A stretch of DNA of 57,262 nt from an uncultured Oscillospiraceae bacterium (GCA_902472555.1 CABROF010000003.1:1-57262); one strand, 5' to 3'; positions 1 through 57,262 are shown, numbered from the stretch's first letter. Notes: generated by a model not told the origin, from the letters alone. Numbers and translations are program-made.

Positions 1-1788
1 GGCAGCCTTTCTAATCTCCCCGAGAAGCCGTTCTGACGTCTGTTTTGCCTTTTGAAGCACAGCCTTGGCTTCTTCCTTAGATTTCATTAAAAGCGCACTG
101 CGCTGCTGCTGCAGCTGATCCCGCTCCAATTTGATTTCCCGGCGGAGCTGCTCGGACTCTGCCCGCAGCCGCCGCGCCTCCTCCCGATCCGCCTCAATCT
201 CACTTCTGCTTTTTTCGATGCCCAGAAGCATATCCTCAAACCGGAGATCTTCTTGAGACAAAAACTCCTTTGCACGGCTAATAATCTGGCTATCCAGGCC
301 TAAGCGCTGCGAGATGGCAAAGGCATTGCTTTTGCCAGGAATCCCGATCAGCAGCTTATATGTGGGCTTCAGCGTTCCGATATCAAATTCGCAGCAGCCG
401 TTTTCAAAGCCCGCTGTTGTGGCGGCAAACACCTTCAGTTCACTGTAATGCGTTGTTGCAACCGTAACCGCTCCCATCTGATGAACACACTCCAGGATTG
501 ACATGGCAAGGGCAGCCCCCTCTGTCGGATCAGTTCCCGCTCCCAGCTCATCAAACAAAACAAGGGAGCGATGGTCGCATTCCCGTAAAATATCCACAAT
601 ATTGCGCATATGCGCTGAAAAGGTACTGAGACTCTGGGCAATACTCTGTTCATCTCCGATATCGGCATAAATCCCGTGAAACACGGAAAGCACACTTTTT
701 TCCGCTGCCGGAATCAGCAGCCCGGACTGCATCATCAGCGTAAATAATCCGACAGTTTTCAGTGCAACCGTTTTGCCTCCGGTATTCGGACCGGTTATCA
801 CGAGCGTATGAAATGTATCTCCGATAAAAAAGGTGATGGGCACCGCCTGTTCTTTGGGAATTGCCGGATGACGGCCCTGCAGAATGGAAATTCTGCCCTC
901 CTCATTAATCTCCGGCCGGATCCCCTTCATATCTAAGGACAGGCGCGCTTTGGCAAAGGTAAAATCCAAAAATATCACCAGCTCCAGATCCGACAGAAGC
1001 ATGTCTGCCGCTTCTCCCACACAGAGGGAAAATTCAGCCAAAATCCGTTGGATTTCCTGTACCTCCTGTACTCTTAATTCCTTTATTTTATTATTAGATT
1101 CCACTACAAAGGACGGTTCGATAAATAACGTTTGGCCCGAAGCCGAAGTATCATGCACCAGACCCGATATGTCGCCCCGATACGCCACCTTTACCGGGAT
1201 ACAATAGCGTTCTCCGCGCATCGTTACTACCGGCTCCTGGATTGCTTTTGCATATTTTGCTGAATGAATCAGTTCATTCAGCCGATCTTTGATTGCCGAC
1301 TGTTTGTCCGCAATCTGCCGTCTGATCTCCCGCAGTGCGGGACTGGCATCATCGGACATTTCACTATCCGATAAAATACAGTGATAAATCCGTTCCTCAA
1401 GCATACGATCTTCCTGCAGCGCCGCAATATAGCGCGCCATCCGGTTATCCGTATCATCCCCTGCACCCGATGCATAATTCAGCGTCTGTCTGCATGCCTT
1501 CAGCAGGCCGGCCACTGCCAGCAATTCCGCAAAGCTCAGCGTGCCGCCTGCTGCCGCGCGGCGGACAGCAGGCCGGATATCCTTCACGCCGCCGATGGGC
1601 GGCTGACCCCTTCTGGTAATGAAAAACACTGCGTCTTCTGTCTCATGCAGTGTTTCCCGAATTTTCTCTATATCCGTCATGGGCCGCAGTTCTTCCGCCC
1701 GGATCCGCGCCCCCTCACAGCTTGTCAGTTCTGCAAGCCGGTGTAAAATCAATTCATATTCCAACACACGATAGGTTCGTTCATTCAT
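1..1788 (-). CDS. mutS2: Endonuclease MutS2 (partial; C-terminal part lies beyond the left edge)
   Basis: Frame read by hand from ATG at 1788 (GGAG 6 nt upstream): MNERTYRVLEYELILHRL... Walker A TGPNTGGKTVALKTVG and LFDELGAGTDPTEGAAL are present, followed by a coiled-coil region. It is absent from the ORF track because there is no stop codon in the window. Confidence 0.9.
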   Translation of the reverse strand, partial: MNERTYRVLEYELILHRLAELTSCEGARIRAEELRPMTDIEKIRETLHETEDAVFFITRRGQPPIGGVKDIRPAVRRAAAGGTLSFAELLAVAGLLKACRQTLNYASGAGDDTDNRMARYIAALQEDRMLEERIYHCILSDSEMSDDASPALREIRRQIADKQSAIKDRLNELIHSAKYAKAIQEPVVTMRGERYCIPVKVAYRGDISGLVHDTSASGQTLFIEPSFVVESNNKIKELRVQEVQEIQRILAEFSLCVGEAADMLLSDLELVIFLDFTFAKARLSLDMKGIRPEINEEGRISILQGRHPAIPKEQAVPITFFIGDTFHTLVITGPNTGGKTVALKTVGLFTLMMQSGLLIPAAEKSVLSVFHGIYADIGDEQSIAQSLSTFSAHMRNIVDILRECDHRSLVLFDELGAGTDPTEGAALAMSILECVHQMGAVTVATTHYSELKVFAATTAGFENGCCEFDIGTLKPTYKLLIGIPGKSNAFAISQRLGLDSQIISRAKEFLSQEDLRFEDMLLGIEKSRSEIEADREEARRLRAESEQLRREIKLERDQLQQQRSALLMKSKEEAKAVLQKAKQTSERLLGEIRKAA

Positions 1789-1821
1789 AGCGTACTCCAT
1801 TCATATCCTGCGCGCCGGAAA

Positions 1822-2469
1822 TCAGCAGCAGCGAATCAAATCACCGCCCATACATTCACAGCAGCAGTCGGCACAAATCAAAGTCGAGCAGAAATCACAG
1901 CAATTGTCGCCTCTCTGATATCCGCGTCCCTGAGATTGGGTTCTGTAATTCTGCGCCGTCTGATACATTCCATTAAAGGCATTCCGGTATTCCATATTCC
2001 CCGGGTCCAGATTCACTGCATTGGCATAATAGCGTCTGGCCTGATCATACCAACCTCTGCGCTCCGTTGCAGCACCCATTAAATAATACCACTCCGCAGT
2101 TCTTTCTCCGTCAGGCATCTGCTCTAATCTCTGCATAGCAGCTTCCACCTGTCCGTCTCGGATCAAGCTGCGAATTTGAGAAAAATCGGGATTTCCGCCT
2201 CCATAAGAAGCAGCAGACCCTCCGTTTCCGGAGCGGTTCTCCCGCTGACGCATAATCGTATCATACGCGACATTGATTTCTTTGATTTTTTCTTCCGCCA
2301 GCTCAGAGAGCGGATTATTCCCGTATTGATCCGGATGATACTTTTTTACCATCTCTCGATAGGCCTTTTTCACCTCTTCATCCGACGCATTCTCATTGAT
2401 TCCCAATACTTCATAAGGATTACTGCTCACCGGGTTCACCGCTTTCTGTATCATTCGATGAATTATCAT
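1822..2469 (-). CDS. J-domain (DnaJ-like) protein with TPR-like middle and poly-Cys C-terminal tail
   Basis: ORF track, 215 aa. J-domain [32 protein letters not shown] includes HPD. TPR-like segment [30 protein letters not shown]. The tail [26 protein letters not shown] has 10 Cys in the last 26 aa. The start is ambiguous because there is no clear SD at 2469. Confidence 0.85.
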
Positions 2470-2497
2470 ACATGAAAATCAGAATTTTATCAAATTT

Positions 2498-3466
2498 TTA
2501 TTCCCTGCGTTCTGCCGCGGCCTCATTATCAGGCACTGCCTGATGCCTCTGCTCCTGCGTCTGCGCCGCATCATCCGCCTGAAGGGAAGGTTCCTTCGTA
2601 TCTCCTGTCCGAAACAATCTTTCGGTCGTGTGCCGCATGCCGATATACAGCATGTTTTCGATCACCGCGGCAGCATCCTTGTTCTGTTCACAAACCGGAA
2701 AACAACGGCGCAGCTCCGACCAGGCTTCACAGCAGCGCGCAAGACACATCTCCAGCAAAAACAGGATATCCTCCTCCGCAGCTTCCTGCAGCAGAAAGAC
2801 ATTATAACTGCCCGTTTTCGCATCTGCCTCCCGATCTGTCAACGCATCCACCAGATAAATCCATTTCCCCATATGATATCCCATCACCCGCGCCGCCTCC
2901 AGCACCTCGGGCGCTGCCGCGGGCATAACTTCCCGGAGTCCTAAAAAAAACAGCTTTCGCATCATATCTGCAAACGGCTCCGCAGCCTGATCCACAAGGC
3001 CGCAGCGCGCCTGCTCCAGCGCGGAAAGCGCTGCAATCGATTGTCTGACGCATTCAGCCACGGCAGGCAGTCTTTCGCACACATGCCTATGCGCACGATG
3101 CAGCGCCGCACTGCCGATCTTTGCGGAAATTTTATGATCATCCGCATAGCTGTCCTTCAGTTTATAAACCACCAGAATGACATTGACGCCGGCGCAAAAA
3201 TCCGTACACCGGTTGCAAACAACCGACCTGCATTTTTTATGGGGATGCGCAATACAGCCGCGATTTTCAATCTTCAGCGAACGATTTCCGCCGGATATCG
3301 CATCCAGCAGCAGCGCCAAAACCGCAGTCTCGTTTACAAGGCCGAAACGCGGCAGCTGACCGTATATCCGGCCGATGCTTCTGCACACACCGCAATAATA
3401 CAGCTTATAAAAATCGTGCTCCCGAAACTTCAGTTCCGGCTTATATGTGACGGCATATCCAAATAT
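2498..3466 (-). CDS. DUF5685-like Cys-rich protein; probable non-canonical ATA start
   Basis: The ORF track gives 2498..3388. The frame stays open upstream and encodes (I)FGYAVTYKPELKFREHDFYKLYYCGVCRSIG, which resembles the MFGYV...YCGLC N-terminus I recall for DUF5685. An in-frame TAA lies 4 codons upstream of the ATA. AAGGAGG lies 7 nt upstream of the ATA at 3464-3466. Confidence 0.6.
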   Translation of the reverse strand: MFGYAVTYKPELKFREHDFYKLYYCGVCRSIGRIYGQLPRFGLVNETAVLALLLDAISGGNRSLKIENRGCIAHPHKKCRSVVCNRCTDFCAGVNVILVVYKLKDSYADDHKISAKIGSAALHRAHRHVCERLPAVAECVRQSIAALSALEQARCGLVDQAAEPFADMMRKLFFLGLREVMPAAAPEVLEAARVMGYHMGKWIYLVDALTDREADAKTGSYNVFLLQEAAEEDILFLLEMCLARCCEAWSELRRCFPVCEQNKDAAAVIENMLYIGMRHTTERLFRTGDTKEPSLQADDAAQTQEQRHQAVPDNEAAAERRE

Positions 3467-3478
3467 AAGGCTTCCTCC

Positions 3479-4447
3479 TTACAGCGACAGCATCTTGCTG
3501 GTCTCAATCATCGACTCGTCAATATACTTTTTCATCTGCAGCGCTTCCTCAATATCAATCGCCACATATTGCTCGCCCCTCAGCGCAATAATCCGATTCG
3601 CCTCACCCTGCGCCAGTACCTCTGTTGCTTTGACGGCCATCAAACTGGCCACCACGCGGTCTTTTACCGTCGGGCTTCCGCCTCGCTGCTGGTGACCTAA
3701 AATCGTAGTAGTCGTGGAGATACCGGTAATTTTTCGGATTTCTTCTGCAATCTCCATGGTTCCGCCTACGCCCTCGGCAATAATCACAATATAATGATGC
3801 TTTCCGCGGTTCCGGCAGCCGATAATAGGCTGGATAATATCTGTATCGATATGAAACTCTTTTTCAGGTAAAATGCAGGCCTCGGCGCCGTCTGCAATGG
3901 CACAGTTCAATGCAATATAGCCGGCCCCGCGCCCCATAACCTCCACGACGCTGCAGCGTTCATGTGAAAATGCGGTATCTTTGATTTTGTCAATAGCATC
4001 TTTGACAGTATTCAGCGCCGTATCAAATCCGATCGTATAATCCGTACAGTCAATATCATTGTCAATGGTTGCCGGTATCCCGATGACTTTTACGCCTGCT
4101 TTTGACAAATCTCTGGCGCCGCGGAAAGAGCCGTCTCCGCCGATAACAATAATCGCATCGAGCTTAAATACCTCGGCCATTCGTGCAGCACGATCTACGC
4201 CTTCAGCCGTATTGAACTCTTTGCTTCTTGCCGTCTGCAGAATCGTGCCGCCGCGGCTGATGATTTCAGAAACAGAACGGAGACTCATCTCAAACATTTC
4301 TCCGGACAGAAGCCCTTCGTATCCTTTTCGGATGCCGTATACGGAAAATCCTCTGTAAATGCCGGAACGCACGACTGCTCTGATTGCAGCGTTCATACCG
4401 GGTGCATCCCCGCCGGATGTCAGCACGCCGATTCGTTTTATTGCCAT
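3479..4447 (-). CDS. pfkA: ATP-dependent 6-phosphofructokinase
   Basis: MAIKRIGVLTSGGDAPGMNAAIRAVV, GGDGS and IPATIDND motifs. I chose the start at the second Met (4447) to match the usual PfkA N-terminus. Confidence 0.95.
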   Translation of the reverse strand: MAIKRIGVLTSGGDAPGMNAAIRAVVRSGIYRGFSVYGIRKGYEGLLSGEMFEMSLRSVSEIISRGGTILQTARSKEFNTAEGVDRAARMAEVFKLDAIIVIGGDGSFRGARDLSKAGVKVIGIPATIDNDIDCTDYTIGFDTALNTVKDAIDKIKDTAFSHERCSVVEVMGRGAGYIALNCAIADGAEACILPEKEFHIDTDIIQPIIGCRNRGKHHYIVIIAEGVGGTMEIAEEIRKITGISTTTTILGHQQRGGSPTVKDRVVASLMAVKATEVLAQGEANRIIALRGEQYVAIDIEEALQMKKYIDESMIETSKMLSL

Positions 4448-4477
4448 ATTATACAACTCCATTCCTCGTAAGATACA

Positions 4478-4515
4478 GAAAAATCAATCGGTATGAATTA
4501 CCTATACCGATTGAT
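4478..4515 (-). terminator. Rho-independent terminator of the GH99-like gene 4605..5663
   Basis: Perfect 12 bp arms ATCAATCGGTAT / ATACCGATTGAT (4504-4515 and 4483-4494) with a 9 nt loop. On the minus strand TTTTTCTGT follows. Confidence 0.75.
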
Positions 4516-4516
4516 A

Positions 4517-4545
4517 ATCATACACTATTGTAATAATTTAGACAA
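4517..4545 (-). promoter_or_regulatory. Putative sigma-A promoter of pfkA
   Basis: Minus strand reads TTGTCT (4545-4540), 17 nt, TATGAT (4522-4517). The -10 ends 1 nt before the terminator arm. Confidence 0.5.
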
Positions 4546-4604
4546 CTGCTTTTTCCGGCTCCGGCAGAAAGAAATAAATCAATATGAATTTGAAAAGCAC
4601 CATT

Positions 4605-5663
4605 TCAAAAAAAGCTTTCCGTTGCTGCAATCGGGTAATCATCCGGCAACAGAATAACAGCTTTGTGCGCAAGGGGTTCGTTTATGTACTGGTACACGCC
4701 GTTCTCGTAAACAAAAATACGGTCGCTGCTTTCCCGTCTGTACTGAAAGCCCTCAAGCAATCCTTTTTTTAAAGCTGTATAAGCAACAGTAATATCCTCA
4801 TACCATTCTGGTGTTTCATTTCCGTAGTAATCCAACAAAGGCGCTGTAATATAGCCTTCATTGTTTTGCCTGGGCGTAAACGCCTCAATAGCCGTTTCCT
4901 CGGAGAAGTCATTATAAGAGGTGATCATAATAACAGGTCTATTTTGCTTAATAGCCTCGAGCCATTGGCGAATATAACGTTCCCCGTGGTCGCCCCGACC
5001 GAAATCCCATTTGTGGGTATCCGGCGTTGCAATCCAAAGATGATTGGCATCATGGCAAGGCGTTATGCCGTATACTTCTGAGTTGGGAACCTGTGCATCG
5101 AATGTAAATCCCCATAACCCTTTTCCTTGTATGGACGGATCGTCTGCCCATTGGGATACGACGCCCGTAGAATTACGTACATTAAACAGACGGCTGCTCC
5201 AGTAAAAATAATCAGAATCTGTAAAGGTTATCAAAAGAGGTTTGCCCTCCCACTTGAAATACATATCGCGGGTGCCGTAATTTTCATAAAGATAAAGCAC
5301 TAGTTTTTCGTGTTCTCGTATATACCCATATCGAAGTTCGCCACCTAAAGCAAAGGCGTATGATGGAGCATTGCCCGGCCCTCTTCGATCGATTTCAGAA
5401 ACAATAATATCTGTATTTCTCTTAATCACACCGCTGTCCGCTTCCCAACCGTTTGTGATTTCAAAAATAATAAAATCAATACCGGCCTTCTGCATCCAGT
5501 CAAGGTGGCTTTTGATGACTTCAAGATCTCCGGAACTATATTCACCGAAACGAGTGGAAACTGCTCCGGCTTCTCTTTGCCAATGCAGAGCAGTCTCCGG
5601 ATTATCATGTCCCCACCAGGAAAAATACCATATGCCGATTTGAGAATTATAATATAATGACAT
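4605..5663 (-). CDS. GH99-like glycoside hydrolase family protein, cytoplasmic (no signal peptide)
   Basis: FGEYSSGDLEVIKSHLDWMQKAGIDFIIFE and ITSYNDFSEETAIE resemble the GH99 blocks lGpYSSrD..H...aGI and ITSFNEWHEGTQIE (from memory). It is a paralog of 7550..8698. The start is at Met 9, with GGAGG 7 nt upstream. Confidence 0.7.
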   Translation of the reverse strand: MSLYYNSQIGIWYFSWWGHDNPETALHWQREAGAVSTRFGEYSSGDLEVIKSHLDWMQKAGIDFIIFEITNGWEADSGVIKRNTDIIVSEIDRRGPGNAPSYAFALGGELRYGYIREHEKLVLYLYENYGTRDMYFKWEGKPLLITFTDSDYFYWSSRLFNVRNSTGVVSQWADDPSIQGKGLWGFTFDAQVPNSEVYGITPCHDANHLWIATPDTHKWDFGRGDHGERYIRQWLEAIKQNRPVIMITSYNDFSEETAIEAFTPRQNNEGYITAPLLDYYGNETPEWYEDITVAYTALKKGLLEGFQYRRESSDRIFVYENGVYQYINEPLAHKAVILLPDDYPIAATESFF

Positions 5664-5788
5664 CCAAAGACCTCCAGAAACCTCCAAAAACCTCTATACT
5701 TCACTATTTTTAAAATAATATAACAACCAGCAAAGAAAAGCAACGGGGAAAATTGATTTTGCCCATGTGAATTGTTATAATTAGCTGT

Positions 5789-6742
5789 ATGAATCTGATA
5801 AATGCAGAAATACCAAACGGATGGTTAATGGAAATGGATCGTTTTGCCTCATATCTTTATACGCACACACCGGGTGCCTTGAAAGAGGAACTCCCTTTCA
5901 CCTTGGAAAGCATTGGGTATAAGTGTGTGGAATCCGACACAAATACATATCCATTGGCTGAGAAGATATATTACATCTTGTTTTGTATAGAAGGACAATG
6001 TATCGCAGAAACAACCCATCATCGTTATATAATTGAAAAGAACAGCGCCATTTGTTTTTGTCCGGAGAAAGAGGATACCTTGGAAATCAGTTCGCTCCCG
6101 GGGTGTACCTATCGCTATATTTATTTTCATTCAAGTGCAGCGCGATATTTCAGTAAAATGCTGAATCTTCCTTGCTTAATACAGTTAGATCAACCTGATA
6201 CATCTACCTTGTCCGGCCATTTCGATGAGCTGTATGAAAATGTGGTTTTTGAACTTGGTAATAAGGATATTGCAATCAATATGATTATAACAGGGATTAT
6301 GACCTTTTTTGTGAAGAAATATCAAGAGAAGATTCTTCGGAATTTTCAGCACCCTACTACGGAGAATTATCATTACAGACGTCCTACTCTCCCCGGGAAA
6401 GCGAGTATTTCTCACAAGAATAAAGGCGAAATAAATAAAGTGCTATTATATATTCACAATCAATACAACAAGCAGCTTACTCTTGACGAGTTGAGCCATT
6501 TGATTCATTTTAATAAATGTTATTTTATTAAAATATTTCGAAGTTTGGTTGGAATGAGTCCTTATGAATATATTACGAATTTAAGAATCAATGAAGCTAA
6601 GCAATTGCTGATAAACACAACGTTAAGCATCAATAAGATTGCGGAGCAGATTGGTTTTTTGGATACGAATAACTTCATTCGCCGTTTTCGTTCCCGCACC
6701 GACCTATCTCCTTTACAATATCGGAATAAATATAAAATTTAA
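5789..6742 (+). CDS. AraC family transcriptional regulator
   Basis: C-terminal double HTH: LTLDELSHLIHFNKCYFIKIFRSLVGMSPYEYITNLRINEAKQLL...IAEQIGFLDTNNFIRRFRSRTDLSPLQYR. It is divergent from 4605..5663. The gene is visibly AT-rich. Confidence 0.9.
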   Translation: MNLINAEIPNGWLMEMDRFASYLYTHTPGALKEELPFTLESIGYKCVESDTNTYPLAEKIYYILFCIEGQCIAETTHHRYIIEKNSAICFCPEKEDTLEISSLPGCTYRYIYFHSSAARYFSKMLNLPCLIQLDQPDTSTLSGHFDELYENVVFELGNKDIAINMIITGIMTFFVKKYQEKILRNFQHPTTENYHYRRPTLPGKASISHKNKGEINKVLLYIHNQYNKQLTLDELSHLIHFNKCYFIKIFRSLVGMSPYEYITNLRINEAKQLLINTTLSINKIAEQIGFLDTNNFIRRFRSRTDLSPLQYRNKYKI

Positions 6743-6869
6743 ATTCTTCCTGCAAAAAACAAACTTTGTACTATTCATCTGCGTAATAAATAAATAAAAG
6801 CCTATAAAATCCTTTTTTGTGTCGTTATAATGAAATCAGATAACAATATATTACAAGGAGTGATTGTTA

Positions 6870-7556
6870 ATGGCAAAAATTTTCTTTAAGAAGAAAGGTT
6901 TCATATTCTTTTTGACAGTTGTAGCTGTGTGCGTTTCGTTGTTTAGTACGCTTTGTATTGCATCAGAATCCGCAAACTACGTTGAGAACGGTACATTCAC
7001 ACCGGGTTCCGGCGGCCAATGGGGTGCGATTCCTGGATGGACTACAAGTATTACTCCCGGTACAATGGATCTTTATTTAGGAGATTACAATTACGGAAGT
7101 GCCGACAATCTGCCGGACGGTATTTACTTGGCACTGCGCAAAGAAGCTACTCCGGCAGGAGATCCCGTTTCCGTTTCTCAGACGATTTCCAATCTTCCTG
7201 CAGGTATTTACAAGCTTTCTGCCTGGATGTGGGCCGCAAACAATGTGGAGACTTTCACTATCACCATTTCTGATGGGACGAATGAAAAGACAATTTCCGC
7301 GGCCCTTTCTGAGAAAGGATATAAAGATACTGAAATCGAAATCACTTCCGGCTCTGCAACCATTACAATTACAGCCGACAATGATGTAAAGACCGCCGCA
7401 ATGGATGCCCTTGCCGATGACATTAAGCTGGTCAAAATCGGAGAGATGAATGTGAGAACAGGCGACTCAAATGCATTCGCCATTTCTGCGGCAATAATCT
7501 GTGTGTGTACATCTTTAGTGCTTATTTCAAAGAAAACCAAGGAGTGGGCTTGTTGA
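6870..7556 (+). CDS. Secreted CBM/jelly-roll-like surface protein with C-terminal cell-wall sorting signal (NVRTG)
   Basis: N-terminal signal peptide KKKGFIFFLTVVAVCVSLFSTLCIASES. The domain starts NYVENGTFTPGSGGQWGAIPGW. The C-terminus has NVRTG, a hydrophobic stretch and then KKTKE. ATG at 6870 has AAGGAG 9 nt upstream. Confidence 0.75.
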   Translation: MAKIFFKKKGFIFFLTVVAVCVSLFSTLCIASESANYVENGTFTPGSGGQWGAIPGWTTSITPGTMDLYLGDYNYGSADNLPDGIYLALRKEATPAGDPVSVSQTISNLPAGIYKLSAWMWAANNVETFTITISDGTNEKTISAALSEKGYKDTEIEITSGSATITITADNDVKTAAMDALADDIKLVKIGEMNVRTGDSNAFAISAAIICVCTSLVLISKKTKEWAC

Positions 7557-8698
7557 GAAAGATTCTTACAATTACGATTCTTTTAATATTGCTGACGACA
7601 GTCTCTTGCAATAAAAAACAGGAGGATACACCGCCTATGCGAACCGACACAAATTATTATGATTCCCAAGTGGGATTATGGTATACTGTGTGGTGGGATT
7701 CAGAAGAGGCTGATCCCACCTATTACCAACATCATTGGGTCAAAGAAACACGGGTTAAGCCGGTTAAATTTGGATACTATGCAACCGATGACGATGCGAA
7801 ATTAGACTATGATTTCCGTATGTTTACTCAATGGGGGATTGATTATTTAATACTTGATGACACAAATAATCATTCGGCAGATGCAGGAAATATCGCAAAC
7901 CATATTAATACTATTTTCAAAAAAGCAAAAGCTTTGGGGGATGATGCGCCGAAGTTGTGTTTTGCTGGAGGGCTACCCCTGCTGCAAGGTGATGAAGAAG
8001 GCATGAAGCGTGAAATGGATATTTTTTATAACTATGCTTCACGCTATCCGGATCAAACCTATTTTTGGAAAGGGAAACCGCTCTTTGTTAACTTTACTGT
8101 TCCTGCAAATTATTCTTGGCAGGATACAGAGGATCGTTTCACCATGCGCCCAGCAGGAGGGCATACCTCCGAGGGCTGGGAAACAAGAGAAGAACATAAT
8201 CTGATGGAAATCGGCATGTACGGTTGGGTTTTCGACAAACAATATGACGGCTCCGAGGTTTACGGTATAACCCCCGGCTTCTCCAGAAGTCACAATAACC
8301 TTGCCACCTCTGCTGCTCCCCTTTCCAGGGAAAACGGAGAACGTTACTGTAACGCCTGGCTGCAAGCGATTAAAACCAATCCAGAAATGATTGTGATCGC
8401 CAGCTGGAACGACCACGCAGAAGAAACAGGAATTGAAGCCGTAGCGATTATGAACGGACCTATTGAAGGCAGAGAAGACGAAGCACTCAATCCATTCTAT
8501 TATGAGCAAATCACCCAAGGCTATCTCGCACTCCGAACAGGTTATTTGGAGAATTTCTACTACCGTGCAGAGAGCAGCAAGCAAATTTATCGCTACAACG
8601 ATGGAACATTGAAGAAGGTTTCTTCTGTTCCTGCCATGACTGCTGTGATTGTGACTCCTGATGATTATTTCACTTGGGCCGGCGTTCCTCGCGTATGA
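7550..8698 (+). CDS. GH99-like glycoside hydrolase family lipoprotein
   Basis: Lipobox LLTTVSC. Blocks FGYYATDDDAKLDYDFRMFTQWGIDYLILDD and IASWNDHAEETGIE. The TTG start at 7550 lies 5 nt after GGAG and overlaps the stop of the upstream gene (TTGTTGA). The ORF track start at 7505 is probably too far upstream. Confidence 0.7.
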   Translation: MLRKILTITILLILLTTVSCNKKQEDTPPMRTDTNYYDSQVGLWYTVWWDSEEADPTYYQHHWVKETRVKPVKFGYYATDDDAKLDYDFRMFTQWGIDYLILDDTNNHSADAGNIANHINTIFKKAKALGDDAPKLCFAGGLPLLQGDEEGMKREMDIFYNYASRYPDQTYFWKGKPLFVNFTVPANYSWQDTEDRFTMRPAGGHTSEGWETREEHNLMEIGMYGWVFDKQYDGSEVYGITPGFSRSHNNLATSAAPLSRENGERYCNAWLQAIKTNPEMIVIASWNDHAEETGIEAVAIMNGPIEGREDEALNPFYYEQITQGYLALRTGYLENFYYRAESSKQIYRYNDGTLKKVSSVPAMTAVIVTPDDYFTWAGVPRV

Positions 8699-8724
8699 TT
8701 TTCAAAACATGAAAAGGTGATTTT

Positions 8725-9534
8725 ATGAAAAAATTTTCAATTATTACACTAATATTCATTGTACTTGGGGCAGTTCTCTTTGCTGTGCCGACCATGGCAC
8801 AGCAAACAACCTCTCCGTCTCCAACAAATATGGAAGTGTCGGAACCGTTTAATTATATTGAAAATGGCTCCTTTGAAATGGGTGACGGCGGTCAATGGGG
8901 TGCAATTCCCGGTTGGGATATGAGTCTTCCCATAGGTACCATGGATATTTATATCGGCAACTACTATTATGATGACAAAGAAAGCTTCCCCAGCGATACT
9001 TATATCGCCCTGAGAAAAGAAGCAAATCCTGACGGCGATGCTGTTTATGTAACGCAAACAATTACGGAGCTTCCCGTAGGTGTTTACGAATTTTCCGCTT
9101 GGATGTGGGCTCCCAACAATGTCGAATTTATCTCAATCGAACTTTCCTCCTCCAGCGACTATGAAGAACTCTTTTGTTATCACGGAATGAAGGGTTATGA
9201 TTCAACTGAAATTGCAGTCAAAGACGGAACACTTACAATTACGATTACTGCTGACAACGTACATAAGGATGCGGCAATGGATGCTTTAGTCGACGATCTG
9301 AAACTGATTCAGATTAAAGGCGAAGAAGCGTTTGCAACGCCTACACCCTCGCCTACACCCTCGCCTACCGCTGAGTCTACCAAAGCACCCTCTGCTGCTG
9401 TTACAGCGCACGCCAAACCTTCTGGTTCATCCAAAAACAACGGGAATCTGCTTTTGATCTTTTTATCAGTCGCAGCAGTGGCTTTCGTCGCAGTAGTAAT
9501 TCTTGCAGTTATATTGGTAAGAAAGAAGAAATAG
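8725..9534 (+). CDS. CBM/jelly-roll-like surface protein, paralog of 6870..7556, with PT linker and C-terminal TM anchor
   Basis: Signal peptide, then FNYIENGSFEMGDGGQWGAIPGW...SAWMWAPNNVE. More than half of the residues match 6870..7556 by eye. TPTPSPTPSPT linker. C-terminal LLLIFLSVAAVAFVAVVILAVILVRKKK. Confidence 0.8.
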   Translation: MKKFSIITLIFIVLGAVLFAVPTMAQQTTSPSPTNMEVSEPFNYIENGSFEMGDGGQWGAIPGWDMSLPIGTMDIYIGNYYYDDKESFPSDTYIALRKEANPDGDAVYVTQTITELPVGVYEFSAWMWAPNNVEFISIELSSSSDYEELFCYHGMKGYDSTEIAVKDGTLTITITADNVHKDAAMDALVDDLKLIQIKGEEAFATPTPSPTPSPTAESTKAPSAAVTAHAKPSGSSKNNGNLLLIFLSVAAVAFVAVVILAVILVRKKK

Positions 9535-9560
9535 CGATATCACCGATAAAACCTCGACAT

Positions 9561-9594
9561 TTTACACCATCGGCTTCACTGTCGGTGGTGTAAA
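9561..9594 (+). terminator. Hairpin downstream of 8725..9534 (possible terminator, no clean U-tract)
   Basis: TTTACACCATCG / CGGTGGTGTAAA, 12 bp including one G-U pair, 10 nt loop. Confidence 0.35.
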
Positions 9595-9894
9595 ATATAT
9601 AAAAACAACATTTCCAACGGCGTTTATTCTGAACCGAAGTCAGAATTTTTCGCACAATTCATATTCTCCGGCCAATATTACGTATTTGATCGCAATGACT
9701 GTAAAAATATTCTTCTGCAAGACAATGCCATTATGCTTCCGCCGGAAGACTCCTGCACGGATATCATAAAATATTACGGTTTTATGCCCTCCGGAATATT
9801 CAAAACAACTGATTAATAAAGAATTTCTTTTTTCATTCAGACACAAAGAATCACATTTTTGTGACATTATAAATCATTGCTGTTTGATATCCCG

Positions 9895-9924
9895 TTGACT
9901 TATAATTTTTATGGTAAATACAAT
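9895..9924 (+). promoter_or_regulatory. Putative sigma-A promoter of the SBP gene
   Basis: TTGACT (9895-9900), 18 nt, TACAAT (9919-9924), about 100 nt upstream of the ATG. Confidence 0.4.
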
Positions 9925-10030
9925 CTTTATCAGTCATGATGCATGACGTCTTTCTATTATTGTATGGGTTACATCTGGTACGATATTGTAAAAAGGTTCT
10001 TAAAAAACAGCAGGAGGTAGGAGTAAACGT

Positions 10031-11434
10031 ATGACACAAAAACAGTTCGGTTGGAAAATGAAAATCCGGTCTTGCGGCGTTCTTCTCATTGTGACCGCAC
10101 TTTTGTTCAGCGCCGCAGGCTGCGGCGGCAGAAGTACGGTCAAAGACGGAAATCTTGATCCGGATACAAATCTGGTGGATTTGAACATCTCTGGAAATAT
10201 TGTATTTACCATTAATAATGAAAGCGGAACTGAGACAGAGGGTATGGCGCCGCGGTCTTTTGCGGAAGCTTTTATGAGCGCATATCCGGGAACGACAGTT
10301 ACCGTAAGAGAGATTAAACGCGACCAATATGCGCAGCAGGTTTCAGCAGGCACCATCGGCGATGTCTTCTGGTGTGATGAGCCCATGGCAAATACCTTTC
10401 ATCTGGAGCATAACGCGATTATGCCCTTGGATGCCTATTTGAAGCCTTTAAATATCGATATCCAGCAGGTTTACAAGGGCGCGATAGACTGCGGTATGAT
10501 CGAAGGACGTTTATATATGGCGCCCCGTACAATGTCTCAGCAGACCCTGATCTATAACGTAGATGCTCTGCGGGAGGCCGGTTTTTTGTCTGAAGTCGCC
10601 GCCGGGGATGCGCTTACCTGGACGCGGTTCAGCGAGATCTGCAGGTCTTTGAATCAAAGCAATCCGGACGGTACATATACACAAGTCGGGGCTGCGATGA
10701 AAACCTGGTGGTTCCCTGTGCTGGTATCCTTTTTAGAGGGTTGGGGCGGAACTTGGGTAGATCAAGAAGAAAAACACGTCTCCTTTACTTCAGATCCGCT
10801 TGTATTTCAGGGACTCAGTGAATTATTTCAAGCCATGAACGATGGCTGGCTGTATCCGGAAGATTTAGGTTATTCCGGCGATAAAAATACTGCATACGCG
10901 AATCTGTCGGCTTACAATTACGTTTTCCGCACCTTTGGTACGATTACATGGCTGACACGGTACGGGAACGACTATGCGTCCGCCGCAATCGATTGGGATA
11001 TCTGTCCTTTTCCGCAGATGCCGGTACACAAAGTCGGCGCAGGCGCCACCGGATATGTCGTATATAACCGAACCGCGAATCCTGATACTGCCGCAGCATT
11101 TGCACTGTTCTTTTTAACGGAAGACGGCCAGCTTGCATATCATGGGCAAACAGGTGGAGAGATCCCGCTTCTGAGCACACTGTCGGAGGATCCCTTCTGG
11201 CGCGGACAGGGAACCCCTTGGCCGGAAAAAAACTATGATGCATTTATCAGCTATCCTTCCGCCACAACGCCCGCTACTGCAGTCGTACAGGTTCCGCCGG
11301 TGGTGGCGGACTTGATCTCTGACAATAATCTGAGAACACTCTTCCAGAAAATATTGGCCAATGAAATCAGCATGGAATCCGCCTTCTCTACCTTGGAAAC
11401 CCAAGCCAATGAGCTTTGGGCGCGGATATCTTAA
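10031..11434 (+). CDS. ABC transporter extracellular solute-binding lipoprotein (family 1, sugar type), orphan
   Basis: Lipobox LLFSAAGCGG. The size (467 aa) and composition are typical of sugar SBPs. GGAG lies 7 nt upstream of the ATG. No permease or ATPase gene is adjacent. Confidence 0.8.
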   Translation: MTQKQFGWKMKIRSCGVLLIVTALLFSAAGCGGRSTVKDGNLDPDTNLVDLNISGNIVFTINNESGTETEGMAPRSFAEAFMSAYPGTTVTVREIKRDQYAQQVSAGTIGDVFWCDEPMANTFHLEHNAIMPLDAYLKPLNIDIQQVYKGAIDCGMIEGRLYMAPRTMSQQTLIYNVDALREAGFLSEVAAGDALTWTRFSEICRSLNQSNPDGTYTQVGAAMKTWWFPVLVSFLEGWGGTWVDQEEKHVSFTSDPLVFQGLSELFQAMNDGWLYPEDLGYSGDKNTAYANLSAYNYVFRTFGTITWLTRYGNDYASAAIDWDICPFPQMPVHKVGAGATGYVVYNRTANPDTAAAFALFFLTEDGQLAYHGQTGGEIPLLSTLSEDPFWRGQGTPWPEKNYDAFISYPSATTPATAVVQVPPVVADLISDNNLRTLFQKILANEISMESAFSTLETQANELWARIS

Positions 11435-11484
11435 CAAATCGCATATCAGATTATCTACTATAAAAAAACCTATTCAACAGAGAA

Positions 11485-11524
11485 AAACCGTCTCAAGTGC
11501 ATATCTCATGCAGTGAGACGGTTT
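11485..11524. terminator. Bidirectional terminator between the SBP gene (+) and dnaE (-)
   Basis: AAACCGTCTCA / TGAGACGGTTT 11 bp stem with inner TGCAT/ATGCA pairing. T-rich runs lie on both sides. Confidence 0.7.
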
Positions 11525-11559
11525 CCTCTTTCATGATAAAAATCTCATTACTATCTTAT

Positions 11560-14500
11560 CTATGAAGCAGACATATCACAAAGCGCCGCAAGTTCTTCCA
11601 GGATATCCTGTGTGCATGCAATATAGCCGCCGCATAAAAGCGTTCCTGTATCTTTATTGTATACCGCCACTTCTCGATCTCCGGAAAAAAAGCGAATAAA
11701 TGCCTCCACCGGATTCTTCAGCGCCGCATCGCATCGGAATTCCAGCTTTGCCGCGGCTTCCGGCGGCACGCCGGATCCGGATTCCCGGTGAATTTTAAGA
11801 TAGCTCTCCATGATCTCAATTCTGTCCGGCAATATTTTAGGCGCTTCATCTTCCCGCAGGCTCAGGCGGCCCGTTACAACCACAAGCGCATCGTTTTTCA
11901 AAAAGCCGCCGTATTTTTCATAAATTTTCGGGAACAGGAGCAGTTCAATACTGCCGTACATGTCCTCTAAGGAGGCAAATGCCATCATCGCGTTGTTTTT
12001 TGTTGCTTTTTTCTTAACATTTGTAACAATGCCGCCGATTATTACCTGCATATTATCCTTTACATGGTCTGCCATGGAAACCGCGTATTCAGAGAAAGCT
12101 TCTTCCTCCGCACCCCCGGCCCCCCCCAAATCCGAGGTTTTCAAATTTCTGATCTGAGAGAGCGCTTCCTCATAAGGCTCCAGCGGATGACCAGACAGAT
12201 AAATTCCCAGTACCTCCTTTTCCATTGTCAGCAGCTCGCTTCTTTCATATTCCGGGATATCCGGATAACTGTCCTTTACCGAAGCAATCACATCTTCGCC
12301 GAACATTTCAAAAAATGACAGCTGCCCTTCTACCGCTTTTTTTCGTTCCGCGGAAATACTGTCGATCATTTCTTCAAATGTACACATCAGCTGTGAACGA
12401 TGCAATCCAAAAGAGGAAAATACGCCGGCTTTGATAAAGCTTTCAATACAGCGTTTATTCGAGTCCGTATCCGCGGTTCTTTCACAAAAGTCACGAAAGC
12501 TTTCAAAAAGTCCATTTTTTTGCCGTTCTGCCACAATCTGATCCACAACGCCCATACCTACATTTTTGATCGCGGCCAGCCCGAAGCGGATATTTCCGCC
12601 CGCAACGGTAAATTTTCCCGTACTGCTATTGATGTCCGGCGGCAGCACCGCAATATGCATCGCCCGGCATTCCAATATATACTGCGCAATTTTTTCCGCA
12701 CTGCCCATATAGCTGTTCATCATGGCGGCCATGAATTCAACCGGATAATATGTTTTTAAATACGCCGTCTCATAACCGACTACCGCGTAGCATGCCGCGT
12801 GTGCTTTATTGAACGCATAGCTTGCAAAGTCTGTCATCTGCTCAAAGATGCGGTCAGCCACTTCTTTTGAGACGCCTTTGCGCTGTGCGCCGGCCAAAAA
12901 GTTCACGCGTTCTTTTTCCATAACATCATGCTTCTTTTTTGCCATGGCACGGCGGACCAGATCCGATTGTCCCATGGTATATCCCGCAACATCGCGTACG
13001 ATCTGCATAACCTGTTCCTGGTATACCATACAGCCATACGTAACATTCAGGATCGGTTCCAGCAGAGGATGATCATATTTGACTTTATTTGGATTCTTTT
13101 TATTATCAATGTATTTGGGGATCTGATCCATCGGCCCGGGACGGTACAGTGCAATTCCTGCAATGATATCCTCCAGATTGTCCGGCTGCAGTTCTGTCAT
13201 AAACCGCGTCATTCCCGGACTTTCCAGCTGAAAGATTCCGGCCGTCTTTCCATCGCAGATGGTTTTATAAACCGCTGCATCCTCCATTTTCATATTATCA
13301 AAATCAATTGTGATTCCGTGATTATCCCGAATCATCTCCAATGAATCCTGTATGACGGTCAGCGTTCGCAGGCCGAGAAAATCCACCTTGAGCAGGCCGA
13401 GCTTTTCCAATGTCGTCATGGGGAACTGCGTCACAATACTGTCGCCGTTTTTCTGTACAGGTACATAGTCTGTAACCGGTTCCTTTGTCAGCACCACGCC
13501 GGCAGCGTGGGTAGAAGCATTGCGCGGCATCCCTTCTAATTGCATAGCCGTATCAAGCAAGTCCTTGACTACCGGATCGCTTTCATATTTTTGGCGAAGC
13601 TCTGTGTTCATTTCAATTGCGGCCCGAATACTGGTGGCTTTTCCCGGCGCCATGGGAATCATTTTTGCGATGACGTCCACATCTCCGTAGGGAATATCCA
13701 GCACACGACCCACATCCCGTACAGAGCCTCGGGCAGCCATCGTACCAAAGGTGATGATCTGTGCTACACGGTCTTCTCCGTATTTTTCCGTCACATAATC
13801 AATCACTTCTTTTCGTCTTTCATCACAGAAATCAATATCAAAATCCGGCATACTGATCCGTTCCGGATTTAAAAAACGTTCAAACGCCAGCTGATATTTC
13901 AGGGAGTCAATATTGGTAATTTTCAAACAATACGCCACAAGGCTGCCTGCGCCCGAACCGCGTCCCGGCCCCACCGTAATGCCATGGTCCTTTGCATATT
14001 TGATAAAATCCCAAACAATTAAGTAGTAGTCGGCATACCCCATACGATTGATGACAGACAGTTCGTATTTCAGACGTTCTTGGACCGCCTCCGGCAGGAC
14101 GGCGCCGTATCGCTGCGCCGCCCCCTCATAACACAGCTTTTTCAAATATTCCTCTGCCGTAAGACCATCCGGTTTTTGAAAGTCCGGAAGCACAGTTTTG
14201 CCGAATGTCAGTTCCACATTGCAGCGCTCCGCAATCCGGACCGTATTCTGAACGGCTTCCGGACAGCTGGCAAACAGCGCCTCCATCTCTTCCGGCGTGC
14301 GCAGATATACCTGGTCCGTGTTAAAATGCATCCGGTCCGGATCGTGATAACGCTTCCCCATCTGTACGCACATCAGGATATCCTGTGCCCGGGAGTCCTC
14401 CCGGTTGATAAAATGTACGTCATTGGTTGCAACCAGCGGAATTCCCGTTTCATCTGACAGCTTGATCAGGGCGCGATTCACGCGGATCTGGTCTTCCAGG

Positions 14501-15048
14501 CCATTGCTCTGCAGCTCCAAATAATAATTCTCTGCGCCGAAGATTCCGCGGAACCGCAGCGCCAGCTCTTTTGCGCCCGCATAATCTTCTTTCAGAAGCA
14601 GCTGCGGAAGATCGCCGCCTAAGCATGCACTGCAGCATATAATGCCTTTTGCATATTGAGAAAGCAGATCTAAATCCACCCGGGGTTTATAATAATACCC
14701 TTCGGTAAAAGCCCGGGATACAATTTTTACGAGATTATGATAACCCTCTTCATTTTCGGCAAGCAGCAGCAAATGGCCGCTGTCTCCGTCAAGATTCGCG
14801 GTTTTGTCGAACCTGGTCCGTTTTGCAGTATAGACCTCACATCCGAAAATGGGCTTGATATTTTCTTTCTTACATGCCTCATAAAAATCAATTACCCCAA
14901 ACATGACGCCATGGTCCGTAATCGCAACCGCATCCATGCCTCTTTCCGCACAAGCCTTTGCCAGCGCCTGAATTCTGCATGCACCATCCAGAAGACTGTA
15001 TTCCGTGTGCACATGGAGATGAACAAATCGGGATGTGATTTCTCCCAT
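11560..15048 (-). CDS. dnaE: DNA polymerase III alpha subunit (DnaE type)
   Basis: PHP domain FVHLHVHTEYSLLDGA. Pol III alpha core with GPGRGSGAGSLVAYCL. C-terminal OB region. The start is set at MGEITSRF (15048) after AAGGAGG. The longer ORF-track start at 15249 would overlap the upstream gene. Confidence 0.95.
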   Translation of the reverse strand: MGEITSRFVHLHVHTEYSLLDGACRIQALAKACAERGMDAVAITDHGVMFGVIDFYEACKKENIKPIFGCEVYTAKRTRFDKTANLDGDSGHLLLLAENEEGYHNLVKIVSRAFTEGYYYKPRVDLDLLSQYAKGIICCSACLGGDLPQLLLKEDYAGAKELALRFRGIFGAENYYLELQSNGLEDQIRVNRALIKLSDETGIPLVATNDVHFINREDSRAQDILMCVQMGKRYHDPDRMHFNTDQVYLRTPEEMEALFASCPEAVQNTVRIAERCNVELTFGKTVLPDFQKPDGLTAEEYLKKLCYEGAAQRYGAVLPEAVQERLKYELSVINRMGYADYYLIVWDFIKYAKDHGITVGPGRGSGAGSLVAYCLKITNIDSLKYQLAFERFLNPERISMPDFDIDFCDERRKEVIDYVTEKYGEDRVAQIITFGTMAARGSVRDVGRVLDIPYGDVDVIAKMIPMAPGKATSIRAAIEMNTELRQKYESDPVVKDLLDTAMQLEGMPRNASTHAAGVVLTKEPVTDYVPVQKNGDSIVTQFPMTTLEKLGLLKVDFLGLRTLTVIQDSLEMIRDNHGITIDFDNMKMEDAAVYKTICDGKTAGIFQLESPGMTRFMTELQPDNLEDIIAGIALYRPGPMDQIPKYIDNKKNPNKVKYDHPLLEPILNVTYGCMVYQEQVMQIVRDVAGYTMGQSDLVRRAMAKKKHDVMEKERVNFLAGAQRKGVSKEVADRIFEQMTDFASYAFNKAHAACYAVVGYETAYLKTYYPVEFMAAMMNSYMGSAEKIAQYILECRAMHIAVLPPDINSSTGKFTVAGGNIRFGLAAIKNVGMGVVDQIVAERQKNGLFESFRDFCERTADTDSNKRCIESFIKAGVFSSFGLHRSQLMCTFEEMIDSISAERKKAVEGQLSFFEMFGEDVIASVKDSYPDIPEYERSELLTMEKEVLGIYLSGHPLEPYEEALSQIRNLKTSDLGGAGGAEEEAFSEYAVSMADHVKDNMQVIIGGIVTNVKKKATKNNAMMAFASLEDMYGSIELLLFPKIYEKYGGFLKNDALVVVTGRLSLREDEAPKILPDRIEIMESYLKIHRESGSGVPPEAAAKLEFRCDAALKNPVEAFIRFFSGDREVAVYNKDTGTLLCGGYIACTQDILEELAALCDMSAS

Positions 15049-15098
15049 CGGTCTTTCTGCCTCCTTAATATTTTCGGCGCTCTCCGCAGGAAAGCGGT

Positions 15099-16850
15099 TT
15101 ATGAATATTTTATAATTTCTGTAATTTTCCGCATAACCTTTTCTTTCACACCGGCCGCCCGTTCCGCCGCCTCCATGCGGGATTTTCCTTCGGCGCCAAA
15201 ATAAATTTTGATTTTCGGCTCTGTTCCGGACGGTCTGACGCAGAACCATGCACGCGGTAATTCATAATACAGCACATTCGCTTTCGGTAGTCCGACAGCC
15301 TGTTCCTGCAAAAGCCGCCCCTCGTCATCATACGCATATGCCACATCATTTTCGATATCCTGAAAGATCACGATATTTTCAGGAATTGCCGCTGCCTTTT
15401 CTCTGCGCAGCGTCTCCATGACCTGCTGCATTTTCACGCGGCCGATTTCACCCTTTAGATTTACCGATACCTGCATTTCATAAGAATATCCATATTTCTG
15501 ATAAATCTCCTCCAGGCCGTCAAACAGGGACATATTTCGCTTTGCATATTTTGCCGCCGCTTCTGCCAGCAAAGCGCAGGAAGCAACCGCATCTTTATCT
15601 CGGGCATAAATTCCGGCCAGATAACCGTAGCTTTCCTCAAATCCGAAAAGAAAATGCTCATCGCCCTGCTCTTCCCGTAAGACAATCTGTTCTCCGATGT
15701 ATTTAAAGCCTGTAAGAACATCCGTATATGCGATTCCGTTTGCTTCACAAATTCTGCGGGCAAGCCGTGTAGACACAATGGTAGAAACAACAAACGGGTT
15801 TTCTGGCAGTGTTCCGTACTCTTTCCGGCCCGTAATGATATGCTCCAATAAAATGGCTCCGATTTGATTCCCGTTCAGCATCTCATATTCACCGCTCTGA
15901 TTGATTGCATAAGCACCGGTTCGGTCCGCATCCGGGTCTGTAGCCAGAATCAAATCCGCCCCGGTTTCTTTTGCTGTCTGAATCGCCAGTTCAAACGCAC
16001 CTGGGTCTTCCGGATTCGGTACACGGACAGTAGGAAAATCACCATCCGGAAGCATCTGAGAGGCTACATAAGAAACCTGCCGGAATCCGACTGACTCCAA
16101 AAGCGGCGGTACCCATTTCCCGCCTGCGCCATGCAGCGGCGTATAAACGATTTTGAGGCCCGCCGCATTTCTGTGCAGCAGGTCGCGGTTGACAAAAACC
16201 TTCTTTACTTCTTTATAGTAGGAGTTACGGACAGATTCATCTACAGGTTTAATTTTTCCCCGCATGGAAAAATACGTATAATCAAAACCTGCCAACTTCG
16301 TATAATCCGTCATCTGCTGAAGTGCGGCAACAATTGCTTCACAGTTCTGCGGTGACAGCTGAGCTCCGTCACTGCCGTAAACCTTATAGCCATTATATTC
16401 CTTAGGATTATGGCTGGCGGTAATCATAATTCCTGCCGCACAACGCAGCTTTCTTACAGAAAAGGATAAAACAGGAACCGGACAGATATCCGGATGAAGA
16501 TAGACTTTTATTCCGTGTCCGGCGAAAACAGAAGCCGCTTCCTGCGCAAATTCTTTCGAATAATGGCGGCTGTCATATCCGATTACAACGCCCTGTCCCC
16601 CGGTATTCTCCTGCAGCAGGCATTTGGCAATCGCGTAACTGACTTTCCTAACAACATAAATATTGATTCGGTTTGTCCCCGCTCCCATCAGTCCCCGGAT
16701 TCCCGCAGTACCAAACTCCAGCTCTTTATAAAAGCGGTCCCGGATTTCGTTTTCGTCGGACTCGATGCGCATTAATTCCATGCGCGTATTTTTATCAAAA
16801 TAAAATCTTGTACTCCATTCCGCGTAAGCCCGTTCAATTTGCTGATCCAT
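15099..16850 (-). CDS. Phospho-sugar mutase (phosphoglucomutase/phosphomannomutase family)
   Basis: Active-site loop TASHNPKEYNGYKVY. Length 583 aa, PgcA-like. AAGGAG lies upstream of the ATG. Confidence 0.9.
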   Translation of the reverse strand: MDQQIERAYAEWSTRFYFDKNTRMELMRIESDENEIRDRFYKELEFGTAGIRGLMGAGTNRINIYVVRKVSYAIAKCLLQENTGGQGVVIGYDSRHYSKEFAQEAASVFAGHGIKVYLHPDICPVPVLSFSVRKLRCAAGIMITASHNPKEYNGYKVYGSDGAQLSPQNCEAIVAALQQMTDYTKLAGFDYTYFSMRGKIKPVDESVRNSYYKEVKKVFVNRDLLHRNAAGLKIVYTPLHGAGGKWVPPLLESVGFRQVSYVASQMLPDGDFPTVRVPNPEDPGAFELAIQTAKETGADLILATDPDADRTGAYAINQSGEYEMLNGNQIGAILLEHIITGRKEYGTLPENPFVVSTIVSTRLARRICEANGIAYTDVLTGFKYIGEQIVLREEQGDEHFLFGFEESYGYLAGIYARDKDAVASCALLAEAAAKYAKRNMSLFDGLEEIYQKYGYSYEMQVSVNLKGEIGRVKMQQVMETLRREKAAAIPENIVIFQDIENDVAYAYDDEGRLLQEQAVGLPKANVLYYELPRAWFCVRPSGTEPKIKIYFGAEGKSRMEAAERAAGVKEKVMRKITEIIKYS

Positions 16851-16885
16851 ATAAAAAGCTCCTTTCTCTTATCAAGCCAAAATTT

Positions 16886-18487
16886 TCATGATCTGCCGGA
16901 TTCCGCGGCTTTCATAGATAAAAATACCACGGTGACACCCAGCAGTACGACCGCCACAACCGCTGCCAAAATATAAATTTTCATCTCACTGTTGTTGCCG
17001 GTTAAAAAGCCCGGCGCCGGCGTAACTTCGGTGCTCACCTTCTCAAAATATATGATGTCCGAATCAAACACATTCGCCAGGGAAAGAGATAATCCCGATT
17101 CCATCAGCGCAGCGCCCGTGATATGGAGTAGGTAATTTTCATTGTCCTGACTCCGGACTCGATACGTCACATTTGGATCTAAACCGATTAATTTGACGAT
17201 CTCCGTATCTCGTTCCGATTCAGGACGAAATACAAACAAAATTCCGCGGGCATTTTCCGAATCATAATACGCGCAGCCATCCCACCCGCCGCCGTCCGGT
17301 TCCGGCAGGACATGATACAGGGCCGCATTCTGAATATACGGCTGAATCACCGTTTGGTAAAGCTGCAGTTCGTCTTTAATTACGCTGGCATAACCGGCTG
17401 TGCTGCCGGCCACTTCCTTTACATTTCCCATCATGCAGCTGCGCATTGCATACAGTGGCGCATCCTGCGTAGTTCCCGCCGATAGGCTCTCATAAGAACA
17501 GGAAATTTGCGTACTTGGATAAAAATAAGAGAGCTGATAAAAATACTTCCGGAGTTCCAGCGCGCTTTGCTTCTGTCCTACGGCCTGCGTACAGTCAAAT
17601 AAAGCAGCAGGTGCATGAAATGACAGCCACTGTTTTAGCAGCAGGCTGCCGTTTTCTTTGCTTCCGGAATATGTGCCGAAAAAAATTCCGGGCGCCTGAA
17701 TCGTATCCTTTGCCGGAACCGTAAGCTCCGGCGGTTTCTGTGCGCCGATAGGATTATACGCTTTTTCATATCCCCAAAACAGGCCGTGCCGGTGATTTTC
17801 TTCGGATTCCGCCGTCCGTGCTTTCTCCCGATCAGCAAAAACCATATAGAATTTTCGGTCTTGATGAAATGCATTGGAAGCCGTGCTGCTGCCATCTAAG
17901 ATTTGTTCTGAGAGAACAGACGGCACCGGATCTGAAAACACAGTTACGCCTGTAGAAGAAAGATTTGTGATTGCAATATAATGATATAAAACATGCATCG
18001 ATTGATAAATCTGCCATGAAGAAACCATACGCAGCGTTCCATCCTCGCTCTCAAACAAGAGTACAAGCGTACGTTCATCCTCGTTTCCATACTGATTCAC
18101 CGAATCAAAACGCCAGGTAATTTCATGAATTGCCGAATCCTCCGCGTTTTGATAATAAATGGGAGAAAAAAGAACTTGCTCTTCCGTAATCCACTCAAAG
18201 GCAGCATTTTTGTCTCTTAAAGAACGCAGTACGGCCCTGCCGTTTACCGAAGCAACCGTAGCCGATAGGTCTGCACTGTCAATCACCCATTCCTGTTCAG
18301 CCGGCACAGACGGCGTAGAAGATGGTCCTGCGGAGGGCGAAGCAGTTACAGTTACGGCAGTCTCCGCGGCAGGAGCAGAACTTTTGGTTTCAGAATACGC
18401 AGAAAGCATGCGCGGACCCGCCCAGGCATACAGCAATACGGCACAGGTCAATACGATACTAAAAATCAGTTTTCCCGCCCTTTTCAT
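16886..18487 (-). CDS. Hypothetical bitopic membrane protein with N- and C-terminal TM segments and a large extracytoplasmic region
   Basis: N-terminal anchor KLIFSIVLTCAVLLYAWAG. Ser/Pro/Ala-rich linker. C-terminal IYILAAVVAVVLLGVTVVFL. The segment GILFVFRPESERDTEIVKLIGLDPNVTYRV...GAALMESGLSLSL faintly recalls GH36 C-terminal beta-sandwiches. The start is at the Met preceded by GGAGGG. Confidence 0.6.
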   Translation of the reverse strand: MKRAGKLIFSIVLTCAVLLYAWAGPRMLSAYSETKSSAPAAETAVTVTASPSAGPSSTPSVPAEQEWVIDSADLSATVASVNGRAVLRSLRDKNAAFEWITEEQVLFSPIYYQNAEDSAIHEITWRFDSVNQYGNEDERTLVLLFESEDGTLRMVSSWQIYQSMHVLYHYIAITNLSSTGVTVFSDPVPSVLSEQILDGSSTASNAFHQDRKFYMVFADREKARTAESEENHRHGLFWGYEKAYNPIGAQKPPELTVPAKDTIQAPGIFFGTYSGSKENGSLLLKQWLSFHAPAALFDCTQAVGQKQSALELRKYFYQLSYFYPSTQISCSYESLSAGTTQDAPLYAMRSCMMGNVKEVAGSTAGYASVIKDELQLYQTVIQPYIQNAALYHVLPEPDGGGWDGCAYYDSENARGILFVFRPESERDTEIVKLIGLDPNVTYRVRSQDNENYLLHITGAALMESGLSLSLANVFDSDIIYFEKVSTEVTPAPGFLTGNNSEMKIYILAAVVAVVLLGVTVVFLSMKAAESGRS

Positions 18488-18565
18488 TCGGTCCCTCCGA
18501 CTCTCACTCATACTCAGACCTGAATAGTATATAACAAATTCCTAAATAATTCAAATCAGATCATC

Positions 18566-18596
18566 AAAAAAAGGGACACGATATCCGTATCCCTTT
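18566..18596 (-). terminator. Rho-independent terminator of 18630..20507
   Basis: AAAGGGATACG / CGTGTCCCTTT stem with 1 mismatch. On the minus strand TTTTTTTGA follows. Confidence 0.7.
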
Positions 18597-18629
18597 CAAA
18601 TCCAATTATAACAGCGCGCCTTGTGATGC

Positions 18630-20507
18630 TTATTCTTCTCCGCCTGCCAATACGGTTACCTCCACCGTAAAATGATGTCCGCCGGTAATAGAAACCGTTA
18701 CCGTTGTGCTGCCAACGCTTCTGGCAGACAGCACCCCGGTTCCGTCGACACGGACAATACTGTCATCTGCCACCTCATAGGTGACCTCATATTTTTCCTT
18801 CGGCACCTTAGGCGGATAGTTCGGATGATCTGCGGTTCTATCATTATAGGCTTCTCCCCATGTCTCGTCTTCAAATACCACAAATCCGCGGATCTGGATT
18901 CTGTGCTTTGCCCCATAGGTCTTATTTCTGTAAAGCGTAATCTTCTCTTCCACAGGGGTAAAGGACACAATCTCCGGCGTATCCATGCCGATCTCAAAAT
19001 CCGCCTCGCGTACATAAACCTTAAATACAACCTGGAGCCCTTCATAATGAATCGTAACATTCGTTTTTCCAACAGCCTTTGCTTTAATCGTCAGGCCGTC
19101 AAATTCAATGATACTGGTATCATAATCCGTAAACTTAACTTTGGAGGCATCCGTGATTTTATGACTCTGCAGGCGGGTATCATACCAATATGCAGGAAGT
19201 TCGTAAGTTCCATCGGAAATCTTGAATTCTACTTTCTGCGGAAGCGTTCCTACCGCTACAGGCCAAAGCGCATCTTCAGAAGGAATCTCCCAGAAATAGT
19301 CTGTACGAAGGGTACCTTTTCCGCCTTTGTCCGTATTCTGCAGTTCCCCCTCATAAGCGGTAATTTTAACATTCTGGAATCGCGTTGCCCATTTTCCCCA
19401 GTATCCGGAATCCGAACCGCCTGCCGCATATGCATACCCAACGAACGAAATATCGTCCGCCAATTGGATATGGCCATTCGGACGTTTGGAAATCCCCATG
19501 TTATGACAGAACTGAGAGATTCCGGTGCGGATGATCGCCGCCTGTGTAAAATGAATACCGTCGTTAGATTCCATCAAACAGATACCGCTGTTTTCCGTAA
19601 AACGATTATATGTTGAAAAAGCTACAAATTTACCGATATCTTCAATATAGACAACATCACAGGAATCCTGTCCGCCGCTCTTCTTATATGCAACCCCTTT
19701 ATAATCCATTGTAGCCGGCCAGTTTTCGTCCGTTGAATCCGCAACAGAAACCATCTCAAAGTCGCCGTCCGGACACGTCCAAGTATAATAGCAATATAAC
19801 TTACCGTCTAATTCTACAAAGCTGACCTCACCGGCGCCCCAGCTGCTGCCGGATTCGTTAAAATAGACGATCGGCTCCGGGTCGCCGCCCCAGCCTGAGC
19901 CGTTCCACTTTTCATACGGTCCGTCCGGATTCTTTGACCTGGCAACAAACAAATTATTATTGATGCCCCCGTTTGTACTGACAATCGTCGACGTATATCC
20001 GAGATAATAATAACCGCCGAAGTAAATCACACCCGGATCACATACGGAATAATGATCCATGGAGTCCGGCGTAGGCTGCAGAACAACAACCTCCTTCGAC
20101 CAGGTTTTTCCTCCGTCATCGGAATGCTTATAGGTAAACCAGTCCCACTCACCCGAGGTACCGGGTGTAGCAAACCACGCATCAATGCTGCCGTCCGGAT
20201 AATAAATGATGCTGGGACCGTAACGATAGCCCCACTCGTTTACAACAGGCGCAAATACATCATATCCGTCATCTGTTGTTTCCATGGTTACGTGCTGATT
20301 CTCGGAACCCTCCACGCGCGCAAGCGCATCCTGGAACACCTTGGGATCCTTTGCGGGATCATAGCTTTCCGAAGGCTCCTGCGTCGGGTCGGTAACCGGT
20401 TTCTTTTCTCCGCCGCTGCTTCCAGAGGCGCATGCCGATACGAAGAGAATCATAAACGACAAAAATGTAAACATTATAACCTTAAAAATAATTGGTCTGC
20501 GTTTCAT
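18630..20507 (-). CDS. Secreted lipoprotein: beta-propeller glycosidase-like domain (GH43/BNR-like) plus two Big_2 Ig-like domains
   Basis: Lipobox ILFVSACASG. Asp-box SDDGGKTW. DPGVIYFGGYYYLGYTS and LFVARSKNPDGPYEKW resemble GH43. The C-terminal repeats AKAVGKTNVTIHY and ARSVGSTTVTVSI resemble Big_2. The start is set at MKRRPIIF (20507). Confidence 0.65.
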   Translation of the reverse strand: MKRRPIIFKVIMFTFLSFMILFVSACASGSSGGEKKPVTDPTQEPSESYDPAKDPKVFQDALARVEGSENQHVTMETTDDGYDVFAPVVNEWGYRYGPSIIYYPDGSIDAWFATPGTSGEWDWFTYKHSDDGGKTWSKEVVVLQPTPDSMDHYSVCDPGVIYFGGYYYLGYTSTIVSTNGGINNNLFVARSKNPDGPYEKWNGSGWGGDPEPIVYFNESGSSWGAGEVSFVELDGKLYCYYTWTCPDGDFEMVSVADSTDENWPATMDYKGVAYKKSGGQDSCDVVYIEDIGKFVAFSTYNRFTENSGICLMESNDGIHFTQAAIIRTGISQFCHNMGISKRPNGHIQLADDISFVGYAYAAGGSDSGYWGKWATRFQNVKITAYEGELQNTDKGGKGTLRTDYFWEIPSEDALWPVAVGTLPQKVEFKISDGTYELPAYWYDTRLQSHKITDASKVKFTDYDTSIIEFDGLTIKAKAVGKTNVTIHYEGLQVVFKVYVREADFEIGMDTPEIVSFTPVEEKITLYRNKTYGAKHRIQIRGFVVFEDETWGEAYNDRTADHPNYPPKVPKEKYEVTYEVADDSIVRVDGTGVLSARSVGSTTVTVSITGGHHFTVEVTVLAGGEE

Positions 20508-20756
20508 GCTCTGCCAGTCCTCCTGCCAAATAAATTTTAAAAAAACATTTATGTTATATATTATATATACTTTTTTCATAATTACAAGAGATATCTTTCA
20601 TATAAAAGCGTACCGCCGTACCTGCGGCGGCACGGCAGCTGGAATCGCGCTGTAAGTGCGCGCTTATTTTATAAACAGAATCATTCTGATTGACTTTATT
20701 TTTATAATACGTTTTTATAACGCGTTCAACAAAAATTAAAAATTTTCACAAAGGGG

Positions 20757-20785
20757 TTCACAAAACAGTCCGCGTGTGCTACAAT
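20757..20785 (+). promoter_or_regulatory. Putative sigma-A promoter (extended -10) of the M23 peptidase gene
   Basis: TTCACA, 17 nt, TGcTACAAT. Confidence 0.4.
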
Positions 20786-20851
20786 AACACCGTTTGAATT
20801 GAACGGGGGCAATATTTCTGATTCAATACATATGAGAGGATTGGTCTGTAT

Positions 20852-21961
20852 ATGCAATTTCATATGAAAAAAAAGCATCAGATGAAACAAATCAAACGCA
20901 TGATGTGGCACTGTGTCGCAAAAGGAACGCTTTCAAGAAAAACCATCAGAAAAATATACATAAGAAAACCTGTTTTCAATTATCAGCATATCTGCAGCAT
21001 TCTATCCAATATTAAGCAAAATGTTTTTCCCTTTATTAAGCAAAACGTCTTTCCCTTTTCCCGCACCGCCTATAAGGTCGTGCTTTCCGCCGCTGTACTC
21101 AGCGCTTTTTTGTTTTATGTCTGCAACATCACGCAGGATTTAAATATGCTGTCCAAAGAAAACGAAGCACTGCTCCATTCTAATGATCAGCTCGCAAGTA
21201 ACGTGGAATCGTTAAACAGTGCTATTGCGTACAATAAAAATATAACAAGAATACAGCAGGAAACCATTCTGAACCAGCAGGCTTCTCTTTCCGAAATTGA
21301 AAAAACCGTAGAAACAATTGAAGAACAATACAAAGAAAATCTTGAGAATCTTACCTCGCAGAAAGACGAAGCACTACAGCGCCTGATGGATATGATCCGG
21401 GATCTCGATATTTTCAGTACAATTGTTTCCCGTTCCGGCGATTTAACCGCCGCTTCTTCTCAAATTGCAGAAGCAAAGGATACGATCCGTGATTTGTTCG
21501 GCGATACGGAAGAAGCTGATTGGATTATTGAAAAGCTCGACAGCGAGAATGCAAAAATAATAAAATATCAGGATAGTTATCCGGATTTCTATCCGACAAA
21601 CGGTTTCGTTTCCTCAAAATACGGTTACCGCCGCGATCCCTTTACCGGCGCAACCTCATTTCACAGCGGACTTGATATCGCAAATTCGGCAGGTACTTCT
21701 ATTTATGCGTCTGCCACCGGTACAGTGATTCAATCCGGATGGAACGGAGAATACGGATACAGTATTCTGATTGATCATGGCAATGGCTTTCAGACGCGCT
21801 ATGCGCATTGCTCGAAACTGTTGGTCTCTGTCGGGACCAGCGTATCAAAAGGCCAAAGGATTGCATTGATGGGAGATACAGGGCGTGCTACAGGTTCTCA
21901 TCTGCATTTTGAGGTGATCTTGAACGGCAGTACGCAGAATCCAGTAAATTATATCGGCTGA
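20852..21961 (+). CDS. M23 family metallopeptidase (murein endopeptidase) with TM anchor and coiled coil
   Basis: HSGLDIANSAGTSIYASATGTV...IDHGNGFQTRYAHCSKL...GDTGRATGSHLHFEV. The exact start is uncertain. Confidence 0.85.
   Translation: MQFHMKKKHQMKQIKRMMWHCVAKGTLSRKTIRKIYIRKPVFNYQHICSILSNIKQNVFPFIKQNVFPFSRTAYKVVLSAAVLSAFLFYVCNITQDLNMLSKENEALLHSNDQLASNVESLNSAIAYNKNITRIQQETILNQQASLSEIEKTVETIEEQYKENLENLTSQKDEALQRLMDMIRDLDIFSTIVSRSGDLTAASSQIAEAKDTIRDLFGDTEEADWIIEKLDSENAKIIKYQDSYPDFYPTNGFVSSKYGYRRDPFTGATSFHSGLDIANSAGTSIYASATGTVIQSGWNGEYGYSILIDHGNGFQTRYAHCSKLLVSVGTSVSKGQRIALMGDTGRATGSHLHFEVILNGSTQNPVNYIG
21011..21058 (+). repeat. 24 bp tandem duplication inside the M23 peptidase N-terminal coding region
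   Basis: attaagcaaaatgtttttcccttt / attaagcaaaacgtctttcccttt, differing at 2 positions. It encodes IKQNVFPF twice. Confidence 0.9.
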
Positions 21962-21972
21962 TTGTTAGATCT

Positions 21973-22122
21973 CTATATGAAATATAAAAGAACAGCAAAT
22001 GCCGTAAGAATCAAAATTCTTGCGGTATTTTTTCGGTAAGGCAGCGATACGGCACGCTTGAATTTGCGAAGGGCTTTTTTATTTAAACGGATCCGCACGG
22101 CATTCGATCTTCGAATATCCAT
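21973..22122 (-). CDS. Possible small (49 aa) basic membrane protein
   Basis: MDIRRSNAVRIRLNKKALRKFKRAVSLPYRKNTARILILTAFAVLLYFI. AAAGGAGAG lies 6 nt upstream of the ATG at 22122. The longer 112 aa ORF-track version has no SD. I recognise no homology. Confidence 0.35.
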   Translation of the reverse strand: MDIRRSNAVRIRLNKKALRKFKRAVSLPYRKNTARILILTAFAVLLYFI

Positions 22123-22269
22123 AGCGCTCTCTCCTTTTATAAATATTTTATTGATACTATTGTAGTACGGAAATGCCTGTTTTGTGCCAGTCTTATTAAT
22201 ATTCATTACAAATTCATATTTTTTTGGTATAATATAAAAGAAATCGGTATGATAGAAACGGAGGGCAAT

Positions 22270-24417
22270 ATGAGCGCAAAAAAGCGGCCGAATACGGCAG
22301 ATCATAAACACACAAAAAAGCAGCGGCCGTTCCGGGTCTTTATGAAAGGATTTTGGGCTGCGCTCCGGGTGGCGTGCAAAACCGCTTTTGCGGTTATATT
22401 GCTGGCTGCCTGTATTGCCGGCGGATTATTAATCGGTGTTGTAGCAGGATGTATTATTACGACACCTCCGCTGGAGGATGAAGATTTATATATATCCGGT
22501 TTTACCTCATTCATCTATGATAATGCAGGAGAAGTGATCGGACAGCTGAAGGGCTCTGAAAACATTAATCGCATTTGGGTCGAAATTGAAGAAGTTCCGC
22601 GCAACCTGCAGCATGCATTTGTCGCCATAGAAGATGAACGGTTTTACACCCATCCCGGCGTAGATGTCAAACGGACGATCAGCGCTTTCTTAGGATACTT
22701 TCTGCCCGGGATGTCCAGTCACGGAGGCAGTACTATTACACAGCAAGTAATCAAAAATGTCACAGGTGACGACGCGCAAAGTGTGCCAAGAAAAATCAGG
22801 GAGCAGTGGCGTGCTTATCAGCTTGAGAAAAATTACAATAAAAATGAAATATTGGAATTCTATGTAAACGTAATCTATATGGGACAGGATCTTTACGGGG
22901 TCAAAACCGCCGCCCAGGCATATTTTGAGAAGGATCTGTCTGAGCTTTCTTTGGCGGAATGCGCGTTTCTTGCCGGTATTACAAATAACCCGGGCCGTTA
23001 TAATCCGCTGACTACCACCGGCAGAAGCAACTGCTATAAACGGCAGATCATTATTTTAGATAAAATGCTGGAGCTGGGTTATATCTCTGAAGCCGAATAT
23101 ATCGAGGCGATTCAGACAGAATTAAAAATCAATGATGATTATAAAAAGGACGCCTCTTTAGCCTCAAAGCATTCCTATTTTGTAGAAGCGGTGATTTCCG
23201 ATGTGCGGGAAGCTTTTATGGAAGCCGGATACACAAAAACCCAGGCAAACAACCTGATCTACAATACGGGAATCACGATTATAACGACGCAGGACAGCGC
23301 GATCCAGCAGATCGTCAACGAAGAATTTACCAATCTCAGCAATTTTCCTGCGAACCATCTGTATACGGATCCCAAAGACATGGCACAGGCTTCAATTGTG
23401 ATTATGGATCATCATAATGGCCAGGTGCTAGCACTTTACGGCGGTTACGGGGAAAAAGATAAAAATCTGACTTTCAACCGTGCCATTTCTGCGCAGCGTC
23501 AGCCAGGGTCCTCTATCAAGCCGATTCTGGTCTATGCGCCTCTGATTGATCAAAAAATAATTACAGCGGGAACAGTAATCGACGATGCCCCCTCTTATCT
23601 TGACCCGCAAAAGCCCGATGAAATCTGGCCTACAAATGCGGATAACGCTTTTCACGGCTTGACTACGGTCCGCAGAGCCCTTGCCGATTCTTATAACGTT
23701 GTTGCAGTTAAGCTATATCAGGATCATCAGGAGCTGGGACTTTCCTATCTGAAAAAGCTTGGGATTGACAGGATGGAGGAAACGCAGCTCGCTCTGGCTC
23801 TTGGCGGAATGACAAACGGCGTGTCTACTATGCAGATGGCAGCTGCGTATGTACCGTTTGCAAACAGCGGCATATACTACGAACCGATCCTGTTTACAAA
23901 AGTATACGACAAGGATGGAAAACTTCTATTGGATAATACTTCCGACACCACGCTTGTATACGAGGACCACCGCACACCTTCGGTAATGACGTCGCTTTTA
24001 GAAGAGGTTGTAAAATCCGGTACAGGTACATCGACACAGGTGTATAACGGAAATCAAGAAAAAATCGCCACTGCAGGAAAAACAGGTACGACCTCCAGTA
24101 CGTATGACTACTGGTATGTTGGCTATACGCCGTATTACACCGCCGCCGTATGGTACGGTTATGACAAGCAAACAAGTATTTCCTATGCGGAACGCGGCGC
24201 GGCGACAAGGCTTTGGGGCGTGATTATGAATCGCATTCACAAAGACCTTGCGGCAAAAAGTTTTGCATACGGATCAGACCTTATCAGCTGTGACGTCTGT
24301 ACAAAATCCGGTAAATATCCTACCTCAGCCTGTTACAGTGCAAATTCCGTAAAAAAAGAGGTCTTTATGTCTGGGACACAGCCCACACCGCATGATTCCT
24401 GCACATATCATAAATAA
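22270..24417 (+). CDS. Class A penicillin-binding protein (glycosyltransferase GT51 + transpeptidase)
   Basis: EDERFYTHPGVD, GGSTITQQVIKN, transpeptidase motifs PGSSIKP and KTGTT. The start is at MSAKK, preceded by GGAGGG. Confidence 0.93.
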   Translation: MSAKKRPNTADHKHTKKQRPFRVFMKGFWAALRVACKTAFAVILLAACIAGGLLIGVVAGCIITTPPLEDEDLYISGFTSFIYDNAGEVIGQLKGSENINRIWVEIEEVPRNLQHAFVAIEDERFYTHPGVDVKRTISAFLGYFLPGMSSHGGSTITQQVIKNVTGDDAQSVPRKIREQWRAYQLEKNYNKNEILEFYVNVIYMGQDLYGVKTAAQAYFEKDLSELSLAECAFLAGITNNPGRYNPLTTTGRSNCYKRQIIILDKMLELGYISEAEYIEAIQTELKINDDYKKDASLASKHSYFVEAVISDVREAFMEAGYTKTQANNLIYNTGITIITTQDSAIQQIVNEEFTNLSNFPANHLYTDPKDMAQASIVIMDHHNGQVLALYGGYGEKDKNLTFNRAISAQRQPGSSIKPILVYAPLIDQKIITAGTVIDDAPSYLDPQKPDEIWPTNADNAFHGLTTVRRALADSYNVVAVKLYQDHQELGLSYLKKLGIDRMEETQLALALGGMTNGVSTMQMAAAYVPFANSGIYYEPILFTKVYDKDGKLLLDNTSDTTLVYEDHRTPSVMTSLLEEVVKSGTGTSTQVYNGNQEKIATAGKTGTTSSTYDYWYVGYTPYYTAAVWYGYDKQTSISYAERGAATRLWGVIMNRIHKDLAAKSFAYGSDLISCDVCTKSGKYPTSACYSANSVKKEVFMSGTQPTPHDSCTYHK

Positions 24418-24444
24418 TTATTATAAATTAGCATTACAAATTGA

Positions 24445-24490
24445 GAAGAAGCTGTATCAAAGCTAAAAACTTTGATACAGCCCCTTCTTC
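24445..24490. terminator. Large hairpin between the convergent PBP and NadD-like genes
   Basis: CTGTATCAAAG / CTTTGATACAG 11 bp, plus outer GAAGAAG / CTTCTTC with a 3 nt bulge. U-tracts are weak. Confidence 0.5.
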
Positions 24491-24507
24491 AGTCATTCTA
24501 TAAGCTT

Positions 24508-25002
24508 TTAGAACTTGTTTTTTATGTATGCGTATACATTTTCCGGAATTTGATCCCGGAACTCTTCAATCAGACCTTCTTCCGTCAGCCATCTGATATT
24601 GGAAGAACGCAGATTCAAATGGCTGGGAATTAAATGGACCGGTACGTCTAAGTCAATTACACTGCGGATCAATTCCAGCTCCTTTTCAACGTGAATGGTT
24701 GGATGAAAGCTCCGTGCCACACCGTCCGCTTTCAGCTTATCAATCGAATCGGCAAGCCAGCCTTCATTTTCAATATATACGGATACGTTATCCAAGCCTT
24801 CCTCCGCAGCCGCGGCTTCAATCAGCGCTTTCATGTCTGCGGAAGGGATCCAGCGCCTGTGCTCGTCGCATTTGAGCGTCATGATGACTGCAACAACATG
24901 ATCGCTGCGTTCTGATAAATAACGCAGCGAGTTCATATGCCCTGTGGTAACAGGATCATAATTTCCAGGTAAAAGTACGGTTCCCAAAAACTTTTTATTC
25001 AT
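24508..25002 (-). CDS. NadD-like cytidylyltransferase-fold nucleotidyltransferase (short form)
   Basis: LLPGNYDPVTTGHMNSL (GxFDPxHxGH-like). C-terminal LRSSNIRWL (ISSTxIR-like) and IPENVYAYIKNKF. The start is set at MNKKF to avoid overlapping the upstream stop. Confidence 0.6.
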   Translation of the reverse strand: MNKKFLGTVLLPGNYDPVTTGHMNSLRYLSERSDHVVAVIMTLKCDEHRRWIPSADMKALIEAAAAEEGLDNVSVYIENEGWLADSIDKLKADGVARSFHPTIHVEKELELIRSVIDLDVPVHLIPSHLNLRSSNIRWLTEEGLIEEFRDQIPENVYAYIKNKF

Positions 25003-25018
25003 TAGAAGCCTTCCCTCC

Positions 25019-27091
25019 TCAGTCCTCATCGTCGTCGCTCATGTTCTTCTTCGCTTCATCAATTATTTTCTGTGCAATATTTGCCGGAACCTCATCATAA
25101 CGTACAAATTCTGAAGTAAAACTTCCGCGGGCCTGCGTCATGGAACGAAGATCCGTCGCATATTTAAACATCTCTGCATACGGAACTTCCGCAACAATTT
25201 CCTGCATATTCTTCGGCAGCGGATTCATCCCCAGCACACGGCCCCGCCGCTTGTTCAAATCTCCCATAACCGCACCGGTATAATCATCCGGGACAACAAT
25301 GCTGACACTCATAACAGGTTCCAAAAGGACTGGAGATGCCATAGGAAGTCCCTTCTTATATGCCAAAGACGCAGCAACCTTAAAGGCCATTTCCGACGAG
25401 TCTACAGGATGATAGGAACCGTCAACAAGCGTTGCCTTCAATCCGACCATCGGATAACCTGCCAATACACCCTTCCTGATGCTGTCCTGCAGACCCTTTT
25501 CCACAGCCGGAAAATAGTTTTTCGGGACTGCGCCGCCGAATACTTTTTCGCCGAATTCTAATCCAGGTTTTTCTCCGGGCTCAAAAATGATTTTCACATG
25601 ACCGTACTGTCCGTGTCCGCCTGATTGTTTTTTGTGTTTGCCTTCGACTTCCACTCTCTTGCGGATTGCCTCCCGATATGCAATCTTCGGATCCGTTAAA
25701 TCAACGCTGACAGAATATTTGGCTTTTAACTTATTTACAATAATATCAAGATGCTGTTCTCCTACTCCGGAAATCATCATTTGAGAGGTTTCTGCATCCT
25801 GTGCGAAGCGGAACGTCGGATCTTCATCCTGCAGCCGGGAAAGCCCCTGGCTGATCTTTTCCTCATCGCCTTTTGCCTTAGGCGTAATGGCAAGTGATAT
25901 CTGCGGTGCTGGAAATACAATCGGATCGATAAAAACAGGCTTTGTCTTTGTGCAAAGCGTATCATTGGTCGCTGTTACGGAAAGCTTCGAAACCGCACCG
26001 ATATCACCGGCAATCAATTCCGAAACAGGAAGCTGTTTCTTTCCCCGCAGGTTGAATACTTGTGCAATTCTCTCATCAGCGCCCTTTGCGCTGTTAAACA
26101 ACACGGAATCCCCTTTAATTGTGCCGGAATAGACCCGGAACAACGACAGGCGTCCGACAAACGGGTCGGCAATGGTCTTGAAAACAAACGCTGCCGGCGC
26201 ACCTGCCGCATCAGGCGCAAGTACAACGTCGTTTCCTTCCGCGTCCTTTGCCTGAATACTGCCTCTGTCCGTAGGAGACGGCATATAATTAACAAGAAAA
26301 TCAGAAAGCTCTCTGACTCCCATATTTTCATAAGCGGCGCCGATCAGCACAGGTGCGCAAATACATGCGTTGATCGCCTTTTTCAGCCCGCGGATAATCT
26401 CCTCCTCTGTAAACATCTCACCGCCGAAAAACTTTTCCATCAGCATATCGTCTGATTCTGCCACTGCCTCTGAAATATTCATATGAATTTCGTCCACTTC
26501 GTCTTTCAGTTCGTCCGGGATCTCGGTATCCACTAATTTTCCTGATTTATCAAATAATTTTGCCTTTCTGGTCACGGTATCCACATAGCCTGCAAGTTTT
26601 CTGTCTTTCCGAATCGGAAGCTGTAGTGCGACGCAAGAGTTCCCAAACAGGGATTTGATTTCCGTATACAGTTTTTCAAAATCCGCGGTCTCATCATTTA
26701 ATTTGTTGAAATAAAACGCACGGGGAATATTTTTGCTGTTGACACAGTCCCAAGCCTTCTCCGTACCGACCGCCACGGTGCCGGCCACAACGATCACCGC
26801 AGAATCTGCTACCTGTACGCCTTCCAGCATTTCACCGACGAAATCAAAATATCCCGGGGTATCGATAATATTTACACGCGCACCGTTCCAATCATATGGA
26901 GCCAGTGCGGTATTAATCGATACATTACGCTTTGTCTCTTCCTGGTCGTAATCCAAAGCAGTATTGCCGTCCGTAATGCGTCCGAGACGATCAATTGCTT
27001 TCGCATTAAACAGCATCGCTTCCGCCAAAGAAGTCTTACCGGAGCCGCCGTGTCCCAAGAATACAACATTGCGAAAATCTGAACTCTTCAT
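25019..27091 (-). CDS. Elongation factor G paralog (EF-G2-like translational GTPase)
   Basis: G1 GHGGSGKTSLAEAML, G3 DTPGYFDF, and EF-G domains II-V including HKKQSGGHGQYGHV. The start at MKSSDF (27091) has AGGAGG 9 nt upstream. Confidence 0.88.
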   Translation of the reverse strand: MKSSDFRNVVFLGHGGSGKTSLAEAMLFNAKAIDRLGRITDGNTALDYDQEETKRNVSINTALAPYDWNGARVNIIDTPGYFDFVGEMLEGVQVADSAVIVVAGTVAVGTEKAWDCVNSKNIPRAFYFNKLNDETADFEKLYTEIKSLFGNSCVALQLPIRKDRKLAGYVDTVTRKAKLFDKSGKLVDTEIPDELKDEVDEIHMNISEAVAESDDMLMEKFFGGEMFTEEEIIRGLKKAINACICAPVLIGAAYENMGVRELSDFLVNYMPSPTDRGSIQAKDAEGNDVVLAPDAAGAPAAFVFKTIADPFVGRLSLFRVYSGTIKGDSVLFNSAKGADERIAQVFNLRGKKQLPVSELIAGDIGAVSKLSVTATNDTLCTKTKPVFIDPIVFPAPQISLAITPKAKGDEEKISQGLSRLQDEDPTFRFAQDAETSQMMISGVGEQHLDIIVNKLKAKYSVSVDLTDPKIAYREAIRKRVEVEGKHKKQSGGHGQYGHVKIIFEPGEKPGLEFGEKVFGGAVPKNYFPAVEKGLQDSIRKGVLAGYPMVGLKATLVDGSYHPVDSSEMAFKVAASLAYKKGLPMASPVLLEPVMSVSIVVPDDYTGAVMGDLNKRRGRVLGMNPLPKNMQEIVAEVPYAEMFKYATDLRSMTQARGSFTSEFVRYDEVPANIAQKIIDEAKKNMSDDDED

Positions 27092-27300
27092 ACAAACATT
27101 CCTCCTATTGAACAATATGTCTTTTTGCTTACGATACACTTGCCTAAACTGAAACAAGCGAAAACTGAATTTAGTATAACACCGTAAGTCCGATATTGTC
27201 AAACAGATTATCACACTGCTTGTTGCAGAACAATTTTATATATTGTATAATCCGAACATTCAGATATATCCGGGATGAAAAGGGAACGGAGGGTTTACTT

Positions 27301-28164
27301 ATGAAAACAGGAATTGCCTGTGATTATCTTCGCATTTACGGCGATAGAGACGGATTAGAAAGAATGAAAAAGCACGGTTATGATTGTTTGGATTATTCAG
27401 GCTTTATCGATACAGACAGCACGCTGTTTTCGGTAAGTGAAGCTGCGTTTGAACAAAGGCTTCTGCAGATGCGGCAGGCTGCGCTGGACTGCGGAATTGA
27501 AATATCACAGGCCCACGGGCCATGGCGGTCTCCTCCGCATGACTATGCACCGGAGCAGCGAGCCGAACGTTTTGAGAAAATGGTAAAATCCATCCGCGGC
27601 GCGGCAATCCTCGGATGCCCCTATTTGGTGATTCATCCGATTATGCCCTTTGGTGCTGCCCAGGACCCGGAACCACAGCGGACTTATGAGATCAATTATG
27701 ACTTTATGCAAAAGCTCAGCGAGGCGGGCCGTGATCATAATGTTGTCGTATGTCTTGAAAATATGCCTATGACAAACCTTTCTCTTTCCCGCCCTGCAGA
27801 AATTCTGTCGTTTGTGAAAGAGATCAACACGCCGTGGCTGCGCATCTGTCTGGATACCGGCCACGTCTCTGTGTTCGACGAATCGCCGGCAGATGCCGTA
27901 AGATTGATCGGAAAGGAATACCTGCGCGTGCTGCACGTTCACGACAATAACGGGCGCAGTGATTTGCATTGGATTCCATATACAGGCGTAATCGATTGGA
28001 AGGACTTCAGCAGGGCGCTGCAAGAGATTGATTTTAAAGGCGTACTCTCTCTGGAAACCGCTGTTACAAAAGAGATCCCGGCACATATCAGAGAACACTT
28101 CGAAATCGGACTTGCCGCGATTGCAAAAGAACTTGCAAATTGTAAAATAAGCAATTTAATTTAA
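27301..28164 (+). CDS. Sugar phosphate isomerase/epimerase (xylose isomerase-like TIM barrel)
   Basis: LVIHP, VCLENMP, CLDTGH, HVHDNNG and LSLE metal-ligand-like blocks. ATG at 27301 has GGAGGG 7 nt upstream. Confidence 0.8.
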   Translation: MKTGIACDYLRIYGDRDGLERMKKHGYDCLDYSGFIDTDSTLFSVSEAAFEQRLLQMRQAALDCGIEISQAHGPWRSPPHDYAPEQRAERFEKMVKSIRGAAILGCPYLVIHPIMPFGAAQDPEPQRTYEINYDFMQKLSEAGRDHNVVVCLENMPMTNLSLSRPAEILSFVKEINTPWLRICLDTGHVSVFDESPADAVRLIGKEYLRVLHVHDNNGRSDLHWIPYTGVIDWKDFSRALQEIDFKGVLSLETAVTKEIPAHIREHFEIGLAAIAKELANCKISNLI

Positions 28165-28454
28165 AGGCATTGCGCGTATTGGTTCTTCTTTATATTCTGC
28201 TTGTACAAAACAAATCTGCTGCCGATTACCTGAACCAATTCGCTGTCTGTCGCACGGGCGGCCAGTTCCCCCGCTTCTCTGGCCGAATACGCCGAGGTAT
28301 TCAGGACGCGCAGCTTGATCAGTTCTCTCGCAGTAAGTGCCTCTGCGATCTGCCGCAGCAGTGTTTCTTCTATGCCGCCCTTTCCTATTTGGAAAATCGT
28401 GTCCAATCGGTTCGCACTGCAGCGCAGATTTGCGCGTTGCCTGCTTGTCAGCAT
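28161..28454 (-). CDS. yhbY: YhbY/CRM-domain RNA-binding protein (ribosome assembly)
   Basis: LTSRQRANLRCSANRLDTIFQIGKGGIEETLLRQIAEALTARELIKLRVL...VQVIGSRFVLYK. Confidence 0.85.
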   Translation of the reverse strand: MLTSRQRANLRCSANRLDTIFQIGKGGIEETLLRQIAEALTARELIKLRVLNTSAYSAREAGELAARATDSELVQVIGSRFVLYKQNIKKNQYAQCL

Positions 28455-28486
28455 GGGTTCATTCCACCTTTTCGCTTAAAACAATG

Positions 28487-28523
28487 ATCATACGGCATCC
28501 ACATTCTGCGAATGCCGTATGAT
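28487..28523 (-). terminator. Hairpin downstream of yqfD
   Basis: Perfect 12 bp arms ATCATACGGCAT / ATGCCGTATGAT with a 13 nt loop. The minus strand then reads CATTGTTTTAAG. Confidence 0.55.
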
Positions 28524-28610
28524 AGAATAACATATCTGCCGTAATCCGGCAAGCCGCTCCCTGCCTCTTGCCGCACGGACTGCATTGCCCGCAGGGAAAA
28601 TAGAATCCGT

Positions 28611-29852
28611 TTATTCCGTTAGCGCTCTGTCGATCCCGATATTTTCTGCACATTCCGCAGTAATGCGAACCATTGAAACGCCGCTTTCATTTTCAAACCA
28701 TTCCACTTTTGTATCGAGAATTTCGGCGGCATCCGGAATTTTGTCATTAAGAAGATCCATTGCTTTCAGCTCTGCCCGGTCGGCCGCTTCCGCCGGCGAA
28801 ACGGTAATCACATACTGCGCCATCTCATATTCCATACGTTTTGATATTCCGATGGGAAGCGCCGTGCCGCCCGGCAGCGTAATATATTCTTCCACATAAA
28901 TGCTGTTTGCGTTTTGATAGCTGCTGTCCTCTACCCAAGGCAGGATTTCTTTACCCGGCAGCGGAATCCGCAGACCGAACAGCAGGATTGTTTTTTGGGT
29001 GTTCTCATTCCCGGTCGGCCTGTAAACCGTAACCTCGGTCTCCACCGCAGCCTCTGCGGAATACCAGACGATCCCTCGAACTGTTCCGCGTGCATGTACA
29101 TAACGTGTCAGCGCGTTTTCTTCCGGCAGATCCTCTTTCCGGACCGTTCCGGAGATAATAATCTGCCCCTTTTGTACGGGAACATCCTCCTGCAGAACGG
29201 GAACGCCTTGTTCTACAACAATTTTACGAATCACCGCATCCTTTGCAGCAACAATGTCACACGGCATATCCTCCGGAACCTCGGAAGTGGTGCCCGGCTC
29301 ATAAAACGTGCCGCGTTTTAGTTCAATATACATTTTTGTTCCTTGTTTTTTTACCCCGACCCAGGCCAATTCCGGCTGACCTGCAAGCAGCTGCTCCGAC
29401 AGTTTTTGTGTGCTTACGCTGTCTACCAGGATTCCCGGCTGGATTCCTAAATTTTTCAGGATCGTTTTGGTGCGGAGAATATCCTCCGCCTGACCGCCCG
29501 TCACTTCCACGGACCAAAGCATGGAACTCAAAAGCACAAAAAGTGCACACAAAATCACGGCGCCGACGGCAAACAGCTTTCTTTTTCTATAACGCCGCAG
29601 AAAAAAAAGAAAGCCGTTCTTTTCCAAAATATGTACGCTGCATCTGCTTTTCAGCGCAACCTGTTTGAGCTTTTTTTTGAAATCTTTGGCATATAAGCAC
29701 AGTTCAAAATGATTGGGATCTCTCCGTGTCAGATCCCATACGGAAATTCCGCGCCGCAGACAGATATTCAAAAATTTTTCCGGCTGCCTGCCTCGGATCC
29801 GAATCCGTACATAGCCGCAAAAATAACGCCATATTTTATTCAATCTCATCAT
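28611..29852 (-). CDS. yqfD: Sporulation protein YqfD
   Basis: N-terminus WRYFCGYVRIRIRGRQPEKFLNICLRRGISVWDL. Central TM segment. ATGA overlap with yqfC. Confidence 0.85.
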   Translation of the reverse strand: MMRLNKIWRYFCGYVRIRIRGRQPEKFLNICLRRGISVWDLTRRDPNHFELCLYAKDFKKKLKQVALKSRCSVHILEKNGFLFFLRRYRKRKLFAVGAVILCALFVLLSSMLWSVEVTGGQAEDILRTKTILKNLGIQPGILVDSVSTQKLSEQLLAGQPELAWVGVKKQGTKMYIELKRGTFYEPGTTSEVPEDMPCDIVAAKDAVIRKIVVEQGVPVLQEDVPVQKGQIIISGTVRKEDLPEENALTRYVHARGTVRGIVWYSAEAAVETEVTVYRPTGNENTQKTILLFGLRIPLPGKEILPWVEDSSYQNANSIYVEEYITLPGGTALPIGISKRMEYEMAQYVITVSPAEAADRAELKAMDLLNDKIPDAAEILDTKVEWFENESGVSMVRITAECAENIGIDRALTE

Positions 29853-30115
29853 CTCCCGCAGTCGGATCCGCCGTTATACGCAATTTTTGTGATTTTTCCC
29901 TCTATCCGTATATATTCATTTGTAATTTCTTTGATATCAAGGTTTCTGCCTTCTACATAGAGATCTCCTATATTCGTTATAATTTTGATGACTTTTGAAT
30001 CGTATTCTCTCAAACCTTTATGATTATTTACTTCTGTCAGAGAATCTCCTAACAATTTAACGGAAGGAACGCGGAGGACCACATCGGCGGGCATTCCGAG
30101 AATTTCATGTTTCAT
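29849..30115 (-). CDS. yqfC: Sporulation protein YqfC (YabP family)
   Basis: VPSVKLLGDSLTEVNNHKGLREYDSKVIKI...LYVEGRNLDIKEITNEYIRIEGKI. ATG at 30115 overlaps the pdaA stop (ATGA). Confidence 0.8.
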   Translation of the reverse strand: MKHEILGMPADVVLRVPSVKLLGDSLTEVNNHKGLREYDSKVIKIITNIGDLYVEGRNLDIKEITNEYIRIEGKITKIAYNGGSDCGR

Positions 30116-30969
30116 GACCAAAGCTCCTCCGGCGTTCCGAATTCATATCCCATGTCCCGTGCAGTTTCGATAATATCCTTTAGCGCTTCCGCATTATCCT
30201 TTGAAACCGCGTGCAGAAGCAGGATCGCGCCGTTATGCAGATTATCCGTCACCATTTGGAGCGCGTAATCTGCGCCCTTCTGTTTATCCGTCAGCCAGTC
30301 CTGATAAGCAAAGCTCCAAAGAATACATTTATGGTTCAGAGAATCTGCCACCGTCAGCACCGTATCATTATATTCCCCCTTCGGCGGACGCAGAAAACGC
30401 ATATGCCTTCCGAATTTATCAAAAAACAGCCGATCAAGCTCCAGAATTTCACTTTCAACTTTGGAGGCGGAAATTTCCGGCAGCGAATAGTGGCGCATAG
30501 TGTGGTTTCCCACCTCATGTCCCTCTTCCACCATCCGCCTGATAAGCTCCGCATTTTGATCAAAATAATCTCCGGTAATAAAGAAAATGGCTTTTACACC
30601 CGTTTCTTGCAATGTATCCAGAATCTGCGCCGTATAACCGTTTTCATATCCTTCATCAAAAGTCAGATAAATTTTCATCTGATTTGGATCGGCAATATAT
30701 CGGCCGCCATGCGCCTGAAGCACCGAAACCTCTTCGCGTCCCACTTCCGGCAGGGCATGATCCTTTGCGCGCTTCAGCCCCCAACGATAGATATGCTTTC
30801 CGTTTACGGCAATTGTACTGGCCTCTGTTGATATCTCATCAGCATATGCAGCGAGGGGAGTTCCCTGTCCCTGCCGCTGCAAAACCGGAAATACCAAAAC
30901 CGCCATCAGCAAAATCACAGGCATAATTACATAAATCGCTCTGAATTTTAAAGGTTTATCCTTGGTCAT
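30112..30969 (-). CDS. pdaA: Polysaccharide deacetylase, PdaA-like (spore cortex delta-lactam biosynthesis)
   Basis: NodB motifs YLTFDEGYENGYT, FFITG and GHEVGNHTMRH. N-terminal TM segment. Sits among sporulation genes. Confidence 0.8.
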   Translation of the reverse strand: MTKDKPLKFRAIYVIMPVILLMAVLVFPVLQRQGQGTPLAAYADEISTEASTIAVNGKHIYRWGLKRAKDHALPEVGREEVSVLQAHGGRYIADPNQMKIYLTFDEGYENGYTAQILDTLQETGVKAIFFITGDYFDQNAELIRRMVEEGHEVGNHTMRHYSLPEISASKVESEILELDRLFFDKFGRHMRFLRPPKGEYNDTVLTVADSLNHKCILWSFAYQDWLTDKQKGADYALQMVTDNLHNGAILLLHAVSKDNAEALKDIIETARDMGYEFGTPEELWS

Positions 30970-31069
30970 AAAAACACTCCCATCGTGCATTTGCAGTTCG
31001 TCTGCTCATTCTACAATATGCGCGCAGGAGTGGGATAAGAACCGATTGCCCCGGATAAAAGTATCCCGG

Positions 31070-31834
31070 TTATTTATCGTCTAACGAGGTTAAATAATTC
31101 GTTTTGATCAGGCTGTCGTCGCCCTTTTGTATGACAAGCTCTTTTTCTGCAGACCAAGTAACAATGCAGCCCGCTCTTTTCAGATTCTCAATCGTGCTGT
31201 TGCTTCCGCCCATCAGAATCGTACTTTGCATAGAGGCGGAATTTCCGATTGCAACAATAGTCAGCGGTGTTGTGCAGCGCACTCCGTTCACCGCAATATA
31301 ACGGTCATTTACCACGCGGATTTCCGACATTGCGAGAATACGCTGTCCGTTAATAGAAATTGCCTGGGCGGAAGATGCGCGCAGCTCGTTGATCAGAATC
31401 AGCAGCAGGTCCTGCGTTCGGACCAGATCGTCCGGATCGCTGAACTGAAGCTCAATGCTCAGACCTTCTCCCTGAACTGTGGTCAGACCCGCAAAGGTCC
31501 TGATATCGTGCAGTTCTTTTGCAAGCTGTTCGATTTGCTGCTCCGTATTTCCTTTGAGCAGTACGTCTAATCGCTGCTGCAGCTCTTCCTTTTCGATTTC
31601 CGCCTGTTCCAGCTCACTGTACAGACGATTGATGGTTCTCGTTAAATTCTCTGTTTCGGCAAGGGCGGCACGGTCCTCCTTCCCTGCCGCCTTCAGGCTC
31701 TTATATTGGAGTGCAATCAGAATACCAAGAAAAATACACACAACGGTAAGTGCAGTATTGCGAATCCATTTTCTCAGGATACGTTTTCTTTTTTGCAGCT
31801 GCTCTTTTTTTGTCAAGGTCTGTTTTTCAGCCAT
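31070..31834 (-). CDS. DUF881 domain protein
   Basis: TM segment plus coiled coil, then TVQGEGLSIEL...LINELRASSAQAISINGQRI. ATG at 31834 has AGGAGG 8 nt upstream. Confidence 0.8.
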   Translation of the reverse strand: MAEKQTLTKKEQLQKRKRILRKWIRNTALTVVCIFLGILIALQYKSLKAAGKEDRAALAETENLTRTINRLYSELEQAEIEKEELQQRLDVLLKGNTEQQIEQLAKELHDIRTFAGLTTVQGEGLSIELQFSDPDDLVRTQDLLLILINELRASSAQAISINGQRILAMSEIRVVNDRYIAVNGVRCTTPLTIVAIGNSASMQSTILMGGSNSTIENLKRAGCIVTWSAEKELVIQKGDDSLIKTNYLTSLDDK

Positions 31835-31857
31835 TTGGATAACCTCCTGTTTTTCCG

Positions 31858-32589
31858 TCAAGGGGTGACATCCGTCAGATACGAAAGCATGGTCTGATAA
31901 TTGCCGCTGTACCTGCTGATCACAAGCTTCTCTTTCTTTACCGGATCGATTACCAGCGCCTGATTGCGCATAGTTCTGTAAATCGGACTCTCTGTAAATG
32001 CATGCAGCAGCACTTCCGGGTCGCCGATGGCTTTGATGTGATACGGCGCAAATATTTTCTTATTATTGATCCGAATGCTAGGCCCTAAGCAAGTCATTTC
32101 AGTAGTCGGCAGAATCCGTTCTCCGTTAATTTCTATTGCCTGGGCGCCGGCGGCTCTCAGGACGTTCACGGTTGCCACCAAATAGATATCGTGTACGATG
32201 GTATTGATTAAAATAGAGTCATCCAGGCCGATATCGATTCCCGGGCCACTGACGGCAGTCAGCGCCGCTAAAATTTTATTTGCTTCAATTTGCTCGCTTG
32301 TTTGAATATACAGCTGATACCAGTCCTCGCTTTTCATACGCAGATCCTCCAGCTTTGTATCGTATTGCGTCTTCATCGTACTCAGCTCGGTCTGCAGCTT
32401 CAGCAGTTTTTCTTCCAGCACCTTCTGTGTCTCCCGATATTCCTGAATTCTTTTCTCTTCTTCTGTTTCAGCAGCGATTCTGGCCGTAATGGTCGCACGC
32501 ATCTGCATTGCAATCAGAACGCCCAGCAAGATCATGATGCACAGGTATATCCGTTTATCTTTATTCGGCACTTTTTTCTTTTGTTCCAT
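31858..32589 (-). CDS. DUF881 domain protein (second tandem paralog)
   Basis: VSGPGIDIGLDDS...VNVLRAAGAQAIEINGERI. ATG at 32589 lies after GGAG. Confidence 0.8.
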   Translation of the reverse strand: MEQKKKVPNKDKRIYLCIMILLGVLIAMQMRATITARIAAETEEEKRIQEYRETQKVLEEKLLKLQTELSTMKTQYDTKLEDLRMKSEDWYQLYIQTSEQIEANKILAALTAVSGPGIDIGLDDSILINTIVHDIYLVATVNVLRAAGAQAIEINGERILPTTEMTCLGPSIRINNKKIFAPYHIKAIGDPEVLLHAFTESPIYRTMRNQALVIDPVKKEKLVISRYSGNYQTMLSYLTDVTP

Positions 32590-32659
32590 AATAATCTCCA
32601 ATCCCGCACCTGCACTGACCGTAAATATGGATTCAGTATAATCAAATATCCGGGCTGTG

Positions 32660-33391
32660 TCAATTCTTCACACGATGGATCAGACGTACCCGGTGGATTT
32701 GTTTTGTTTCACACCGGACTCCGGCAGCGGCAGCCAAGGCTTCTACTGCCAGCTCCGGCCGCAGATTTACCGTATTTCCGGCGGCGGTAACAATCCGCAT
32801 CAGCGCATGTCCGTCTTCTGCGGAAAGCAAAGAAATCTCAAAAATCATAGGACGGACATCGGTTTCTTTGATACCGCTTTTACTGCGTTTCTCGATTATT
32901 AAGGGCCTTTGCGCCTGAAATTGCTTGCATAGTGCAGCAGCACCATCCGCAGCACAGCCGATTGGAAAAGAGGCGCTGCCGCCCTGCTCCTGCTCCGCTG
33001 CCGCGCCGGAAAAATAGACCTGAACCGTATATTCTGATGCAACCACACTCTTCATGATATTGTCTGCCTTTGGCGGCAGTATGATCACTTCCGCAACCGA
33101 AATTCCCTCCGGCAGCGTTCCGTTAAAGCGCTGCATAACAGCTTCAGGCAATAATGCTTCCATCAGCTCAAGATCCAAATATTCCGCTTCACTGGTCACT
33201 CCCACCGGAAGCGGCATACCAAAAACAAACAGCGGATGCGGATTAAAGCCCGATGAATACGCTACAGGCAGACGGCATCTCCGCGCTGCCCGTGTAAAAA
33301 GCTGCAGCATATCCAGGTGAGAGAGATATTTCATTGCCTCTCCCCTTATATATCGTACCCTATATTTTTCCAACGCAGATTCCTCCTCCAT
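32660..33391 (-). CDS. TIGR03936/DUF2344 radical SAM-associated protein
   Basis: KYLSHLDMLQLFTRAARRCRLPVAYSSGFNPHP. Overlaps the upstream radical SAM gene by 32 nt. Confidence 0.8.
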   Translation of the reverse strand: MEEESALEKYRVRYIRGEAMKYLSHLDMLQLFTRAARRCRLPVAYSSGFNPHPLFVFGMPLPVGVTSEAEYLDLELMEALLPEAVMQRFNGTLPEGISVAEVIILPPKADNIMKSVVASEYTVQVYFSGAAAEQEQGGSASFPIGCAADGAAALCKQFQAQRPLIIEKRSKSGIKETDVRPMIFEISLLSAEDGHALMRIVTAAGNTVNLRPELAVEALAAAAGVRCETKQIHRVRLIHRVKN

Positions 33392-35216
33392 AGCACGCCG
33401 CGCCGCAGCCCGCGCATTTTACCATACAATTCGGCGTCAGGATCCCGTCCTTGGCTTTCTTGTATTCCGCCTGCAGAAAAGTTTTCCGGACTCCGACATC
33501 TACATGATCCCACGGCAGAATCTCATCCTGCGTCCGTTCTCTCAGGTTATAAAATTCCGGCTGTAAGCCGCAGCTGCGGAAGGCTTCCATCCAGCGTTCA
33601 TAATGCAAATACTCCGTCCAGGCATCAAATCGCGCTCCGGCTTTCCAAACCCGATATAAAACCTGGCCGATCCGCCTGTCGCCGCGAGATAGTGCAGCCT
33701 CTAATAGTGAGGTCTCAGGATCATGCCAGCTGAATCCGATTCGCCTGTTCAGCGCTTTCTTCAGCAATTCCTGTCTTCTGCGGATCTCTGCACCGTCAAT
33801 CTGCCCACACCACTGAAACGGCGTAAACGGTTTCGGCACAAAGGTAGAAACACTTACCGTAATATCCGGCCGGCGCGCTTTTTTTCCCGCATGCACGCTG
33901 TCGTATAAACGCAGCACCTTATGCGCCAGGTCTGCAATGCCCAGCACGTCCTCATCCGTTTCCATCGGAAGTCCCAGCATAAAATATAATTTAATATTAT
34001 TCCAGCCGCTCCGGAAGGCTAATTCCGCAGAATGCAGCAAATCCTCCTCTGTTACCCCTTTATTAATGATATTCCGAAGCCTTTGACTGCCGGCCTCCGG
34101 CGCAAAGGTCAGGCCGCTTTTCCGGACCCTGGATACGCGCTCGGCCAGTCCGAGAGAAAAGGAGTCCACCCGAAGACTCGGCAGCGCCAGGTTCACCTGA
34201 CGCGGTTCCGCCATTGCAAGCAGTCTGTCCGCCAGCTCCGGCAGACAAGAATAATCGCTGGTACTAAGGCTTAACAAAGAAATTTCCTCATATCCGGTAC
34301 TGTCCACCAGCTTTTCTGCCAATTCAGTCAGCGTATCCACGCTGCGTTCACGGACAGGCCGATAAATAAAACCCGCCTGGCAGAAACGGCAGCCTCTGCT
34401 GCAGCCGCGGAAGATCTCCAGCATGATGCGGTCATGCACCACCCCCACAGAGGGGACCACCAGTTTGTCCGGAAAATAGGTCCGGTCAAAATCCTGTACA
34501 ACACGCTTGCGGATAACCGCAGGCGCCACATCCTGAAATTCCGGCTTTGGAGCAAAAGACCGTACCGTACCGTCCGAATGATAGGTGACATTATAAAAAG
34601 AAGGCACATATACGCCGTCTATCCGTGCCACCCGCCTTAAAAATTCATCGCGCGGCGCGCCCTCCCGTTTCCAGACGGCATACGCCTCAACGATCTCGGG
34701 CAGCATTTCTTCTCCTTCCCCGAGATTATAAAAGTCAAAGTAGTCCGCCAGCGGCTCCGTATTATTCGCAGCCGGCCCGCCGGCCAGTACAAACGGGTCT
34801 CCCTCCCCGCGGTCCGCGGCAAATAAGGGAATCCCCGCTAAATCCAGCATATTCAGTATATTGGTATAACTCATCTCATACTGCAGAGAAAACCCGACGA
34901 TATCAAAACGACGGATCGGCTCCTGTGATTCCAGACCGAACAGCGGCAGATGATGCGCACGCATAAGGTCTTCCAAATCGGGCCAGGGCGCAAATACGCG
35001 CTCGCACCAAGTCCCTTTCCGTTCATTCAGCAAATGATACAGCAATTTCATTCCTAAATGGGACATTGCGATATCGTACATATCCGGAAAGCAAAGTGCA
35101 AATCGTACATCCACCTCGGAAAGTTCTTTTGTAACGGCATTCAGTTCTCCGCCGACATACCGTGCCGGTTTCTGTACTTTTATCAAAATGTCATCTGGAA
35201 TTGCTTGCTTGCGCAT
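33360..35216 (-). CDS. TIGR03960-type B12-binding-domain radical SAM protein
   Basis: N-terminus VQKPARYVGGELN. Radical SAM cluster motif CSRGCRFCQAG. Length 618 aa. Confidence 0.85.
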   Translation of the reverse strand: MRKQAIPDDILIKVQKPARYVGGELNAVTKELSEVDVRFALCFPDMYDIAMSHLGMKLLYHLLNERKGTWCERVFAPWPDLEDLMRAHHLPLFGLESQEPIRRFDIVGFSLQYEMSYTNILNMLDLAGIPLFAADRGEGDPFVLAGGPAANNTEPLADYFDFYNLGEGEEMLPEIVEAYAVWKREGAPRDEFLRRVARIDGVYVPSFYNVTYHSDGTVRSFAPKPEFQDVAPAVIRKRVVQDFDRTYFPDKLVVPSVGVVHDRIMLEIFRGCSRGCRFCQAGFIYRPVRERSVDTLTELAEKLVDSTGYEEISLLSLSTSDYSCLPELADRLLAMAEPRQVNLALPSLRVDSFSLGLAERVSRVRKSGLTFAPEAGSQRLRNIINKGVTEEDLLHSAELAFRSGWNNIKLYFMLGLPMETDEDVLGIADLAHKVLRLYDSVHAGKKARRPDITVSVSTFVPKPFTPFQWCGQIDGAEIRRRQELLKKALNRRIGFSWHDPETSLLEAALSRGDRRIGQVLYRVWKAGARFDAWTEYLHYERWMEAFRSCGLQPEFYNLRERTQDEILPWDHVDVGVRKTFLQAEYKKAKDGILTPNCMVKCAGCGAACYGGGICVGKI

Positions 35217-35315
35217 AAAAAGCCTCTTTTCTGTATAAATTCATTGCAGCTCATGAATGGTCAGCAGAATGCTTACGGCATGTGATTATATCACAGTTCC
35301 CTTCCGCGCTCAATT

Positions 35316-35347
35316 CAATAAAAAGATTCGGGCAGACACCCGAATCT
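35316..35347 (-). terminator. Rho-independent terminator of rubredoxin
   Basis: AGATTCGGG / CCCGAATCT 9 bp stem with a 6 nt loop. On the minus strand TTTTATT follows. Confidence 0.75.
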
Positions 35348-35408
35348 TCTCGAAACAAAAAAACACGTTATCTTTCGGATGCGGAAAAGCGCACCGTCAA
35401 TCCCGCCA

Positions 35409-35567
35409 TTATTCCGCTTCGGAAAACAGTTCTTTTCCGACGCCGCACAGCGGGCATACAAAATCCTCAGGCAGGTCCTCCCACTTTGTCCCGGCAGCAA
35501 TCCCGTTTTCCGGGTCGCCCGTTTCCTCATCATAAACATAACCGCATACATCACATACATACCGCAT
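35409..35567 (-). CDS. rd: Rubredoxin (52 aa)
   Basis: Hand translation gives [52 protein letters not shown]. It has two CxxCG knuckles. AGAGGTGA SD lies upstream. It is below the ORF-track size cutoff and replaces the implausible 35315..35641 ORF. Confidence 0.9.
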
Positions 35568-35612
35568 AATTGTGTCACCTCTCTGCTTTCTATGAAATTA
35601 GAACAGGATTTT

Positions 35613-35641
35613 AATTTACCACACACAGGTATTTTTTTCAA
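35613..35641 (-). promoter_or_regulatory. Putative sigma-A promoter of rubredoxin
   Basis: Minus strand reads TTGAAA, 17 nt, TGgTAAATT (extended -10). Confidence 0.5.
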
Positions 35642-35758
35642 CCGTCTTCTTTCAGTCTCTGCCTGAATCGAATCTATTCCGCGCCGTCTTCTAAGAAGGC
35701 TTGATCATTTTCAAAAAAATTTTTATAATATAACATAACAAAAATTGGAGGGATTTCA

Positions 35759-37159
35759 TTGCAGAACAGAAAAGTCGTGCTGAAGGACCGTCTGAGTGAA
35801 ATCAGCGATCACGCCCATTGGCAAACGGGAATCGTGCTGGGGCTGCTGCTGATTCTGCTGTTTTCATTTTACCATTATGTGTACGGAATTACCCCGAAAG
35901 ATCCGCAATCCAAAGAAAACCGGCTTTATCAGCACGATGTATACGATACGTATACCAAGCAAGCACTGGCTTGGCATCGCGGCGAAGCAAAGCTGGATAA
36001 GGATTATCCGTATCTGGAGCTGGCGAAATATCCGAATGAGAACGGCGTAGAAGAATATTATGTCAGTTTTCCCATGGTGCCGTCTGTTGTCATGTATTTC
36101 TTTACATTCGGCGGCAATGAAAACACGCCGAATAACCTGATTACCGTATTATATCAATTAGGTGCTTTTGCATTTGCCTTTCTGCTATGCCGGCGTTTCC
36201 GCTGCAGCCTGTCTATGTCCTTCGTGGGCGCGGCGCTGGTTTGCCTGTCCTCCTCCGCTTTTTTTCTGTCAATGGCCGGCAGCGTCTGGTTTCAGGCGCA
36301 GCTGTTCAGCCTTTTCTTGACAATGGCTGCTTTTTTCAGCCTCTTTGCCAGCGGGCCGCATAAAAAAACAGAATGGCACATTTCCCTGTTTCTGCTGGCG
36401 CTGGCAGTAGGCTGCAGACCGATGCAGGTATTTTATTTCCCGTTCTTCCTGTATATCATATTGCGGGAGAACAAATATCAGATCAAAAAAATGTGGTCCT
36501 ACCTGATTGCTCCCGGTGCAGTCGCCTGTGTCTATATGTGGTACAATTATATCCGCTTCGGAAATATCTTGGAGTTCGGGCGCTCTTATCTTCCTGAATT
36601 TACCAGAAACCAGGAGCCTCAGTTCAGTTTTGATTATATCAAAAATAATATTGCTCAAATTATAACAAAAAAACCTGAAATGCCCTTAGATCAATGGATC
36701 AAGGATAATCCCTTCGGCTTTTGCTTTTATATTGCCAATTGCATTTTTATCGTTCTATTGATCGCATGTATTGTGAAGCTGATTTCCTCTACCTCCGCAT
36801 ATGCCTTGAAGAAAGGACATTTACCGCAGTCTCGCTTTTTTGCGGCTCTATCGGATTCGGAGAAAACAGCCCTGCAGACAGATCCGCAGACTGCCCTCTC
36901 CCGCTACCATTCCAACGGAATCGATCTTGCGATTCTGCTGATCACCATCTGTATTCATTTTTTTGTGTTTCTGATGTTCCGCACTGTGGGGGCGTGGCAG
37001 TTCGGCGCCCGTTATTCCGTAGATATCATTCCCGCGGTGCTGGCCTGTATTTTAATGCTGGACACAAAGCTCCTCCGCAGGCCGAATCTGCCGGTAATCA
37101 TGATTTGTACAGCCGGTATGCTATTTAACATTTACGGCGGAATTCTGCTTTATCTGTAA
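35759..37159 (+). CDS. Polytopic membrane protein, possibly a GT-C fold glycosyltransferase (ArnT/PMT-like)
   Basis: About 10 or more hydrophobic segments, 466 aa. TTG start has GGAGGG 6 nt upstream. The family call is weak. Confidence 0.5.
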   Translation: MQNRKVVLKDRLSEISDHAHWQTGIVLGLLLILLFSFYHYVYGITPKDPQSKENRLYQHDVYDTYTKQALAWHRGEAKLDKDYPYLELAKYPNENGVEEYYVSFPMVPSVVMYFFTFGGNENTPNNLITVLYQLGAFAFAFLLCRRFRCSLSMSFVGAALVCLSSSAFFLSMAGSVWFQAQLFSLFLTMAAFFSLFASGPHKKTEWHISLFLLALAVGCRPMQVFYFPFFLYIILRENKYQIKKMWSYLIAPGAVACVYMWYNYIRFGNILEFGRSYLPEFTRNQEPQFSFDYIKNNIAQIITKKPEMPLDQWIKDNPFGFCFYIANCIFIVLLIACIVKLISSTSAYALKKGHLPQSRFFAALSDSEKTALQTDPQTALSRYHSNGIDLAILLITICIHFFVFLMFRTVGAWQFGARYSVDIIPAVLACILMLDTKLLRRPNLPVIMICTAGMLFNIYGGILLYL

Positions 37160-37325
37160 AATATCTTACGGAGAGACCTGCGGCAAAAAATGCCGGCCTG
37201 CATTCGGATATCCGCAGACAGCGGGAAGCCGCGGCCGAAGGGAGGCAGAAGGTGCTCTTTCATTTTATACGCGGCTGTGGTATTGTGTACATCGTAATAA
37301 AGTTTCAGGCAATACGGGGTGCGGT

Positions 37326-38021
37326 ATGCTTATACAGGGTCTTCAAAAGCTGACATTATTGGATTATCCGGGAAAAATGGCCTGTACGGTTTTTCTTGGG
37401 GGCTGCAATTTTCGCTGTCCTTTTTGTCATAACGCGGACTTGATTCTGTCCGGGGCAGAAACAATCCCAGCTCTTTCTGAAGAAACGCTGATGACTTATC
37501 TGCATAAACGCAAACAGATTTTAGAGGGCGTCTGTATCAGCGGCGGTGAGCCGCTGCTGTATCCGGAAGCGGCGGAACTGATTCAAAAAATCAAAGACTT
37601 GGGCTACGCGGTAAAGCTGGACACAAACGGAAGCTTTCCAGACAGGCTTCAGAATCTGGTTTCTGCCGAGTTGGTAGACTACGTCGCCATGGATATCAAG
37701 AATGCGCCGGACCGATACGCGGAGACCATCGGCAGACCGGGGTTTGATCCGGCTCCGGTTCTGGAAAGTGCCGCATTTTTGTTATCCGGTGTCATTTCAT
37801 ATGAATTCCGCACTACAGTTACCCGGGAATTACACAGCGCCCGGGACTTTGAAGCAATCGGCTGCTGGCTCCGCGGCGCTGAAAAATATTTTCTTCAGGC
37901 TTTTATTGATTCCGGAACAGTCCTGCAGAAGGGCCTGCACGGATACACAAAAACGGAATTAGAGCAGTTCCGTCAGATTTTAAAAAAGGACATTCCGAAT
38001 ACGGAGATCAGAGGAATATAA
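37326..38021 (+). CDS. nrdG: Anaerobic ribonucleoside-triphosphate reductase activating protein (radical SAM)
   Basis: LTLLDYPGKMACTVFLGGCNFRCPFCHN, ISGGEPL and KLDTNG. Confidence 0.9.
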   Translation: MLIQGLQKLTLLDYPGKMACTVFLGGCNFRCPFCHNADLILSGAETIPALSEETLMTYLHKRKQILEGVCISGGEPLLYPEAAELIQKIKDLGYAVKLDTNGSFPDRLQNLVSAELVDYVAMDIKNAPDRYAETIGRPGFDPAPVLESAAFLLSGVISYEFRTTVTRELHSARDFEAIGCWLRGAEKYFLQAFIDSGTVLQKGLHGYTKTELEQFRQILKKDIPNTEIRGI

Positions 38022-38064
38022 AGAAATCCGCGCCGCTGCGTACTTGTGCCTGCCCGATCCCGCC

Positions 38065-38080
38065 CAACTATATATTGTAT
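38065..38080 (+). promoter_or_regulatory. NrdR box 1
   Basis: CAACTATATATTGTAT compared with the remembered consensus acaCwAtATaTwGtgt. The core CTATATATTG matches fully. Confidence 0.7.
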
Positions 38081-38095
38081 TGTATAAAAAAAACT

Positions 38096-38111
38096 ACACT
38101 ACATATTGACT
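38096..38111 (+). promoter_or_regulatory. NrdR box 2 (overlaps the -35)
   Basis: ACACTACATATTGACT, with one core mismatch. The box cores start 31 bp apart, the usual tandem spacing. Confidence 0.65.
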
Positions 38112-38133
38112 CATCTAAATATTATGTTATAAT
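38106..38133 (+). promoter_or_regulatory. Sigma-A promoter of nrdD
   Basis: TTGACT (38106-38111), 16 nt, TGtTATAAT (38125-38133). Confidence 0.6.
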
Positions 38134-38177
38134 TTGTATCCGTAAATGATATTTTTCAGAATTGAGGTTGATCGTAT

Positions 38178-40568
38178 ATGTATCAGGTAGTCAAACGCGA
38201 CGGCAAAATTTCGGATTTTGACATCAGCAAAATCGGGGTGGCAATCACAAAAGCTTTTGAAGCGCAGAATAAACAGTATCATCCCAGCATCATTGATTTA
38301 CTGTCGCTTAAGGTCACATCTGACTTTGAGCCGAAAATAAAAAACAATCTAATTCAAGTAGAGGATATTCAGGATAGTGTGGAAGCGGTCCTGATCCAGG
38401 CCGGTTACGGAGACGTGGCAAAAGCATATATCCTTTATCGGAAGCAGCGTGAAAAAATCCGGAATATGAAATCCACCATTCTGGATTATAAGGAACTGGT
38501 CGATAGTTATGTAAAAGCAACAGACTGGCGTGTAAAAGAAAACTCAACCGTAACATATTCCGTCGGCGGCCTGATTCTGAGCAACAGCGGCGCGATTACA
38601 GCAAACTACTGGCTCTCTGAAATCTATGATGAAGAGATTGCCAATGCGCATCAAAATGCCGACCTTCATATTCATGATTTGTCCATGCTGACGGGCTATT
38701 GTGCCGGCTGGTCTCTCAAGCAGCTGATTCAGGAGGGACTCGGCGGGGTTCCCGGAAAAATTACATCCTCCCCTGCCAGTCATCTCGCAACATTGTGCAA
38801 TCAAATGGTAAACTTTTTAGGAATCATGCAGAACGAATGGGCCGGAGCGCAGGCTTTCTCTTCCTTTGATACCTATCTTGCCCCGTTTGTAAAGGCGGAC
38901 AACCTATCTTATCCGGAAGTGAAAAAGTGCATTGAATCCTTTATCTACGGCGTAAACACGCCCAGTAGGTGGGGTACCCAGGCGCCGTTCTCCAATATCA
39001 CCCTCGATTGGACGGTTCCCAATGATCTGGCAGAGCTCAATGCGATTGTGGGCGGCAAGGAGATGGATTTTAAATATAAAGATTGTAAAAAAGAGATGGA
39101 TATGGTGAATAAAGCCTTTATTGAAATCATGATTGAAGGAGATGCCAACGGCAGAGGCTTCCAGTATCCGATTCCCACATATTCCATTACAAAAGATTTT
39201 GATTGGTCCGATACGGAAAACAACCGTCTGCTGTTTGAAATGACCTCCAAATACGGTACCCCTTATTTTTCCAACTATATCAACAGCGATATGCAGCCGA
39301 ACGATGTCAGAAGCATGTGCTGCAGGCTGCGTTTGGATTTGAGAGAACTGCGTAAAAAGTCAGGCGGCTTCTTCGGGAGCGGAGAAAGCACCGGATCTGT
39401 GGGTGTTGTTACGATCAATATTCCGCGGATCGCCTATCTGGCAGAAAATGAGCAGGATTTTTATAATCGGCTGAACAAGATGATGGATATTGCGGCACGT
39501 TCTCTTAAGGTAAAACGCACAATCATTACAAAGCTTTTGAATGAAGGTCTTTATCCGTATACAAAGCGTTACCTCGGTACATTTGAGAACCATTTTTCAA
39601 CAATCGGTCTGATCGGCTTAAATGAAGCCGGTCTCAACGCCAACTGGATTCGCGCGGACCTGACACAGGAAAAAGCGCAGCAATTTGCAAAAGACGTGCT
39701 GAATCATATGCGGGATCGGCTGTCCGACTATCAAGAAAAATACGGAGATCTGTACAATCTGGAAGCGACGCCCGCAGAGTCTACGACTTATCGGCTCGCA
39801 AAGCACGATGTAGAACGATATCCGGATATTATCACTGCTTCGGAAAAAGGCGGCACCCCTTATTATACCAACAGCTCCCATCTGCCTGTCGGCTATACGG
39901 AAGACGTATTCGAAGCATTGGATATTCAGGACCAGCTCCAGACGCTCTATACATCAGGAACCGTGTTCCACGCGTTTCTCGGCGAAAAAATGCCTGACTG
40001 GCGGTCTGCGGCAGCATTGATCCGAAAGATTGCGGAAAATTATACACTGCCCTATTACACACTGTCTCCTACGTATTCTATCTGCAGAGCCCACGGATAT
40101 TTGTCCGGTGAACAGTATACCTGCCCGATATGCGGCGGACAAACAGAGGTTTACAGCCGTATTACCGGTTATTACCGGCCGGTACAGAATTGGAACGACG
40201 GCAAATCTCAGGAATTCAAGGACCGGAAGGTATATAACATTGCGGAATCACGACTGAAGCATCCGCGCTGTGCACAAGAGCCCGCACAGACAGCAGACGG
40301 CACGGCAGAGCCCCGGGACACAGGTGCCGCGGGAAACGGAAGCCGGGTATTGCTGTTTACCACCAAAACATGTCCGAACTGTAAGCTGGCTGACGCTATG
40401 CTGCAAAAGGCTTCGGTCCCATATGAAAAAATCGATGCAGAGGAAAATGCGCAGCTGGCTAAGCAGTATGGCATCAAGCAGGCGCCCTCCCTCGTGGTCG
40501 TTCACGGCGACGGCTATGATAAATATGTAAATGCGTCTAATATTAAAAGCTATATCAGCGGAATCTGA
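38178..40568 (+). CDS. nrdD: Anaerobic (class III) ribonucleoside-triphosphate reductase with C-terminal thioredoxin-fold domain fusion
   Basis: N-terminal ATP-cone MYQVVKRDGKISDFD. Finger-loop-like SMCCRLRLD. Zn site CPICGG. Glycyl radical motif RITGYYRP (G664). A ~40 aa linker follows, then VLLFTTKTCPNCKLADAMLQKASVPYEKIDAEEN...APSLVV (CPNC at 40371-40382). Confidence 0.9.
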   Translation: MYQVVKRDGKISDFDISKIGVAITKAFEAQNKQYHPSIIDLLSLKVTSDFEPKIKNNLIQVEDIQDSVEAVLIQAGYGDVAKAYILYRKQREKIRNMKSTILDYKELVDSYVKATDWRVKENSTVTYSVGGLILSNSGAITANYWLSEIYDEEIANAHQNADLHIHDLSMLTGYCAGWSLKQLIQEGLGGVPGKITSSPASHLATLCNQMVNFLGIMQNEWAGAQAFSSFDTYLAPFVKADNLSYPEVKKCIESFIYGVNTPSRWGTQAPFSNITLDWTVPNDLAELNAIVGGKEMDFKYKDCKKEMDMVNKAFIEIMIEGDANGRGFQYPIPTYSITKDFDWSDTENNRLLFEMTSKYGTPYFSNYINSDMQPNDVRSMCCRLRLDLRELRKKSGGFFGSGESTGSVGVVTINIPRIAYLAENEQDFYNRLNKMMDIAARSLKVKRTIITKLLNEGLYPYTKRYLGTFENHFSTIGLIGLNEAGLNANWIRADLTQEKAQQFAKDVLNHMRDRLSDYQEKYGDLYNLEATPAESTTYRLAKHDVERYPDIITASEKGGTPYYTNSSHLPVGYTEDVFEALDIQDQLQTLYTSGTVFHAFLGEKMPDWRSAAALIRKIAENYTLPYYTLSPTYSICRAHGYLSGEQYTCPICGGQTEVYSRITGYYRPVQNWNDGKSQEFKDRKVYNIAESRLKHPRCAQEPAQTADGTAEPRDTGAAGNGSRVLLFTTKTCPNCKLADAMLQKASVPYEKIDAEENAQLAKQYGIKQAPSLVVVHGDGYDKYVNASNIKSYISGI

Positions 40569-40581
40569 CGTTTCCATCGGT

Positions 40582-40625
40582 ACAAAGCATCCGCAGGCAC
40601 ACTCCTTCCGGATGCTTTGTTTTTT
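40582..40625 (+). terminator. Rho-independent terminator directly after nrdD, about 30 nt before the trxB ATG
   Basis: ACAAAGCATCCG / CGGATGCTTTGT perfect 12 bp stem with a 15 nt loop, followed by TTTTT. Confidence 0.8.
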
Positions 40626-40658
40626 CATCTTGTTTTGACATCAGACGGAGGGATCTTC

Positions 40659-41582
40659 ATGTACGACGTAATTGTAATCGGCGGCGGAACAGCGGGAATG
40701 ACCGCAGCACTGTATATTCTGCGGACAGGAAAAAAAGTATTGATTCTTGAAGCGGAAAACGTAGGCGGTCAGATCGCCTATTCTCCGCGGGTAGAAAATT
40801 ATCCGGGCATCCCGCAAATCAGCGGAAGCGCTTTTGCCAGTCAGCTGTTTGAACAGGTCCTTGCGTTAGGCGCGGCATTTGAACTGGAGACGGTTCTTGC
40901 GGTCAGAGATGCAGGCAGGTTCAAATATGTTGTGACAGAAGAAACGGAATATGCCTGCACAAGCGTCGTCATCGCAACAGGAGTTACGCATCGTCATCTT
41001 AATATAGAAGGGGAAGCAGACCTGGCTGGCAGCGGAATTTCCTATTGTGCCGTATGCGACGGTGCCTTCTTTAAAGATAAAATCGTTGCTGTAGCAGGCG
41101 GCGGAAACACAGCGCTGCAGTCCGCACTGTTTTTATCGTCTTTATGTAAGAAAGTGATTCTGATTCACCGCAGAGATGAATTCCGCGCAGAAAGCACTTT
41201 GGTGAACCAACTGCGCACCAAAAACAACGCCATATTTCTGACAAGCAGCAGGATCCGCGGCTTGCTCGGGACCCGTGAATTAGAGGGCCTTATGGTGGAA
41301 GAGATCAAGACAGGCCGCGTTTACCGGCTGCCTGTGGAGGGATTGTTTGTCTCCATCGGACAGGTCCCCCGCAACGATTGTTTTGCCGCGCTCCTGCAGC
41401 TGGATGAAAACGGCTATATTGCAGCAGGTGAAGACTGCAGGACCTCTGCCGACGGAATCTTCGCTGCCGGCGACTGCCGGACAAAAGCCGTGCGGCAGCT
41501 GACCACCGCTGCCGCAGACGGCGCGGTTGCGGGACTTGCGGCATGTCTTTATGCAGATGAAGTTATGAGTCTGAAGTCTTGA
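40659..41582 (+). CDS. trxB: Thioredoxin-disulfide reductase (NADPH type)
   Basis: FAD motif VIVIGGGTAGMTAA. Redox CAVCDG. GGGNTALQSALFL. HRRDEFRA. GDC near the C-terminus. GGAGGG lies 6 nt upstream of the ATG. Confidence 0.9.
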   Translation: MYDVIVIGGGTAGMTAALYILRTGKKVLILEAENVGGQIAYSPRVENYPGIPQISGSAFASQLFEQVLALGAAFELETVLAVRDAGRFKYVVTEETEYACTSVVIATGVTHRHLNIEGEADLAGSGISYCAVCDGAFFKDKIVAVAGGGNTALQSALFLSSLCKKVILIHRRDEFRAESTLVNQLRTKNNAIFLTSSRIRGLLGTRELEGLMVEEIKTGRVYRLPVEGLFVSIGQVPRNDCFAALLQLDENGYIAAGEDCRTSADGIFAAGDCRTKAVRQLTTAAADGAVAGLAACLYADEVMSLKS

Positions 41583-41635
41583 GTCTTTCCGCACAGAATT
41601 GTACACAGGATTGATTAAAAAAATAGTACAGGATG

Positions 41636-41672
41636 AAAAAGCAGACGGCAGGCGCTTTGTGCGTCCGCCGTC
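41636..41672 (-). terminator. Terminator of spoIVA; may also stop trxB transcripts
   Basis: GACGGCAGGCGC / GCGTCCGCCGTC, 12 bp with one mismatch. On the minus strand TGCTTTTTC follows. Confidence 0.65.
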
Positions 41673-41698
41673 ATGTATCTTGCCTCAATAGATATCAG

Positions 41699-43177
41699 TT
41701 ACAGAATAATACAAATCAATCCGCCGCTGCCCTCGTTGATTACACGTTCTATGGTTTCCTGCAGCTTAACACGCTCTTCATCCGGAATACGGTTCAATTT
41801 GCTCTGCAGTCCCTCGCTCATCAGTTCATTTAACGGTTTGCCGAACAGATTGGAGGTCCAGATGGACTGCGGTTCATTTTCAAATTCGCTCAGGATATAA
41901 TTGACAAGCTCCTCCGATTGTTTTTCCGTACCGACAAAGGGTGCGATCTCCGTTTCGATATTCGCTTTAATCATGTGGATAGACGGTGCTTCTGCCCGGA
42001 GCTTGACACCGAACCGATTGCCCTGCCGTACGATTTCAGGCTCATCGAGACGCATTTCTTCTATTGTCGGCATTACAATGCCGTACCCCTTTAATTCAAC
42101 CTCCCGCAGCGCGTACTCAATCCGTTCATGTTCCCGTTTGATTCTGCCCAGATCCCGAATCATGGCAACCAGCGCTTTATCATCCGTTATATCCAGGCCG
42201 GAACGGTCTGATAGGATCTTATAAAATAGTTCATCCGGCATCATCAGCTCTACCAGCGCGCTTCCCCGGCCGGCATCTACCTCGGCGATTCTCGCTTTTT
42301 TCACAAACCCATAACTGCCCAGTAGATCCGTACAAGCCTCAATATGCCGGACCTTATCCGCCTCTGCAAAAGCCTCCCGAATTGCACTCAACAGAGAGAT
42401 TTTCAGTGATTCATCATATTCAAGGCTTTCCATCCACTGCGGAATATTGATTCCGATCTCGCAGATCGGAAATTCATAGAGGATGGTCCGCATAACCGTA
42501 TGAATATCCTCCTGGGTCATGGTGCTGCAGTTGATGGGAAGTACCGGAACTCCGTATTTTTCTTCCATTTCCGCCCTCAGAAGCTGGGTTTCCTCTGATG
42601 TGGGGTCCACACAGTTCAGCAGGATTGCAAAAGGCTTGCCTGTCATCTGCATTTCCTTTACCACCTGCTCCTCGGCGCTGATATATTCCTCCCGATTGAT
42701 ATCTGTTACCGTTCCGTCTGTCGTCACAACAAGCCCAATGGTGGAGTGCTCATTGATCACCTTTTTTGTTCCGATTTCAGCCGCTTCTCCAAAGGGGATT
42801 TTTTCATCAAACCAAGGCGTATCGACCATCCGCGGCATATCATTTTCCAAATGACCGAGGGCACCCTCAACCAAATATCCTACGCAGTCAACCAGTCTGA
42901 CCTTCAGCTGAATATGGTCTCCGATCACAATATGCGCGGCTTCATTCGGAATAAATTTCGGTTCCGTCGTCATGATGGTTTTTCCGGAAGCGCTCTGCGG
43001 CAATTCGTCAATCGCTCTGTCCCGCTCAAAATGGTCACTGATATTCGGAATGACCAGCAAATCCATAAACCGCTTGATAAATGTGGACTTTCCAGTTCTG
43101 ACCGGCCCCACAACGCCTATGTAAATATCGCCTTTGGTTCGTTCGGCTATTTGCTGATATATATCATATCTGTCCAA
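41699..43177 (-). CDS. spoIVA: Stage IV sporulation protein A (spore coat morphogenetic ATPase)
   Basis: DIYIGVVGPVRTGKSTFIKRFMD, 492 aa. TTG start has GGGAGG 8 nt upstream. Confidence 0.93.
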   Translation of the reverse strand: MDRYDIYQQIAERTKGDIYIGVVGPVRTGKSTFIKRFMDLLVIPNISDHFERDRAIDELPQSASGKTIMTTEPKFIPNEAAHIVIGDHIQLKVRLVDCVGYLVEGALGHLENDMPRMVDTPWFDEKIPFGEAAEIGTKKVINEHSTIGLVVTTDGTVTDINREEYISAEEQVVKEMQMTGKPFAILLNCVDPTSEETQLLRAEMEEKYGVPVLPINCSTMTQEDIHTVMRTILYEFPICEIGINIPQWMESLEYDESLKISLLSAIREAFAEADKVRHIEACTDLLGSYGFVKKARIAEVDAGRGSALVELMMPDELFYKILSDRSGLDITDDKALVAMIRDLGRIKREHERIEYALREVELKGYGIVMPTIEEMRLDEPEIVRQGNRFGVKLRAEAPSIHMIKANIETEIAPFVGTEKQSEELVNYILSEFENEPQSIWTSNLFGKPLNELMSEGLQSKLNRIPDEERVKLQETIERVINEGSGGLICIIL

Positions 43178-43357
43178 TCCAAAAACCTCCCTTAGAAAAA
43201 TGTATAAGTGTTTGTTTACAATAATGTATATTGAAACGGGAGGTGAAATATTACCATTGCAGTCAGATTTATTTCGAAATTAAAATACGTGCGGAAAGCA
43301 CAAATCGTCCTGTGCCGCATCGCGGCCAAACGCTGTGGGAAAGCGCTCCGTGCCCTG

Positions 43358-44740
43358 TTACGTGCCGGAGGATTGCGGCGTCTCCACCAAAGAGAAAAAA
43401 CTTTTATGCCGGAGTCTGATCAGATAAATAACTGCCCGTGCAAGCCAATCCGCATACATTCCAATCCACACGCCGATTACACCGTATCTGAGTACAACGC
43501 ACAGCAAATAACCGATAGCCACGCGGAACAGCCACATGGTAGCAATGGAAACCACCATTGTAAATTTAACGTCACCGGCAGCCCGCAATCCCGCCGGTGT
43601 TGTAAAGGCAGCCGGCCAAAGCAGCGGAACGGCAAACAGCATCGTCAGAATCAGTTCAGAGGCAATGCCCTTTGTTTTCTCTCCAAGATGAAACAATGCG
43701 AGAATCTGATCAGACGCCAAATATGCCGCCAAATTTGTAAAAAGCTGCAGACCCATTGTGATCAGGACAAAATAACGGATATAACGTTTGGCCTCCCGGA
43801 AGCGGCTGCTGCCGATACAATAGCCGACAACCGTCATAATTGCGATATTCAGCGAATTCCCGGGGATCAGGGCAATATTAAAAATCGTTCCGACAACGCC
43901 GTTAGCCGTAATGGCAGGGGTACCGAAGGAAGTAATAAAATTTTGCGTCATAACCTTGCCGCATTGAAAAATCACCGATTCGGCAGCAGCCGGAACGCCG
44001 ATAAATAAAATCAGCTTCAGCACGTCCCAATGCAATCTAACCGGAAATGCGCCGCGAATATTTACAGACTGGGTGACCCTTGTCAGCAGAAATACCATAA
44101 TGCCGGCACCGATCACACGGGAAATCAACGATGCCAAAGCCGCGCCGCCGGCTTCCATAGACATTCCGTATATAAATACTGCATTTCCGGATACATTAAT
44201 CACATTCATGATTACGGAAATAACCATGGTTGCCGTAGTATTGCCTTTTGCCCGAAAAACCGCGGCGCAGGTGCTGTAAATTGCTAAAAACGGATAAGAC
44301 AGCGCGGAATAAAAGAAGTATTCGGCAGCCTGTTTGGTGACGTCCGGTTTCATTTTCCCATACAGAATCCCTAAAATATCGCTGCCCCATATGACGCAGA
44401 CAAAGGCAATGAGGGTGGAAATAACAATGGATATCCAAAATGCCTGCACTGCGGTCCGGTTTGCTTTTTTGAGGTCATCCGCGCCGAGGTATTGGGAAAT
44501 CACTACGGTGGCGCCGGTAGCTACGGCCATAAACACATTGATCAGCAGAATATTAATTGCATCCACATTGCTGACACCGGCCACGCTGGCCTCTCCGGTA
44601 CTGGATACCATGATGGTATCCGCCAGACCGATGGTAGATGCCAGCAGCTGTTCTATGACAATGGGGATAATGAGTCGCAGCAGATTTTTTTTATTATGGT
44701 AATAGAAATCACCCACAAATTCAGATCCTTCAGCTTTCAT
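43358..44740 (-). CDS. MATE family efflux transporter
   Basis: About 12 TM segments. N-terminus LLRLIIPIVIEQLLASTIGLADTIMVS is typical of MATE. Confidence 0.85.
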   Translation of the reverse strand: MKAEGSEFVGDFYYHNKKNLLRLIIPIVIEQLLASTIGLADTIMVSSTGEASVAGVSNVDAINILLINVFMAVATGATVVISQYLGADDLKKANRTAVQAFWISIVISTLIAFVCVIWGSDILGILYGKMKPDVTKQAAEYFFYSALSYPFLAIYSTCAAVFRAKGNTTATMVISVIMNVINVSGNAVFIYGMSMEAGGAALASLISRVIGAGIMVFLLTRVTQSVNIRGAFPVRLHWDVLKLILFIGVPAAAESVIFQCGKVMTQNFITSFGTPAITANGVVGTIFNIALIPGNSLNIAIMTVVGYCIGSSRFREAKRYIRYFVLITMGLQLFTNLAAYLASDQILALFHLGEKTKGIASELILTMLFAVPLLWPAAFTTPAGLRAAGDVKFTMVVSIATMWLFRVAIGYLLCVVLRYGVIGVWIGMYADWLARAVIYLIRLRHKSFFSLVETPQSSGT

Positions 44741-44796
44741 GCAGCACGCATGGACTATTTTTTAGTAAATCAAAATTTCAGCGGCCGTCCCAAAAC

Positions 44797-45420
44797 CTAT
44801 TTAGATTTTGCGCCAAGCTTTGATTCCGTTCCCCTTATCAGCCGTACAATATTGGAACGATGCCGGAATAGGATCATCGCAGTGACAAACAGGCTCAGGT
44901 AAAATACCGGGCCGAGTCCGCGTTCGGAATACAGCACGTCGCCGGCAAAGAAAACAATAATCGGCAGACAGACCGCCGCCATAATGGAACCGAGAGAAAC
45001 GTATCTGGTAAGGGCTACTACCATGATGAAAATCGCAAATACCACAAGCGTCGGTACCGGCGCGATTACAAGCATAACGGAAAATGCGGTCAGAACACCT
45101 TTTCCGCCTTTGAATCCAAAATAAAGCGGCCAATTGTGCCCGATAATCGCACATGCACCGCCTACCGCCGCACCGGCTGTACCGTTTAGCAGCATCCCCA
45201 GCACCACGGCAAGAATCCCTTTTAAGAAATCGCCGATAAAGGTCAGCGCCGCGGCTTTCTTTCCGAATACCCGCAGCATATTCGTCATTCCGGCGTTGCC
45301 GCTTCCCTGCTTACGAATATCGCAGCGATAAACGGTTTTTGAAAATATTACGGCAGAATTGATACTGCCTAATAAATACCCGGCAATAGCCGTTGCAATC
45401 ATTTTCAGCGCAATTATCAT
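44797..45420 (-). CDS. plsY: Glycerol-3-phosphate acyltransferase PlsY
   Basis: GSGNAGMTNMLRVFGKK, GKGV, 207 aa. Lies 12 nt downstream of der. Confidence 0.92.
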   Translation of the reverse strand: MIIALKMIATAIAGYLLGSINSAVIFSKTVYRCDIRKQGSGNAGMTNMLRVFGKKAAALTFIGDFLKGILAVVLGMLLNGTAGAAVGGACAIIGHNWPLYFGFKGGKGVLTAFSVMLVIAPVPTLVVFAIFIMVVALTRYVSLGSIMAAVCLPIIVFFAGDVLYSERGLGPVFYLSLFVTAMILFRHRSNIVRLIRGTESKLGAKSK

Positions 45421-45432
45421 GACAACCGCTCC

Positions 45433-46755
45433 TTATGCTTCCTCTTTTTCCCGAATCTTAAATACGATGGGCGTCCCCTCAAATCCGAAATTTTTGCGCA
45501 GCTGATTCTCGATATAACGTGCATACGAAAAATGGAACAGCTCCGAACGATTGCAGAAAATCGCAAAAGTCGGGGGCTTCACACGGATTTGCGTCATATA
45601 ATACAGCTTCAGACGTTTCCCCTTATCAGAGGGCGGCTGCACCATTGCAACAGCTTCATTCAAAACATCATTCAGCACACCGGTCTGAATGCGCATGGCA
45701 GCCTGATTGGCCACATACTGAATCATTTCATACAGCTTCTGAACGCGCTGCCCGGTCCGCGCCGAAATAAATAAAACCGGCGCGTAGAGCATAAAGCTCA
45801 GCTTCTCCTGAACGGTTTTCCGGTAAGTCTCCATGGTTTTGGTATCCTTGTCGATGAGATCCCATTTGTTGACTGCAATCACACAGGCCTTTCCTTTATT
45901 ATGCGCATACCCCGCAATTTTGGTATCCTGCTCCGTGACGCCGTCCTGCGCATCGATCATAATCACCACGACATCGCATCTATCCACCGCGGTCAGACTG
46001 CGCATGGTGCTGTAGCGCTCGATGTGATCCGTAATCTTTCCGCGTTTTCGCATACCGGCTGTATCAATAAAGCAGAATCGATTTCCCTCCCGTTCAACAT
46101 ACGTATCGATGGCATCCCGCGTCGTACCGGGAACATCACTGACAATCACGCGTTCTTCGCCTAAAATCTGATTGATCAGAGAGGACTTTCCCGCATTCGG
46201 CTTTCCGACCACAGCGACTTTTGTTGCGTCTTCCGGCTCGTCCTCTTCCCAATTCTCCGGAAACATCGCGTAAAGTGCGTCCAGCACCTCCCCAATGCCC
46301 AGTCCATGGGCCGATGAAATCGTGTAGAAATCTCCCAAGCCTAAATTATAAAAATCGTATACGGTCAGCGGAGGTTCTCCGATGTGATCGATCTTATTCA
46401 CCACCAGCAGCAGCGGTTTACCGGATTTCCGCAGCAGGGCGGCAATGTCTTTATCATTCGCCGTTACGCCCTCCCTGCCATCGGTCATAAATAAAATAAT
46501 ATCCGCCAGCTCCACTGCGATTTCAGCCTGCCGCTTCATCTGCATAAGGATACTGTCCGTGGAGGCCGGTTCCAGCCCGCCTGTATCGATCAGCGTAAAT
46601 GTGCGGCCGCGCCATTCCACATCCTCGTAAATTCTGTCCCGCGTAACCCCGGGAACATCCTCAACAATAGAAATTCGCTTTCCGGTCACATAATTGAAAA
46701 AAGAGGACTTCCCGACATTCGGCCTGCCCAAAATCGCTACGATCGGTTTACTCAT
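45433..46755 (-). CDS. der: Ribosome biogenesis GTPase Der (EngA)
   Basis: Two GTPase domains, GRPNVGKSSFFN and GKPNAGKSSLIN, plus a KH-like C-terminus. The start at MSKPIV has GGGAG 5 nt upstream. Confidence 0.93.
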   Translation of the reverse strand: MSKPIVAILGRPNVGKSSFFNYVTGKRISIVEDVPGVTRDRIYEDVEWRGRTFTLIDTGGLEPASTDSILMQMKRQAEIAVELADIILFMTDGREGVTANDKDIAALLRKSGKPLLLVVNKIDHIGEPPLTVYDFYNLGLGDFYTISSAHGLGIGEVLDALYAMFPENWEEDEPEDATKVAVVGKPNAGKSSLINQILGEERVIVSDVPGTTRDAIDTYVEREGNRFCFIDTAGMRKRGKITDHIERYSTMRSLTAVDRCDVVVIMIDAQDGVTEQDTKIAGYAHNKGKACVIAVNKWDLIDKDTKTMETYRKTVQEKLSFMLYAPVLFISARTGQRVQKLYEMIQYVANQAAMRIQTGVLNDVLNEAVAMVQPPSDKGKRLKLYYMTQIRVKPPTFAIFCNRSELFHFSYARYIENQLRKNFGFEGTPIVFKIREKEEA

Positions 46756-48109
46756 ACCTGCTCCCTTCCTGTCCTCCGCCCAGCAAATTGCGGACAAAGG
46801 ATTCTCCGCTGTCATCAACGGCGCAAATCGGGACGCCGAGACGCCGCGCCACTTGCGATACCGTCATATCATCCAAAAACACATCTCCGCCGCTGCGCAG
46901 CATATTTTTTGTAATCAGCAGCACATCTCCCAAATCCTTTCCGCTCAGCTGCGCGGTGAGATCCTGCCCGGTCAGAAGACCGCTGACTGTAATCGTCTCA
47001 CCGAAAAAAATATTATCAATCGCATAAACGTGTACGCAGAGATGGGGATATGCCGCCGCAACATACTGCGCCAGCCCGTTTATTATATCATATGCGGCAT
47101 GTCCTGTGGCAATCGAAACCCGGATTTTTTCCGCTCCGCCGAATTCTTTTTTCAGCTGCCGCCGTCTGCGCATCATATAATCGCAGACCTCATGGTCCAG
47201 AAGTGCAGCCATACCGACTCCGTTCTCCAGCTGCGGAAAATCATCATACCTGTCATATGACGGCAGTGCTCTTCCTGCCTTCACATACAGCTCATCGGCA
47301 GCATACACAAAATAACGGCCGATCTTCTGATAGAATTCGTCCTGCTTTCCTTCAATATAATTAATAATCTCGCCGCATTCCGCCGAAGTAAACAGCCGCA
47401 GCGGCGCAAGCCCCTCACGGTACTTTGTTAATCCTACCGGAACAACGGATACACTGGCAATTCCCATATGCAGCGCACTCAGATCGGAAAGCGTCCTGTC
47501 TAATTCAGCGCCGTCGTTCATTCCCGGGCAAAGTACAATCTGTGCGTTCACCGTGATGCAGCCCTCTGTCAATCGTTTGAGCTGTTCCATCACGCGGCCG
47601 GCTTTCGGATTTCCAAGCATGCGGCAGCGCAGCTGCGGATTGGTCGTATGCACGGAGACATTTACCGGAGACATGCGATATTGAATGATCCGTTCAATTT
47701 CCCTGCTGCCGATATTTGTCAGTGTGACATAATTCCCCGTTAAAAAAGAAAGCCTCGTATCATCGTCTTTAAAATACAGGGTTTCCCGCATACCCTTAGG
47801 CATTTGGTCGATAAAGCAAAAGACACATTGATTGGCACAGCCCCGGTCAGAATCGATCAGCTCCTGTTCAAACTCAATTCCGAGATCTTCATAGGGATCC
47901 TTTTCAATATCCACGATGTACGGTTCGCCGCCGGCATCGACGAGTTCTAAAGAAACATTTTCATCAGCAGTTAAAAAGCGGTAGTCAAAAATATCTCTCA
48001 CTTTTCTGCCGTTCACCGACAGCAGACGGTCTCCTGCCCGGATCCCGCCTTCATAGGCCGCGCTGTCTCGCGCCACGCTGCGGATCCGTCCCTTTACACA
48101 GTTTGTCAT
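46748..48109 (-). CDS. DUF512 protein with PDZ-like N-terminus and radical SAM-like core
   Basis: GIRAGDRLLSVNG (PDZ-like), CANQCVFCFIDQMPKGMRETLYFKDDD. The start is uncertain: ATG at 48109 fits family N-termini, and a TTG at 48139 is also open. Overlaps der by 8 nt. Confidence 0.8.
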   Translation of the reverse strand: MTNCVKGRIRSVARDSAAYEGGIRAGDRLLSVNGRKVRDIFDYRFLTADENVSLELVDAGGEPYIVDIEKDPYEDLGIEFEQELIDSDRGCANQCVFCFIDQMPKGMRETLYFKDDDTRLSFLTGNYVTLTNIGSREIERIIQYRMSPVNVSVHTTNPQLRCRMLGNPKAGRVMEQLKRLTEGCITVNAQIVLCPGMNDGAELDRTLSDLSALHMGIASVSVVPVGLTKYREGLAPLRLFTSAECGEIINYIEGKQDEFYQKIGRYFVYAADELYVKAGRALPSYDRYDDFPQLENGVGMAALLDHEVCDYMMRRRRQLKKEFGGAEKIRVSIATGHAAYDIINGLAQYVAAAYPHLCVHVYAIDNIFFGETITVSGLLTGQDLTAQLSGKDLGDVLLITKNMLRSGGDVFLDDMTVSQVARRLGVPICAVDDSGESFVRNLLGGGQEGSRYE

Positions 48110-48163
48110 ATCTCTGATCCAGTCTCCATCTTTGGCCAACAGGCCAAATTTTCGTTATAACGG

Positions 48164-48188
48164 AAAAAACAGCAGTCAACGACTGCTG
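48164..48188 (-). terminator. Rho-independent terminator of rpmF
   Basis: CAGCAGTC / GACTGCTG 8 bp stem. On the minus strand TTTTTT follows. Confidence 0.7.
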
Positions 48189-48220
48189 CCTGATGTCACC
48201 GTCATTTCGGTAAATATAAA

Positions 48221-48403
48221 TTATTCTTCTCCCATTGCAACAGCCTGGCGGCCTTTATAATAACCGCAGGAACCGCAAACCGTATGGGAAAGTTTATATT
48301 CATGGCAATGCGGACATTTTACAAGGTTGGGCGCTTCTAATTTCCAGTTCGCTCTTCTTGTACGCGTTCTTGCCTTTGACCATCTTCTTTTTGGACAAAT
48401 CAT
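48221..48403 (-). CDS. rpmF: 50S ribosomal protein L32 (zinc-ribbon form)
   Basis: PKRRWSKARTRTRRANWKL. CPHC...CGSC. AGGAGGTG SD upstream. Confidence 0.9.
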   Translation of the reverse strand: MICPKRRWSKARTRTRRANWKLEAPNLVKCPHCHEYKLSHTVCGSCGYYKGRQAVAMGEE

Positions 48404-48443
48404 AGCCTCTCACACCTCCTGTGCCTTGTGTACCTCAAATATC

Positions 48444-48466
48444 GCCCGTCGGTAAAACCAACGGGC
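48444..48466 (-). terminator. Hairpin between ackA and rpmF (probable ackA terminator, 3 nt downstream of the rpmF -10)
   Basis: GCCCGTTGG / CCGACGGGC 9 bp including one G-U pair, 5 nt loop. GATATTT follows. Confidence 0.45.
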
Positions 48467-48469
48467 AAT

Positions 48470-48498
48470 ATTATACTAATAACAGAGGCAAAAGTCAA
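48470..48498 (-). promoter_or_regulatory. Sigma-A promoter of rpmF
   Basis: Minus strand reads TTGACT, 17 nt, TATAAT. Confidence 0.65.
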
Positions 48499-48506
48499 CA
48501 AATATT

Positions 48507-49700
48507 TTATTTTACCAGCTGCAGCGTTTCCCTTGCAATGGCCAGCTCTTCATTTGTGGCGATTACATATACCTTTACCTTGGAATCCGCTGTGGAAATT
48601 TCAAACTCGCCGCCGCGCTGATCATTCTTTTTAGGATCAACTGCAACGCCTAAATAGTCCAGCCCCTTCAGGCATGCTAATCTGCAGGCTTTGTCATTTT
48701 CACCGATGCCCGCTGTAAAGACGATTGCGTCCACGCCGTTCATAACAGCGGCATACTGGCCGATAAAGGAGCGCACTCTGTAAGAAAACAGCTTCAGCGC
48801 CAATGCCGCCTGTTCGTTGCCGTTCTGCATGGCCTCCGTTACATCACGCATATCGCTGCTGACTCCGGATACTCCCAGCAGACCCGATTTTTTGTTGAGC
48901 AGTGTATTCATCTCATTTGGGGTCAGCCCTTCGTTTTCCATTACATAAAGCAGAACGGCCGGATCGATGATGCCGCTCCGGGTTCCCATTACGAGGCCGT
49001 CCAACGGCGTGAAGCCCATGGAAGTATCCACGGATCTGCCGCCGTGCACAGCCGTAATACTGCCGCCGTTTCCTAAATGGCACGTAATAATCTTTGTTTC
49101 TTCAATCGGCTTTCCCAGCATTGCTGCTGCGCGCTGGGAAACATATTTATGAGAAGTGCCATGAAATCCGTACTTTCTGACACTGTACTTTTTATAATAT
49201 TCATATGGAATCGCATATACGAAGGCTTCCTGGGGCATAGTCTGATGGAACGCCGTATCGAATACCGCAACCTGCGGCACCCCCGGCATAGCGGCCTGGC
49301 ACGCCCGGATTCCGACAATATTCGGCGGATTATGAAGCGGCGCCAGCGGTACGCAGTCCTCTATGGCTTTCATTACCGCATCGTCAATGATCACAGAGGC
49401 ATGGAAATGCTCCCCGCCGTGAACCACCCTGTGACCCACCGCAGAAATATCGGCCAGACTGCTGATGACACCGATTTCCCCATCTGTCAGCGCATTTACG
49501 ACTTCTGCAATCGCCGTCTGGTGGTCGGGAAGATTCCGGCTGAGCACCACAGGCTCCTTTCCTTCCGCCGTTTGTTTAATAAACGAATTTTCGATTCCGA
49601 TTCTGTCGCAGAGCCCCTTTGCCAGCACATGCTCTGTTTCTGCATTGATCAGCTGGTATTTTAAAGAAGAACTTCCGCAATTGATTACAAGTATGTTCAT
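48507..49700 (-). CDS. ackA: Acetate kinase
   Basis: [31 protein letters not shown], 397 aa. Confidence 0.95.
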
Positions 49701-49742
49701 ATTTCCGCTCCTTTGTCTCCCGTTTTTCTTTATATTTCGAGA

Positions 49743-50816
<1,074 letters not shown>

Positions 50817-50821
50817 CGATT

Positions 50822-50850
50822 ATTTTACCGCGATTGGCGGTAATTGGCAA
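50822..50850 (-). promoter_or_regulatory. Putative sigma-A promoter of pta-ackA
   Basis: Minus strand reads TTGCCA, 17 nt, TAAAAT. The -10 ends 5 nt before the hairpin arm. Confidence 0.5.
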
Positions 50851-50885
50851 GCGCTTTCTTTATTTTACGGCTCTCTCTGCAAGGT

Positions 50886-52241
50886 TCATTCCTGCTCTCT
50901 CAGGTTGATAAAACGAGAGGCCGTGATATAAGAGATGCCGTCTTGTTCTGTCGTAAGCTCCAGATAGTAGCATGTCGCCTCCGGCGGCACCGTTGCCATG
51001 ACCGTACGGCTCCGCCTGTCCACATCAGCAGAAACGCTCTGCCACTCCGAACACAGCGAAGCAGCGGCATTTTCCGGCTGTTTCGTATATGCATAGCGTT
51101 CTGTAAGATAATACAGCTTTGCCCGAACAGAGGCGTTCTCATGGCAGGTAAACGTGCAGGAAACGGCGCTTCCCGGCGCAGCGGCTTCCGGCTGGTCGGC
51201 AACAGCCGTATACTGCGGCCCCTTTCCAACAATGCTGTCCGCAAACGCAAAGCTCTCATAGCATGGATAATTTGCCGTATCCCAGCAGCAGTCATGGCCG
51301 TGGACCCACCCGCTCTTGATGCTCAATGCTGTTTTCGCATGATTCGGAGCCGTAGCTATGTAGGATTTCGAATTCACATTTAAAGAAAAGCAGGTGTCAT
51401 CATTCATGCAAAGCCACAGTACCGGTATCTTCACCCGGCTGAAACGGTCTTGCGCAGACCACAGCGTCTGAATACGCTTTGAGGCAAACCGCTCCCCCAT
51501 CCAGGACAAGCTTTCATCCAGATATCCGCCGCCGTAAATCGGCACCGCAAAAGCAAAACTGTTTTTGTAACCGATTGCCAGGGCGCTGATTACACTTCCC
51601 CAGGAAATCCCCACCAGTCCGATCCGGCTGCGGTCCACCGCGTCAAATGTGCCTAATACAGCATTTGCCAGCAGCACCTGACCGACAGCATGATACATCC
51701 ACATCTCTTCTGCAGGAATCAAAGGGTTCATGTCATCAAAATCCGGTGCGGCGCAATATCCCTCTTCTTCAAAAATGCCATATGGTCCATGAATCCATTC
51801 ACCGCTTGCACCGGCCGGCGCGCCGGCCTTGACTGCATACGGGAAGGATCCGGTTGTATCCATTGCAATCGCCGCATATCCCCGATCATTCCAGGCCTTC
51901 ACCCACTGCGCAAACGCATGACCGCCGCCTCCGTGAACCAGCACCACTCCGGGAACCTTTTCATTTTGCTGAAGATTGTCCGGAAAGCCGATATAAGCAA
52001 AAACCTTTGTCTTTCTTCCGTCTGCATCCATACCGTCATAGGTATAAGCCTGGATACCGAAAAACGCGCCTTCCGGATCACACGCCGGCACGCGTACGAG
52101 ATGCAGCGCTTCTGTTTTTCTGTCCGCAAGCTGATCCATTATCCGCGTGATCCTTTCTGCAGTCTTTTCGTCCGTGCAGGCGCAATCCGCCTCCCTCTTC
52201 TCTCCCTCTTTGACGCCCTCTGAAAAATCATATAATCCCAT
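50886..52241 (-). CDS. Alpha/beta hydrolase (acetyl esterase/dienelactone hydrolase-like) with extra C-terminal domain
   Basis: VVLVHGGGGHAF. Nucleophile elbow GISWG. The start is at the second Met (52241), 9 nt after GGAGG. Confidence 0.7.
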   Translation of the reverse strand: MGLYDFSEGVKEGEKREADCACTDEKTAERITRIMDQLADRKTEALHLVRVPACDPEGAFFGIQAYTYDGMDADGRKTKVFAYIGFPDNLQQNEKVPGVVLVHGGGGHAFAQWVKAWNDRGYAAIAMDTTGSFPYAVKAGAPAGASGEWIHGPYGIFEEEGYCAAPDFDDMNPLIPAEEMWMYHAVGQVLLANAVLGTFDAVDRSRIGLVGISWGSVISALAIGYKNSFAFAVPIYGGGYLDESLSWMGERFASKRIQTLWSAQDRFSRVKIPVLWLCMNDDTCFSLNVNSKSYIATAPNHAKTALSIKSGWVHGHDCCWDTANYPCYESFAFADSIVGKGPQYTAVADQPEAAAPGSAVSCTFTCHENASVRAKLYYLTERYAYTKQPENAAASLCSEWQSVSADVDRRSRTVMATVPPEATCYYLELTTEQDGISYITASRFINLREQE

Positions 52242-52343
52242 ATTATGCATCCTCCAATCTGAGATCGCGGTCTGTTATTTCCGCTTGATCCGCTGTTTCT
52301 TTTCTGCCTGCAGACAGCACCACATAATAAAACACACTGCAAT

Positions 52344-52372
52344 AATATAGATGGCGGCAAATCAAATGTCAA
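52344..52372 (-). promoter_or_regulatory. Near-consensus sigma-A promoter facing the alpha/beta hydrolase gene
   Basis: Minus strand reads TTGACA, 17 nt, TATATT, with an A/T-rich upstream tract. The leader is about 100 nt. Confidence 0.6.
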
Positions 52373-52458
52373 TAATTTTTTTAAACGATTTAAATATTTA
52401 TTTTCTATAGATCGCCGCTGCTGAAGCAGCAAGCGCCGCAGAGGACCTGCAAGCGATC

Positions 52459-52857
52459 TCAGAATATATTCAGCGGTACCAATTTATCATTGGTGCGCAC
52501 CACCTCAAACAGGCGTTTCAGCTTTACGGCTTCCAGCTCCGCACTTTCCTTCAGACCATCCTCCGCACATTGTAAGAATAACGATACTGTGAGGTCAACC
52601 TCTTTAATCATTCCATGATCCAGGCAAAAGCTCCAATGATCCATATGCTTGTGCCATATTGCTCTGAGCCTTTCGCAGGACTGCGGAAGCTGCTCATTCT
52701 GACCATTCAGATCCTCCCGGATCGCTTCTACCTGCCGCCACATTTTACGGATGTCATTTTCAATCATGCGGTCAAAAGAAAACGTAGTGATAAATACAAA
52801 TGAGAATATCAGGATCACGGAAATAATGTATACCAAGGTGTTTTTATATAATTTCAT
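52459..52857 (-). CDS. DUF4363-like small membrane-anchored protein
   Basis: N-terminal TM segment, then a helical region. It sits in the usual DUF421-DUF4363 pair, with a 4 nt overlap with the upstream gene. Confidence 0.65.
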   Translation of the reverse strand: MKLYKNTLVYIISVILIFSFVFITTFSFDRMIENDIRKMWRQVEAIREDLNGQNEQLPQSCERLRAIWHKHMDHWSFCLDHGMIKEVDLTVSLFLQCAEDGLKESAELEAVKLKRLFEVVRTNDKLVPLNIF

Positions 52858-53549
52858 ACATTCCCTCCGCTGTTTTTCTGTTTTGCTTTTTTCAGCTGTG
52901 TGAAAAAGCTCCCTTCAGAATCTACATAACAATAAAACACATCCTGTATGCTGTCGGCGCCGGCCTTTTGAATTTCTTCAACCAAGGTTTGCGGCGCAAT
53001 CTGAACAGTGTTCAGATTTTCTTCTACCAGGTATCCGCCTACAATCAGATCGGTTACAACGCCTTCCGCAGCCTGAATCTGCAGGTCCTCGCGCCGGACA
53101 GTATCTGCCCTGCTGTATGGAATGACGCTTAACTCTCCGTTATTTTCAAGGGTTGCCAGCAGAACGTCATTGACGCTCGGATAGCCCTTGAGCCGCAGCG
53201 CTTCCAGCAGATCATCGAGATTATACATTTCATTGCGCAGATTTTTCTCTACTACATCGCCGTTTCGAATTACAACGCTGGGTCTGCCGCAGATAAAGCC
53301 TCTGAACCTTTTGTTCTTCATAATAAAAAAAGAGATTGTCAGCTGTGCCAGCAGCAGAGACAGAATCGGAATGATTCCGCTCATCAGCGGTGTCGCCGAA
53401 TCCTGCATCGGCAAAGCCGCCAAATCCGATATCATCAGCGCAATTACGAATTCATACGGCTGCAGCTGTCCGATCTGCCGTTTTCCCATGCATCTCATTA
53501 CAAAAATAACAATGACATACATGATGATCGTTCGAACAAAACTAACCAA
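52854..53549 (-). CDS. DUF421 (YetF-like) membrane protein
   Basis: VRTIIMYVIVIFVMRCMGKRQIGQLQPYEFVIALMISD. The start is uncertain: TTG at 53549 has GAGGTG 6 nt upstream, and the ORF track extends to 53585. Confidence 0.75.
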   Translation of the reverse strand: MVSFVRTIIMYVIVIFVMRCMGKRQIGQLQPYEFVIALMISDLAALPMQDSATPLMSGIIPILSLLLAQLTISFFIMKNKRFRGFICGRPSVVIRNGDVVEKNLRNEMYNLDDLLEALRLKGYPSVNDVLLATLENNGELSVIPYSRADTVRREDLQIQAAEGVVTDLIVGGYLVEENLNTVQIAPQTLVEEIQKAGADSIQDVFYCYVDSEGSFFTQLKKAKQKNSGGNV

Positions 53550-53699
53550 ACCTAACACCTCGTCTCTGATTGCGCGCCTTTTCAAGCCGCAGCTTATGCC
53601 GCGTGGCGCCCGCGCTCATATTTTAACGTAAAATGTATATTTTATACGTATTTGCCCAGACTAAAGAACGGAATCCCAATTCAGAAAGGATGATGTAAG

Positions 53700-53936
53700 A
53701 TGGTTCAAACGTCGCCAAATACGCAGACGCAATCCGTGCTGCCCAGCAAAAGCCTGACAATATTAGAGGATCAGCTGAATTCTGAGGCGCTGGCAATCAA
53801 GAAGTATAACCTGTTTGCCAATTCCTGCAGCGATCCGAATTTAAAAAGCGTCTGTGAGCGCGCGGAGCAAATGCATCGGCTGCATTTTGACACATTATGC
53901 AATTATTTAAATTCTCACAATAAGCCCATGCAGTGA
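53700..53936 (+). CDS. Spore coat protein, CotF-like (Coat_F domain)
   Basis: LTILEDQLNSEALAIKKYNLFANSCSDPNLKSVCERAEQMHRLHFDTLCNYL. Confidence 0.7.
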   Translation: MVQTSPNTQTQSVLPSKSLTILEDQLNSEALAIKKYNLFANSCSDPNLKSVCERAEQMHRLHFDTLCNYLNSHNKPMQ

Positions 53937-53961
53937 GCAAACACAGAAAGGAGTCAGCAGA

Positions 53962-54231
53962 ATGGATCAGATCTTATCAGAACAGGAATGCATGGAGGAT
54001 GCGCTGGCAACGGAAAAACAACTGATCAGCACATATGCCACCTATGTCGCAGAGGCCAGCTGTCAGAACCTCCGGAATGAAATTACAAAAATCATTACGG
54101 AAACGCAGCAGGTGCAGTTTGAGATTTTTAACGCGATGAAATCCAGAGGATGGTATCAAATTAAAAACGCGTCTCTGCCGGAGGTACAGCAAACAGCGCA
54201 AAAATTCTCACAGATCAGAAGTCAGCTGTAA
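53962..54231 (+). CDS. Spore coat protein, CotF-like (Coat_F domain)
   Basis: ECMEDALATEKQLISTYATYVAEASCQNLRNEITKII...QFEIFNAMKSRGWY. AAAGGAG lies 8 nt upstream. Confidence 0.7.
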   Translation: MDQILSEQECMEDALATEKQLISTYATYVAEASCQNLRNEITKIITETQQVQFEIFNAMKSRGWYQIKNASLPEVQQTAQKFSQIRSQL

Positions 54232-54259
54232 AAAAAGCGGGCTGCACGGCTTGCAGCCC
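54230..54259 (-). terminator. Terminator of the minus-strand rRNA-modification operon, abutting the stop of the second cotF-like gene
   Basis: GGGCTGCA / TGCAGCCC 8 bp stem with a 5 nt loop. On the minus strand TTTTTTT follows. Confidence 0.7.
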
Positions 54260-54303
54260 CGGTACATACGCAACAGATTTTGCATCCCCCCCCCGGCTGC
54301 TGC

Positions 54304-55470
54304 CTACCGCGCGAGATCCGCGAGATCCTTTTCAAGCGTCAATTCTGCCCCCAATGAACGGCATACCGCAAGATATGCCTCCCACTTCTCCGGCTGGAAC
54401 CCTCTGGCGTGTTCCGCCCTGATCATCAGATTTTTCGGCGTATCTAAAGGAGAAATATATTCCACCATGGATACGTCGTACCCGAATGCTTCTAAGGCCA
54501 TGGCGCGCAGCCCGTCCGTTAGATTGTCCGCGATTCTGGCTTTCAGGACGCCGTATTTCAATATTTGCGAAAATCCATCGAGATGATACTGTGCATTCAG
54601 CTCCCTGTGGCAGCAGGGGACGCATACGATGGACGGAATCTTATGCCGGATTCCGAAGCTAAGCGCTTTGTCTGTCGCTGTGTCGCACGCATGCAGCGTC
54701 AGAAGCAGCTGATAGGATTTCTGCGGTATATACTGCATAATATCGGTTTCCACAAACATCATATTCTGATAGTTCAGCTGTGCCGCCATGCGTTTTGATT
54801 CCGCGATCACACCGCCGTTGTAATCCAGCCCCGTTATATGGCATTTTTGGCCTAATACCTCTTTGATATAATAATTCAGGACAAACGACAAATAGGACTT
54901 GCCGCAGGCGCAGTCTACGACCTGCAGTACAGAATGCTGCCGGCACAGCGTCCGGAGCATCGGATCAATCAGTTCCACAAAATGATCAATCTGGTTATAC
55001 TTACGGATTTTATCGTTTTTCACTTTTCCGTTTTGCCCCAAAAGCCCAATGGTCCGAAGCAGCGGCGCAGCCCGGTCCGCACGGATATAATAGGCCCGGT
55101 CCCCCATGGCCGCCGGCTGTTGCCCTGCCTGCGCCGGCGCGGCGGAGGCGGTGGTTTCCGTAGTTACACTTTTTTGATCCGCACGGATCCGGATGTCTTT
55201 TCCGCGTTCCCGATAAATAAGCAGCATACTGTCATAAAGAGGAATCTGCTCTTTGATAAAGGCGCGGAATGCGTCAGCCGTCAGGCAATATGCAGCGCCG
55301 TTATGGTAAAATGCAAGCAGTGCCTCCTCCCGGACCGCGCGCAGTTCGTACCGTTTGCTTCCGGATAAAAAGGCAGCCGTGATTTCTATAAAAAATTCCC
55401 GATTTTCTGCAAACCGGCCCATAAGGCCGGACATAAAGAGATCAACCTTTTCCCCTATTTGTTTATTCAT
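54304..55470 (-). CDS. Class I SAM-dependent methyltransferase (Methyltransf_32-like)
   Basis: Motif I VVDCACGKSYLSFVL, then TLHACDTATD and VPCCH. The start at MNKQIGE has an ATGA overlap with the upstream gene. AAGGAGG lies upstream. Confidence 0.75.
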   Translation of the reverse strand: MNKQIGEKVDLFMSGLMGRFAENREFFIEITAAFLSGSKRYELRAVREEALLAFYHNGAAYCLTADAFRAFIKEQIPLYDSMLLIYRERGKDIRIRADQKSVTTETTASAAPAQAGQQPAAMGDRAYYIRADRAAPLLRTIGLLGQNGKVKNDKIRKYNQIDHFVELIDPMLRTLCRQHSVLQVVDCACGKSYLSFVLNYYIKEVLGQKCHITGLDYNGGVIAESKRMAAQLNYQNMMFVETDIMQYIPQKSYQLLLTLHACDTATDKALSFGIRHKIPSIVCVPCCHRELNAQYHLDGFSQILKYGVLKARIADNLTDGLRAMALEAFGYDVSMVEYISPLDTPKNLMIRAEHARGFQPEKWEAYLAVCRSLGAELTLEKDLADLAR

Positions 55471-56180
55471 TTCAAGATTTCCTCCTTTTCCTCCGCGGTC
55501 AGCTCCCGGTACGCCCCCGGCAGCAGCCCCGTATCCATCCGGACGCCGCCGATAGCGGTCCGCTTCAGCAGCAGTACCTGTATGCCCCGAGCGGAAAACA
55601 TCCGTTTGACCTGATGAAATTTTCCTTCGCAAATCGTTACCGTTCCGTAGCAGGCCGTCTCAACCGCCAGCCGTGCCGGCATACATCGATAACCATCTCC
55701 CAGGGTGATTCCTTGTGCAAAGGCCTCTATATCTTCACTATTCGGCGTCCGATCCAAAAAGCATACGTATTCTTTCGGAACATGGCGTTCCGGCGTAATT
55801 ACCGCATGTACAAAGGCGCCGTCATTTGTCAGAAGCAAAAAGCCCTCACTGTCTTTGTCCAGGCGGCCTGCCGGCGTCAGATGATAATGTGCAAAATCCT
55901 CCCCCACCAGATCAACGGCAGTTGCCGCGCCCCGGGCGTCCTCCGTCGCGGACAATACGCCGGCAGGCTTATTCATCATCAGATAGACATATCTTTGATA
56001 TCTCACGGGACTACCGCTCACGCAGACAGTTTGACAGTCCGGATTCAATTTGAATTCACTGCCGCATACAGGCTCTCCGTCCACAGTTACCGCCCCTGAT
56101 TTAATTAATTGTTTAACATCCTTTCTGGACCCAAAGCCCATATTGGATAACAGCTTGTCCAGCCGAATCAATGGATTCAC
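55467..56180 (-). CDS. Pseudouridine synthase, RsuA/RluB family (S4 domain + catalytic domain)
   Basis: S4 domain RLDKLLSNMGFGSRKDVKQLIKSGAVTVDG. Catalytic AGRLDKDSEGFLLLTNDG. Confidence 0.88.
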   Translation of the reverse strand: MNPLIRLDKLLSNMGFGSRKDVKQLIKSGAVTVDGEPVCGSEFKLNPDCQTVCVSGSPVRYQRYVYLMMNKPAGVLSATEDARGAATAVDLVGEDFAHYHLTPAGRLDKDSEGFLLLTNDGAFVHAVITPERHVPKEYVCFLDRTPNSEDIEAFAQGITLGDGYRCMPARLAVETACYGTVTICEGKFHQVKRMFSARGIQVLLLKRTAIGGVRMDTGLLPGAYRELTAEEKEEILK

Positions 56181-56223
56181 TCCTTTTTACCTGCAGCCCA
56201 TGTCTTTGCCGCCGCTGCGGCAA

Positions 56224-57262
56224 TCAATTCTTGCGCCAGCCCTTCGGATATAAATTCTTCAGCACCCCCTTGTGAACCTGTCCCAGCCCCACAAGGTAGC
56301 CTTCCACGCATACAGCCGTCAGCCCATCTTCATTCGTTAAAAGTCCGGTAATGGTTTCCCCCTTCAGATAACGCAGCAGCATTTCAGAATGCCGTTCAAA
56401 ATTGAGATTTCGCAGAAACGCATGGCGGCCGCAGGCCATTGCAAAGGGATGAGAGGGAATCAGCTTCCCATAGCGTATCGCCCCCATCGAAACACCGGCC
56501 CGCGCGGTGTGCAGGCCGTCCAAGCAGGGCGGGTCACAGGGCAGATAGCAGAGATGCTCTCCCATGGTAAAATAGCGTCCCTCCCATGGGGTACCATGCA
56601 TATTTTTCGACCAAAATTCGCACAGCTCGGGAGGCGGCCCGTTCAGCAGCTTGTAGCTGCGGTTTTCTTCTCGATTGTGCCGCCGGGGCCTTGCGTTTCC
56701 GCAGAAGCGCGCGGTACTGTCCGCAGGCAAATCGTCTTCAGCCGCTTTCTGATTTTTCCCGCAATCCCCTTTCTGCAGCAGCGCGGTAAAATGTCCCTCT
56801 CCTCTGAGCTTATGAGGCCAAAGTCTGGCAGCTCCGGCCAATGCCTCGCTTCCACCGCCCCATGCCGGTACGCCATTCTCTACGCCTGCCGGTTTGGGCG
56901 CCGGAACAATGGCATATTCCGGATGCCGCCGCAAAAACGCCGCAACTGTGCATTCGTTTTCCGCCGGAGTAAAGGTGCATGTGGAGTAAACCAAATATCC
57001 GCCGTCCTTCAGCAGCAGGTCGGCCTGATCCAAAATCGCATCCTGCATCCCGCGGCACTGCTCTGATTTGAATTTTCCCCAGCTGTTTACCGCTTCTGCA
57101 TCCTTGCGGAACATCCCCTCTCCTGAGCAAGGCGCATCAACAATGATTTTATCAAAGTACCCGCTGAAATTGCGCAGCAGATTTTCCGGCGCCTCGTTTA
57201 GAATCACGGCATTGCGCACACCGGCCATCTCCAAATTTTTCACCAGCGCTTTTACGCGTTCT
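56224..57262 (-). CDS. RsmB/RsmF-family rRNA m5C methyltransferase (partial; N-terminus beyond the right edge)
   Basis: IIVDAPCSGEGMFRKD, LVYSTCTF, and an RsmF-like C-terminal extension. The frame stays open to the window edge. Confidence 0.85.
   Translation of the reverse strand, partial: ERVKALVKNLEMAGVRNAVILNEAPENLLRNFSGYFDKIIVDAPCSGEGMFRKDAEAVNSWGKFKSEQCRGMQDAILDQADLLLKDGGYLVYSTCTFTPAENECTVAAFLRRHPEYAIVPAPKPAGVENGVPAWGGGSEALAGAARLWPHKLRGEGHFTALLQKGDCGKNQKAAEDDLPADSTARFCGNARPRRHNREENRSYKLLNGPPPELCEFWSKNMHGTPWEGRYFTMGEHLCYLPCDPPCLDGLHTARAGVSMGAIRYGKLIPSHPFAMACGRHAFLRNLNFERHSEMLLRYLKGETITGLLTNEDGLTAVCVEGYLVGLGQVHKGVLKNLYPKGWRKN

Follow-up and report, generated by a model that had tools for sequence, protein, structure and literature searches.

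A conserved cassette of predicted GH71/99-like enzymes, CBM-like surface proteins, and an AraC-family regulator at the dnaE–pfkA junction of an uncultured Oscillospiraceae bacterium

Introduction

What is the origin, and what may be the function, of the 7.1-kb interval that separates dnaE from pfkA in an uncultured Oscillospiraceae bacterium? GH71/99-like proteins have been flagged as an unexplored part of the CAZyme space (PMC13421300), and the interval was predicted by an initial annotation to encode GH99-like proteins. It is contained in a stretch of 57,262 nucleotides (CABROF010000003.1:1-57262 of GCA_902472555.1), referred to here as the window. All six ORFs (A, araC, C, D, E, and the SBP gene F) were recovered where the initial annotation had placed them, and all are intact.

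Results

Insertion site and composition of the block

Among the relatives compared, which are fairly distant (DnaE 65–69% identical), the gap between dnaE and pfkA is 31–80 bp in the four nearest genome representatives (L009, L010, L012, and L017), where the genes PGM-dnaE-pfkA-DUF5685-DnaJ are contiguous. The two genes are adjacent in L021 and L025 as well, that is, in 6/6 relatives carrying both, and none of genes A to F is present at any of these six loci. By windowed analysis, the GC content of the cassette (positions 4605–9534) is 41.6% versus 48.3% for the remainder of the window, the next-lowest stretch of 4.9 kb being 43.3%, and GC3 is 0.38–0.43 for the cassette versus 0.47–0.59 for the flanks. 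Neither an integrase nor a transposase was found among the genes of the block, and no direct or inverted repeats were found flanking it. Both marks of a genomic island, absence from relatives at the same site and atypical composition, were observed for a block that is not syntenic in the relatives. Based on the short dnaE–pfkA distance in relatives and the atypical GC and GC3 of the cassette, the block is concluded to be an insertion into the ancestral dnaE–pfkA junction, as originally proposed. The AT-richness, ascribed at first to about 7 kb, holds for the cassette and stops near position 10000; the SBP gene is host-like in composition (49.7% GC, GC3 0.52).

Three hairpins were found. A bidirectional terminator-like hairpin lies in the gap between the SBP gene and dnaE (11484–11524), and another (inverted repeat I18; 9559–9596, plus strand) closes the C-D-E operon. 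The third, with a 12-bp stem and a T-run (4483–4516, minus strand), is terminator-like for gene A, but with the start of pfkA following at a distance of only about 20 nt, it would be part of the leader of that gene; a promoter-like sequence, TTGTCT-17-TATGAT (4545–4517), is located just upstream of it.

A five-gene unit recurring at other chromosomal positions

The cassette was identified in at least eight other contigs of related bacteria and at a minimum of three other chromosomal positions (next to rplU-obg, GH3/FeoB, or RVT/PGM). All five genes, enzyme A, the AraC regulator, C, D, and E, are found together in L091, L092, L093/L094, L099, L100, L101, and L102, while L089 shows only gene A and araC. 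The placement of gene A varies: it is divergent from araC in some copies and follows E, in convergent orientation, in others. The orthologs in other cassettes are 80–86% (A) and 73–81% (D) identical, and strong purifying selection was detected for all genes (pN 0.10–0.27 versus pS 0.71–0.87, the latter being saturated). DNA homology between the cassette of the window and the other copies stops by about position 9368. As judged from this recurrence, the conserved unit consists of these five genes (about 4605–9534). No description of such a cassette was found in the literature, in agreement with the early view of an undescribed system.

Downstream of E, the AT-rich spacer (9597–10030; 34–38% GC) corresponds to the 0.5 kb of non-coding DNA noted before. 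It contains a promoter-like sequence, TTGACT-18-TACAAT (9895–9924), an AGGAGG ribosome-binding site in front of the SBP gene, and on the minus strand an ORF of 75 amino acids with no family match. Gene F (10031–11434, plus strand) encodes a sugar-type SBP lipoprotein (PF01547, E=5.5e-22; lipobox SAAGC), and neither a permease nor an ATPase was found anywhere in the 57-kb window, so the description as an orphan SBP stands. Its assignment to the glycan locus does not, because the SBP is absent from every cassette copy elsewhere; its subfamily relatives are also orphan SBPs in unrelated contexts. The SBP gene lies, therefore, within the inserted interval but outside the conserved cassette. Altogether the cassette is best interpreted as an old, horizontally mobile accessory unit that landed in the dnaE–pfkA junction of a gut Clostridia genome.

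The AraC-family regulator and the putative promoters

The regulator gene (5789–6742, plus strand; start at 5828 according to gene callers) encodes an AraC/XylS-family protein with the C-terminal double HTH (HTH_18, E=9e-20, 71 bits; HTH_AraC, E=7e-18, 65 bits) and an N-terminal ligand-binding cupin-like domain (AraC_binding, 23 bits versus the cut-off of 21.1). The divergent AraC regulator of the initial annotation is part of the conserved unit, as it was found in all cassette copies of sufficient length. The control region between A and araC (5664–5827) contains a conserved araC promoter, TTGATT-17-(TG)TTATAAT (5753–5781), and three copies of a window-specific 10-nt repeat, ACCTCCAxAAAC, are located at 5660–5701. 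In the promoter region of the C-D-E operon (6743–6869, plus strand), an alignment of four diverged loci revealed two invariant elements, AAAAGCCTATA (6796–6806) and, after a distance of 19 nt, the -10 box TA.AAT (about 6826–6831). The exact AAAAGCCTATA motif occurs only once in the window and is a candidate activator site.

Surface proteins C and E

Gene C (6870–7556, plus strand) encodes a secreted protein with a single CBM-like jelly-roll module, and all features of a sortase substrate were found: an N-terminal signal peptide and, at the C terminus, NVRTGD followed by a hydrophobic stretch of 20 residues and a KKTKE tail. N-x-x-T-G-D is conserved in the orthologs, which carry two or three tandem modules in other strains and species. 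Signals of the NVQTG type are not cleaved in vitro by C. difficile SrtB and the cleavage of such motifs is disputed (PMC4155245); no sortase gene was found in the window. Gene E (8725–9534, plus strand) encodes a signal peptide, a CBM-like jelly roll, a PT-rich linker, and a C-terminal TM anchor followed by KKK. C and E are 55% identical, and the anchoring features first described for both proteins were recognized again.

The AF2 model of E (core pLDDT above 90) matched CBM61 (2xom; E=4e-7, target TM 0.72), CBM16, CBM4-2, and CBM22 in Foldseek; across the chains of the first three families the target-normalised TM was 0.59–0.72. Based on this model, C and E are predicted to be jelly rolls like CBM4/16/22/61, in support of their early classification as CBM-like, and they carry the N-terminal NGxFE..G..W motif that typifies CBM4_9-like modules. 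They differ from these families in that no CBM Pfam family matched C, E, or their homologs, and in that they are stand-alone proteins of one to three tandem modules, with either a TM helix or a sortase-type signal as the anchor. In precomputed annotation only faint matches to PF28587/DUF8441 were found. The C/E domain was found only in the cassette, where all the relatives with enough contig examined are located.

Enzymes A and D

Gene A (4605–5663, minus strand) encodes a 352-residue enzyme of the GH99/GH71-like superfamily without a signal peptide, consistent with the cytoplasmic location first proposed. Gene D (7550–8698, plus strand) encodes a 382-residue lipoprotein of the same superfamily, its signal peptide ending in a lipobox-like ...LLTTVSC. 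The identity between A and D is 34% (E=2e-55). The initial annotation counted three GH99-like paralogs, but tblastn with A and D detected only two in the whole window. The TTG start of D overlaps the stop of C by 7 nt and is preceded by AAGGAG 5 nt upstream. This overlap, from which translational coupling had been proposed, is indeed present, but a gap of 7 to 80 nt takes its place in the gene calls of orthologous cassettes; the coupling would, therefore, be specific to the genome of the window.

The AF2 model of A (pLDDT 82, pTM 0.86) is a (beta/alpha)8 barrel with only four short strands beyond residue 300. Its top 36 Foldseek matches were all GH99 (query-normalised TM 0.52–0.61; for the best of them, E about 1e-10 and TM 0.55–0.61), followed by OpGH99A and GH71. 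Similarity to the GH99 structures is moderate, with 15–17% identity and a TM of about 0.6. Against Pfam GH99 (PF16317), A scored 34.1 bits, barely over the cut-off of 33, and D 24.6 bits, below it; both stayed at 16–17 bits against GH71 (PF03659; cut-off 34). No GH99 structure was matched by phmmer with A alone, whereas the enzyme family profile matched BxGH99 (E=3.5e-16), aligning NdfseETaiE to NEWHEGSQIE, and no GH71 chain was retrieved in this profile-versus-PDB search. From the Foldseek and profile matches, the enzymes are predicted to be (beta/alpha)8 barrels closest to GH99.

The putative dyads are D252 and E255 in A, within the motif SYNDFSEETAIE (NDFSEE), and D288 and E291 in D, within SWNDHAEETGIE (NDHAEE). 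In GH99, the catalytic roles of E333 and E336 have been described (PMC6055899), and according to the D/E-x-x-E dyad logic across GH71 and GH99, the base Glu is near-universal in GH99 while Asp is the GH71 hallmark tied to an inverting mechanism (PMC12394665). The EWHE-type E-x-x-E dyad is absent from A and D, in which Asp occupies the base position with the acid Glu kept, giving the D-x-x-E dyad of GH71. Of 85 full-length relatives, 84 keep N251. At the base position 46 of them have D, 19 E, 9 N, and 6 G, and at the acid position 70 have E and 14 have D.

With GH99 (BtGH99, BxGH99, and human MANEA) the enzymes share the single barrel, several N-terminal aromatic motifs, and the motif N-[DE]-x-x-E-x-[TS]-x-I-E, which follows the same strand at the same position. 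They differ in the Asp as first dyad residue, an extra C-terminal beta segment of ~45 residues, a family-specific DDTN motif, the marginal (A) or failed (D) Pfam membership, and the Firmicute host, in which lipoprotein and cytoplasmic forms occur. The dyad is shared with GH71 alpha-1,3-glucanases such as AnGH71C (PMC12394665), but the GH71 C-terminal beta-sandwich packed on the barrel is missing. Prevotella PmGH99 (CDD GH99_GH71_like) also combines a single barrel and a GH71-type Asp with a sequence nearer GH99 (PMC13421300); the window motif is, however, NDxxEET instead of DYGE, and the genomic setting is wholly unlike, namely a Gram-positive cassette in which the CBM-like proteins stand alone and not a Bacteroidota PUL. 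A Prevotella GH71/99-like enzyme with a DYGE dyad showed weak activity only, on all substrates tested (PMC13421300). The early designation as GH99-like holds for the fold and the position of the conserved dyad, not for clean GH99 membership, and A and D are best read as an uncharacterised GH71/99-like clade.

Discussion

We propose, with a probability of roughly 0.6, that the cassette is an AraC-controlled accessory glycan-harvesting module with GH71/99-like enzymes, in which capture, endo-cleavage, and cytoplasmic trimming may be divided among its proteins. The regulator would use its cupin to sense a sugar or oligosaccharide and would then activate the promoter of C-D-E, and probably that of A. 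C, wall-anchored by the sortase-type signal, and E, membrane-held on its PT-linker stalk, would bind a polymer at the cell surface through their jelly rolls, and lipoprotein D, as a (beta/alpha)8 glycanase, would cut it. The fragments would be imported by transporters encoded elsewhere, one of which the adjacent orphan SBP may feed, and further cleaved by A in the cytoplasm. Since the dyad is the D-x-x-E of the inverting GH71 alpha-1,3-glucanases and differs from E-W-H-E, the dyad of the retaining GH99 endo-alpha-1,2-mannosidases, the enzymes most likely act as endo-hydrolases on a polymer of alpha-linked hexose, possibly a fungal or bacterial alpha-glucan or alpha-mannan.

Compared with the gpPULs of gut Firmicutes (Sheridan et al. 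2016, PMC5320581), the cassette shares an AraC regulator, a surface glycanase, and carbohydrate binding (the latter two predicted here) in a variable accessory locus. By the definition of gpPUL (PMC5320581), a polysaccharide-degrading enzyme (predicted A and D) and a regulator are present, but a carbohydrate transport system is missing, the window having only an SBP of the unlinked type and the other copies not even that. Also different from gpPULs, the binding modules are separate anchored proteins, not fused to the enzyme, and a cytoplasmic paralog of the surface enzyme belongs to the unit.

Several observations speak against glycan harvesting. The cassette carries neither a transporter nor another glycosidase for taking products to monosaccharides, and the SBP is not conserved with it. 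Fifteen of the 85 relatives have N or G as the dyad base, the structural similarity to GH99 is only moderate, NVQTG-type sorting signals were not cleaved by C. difficile SrtB in vitro (PMC4155245) and no sortase gene lies in the window, and a Prevotella GH71/99-like enzyme with DYGE was only weakly active on all tested substrates (PMC13421300). A biosynthesis cluster and PG_binding/SLH fusions among the relatives, described below, also fit envelope remodelling.

Of the alternatives, the one that survives best, though rather improbable, is remodelling of the envelope or matrix: D, and A on cytoplasmic or lipid-linked precursors, would trim the secondary wall polymer, capsule, or EPS of the cell itself, with C and E binding this self-polymer, and the cassette would modify the surface or biofilm instead of feeding. 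Distant relatives of the enzymes are fused to SLH, PG_binding (PG_binding_1), dockerin, T9SS-tail, and laminin-G domains, indicating that they are secreted or surface enzymes, and the SLH and PG_binding_1 fusions fit remodelling, as do the location of one relative (P0006) among the WcbI, RgpF, and epimerase biosynthesis genes and the lack of a transporter in the cassette. GH99-like genes of the WbsX type typically belong to O-antigen loci. Two other relatives (P0007 and P0009), however, adjoin catabolic GH2 and GH31 genes, together with a WbsX-like gene, AraC regulators, and rhaM; the cassette moves self-contained without a glycosyltransferase or flippase; and in Firmicutes, AraC regulators that carry a cupin sensor domain typically belong to catabolic loci (gpPULs; PMC5320581).

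Somewhat less probable again is that D and A are bona fide GH99 endo-alpha-1,2-mannosidases or mannanases which, like those of Bacteroides, use the 1,2-anhydro-sugar mechanism to cleave high-mannose N-glycans or the alpha-mannan of yeast. In favour of this assignment, GH99 enzymes of Bacteroides and human rank first among the structural and profile matches, A scores just over the Pfam cut-off, and the acid residue and the downstream E of the motif are conserved, but it is at odds with the Asp base of both enzymes and its replacement by E, N, or G across the family, given the near-universal Glu of GH99 (PMC12394665), with the failure of D at the Pfam cut-off, and with the low identity and the empty phmmer search. 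Because of the Asp base and the weak Pfam fit, endo-alpha-1,2-mannosidase activity of A and D should not be assumed. That the block is ancestral and was lost from the compared relatives, or is a decaying remnant without coordinated function, is highly improbable, for the lack of integrase, transposase, and flanking repeats and the distance of the relatives are outweighed by the adjacency of dnaE and pfkA in 6/6 relatives, the atypical composition, the same cassette at other loci, and intact ORFs under strong purifying selection.

An extension of the glycan-harvesting reading, held only tentatively and with clearly less confidence than that reading itself, is that A and D form a third, functionally distinct GH71/GH99 lineage (N-D-x-x-E-E-T) of new linkage specificity, perhaps inverting, and that C and E form a dedicated new DUF8441-like CBM family confined to the cassette. 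Together they would provide gut Clostridia with a minimal mobile unit that harvests glycans at the surface and has no transporter of its own. If so, their characterisation would give CAZy a new activity or subfamily along with a new CBM family.

The locus is a clean example of an accessory cassette that splits a conserved housekeeping gene pair. With a surface enzyme, its cytoplasmic paralog, two binding proteins, and a regulator inherited together, the cassette represents a compact, evolutionarily validated test case, and because it is inherited as one unit, its substrate may be sought in parallel by binding (C and E), induction (AraC), and hydrolysis (D and A). It could help to relate the Asp/Glu switch of the dyad to mechanism, and as a glycan-harvesting module it would show how some gut Clostridia gain access to a glycan niche, possibly of fungal or bacterial alpha-glycans, now credited mainly to Bacteroides.

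Gene content and base composition

The six open reading frames that the initial annotation placed in the interval 4463-11559, between pfkA (3479-4462) and dnaE (11560-15249), were all found intact and at the same coordinates. These are the cytoplasmic enzyme A (4605-5663, minus strand; 352 aa, without signal peptide), an AraC regulator (5789/5828-6742), the secreted CBM-like protein C (6870-7556), the lipoprotein enzyme D (7550-8698), the membrane-anchored CBM-like protein E (8725-9534), and a solute-binding lipoprotein (SBP, 10031-11434). The regulator and the SBP were confirmed by Pfam (HTH_18, E=9e-20, and PF01547, E=5.5e-22, respectively). The proposed overlap of D with C is also real, with 7 nt shared by the TTG start of D and the TGA stop of C, and AAGGAG is located 5 nt 5' of this TTG. 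Three GH99-like paralogs had been announced, but tblastn of A and D over all 57 kb detected only A and D, ruling out a third. A and D are 34% identical, and C and E are 55% identical across the jelly-roll core.

The AT-rich block is a real signal, but is narrower than described. The GC content is 41.6% in 4605-9534 versus 48.3% in the remaining window, the next-lowest 4.9 kb stretch being 43.3%, and GC3 is 0.38-0.43 for the five cassette genes (A, araC, C, D, and E) versus 0.47-0.59 for the flanking genes, with a host-like value of 0.52 for the SBP gene. The spacer that separates E from the SBP gene is AT-rich and includes a minus-strand ORF of 75 aa (9640-9867), which may be a chance reading frame or a gene remnant; a family search gave no match, and its identity as a gene remnant is not supported.

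The conserved unit

Other copies of the cassette were recovered by homolog look-ups and a metagenome scan. The conserved unit is not the whole 7 kb interval but five genes, namely araC, two enzyme genes (the cytoplasmic A type and the lipoprotein D type), and the genes for a C-type and an E-type protein. Seven more contigs (L091, L092, L093/L094, L099, L100, L101, and L102) carry the full set or what their length permits, and on an eighth contig (L089) the set is limited to A and araC. The copies occupy three or more further chromosomal contexts (rplU-rpmA-obg; GH3 plus FeoB; reverse transcriptase plus PGM), and gene A is oriented either divergently from araC or convergently after E. The DNA similarity between these copies and the window, about 71-75%, extends from ~4629 to ~9368 and ends before the spacer and the SBP gene; neither an SBP nor any other transporter was found inside the unit in any copy examined.

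Between copies, the differences per site are 0.10-0.27 for non-synonymous and 0.71-0.87 for synonymous positions, the latter being saturated, so that dating by dS fails and dN/dS is not computable for most gene pairs. The low non-synonymous and saturated synonymous differences together indicate an old cassette on which purifying selection acts strongly. C has one jelly-roll module in the window and in L101, two in most copies, and three in L102. Within the 90% cluster of the same species (P0016, P0200-P0202), a 228-aa form with a single module, as in the window, coexists with one of 391 aa in which two nearly identical modules stand in tandem; the contigs bearing the longer form include one of 129.6 kb. 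The difference reflects either a real copy-number polymorphism or the collapse of a 489-bp repeat in short-read assembly.

Enzymes A and D

The assignment to GH99 (PF16317) proved marginal for A, which just met the Pfam cut-off (34.1 versus 33 bits), and failed for D (24.6 bits); the GH71 score was about 16 bits. NCBIfam gave no informative match for A, C, D, or E, and phmmer with A alone gave none among PDB sequences. Among 5.8 billion proteins, a word-indexed search returned ten relatives only, and an exhaustive profile search returned 103 clusters at E<1e-30 and 3148 at E<1e-3. By these sequence searches, the A/D-type enzymes form a modest-sized clade within a large superfamily.

The family profile matched the Bacteroides xylanisolvens GH99 (BxGH99; E=3.5e-16) and OpGH99A (5ngw; 5e-4) in the PDB, and no GH71 chain. 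GH99 structures were also the best matches to the AlphaFold model of A (pLDDT 82, pTM 0.86), with E of about 1e-10, a moderate TM of 0.52-0.61, and 14-18% identity, followed by OpGH99A and A. nidulans GH71C. In the profile alignment, N-D-F-S-E-E-T-A-I-E of A is positioned on N-E-W-H-E-G-S-Q-I-E of BxGH99, which places D252 at the position of E333 and E255 at that of E336, the general base and the acid of BxGH99, respectively (PMC6055899). Among 85 full-length relatives, the Asn of this motif is kept in 84, the acid position is Glu in 70 and Asp in 14, and the base position is Asp (46), Glu (19), Asn (9), or Gly (6). Asp as the first dyad residue is the hallmark of the inverting GH71 enzymes, and Glu that of the GH99 enzymes, which retain via a 1,2-anhydro sugar (PMC12394665). 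A and D, as predicted glycanases, resemble both families, but each family has defining features that they do not share; A and D differ from GH99 in lacking its Glu general base, and from GH71 in falling below the sequence threshold and lacking its C-terminal beta-sandwich. The same GH99/GH71 hybrid character is seen in a Prevotella GH71/99-like protein described in 2026, a single barrel nearest to GH99 with a DYGE dyad and only weak alpha-glucan activity, the class being, according to its authors, essentially unstudied (PMC13421300). A and D are here placed in the GH99/GH71-like superfamily as a clade not yet characterised. Literature searches on OpGH99A, GH99-like proteins, and WbsX as a hydrolase gave nothing relevant.

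Among proteins more distantly related to A and D, there are SLH, PG_binding_1, dockerin, laminin-G, FG-GAP, and T9SS-tail domains. One genome has two relatives that neighbor GH2, GH31, rhaM, a WbsX-like gene, and AraC regulators, and another is embedded in a polysaccharide-biosynthesis cluster. The last setting would suit a role in remodelling the envelope or EPS of the cell itself, and the former the glycan harvesting that we prefer for this locus; remodelling is considered unlikely.

CBM-like proteins C and E

Neither Pfam nor NCBIfam gave a meaningful match for C or E. The search with E yielded 19 clusters, all on Clostridia-type contigs and some with faint precomputed matches to PF28587/DUF8441; wherever enough contig was examined, the E relatives belong to this cassette. 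The AlphaFold model of E includes a confident beta-sandwich core (residues ~100-200, pLDDT >90), of which the best structural matches are CBM61, CBM16, CBM4-2, and CBM22, in agreement with the predicted CBM-like nature (CBM61, CBM16, and CBM4-2 chains: target-normalised TM, 0.59-0.72). At the N-terminus, the invariant motif NGxF..G.GGQWG..GW is similar to the beginning of CBM4_9-type modules. The C/E domain is filed as an unassigned CBM-like family.

The C-terminus of C-type proteins consists of N-x-x-T-G-D followed by a hydrophobic stretch and basic residues, a predicted sortase-type signal similar to NVQTG of Clostridioides difficile CbpA, of which the cleavage is disputed (PMC4155245). E-type proteins have a PT-rich linker, a single TM helix, and KKK.

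Control regions

Comparison of the control regions across four diverged loci revealed a conserved promoter upstream of araC, TTGATT-17-TGTTATAAT, and an invariant AAAAGCCTATA upstream of C, with an invariant -10 box following 19 nt later. This 11-mer has a single exact occurrence in the window and is a candidate activator site for AraC. A second such site upstream of A was rejected, the matches there having 2 mismatches and appearing at chance frequency. At 5660-5701, a 10-nt unit (ACCTCCAxAAAC) is present in three tandem copies; on the minus strand, these are repeated GGAGGT Shine-Dalgarno-like elements just upstream of the ATG of A.

The solute-binding lipoprotein

As initially claimed, the SBP is without permease or ATPase: no ABC permease, ATPase, or sortase is encoded in the 57 kb window. 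Its nearest relatives are only about 50% identical. Relatives in other gut Clostridia form two tandem SBP genes adjoining efp (L096, 5555-8540; L097 and L098, 8001-10986), again lacking a nearby ABC permease or ATPase. The SBP therefore belongs to an orphan-type subfamily, which suggests that its members share a distant transporter or have a non-transport role. Being absent from every other cassette copy, host-like in composition, and related to these orphan genes, it was rejected as a cassette member and is regarded as an independent passenger that occupies the same intergenic site; a functional link with the cassette is possible but unsupported.

Insertion between dnaE and pfkA

Relatives were identified by a PfkA scan, taking one genome per species. 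In all four closest representatives (Ca. Egerieisoma faecipullorum, UMGS593, HGM11336, and MGYG-HGUT-00728; PfkA 84-90% and DnaE 65-69% identical to the window), the order PGM-dnaE-pfkA-DUF5685-DnaJ is that of the window, the dnaE-pfkA gap is 31-80 bp, and none of the six interval genes was found at this locus. In two further, more distant genomes, dnaE is also directly upstream of pfkA. This makes adjacency of the two genes the ancestral state and the 7.1 kb block a derived one, an insertion as had been proposed. ORF and repeat searches of the window detected no integrase, transposase, or bounding repeat for the block; that it is instead ancestral and lost in the relatives, or a decaying remnant, is highly improbable. 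For deciding between horizontal transfer and vertical descent, the cassette-bearing contigs share no housekeeping genes with the window.

The surroundings represent a spore-former core chromosome (YqfD, SpoIVA, two DUF881 genes, EngA, PlsY, ack-pta, and nrdD/nrdG, with features around 28611-29852, 41699-43177, and 31070-32601), fitting a Clostridia host and showing that the cassette lies among housekeeping genes. The insertion parts pfkA from dnaE, the end of which is overlapped by TAGTATAAT in relatives. A strong hairpin with T-run (4516-4483, minus strand) is located between the sole promoter-like site (4545-4517) and the pfkA start, and pfkA transcription may depend on read-through from gene A, attenuation, or a leader-proximal promoter.

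Proposed function

With a probability of roughly 60%, the locus is an AraC-controlled accessory glycan-harvesting module. Under this model, surface binding of a polymer, presumably of alpha-linked hexoses, would fall to wall-anchored C and to E, membrane-anchored on a stalk; lipoprotein D would cut the bound polymer, probably in endo mode; the fragments would be imported by transporters encoded elsewhere; and the cytoplasmic paralog A would break them down further. The insertion, the five-gene unit with its purifying selection, the folds, the conserved dyad, and the localisation signals are established by the analysis, and the binding, hydrolysis, and induction, together with the endo mode and the nature of the polymer, are inferred. 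The cassette would be induced through AraC and work like a gpPUL (as defined in PMC5320581), but differs in that it lacks a transporter and its binding proteins are stand-alone and anchored.

A second glycan-related pair may be located just past PGM. The gene at 18630-20579 (minus strand) encodes a 649-aa protein with no solid Pfam match, only a borderline HL_N-beta, that is 53% identical over 285 aligned residues to the product of a 554-aa gene (L006, 14118-15782); in GCA_054269015.1, this gene directly adjoins a GH2 gene, the GH99-like lipoprotein P0007, and an AraC regulator. In the window, the neighbor of the 649-aa gene (16886-18511) encodes a GH36 C-terminal domain.

Literature searches found no published description of the cassette, which is a real, conserved, and uncharacterised locus.
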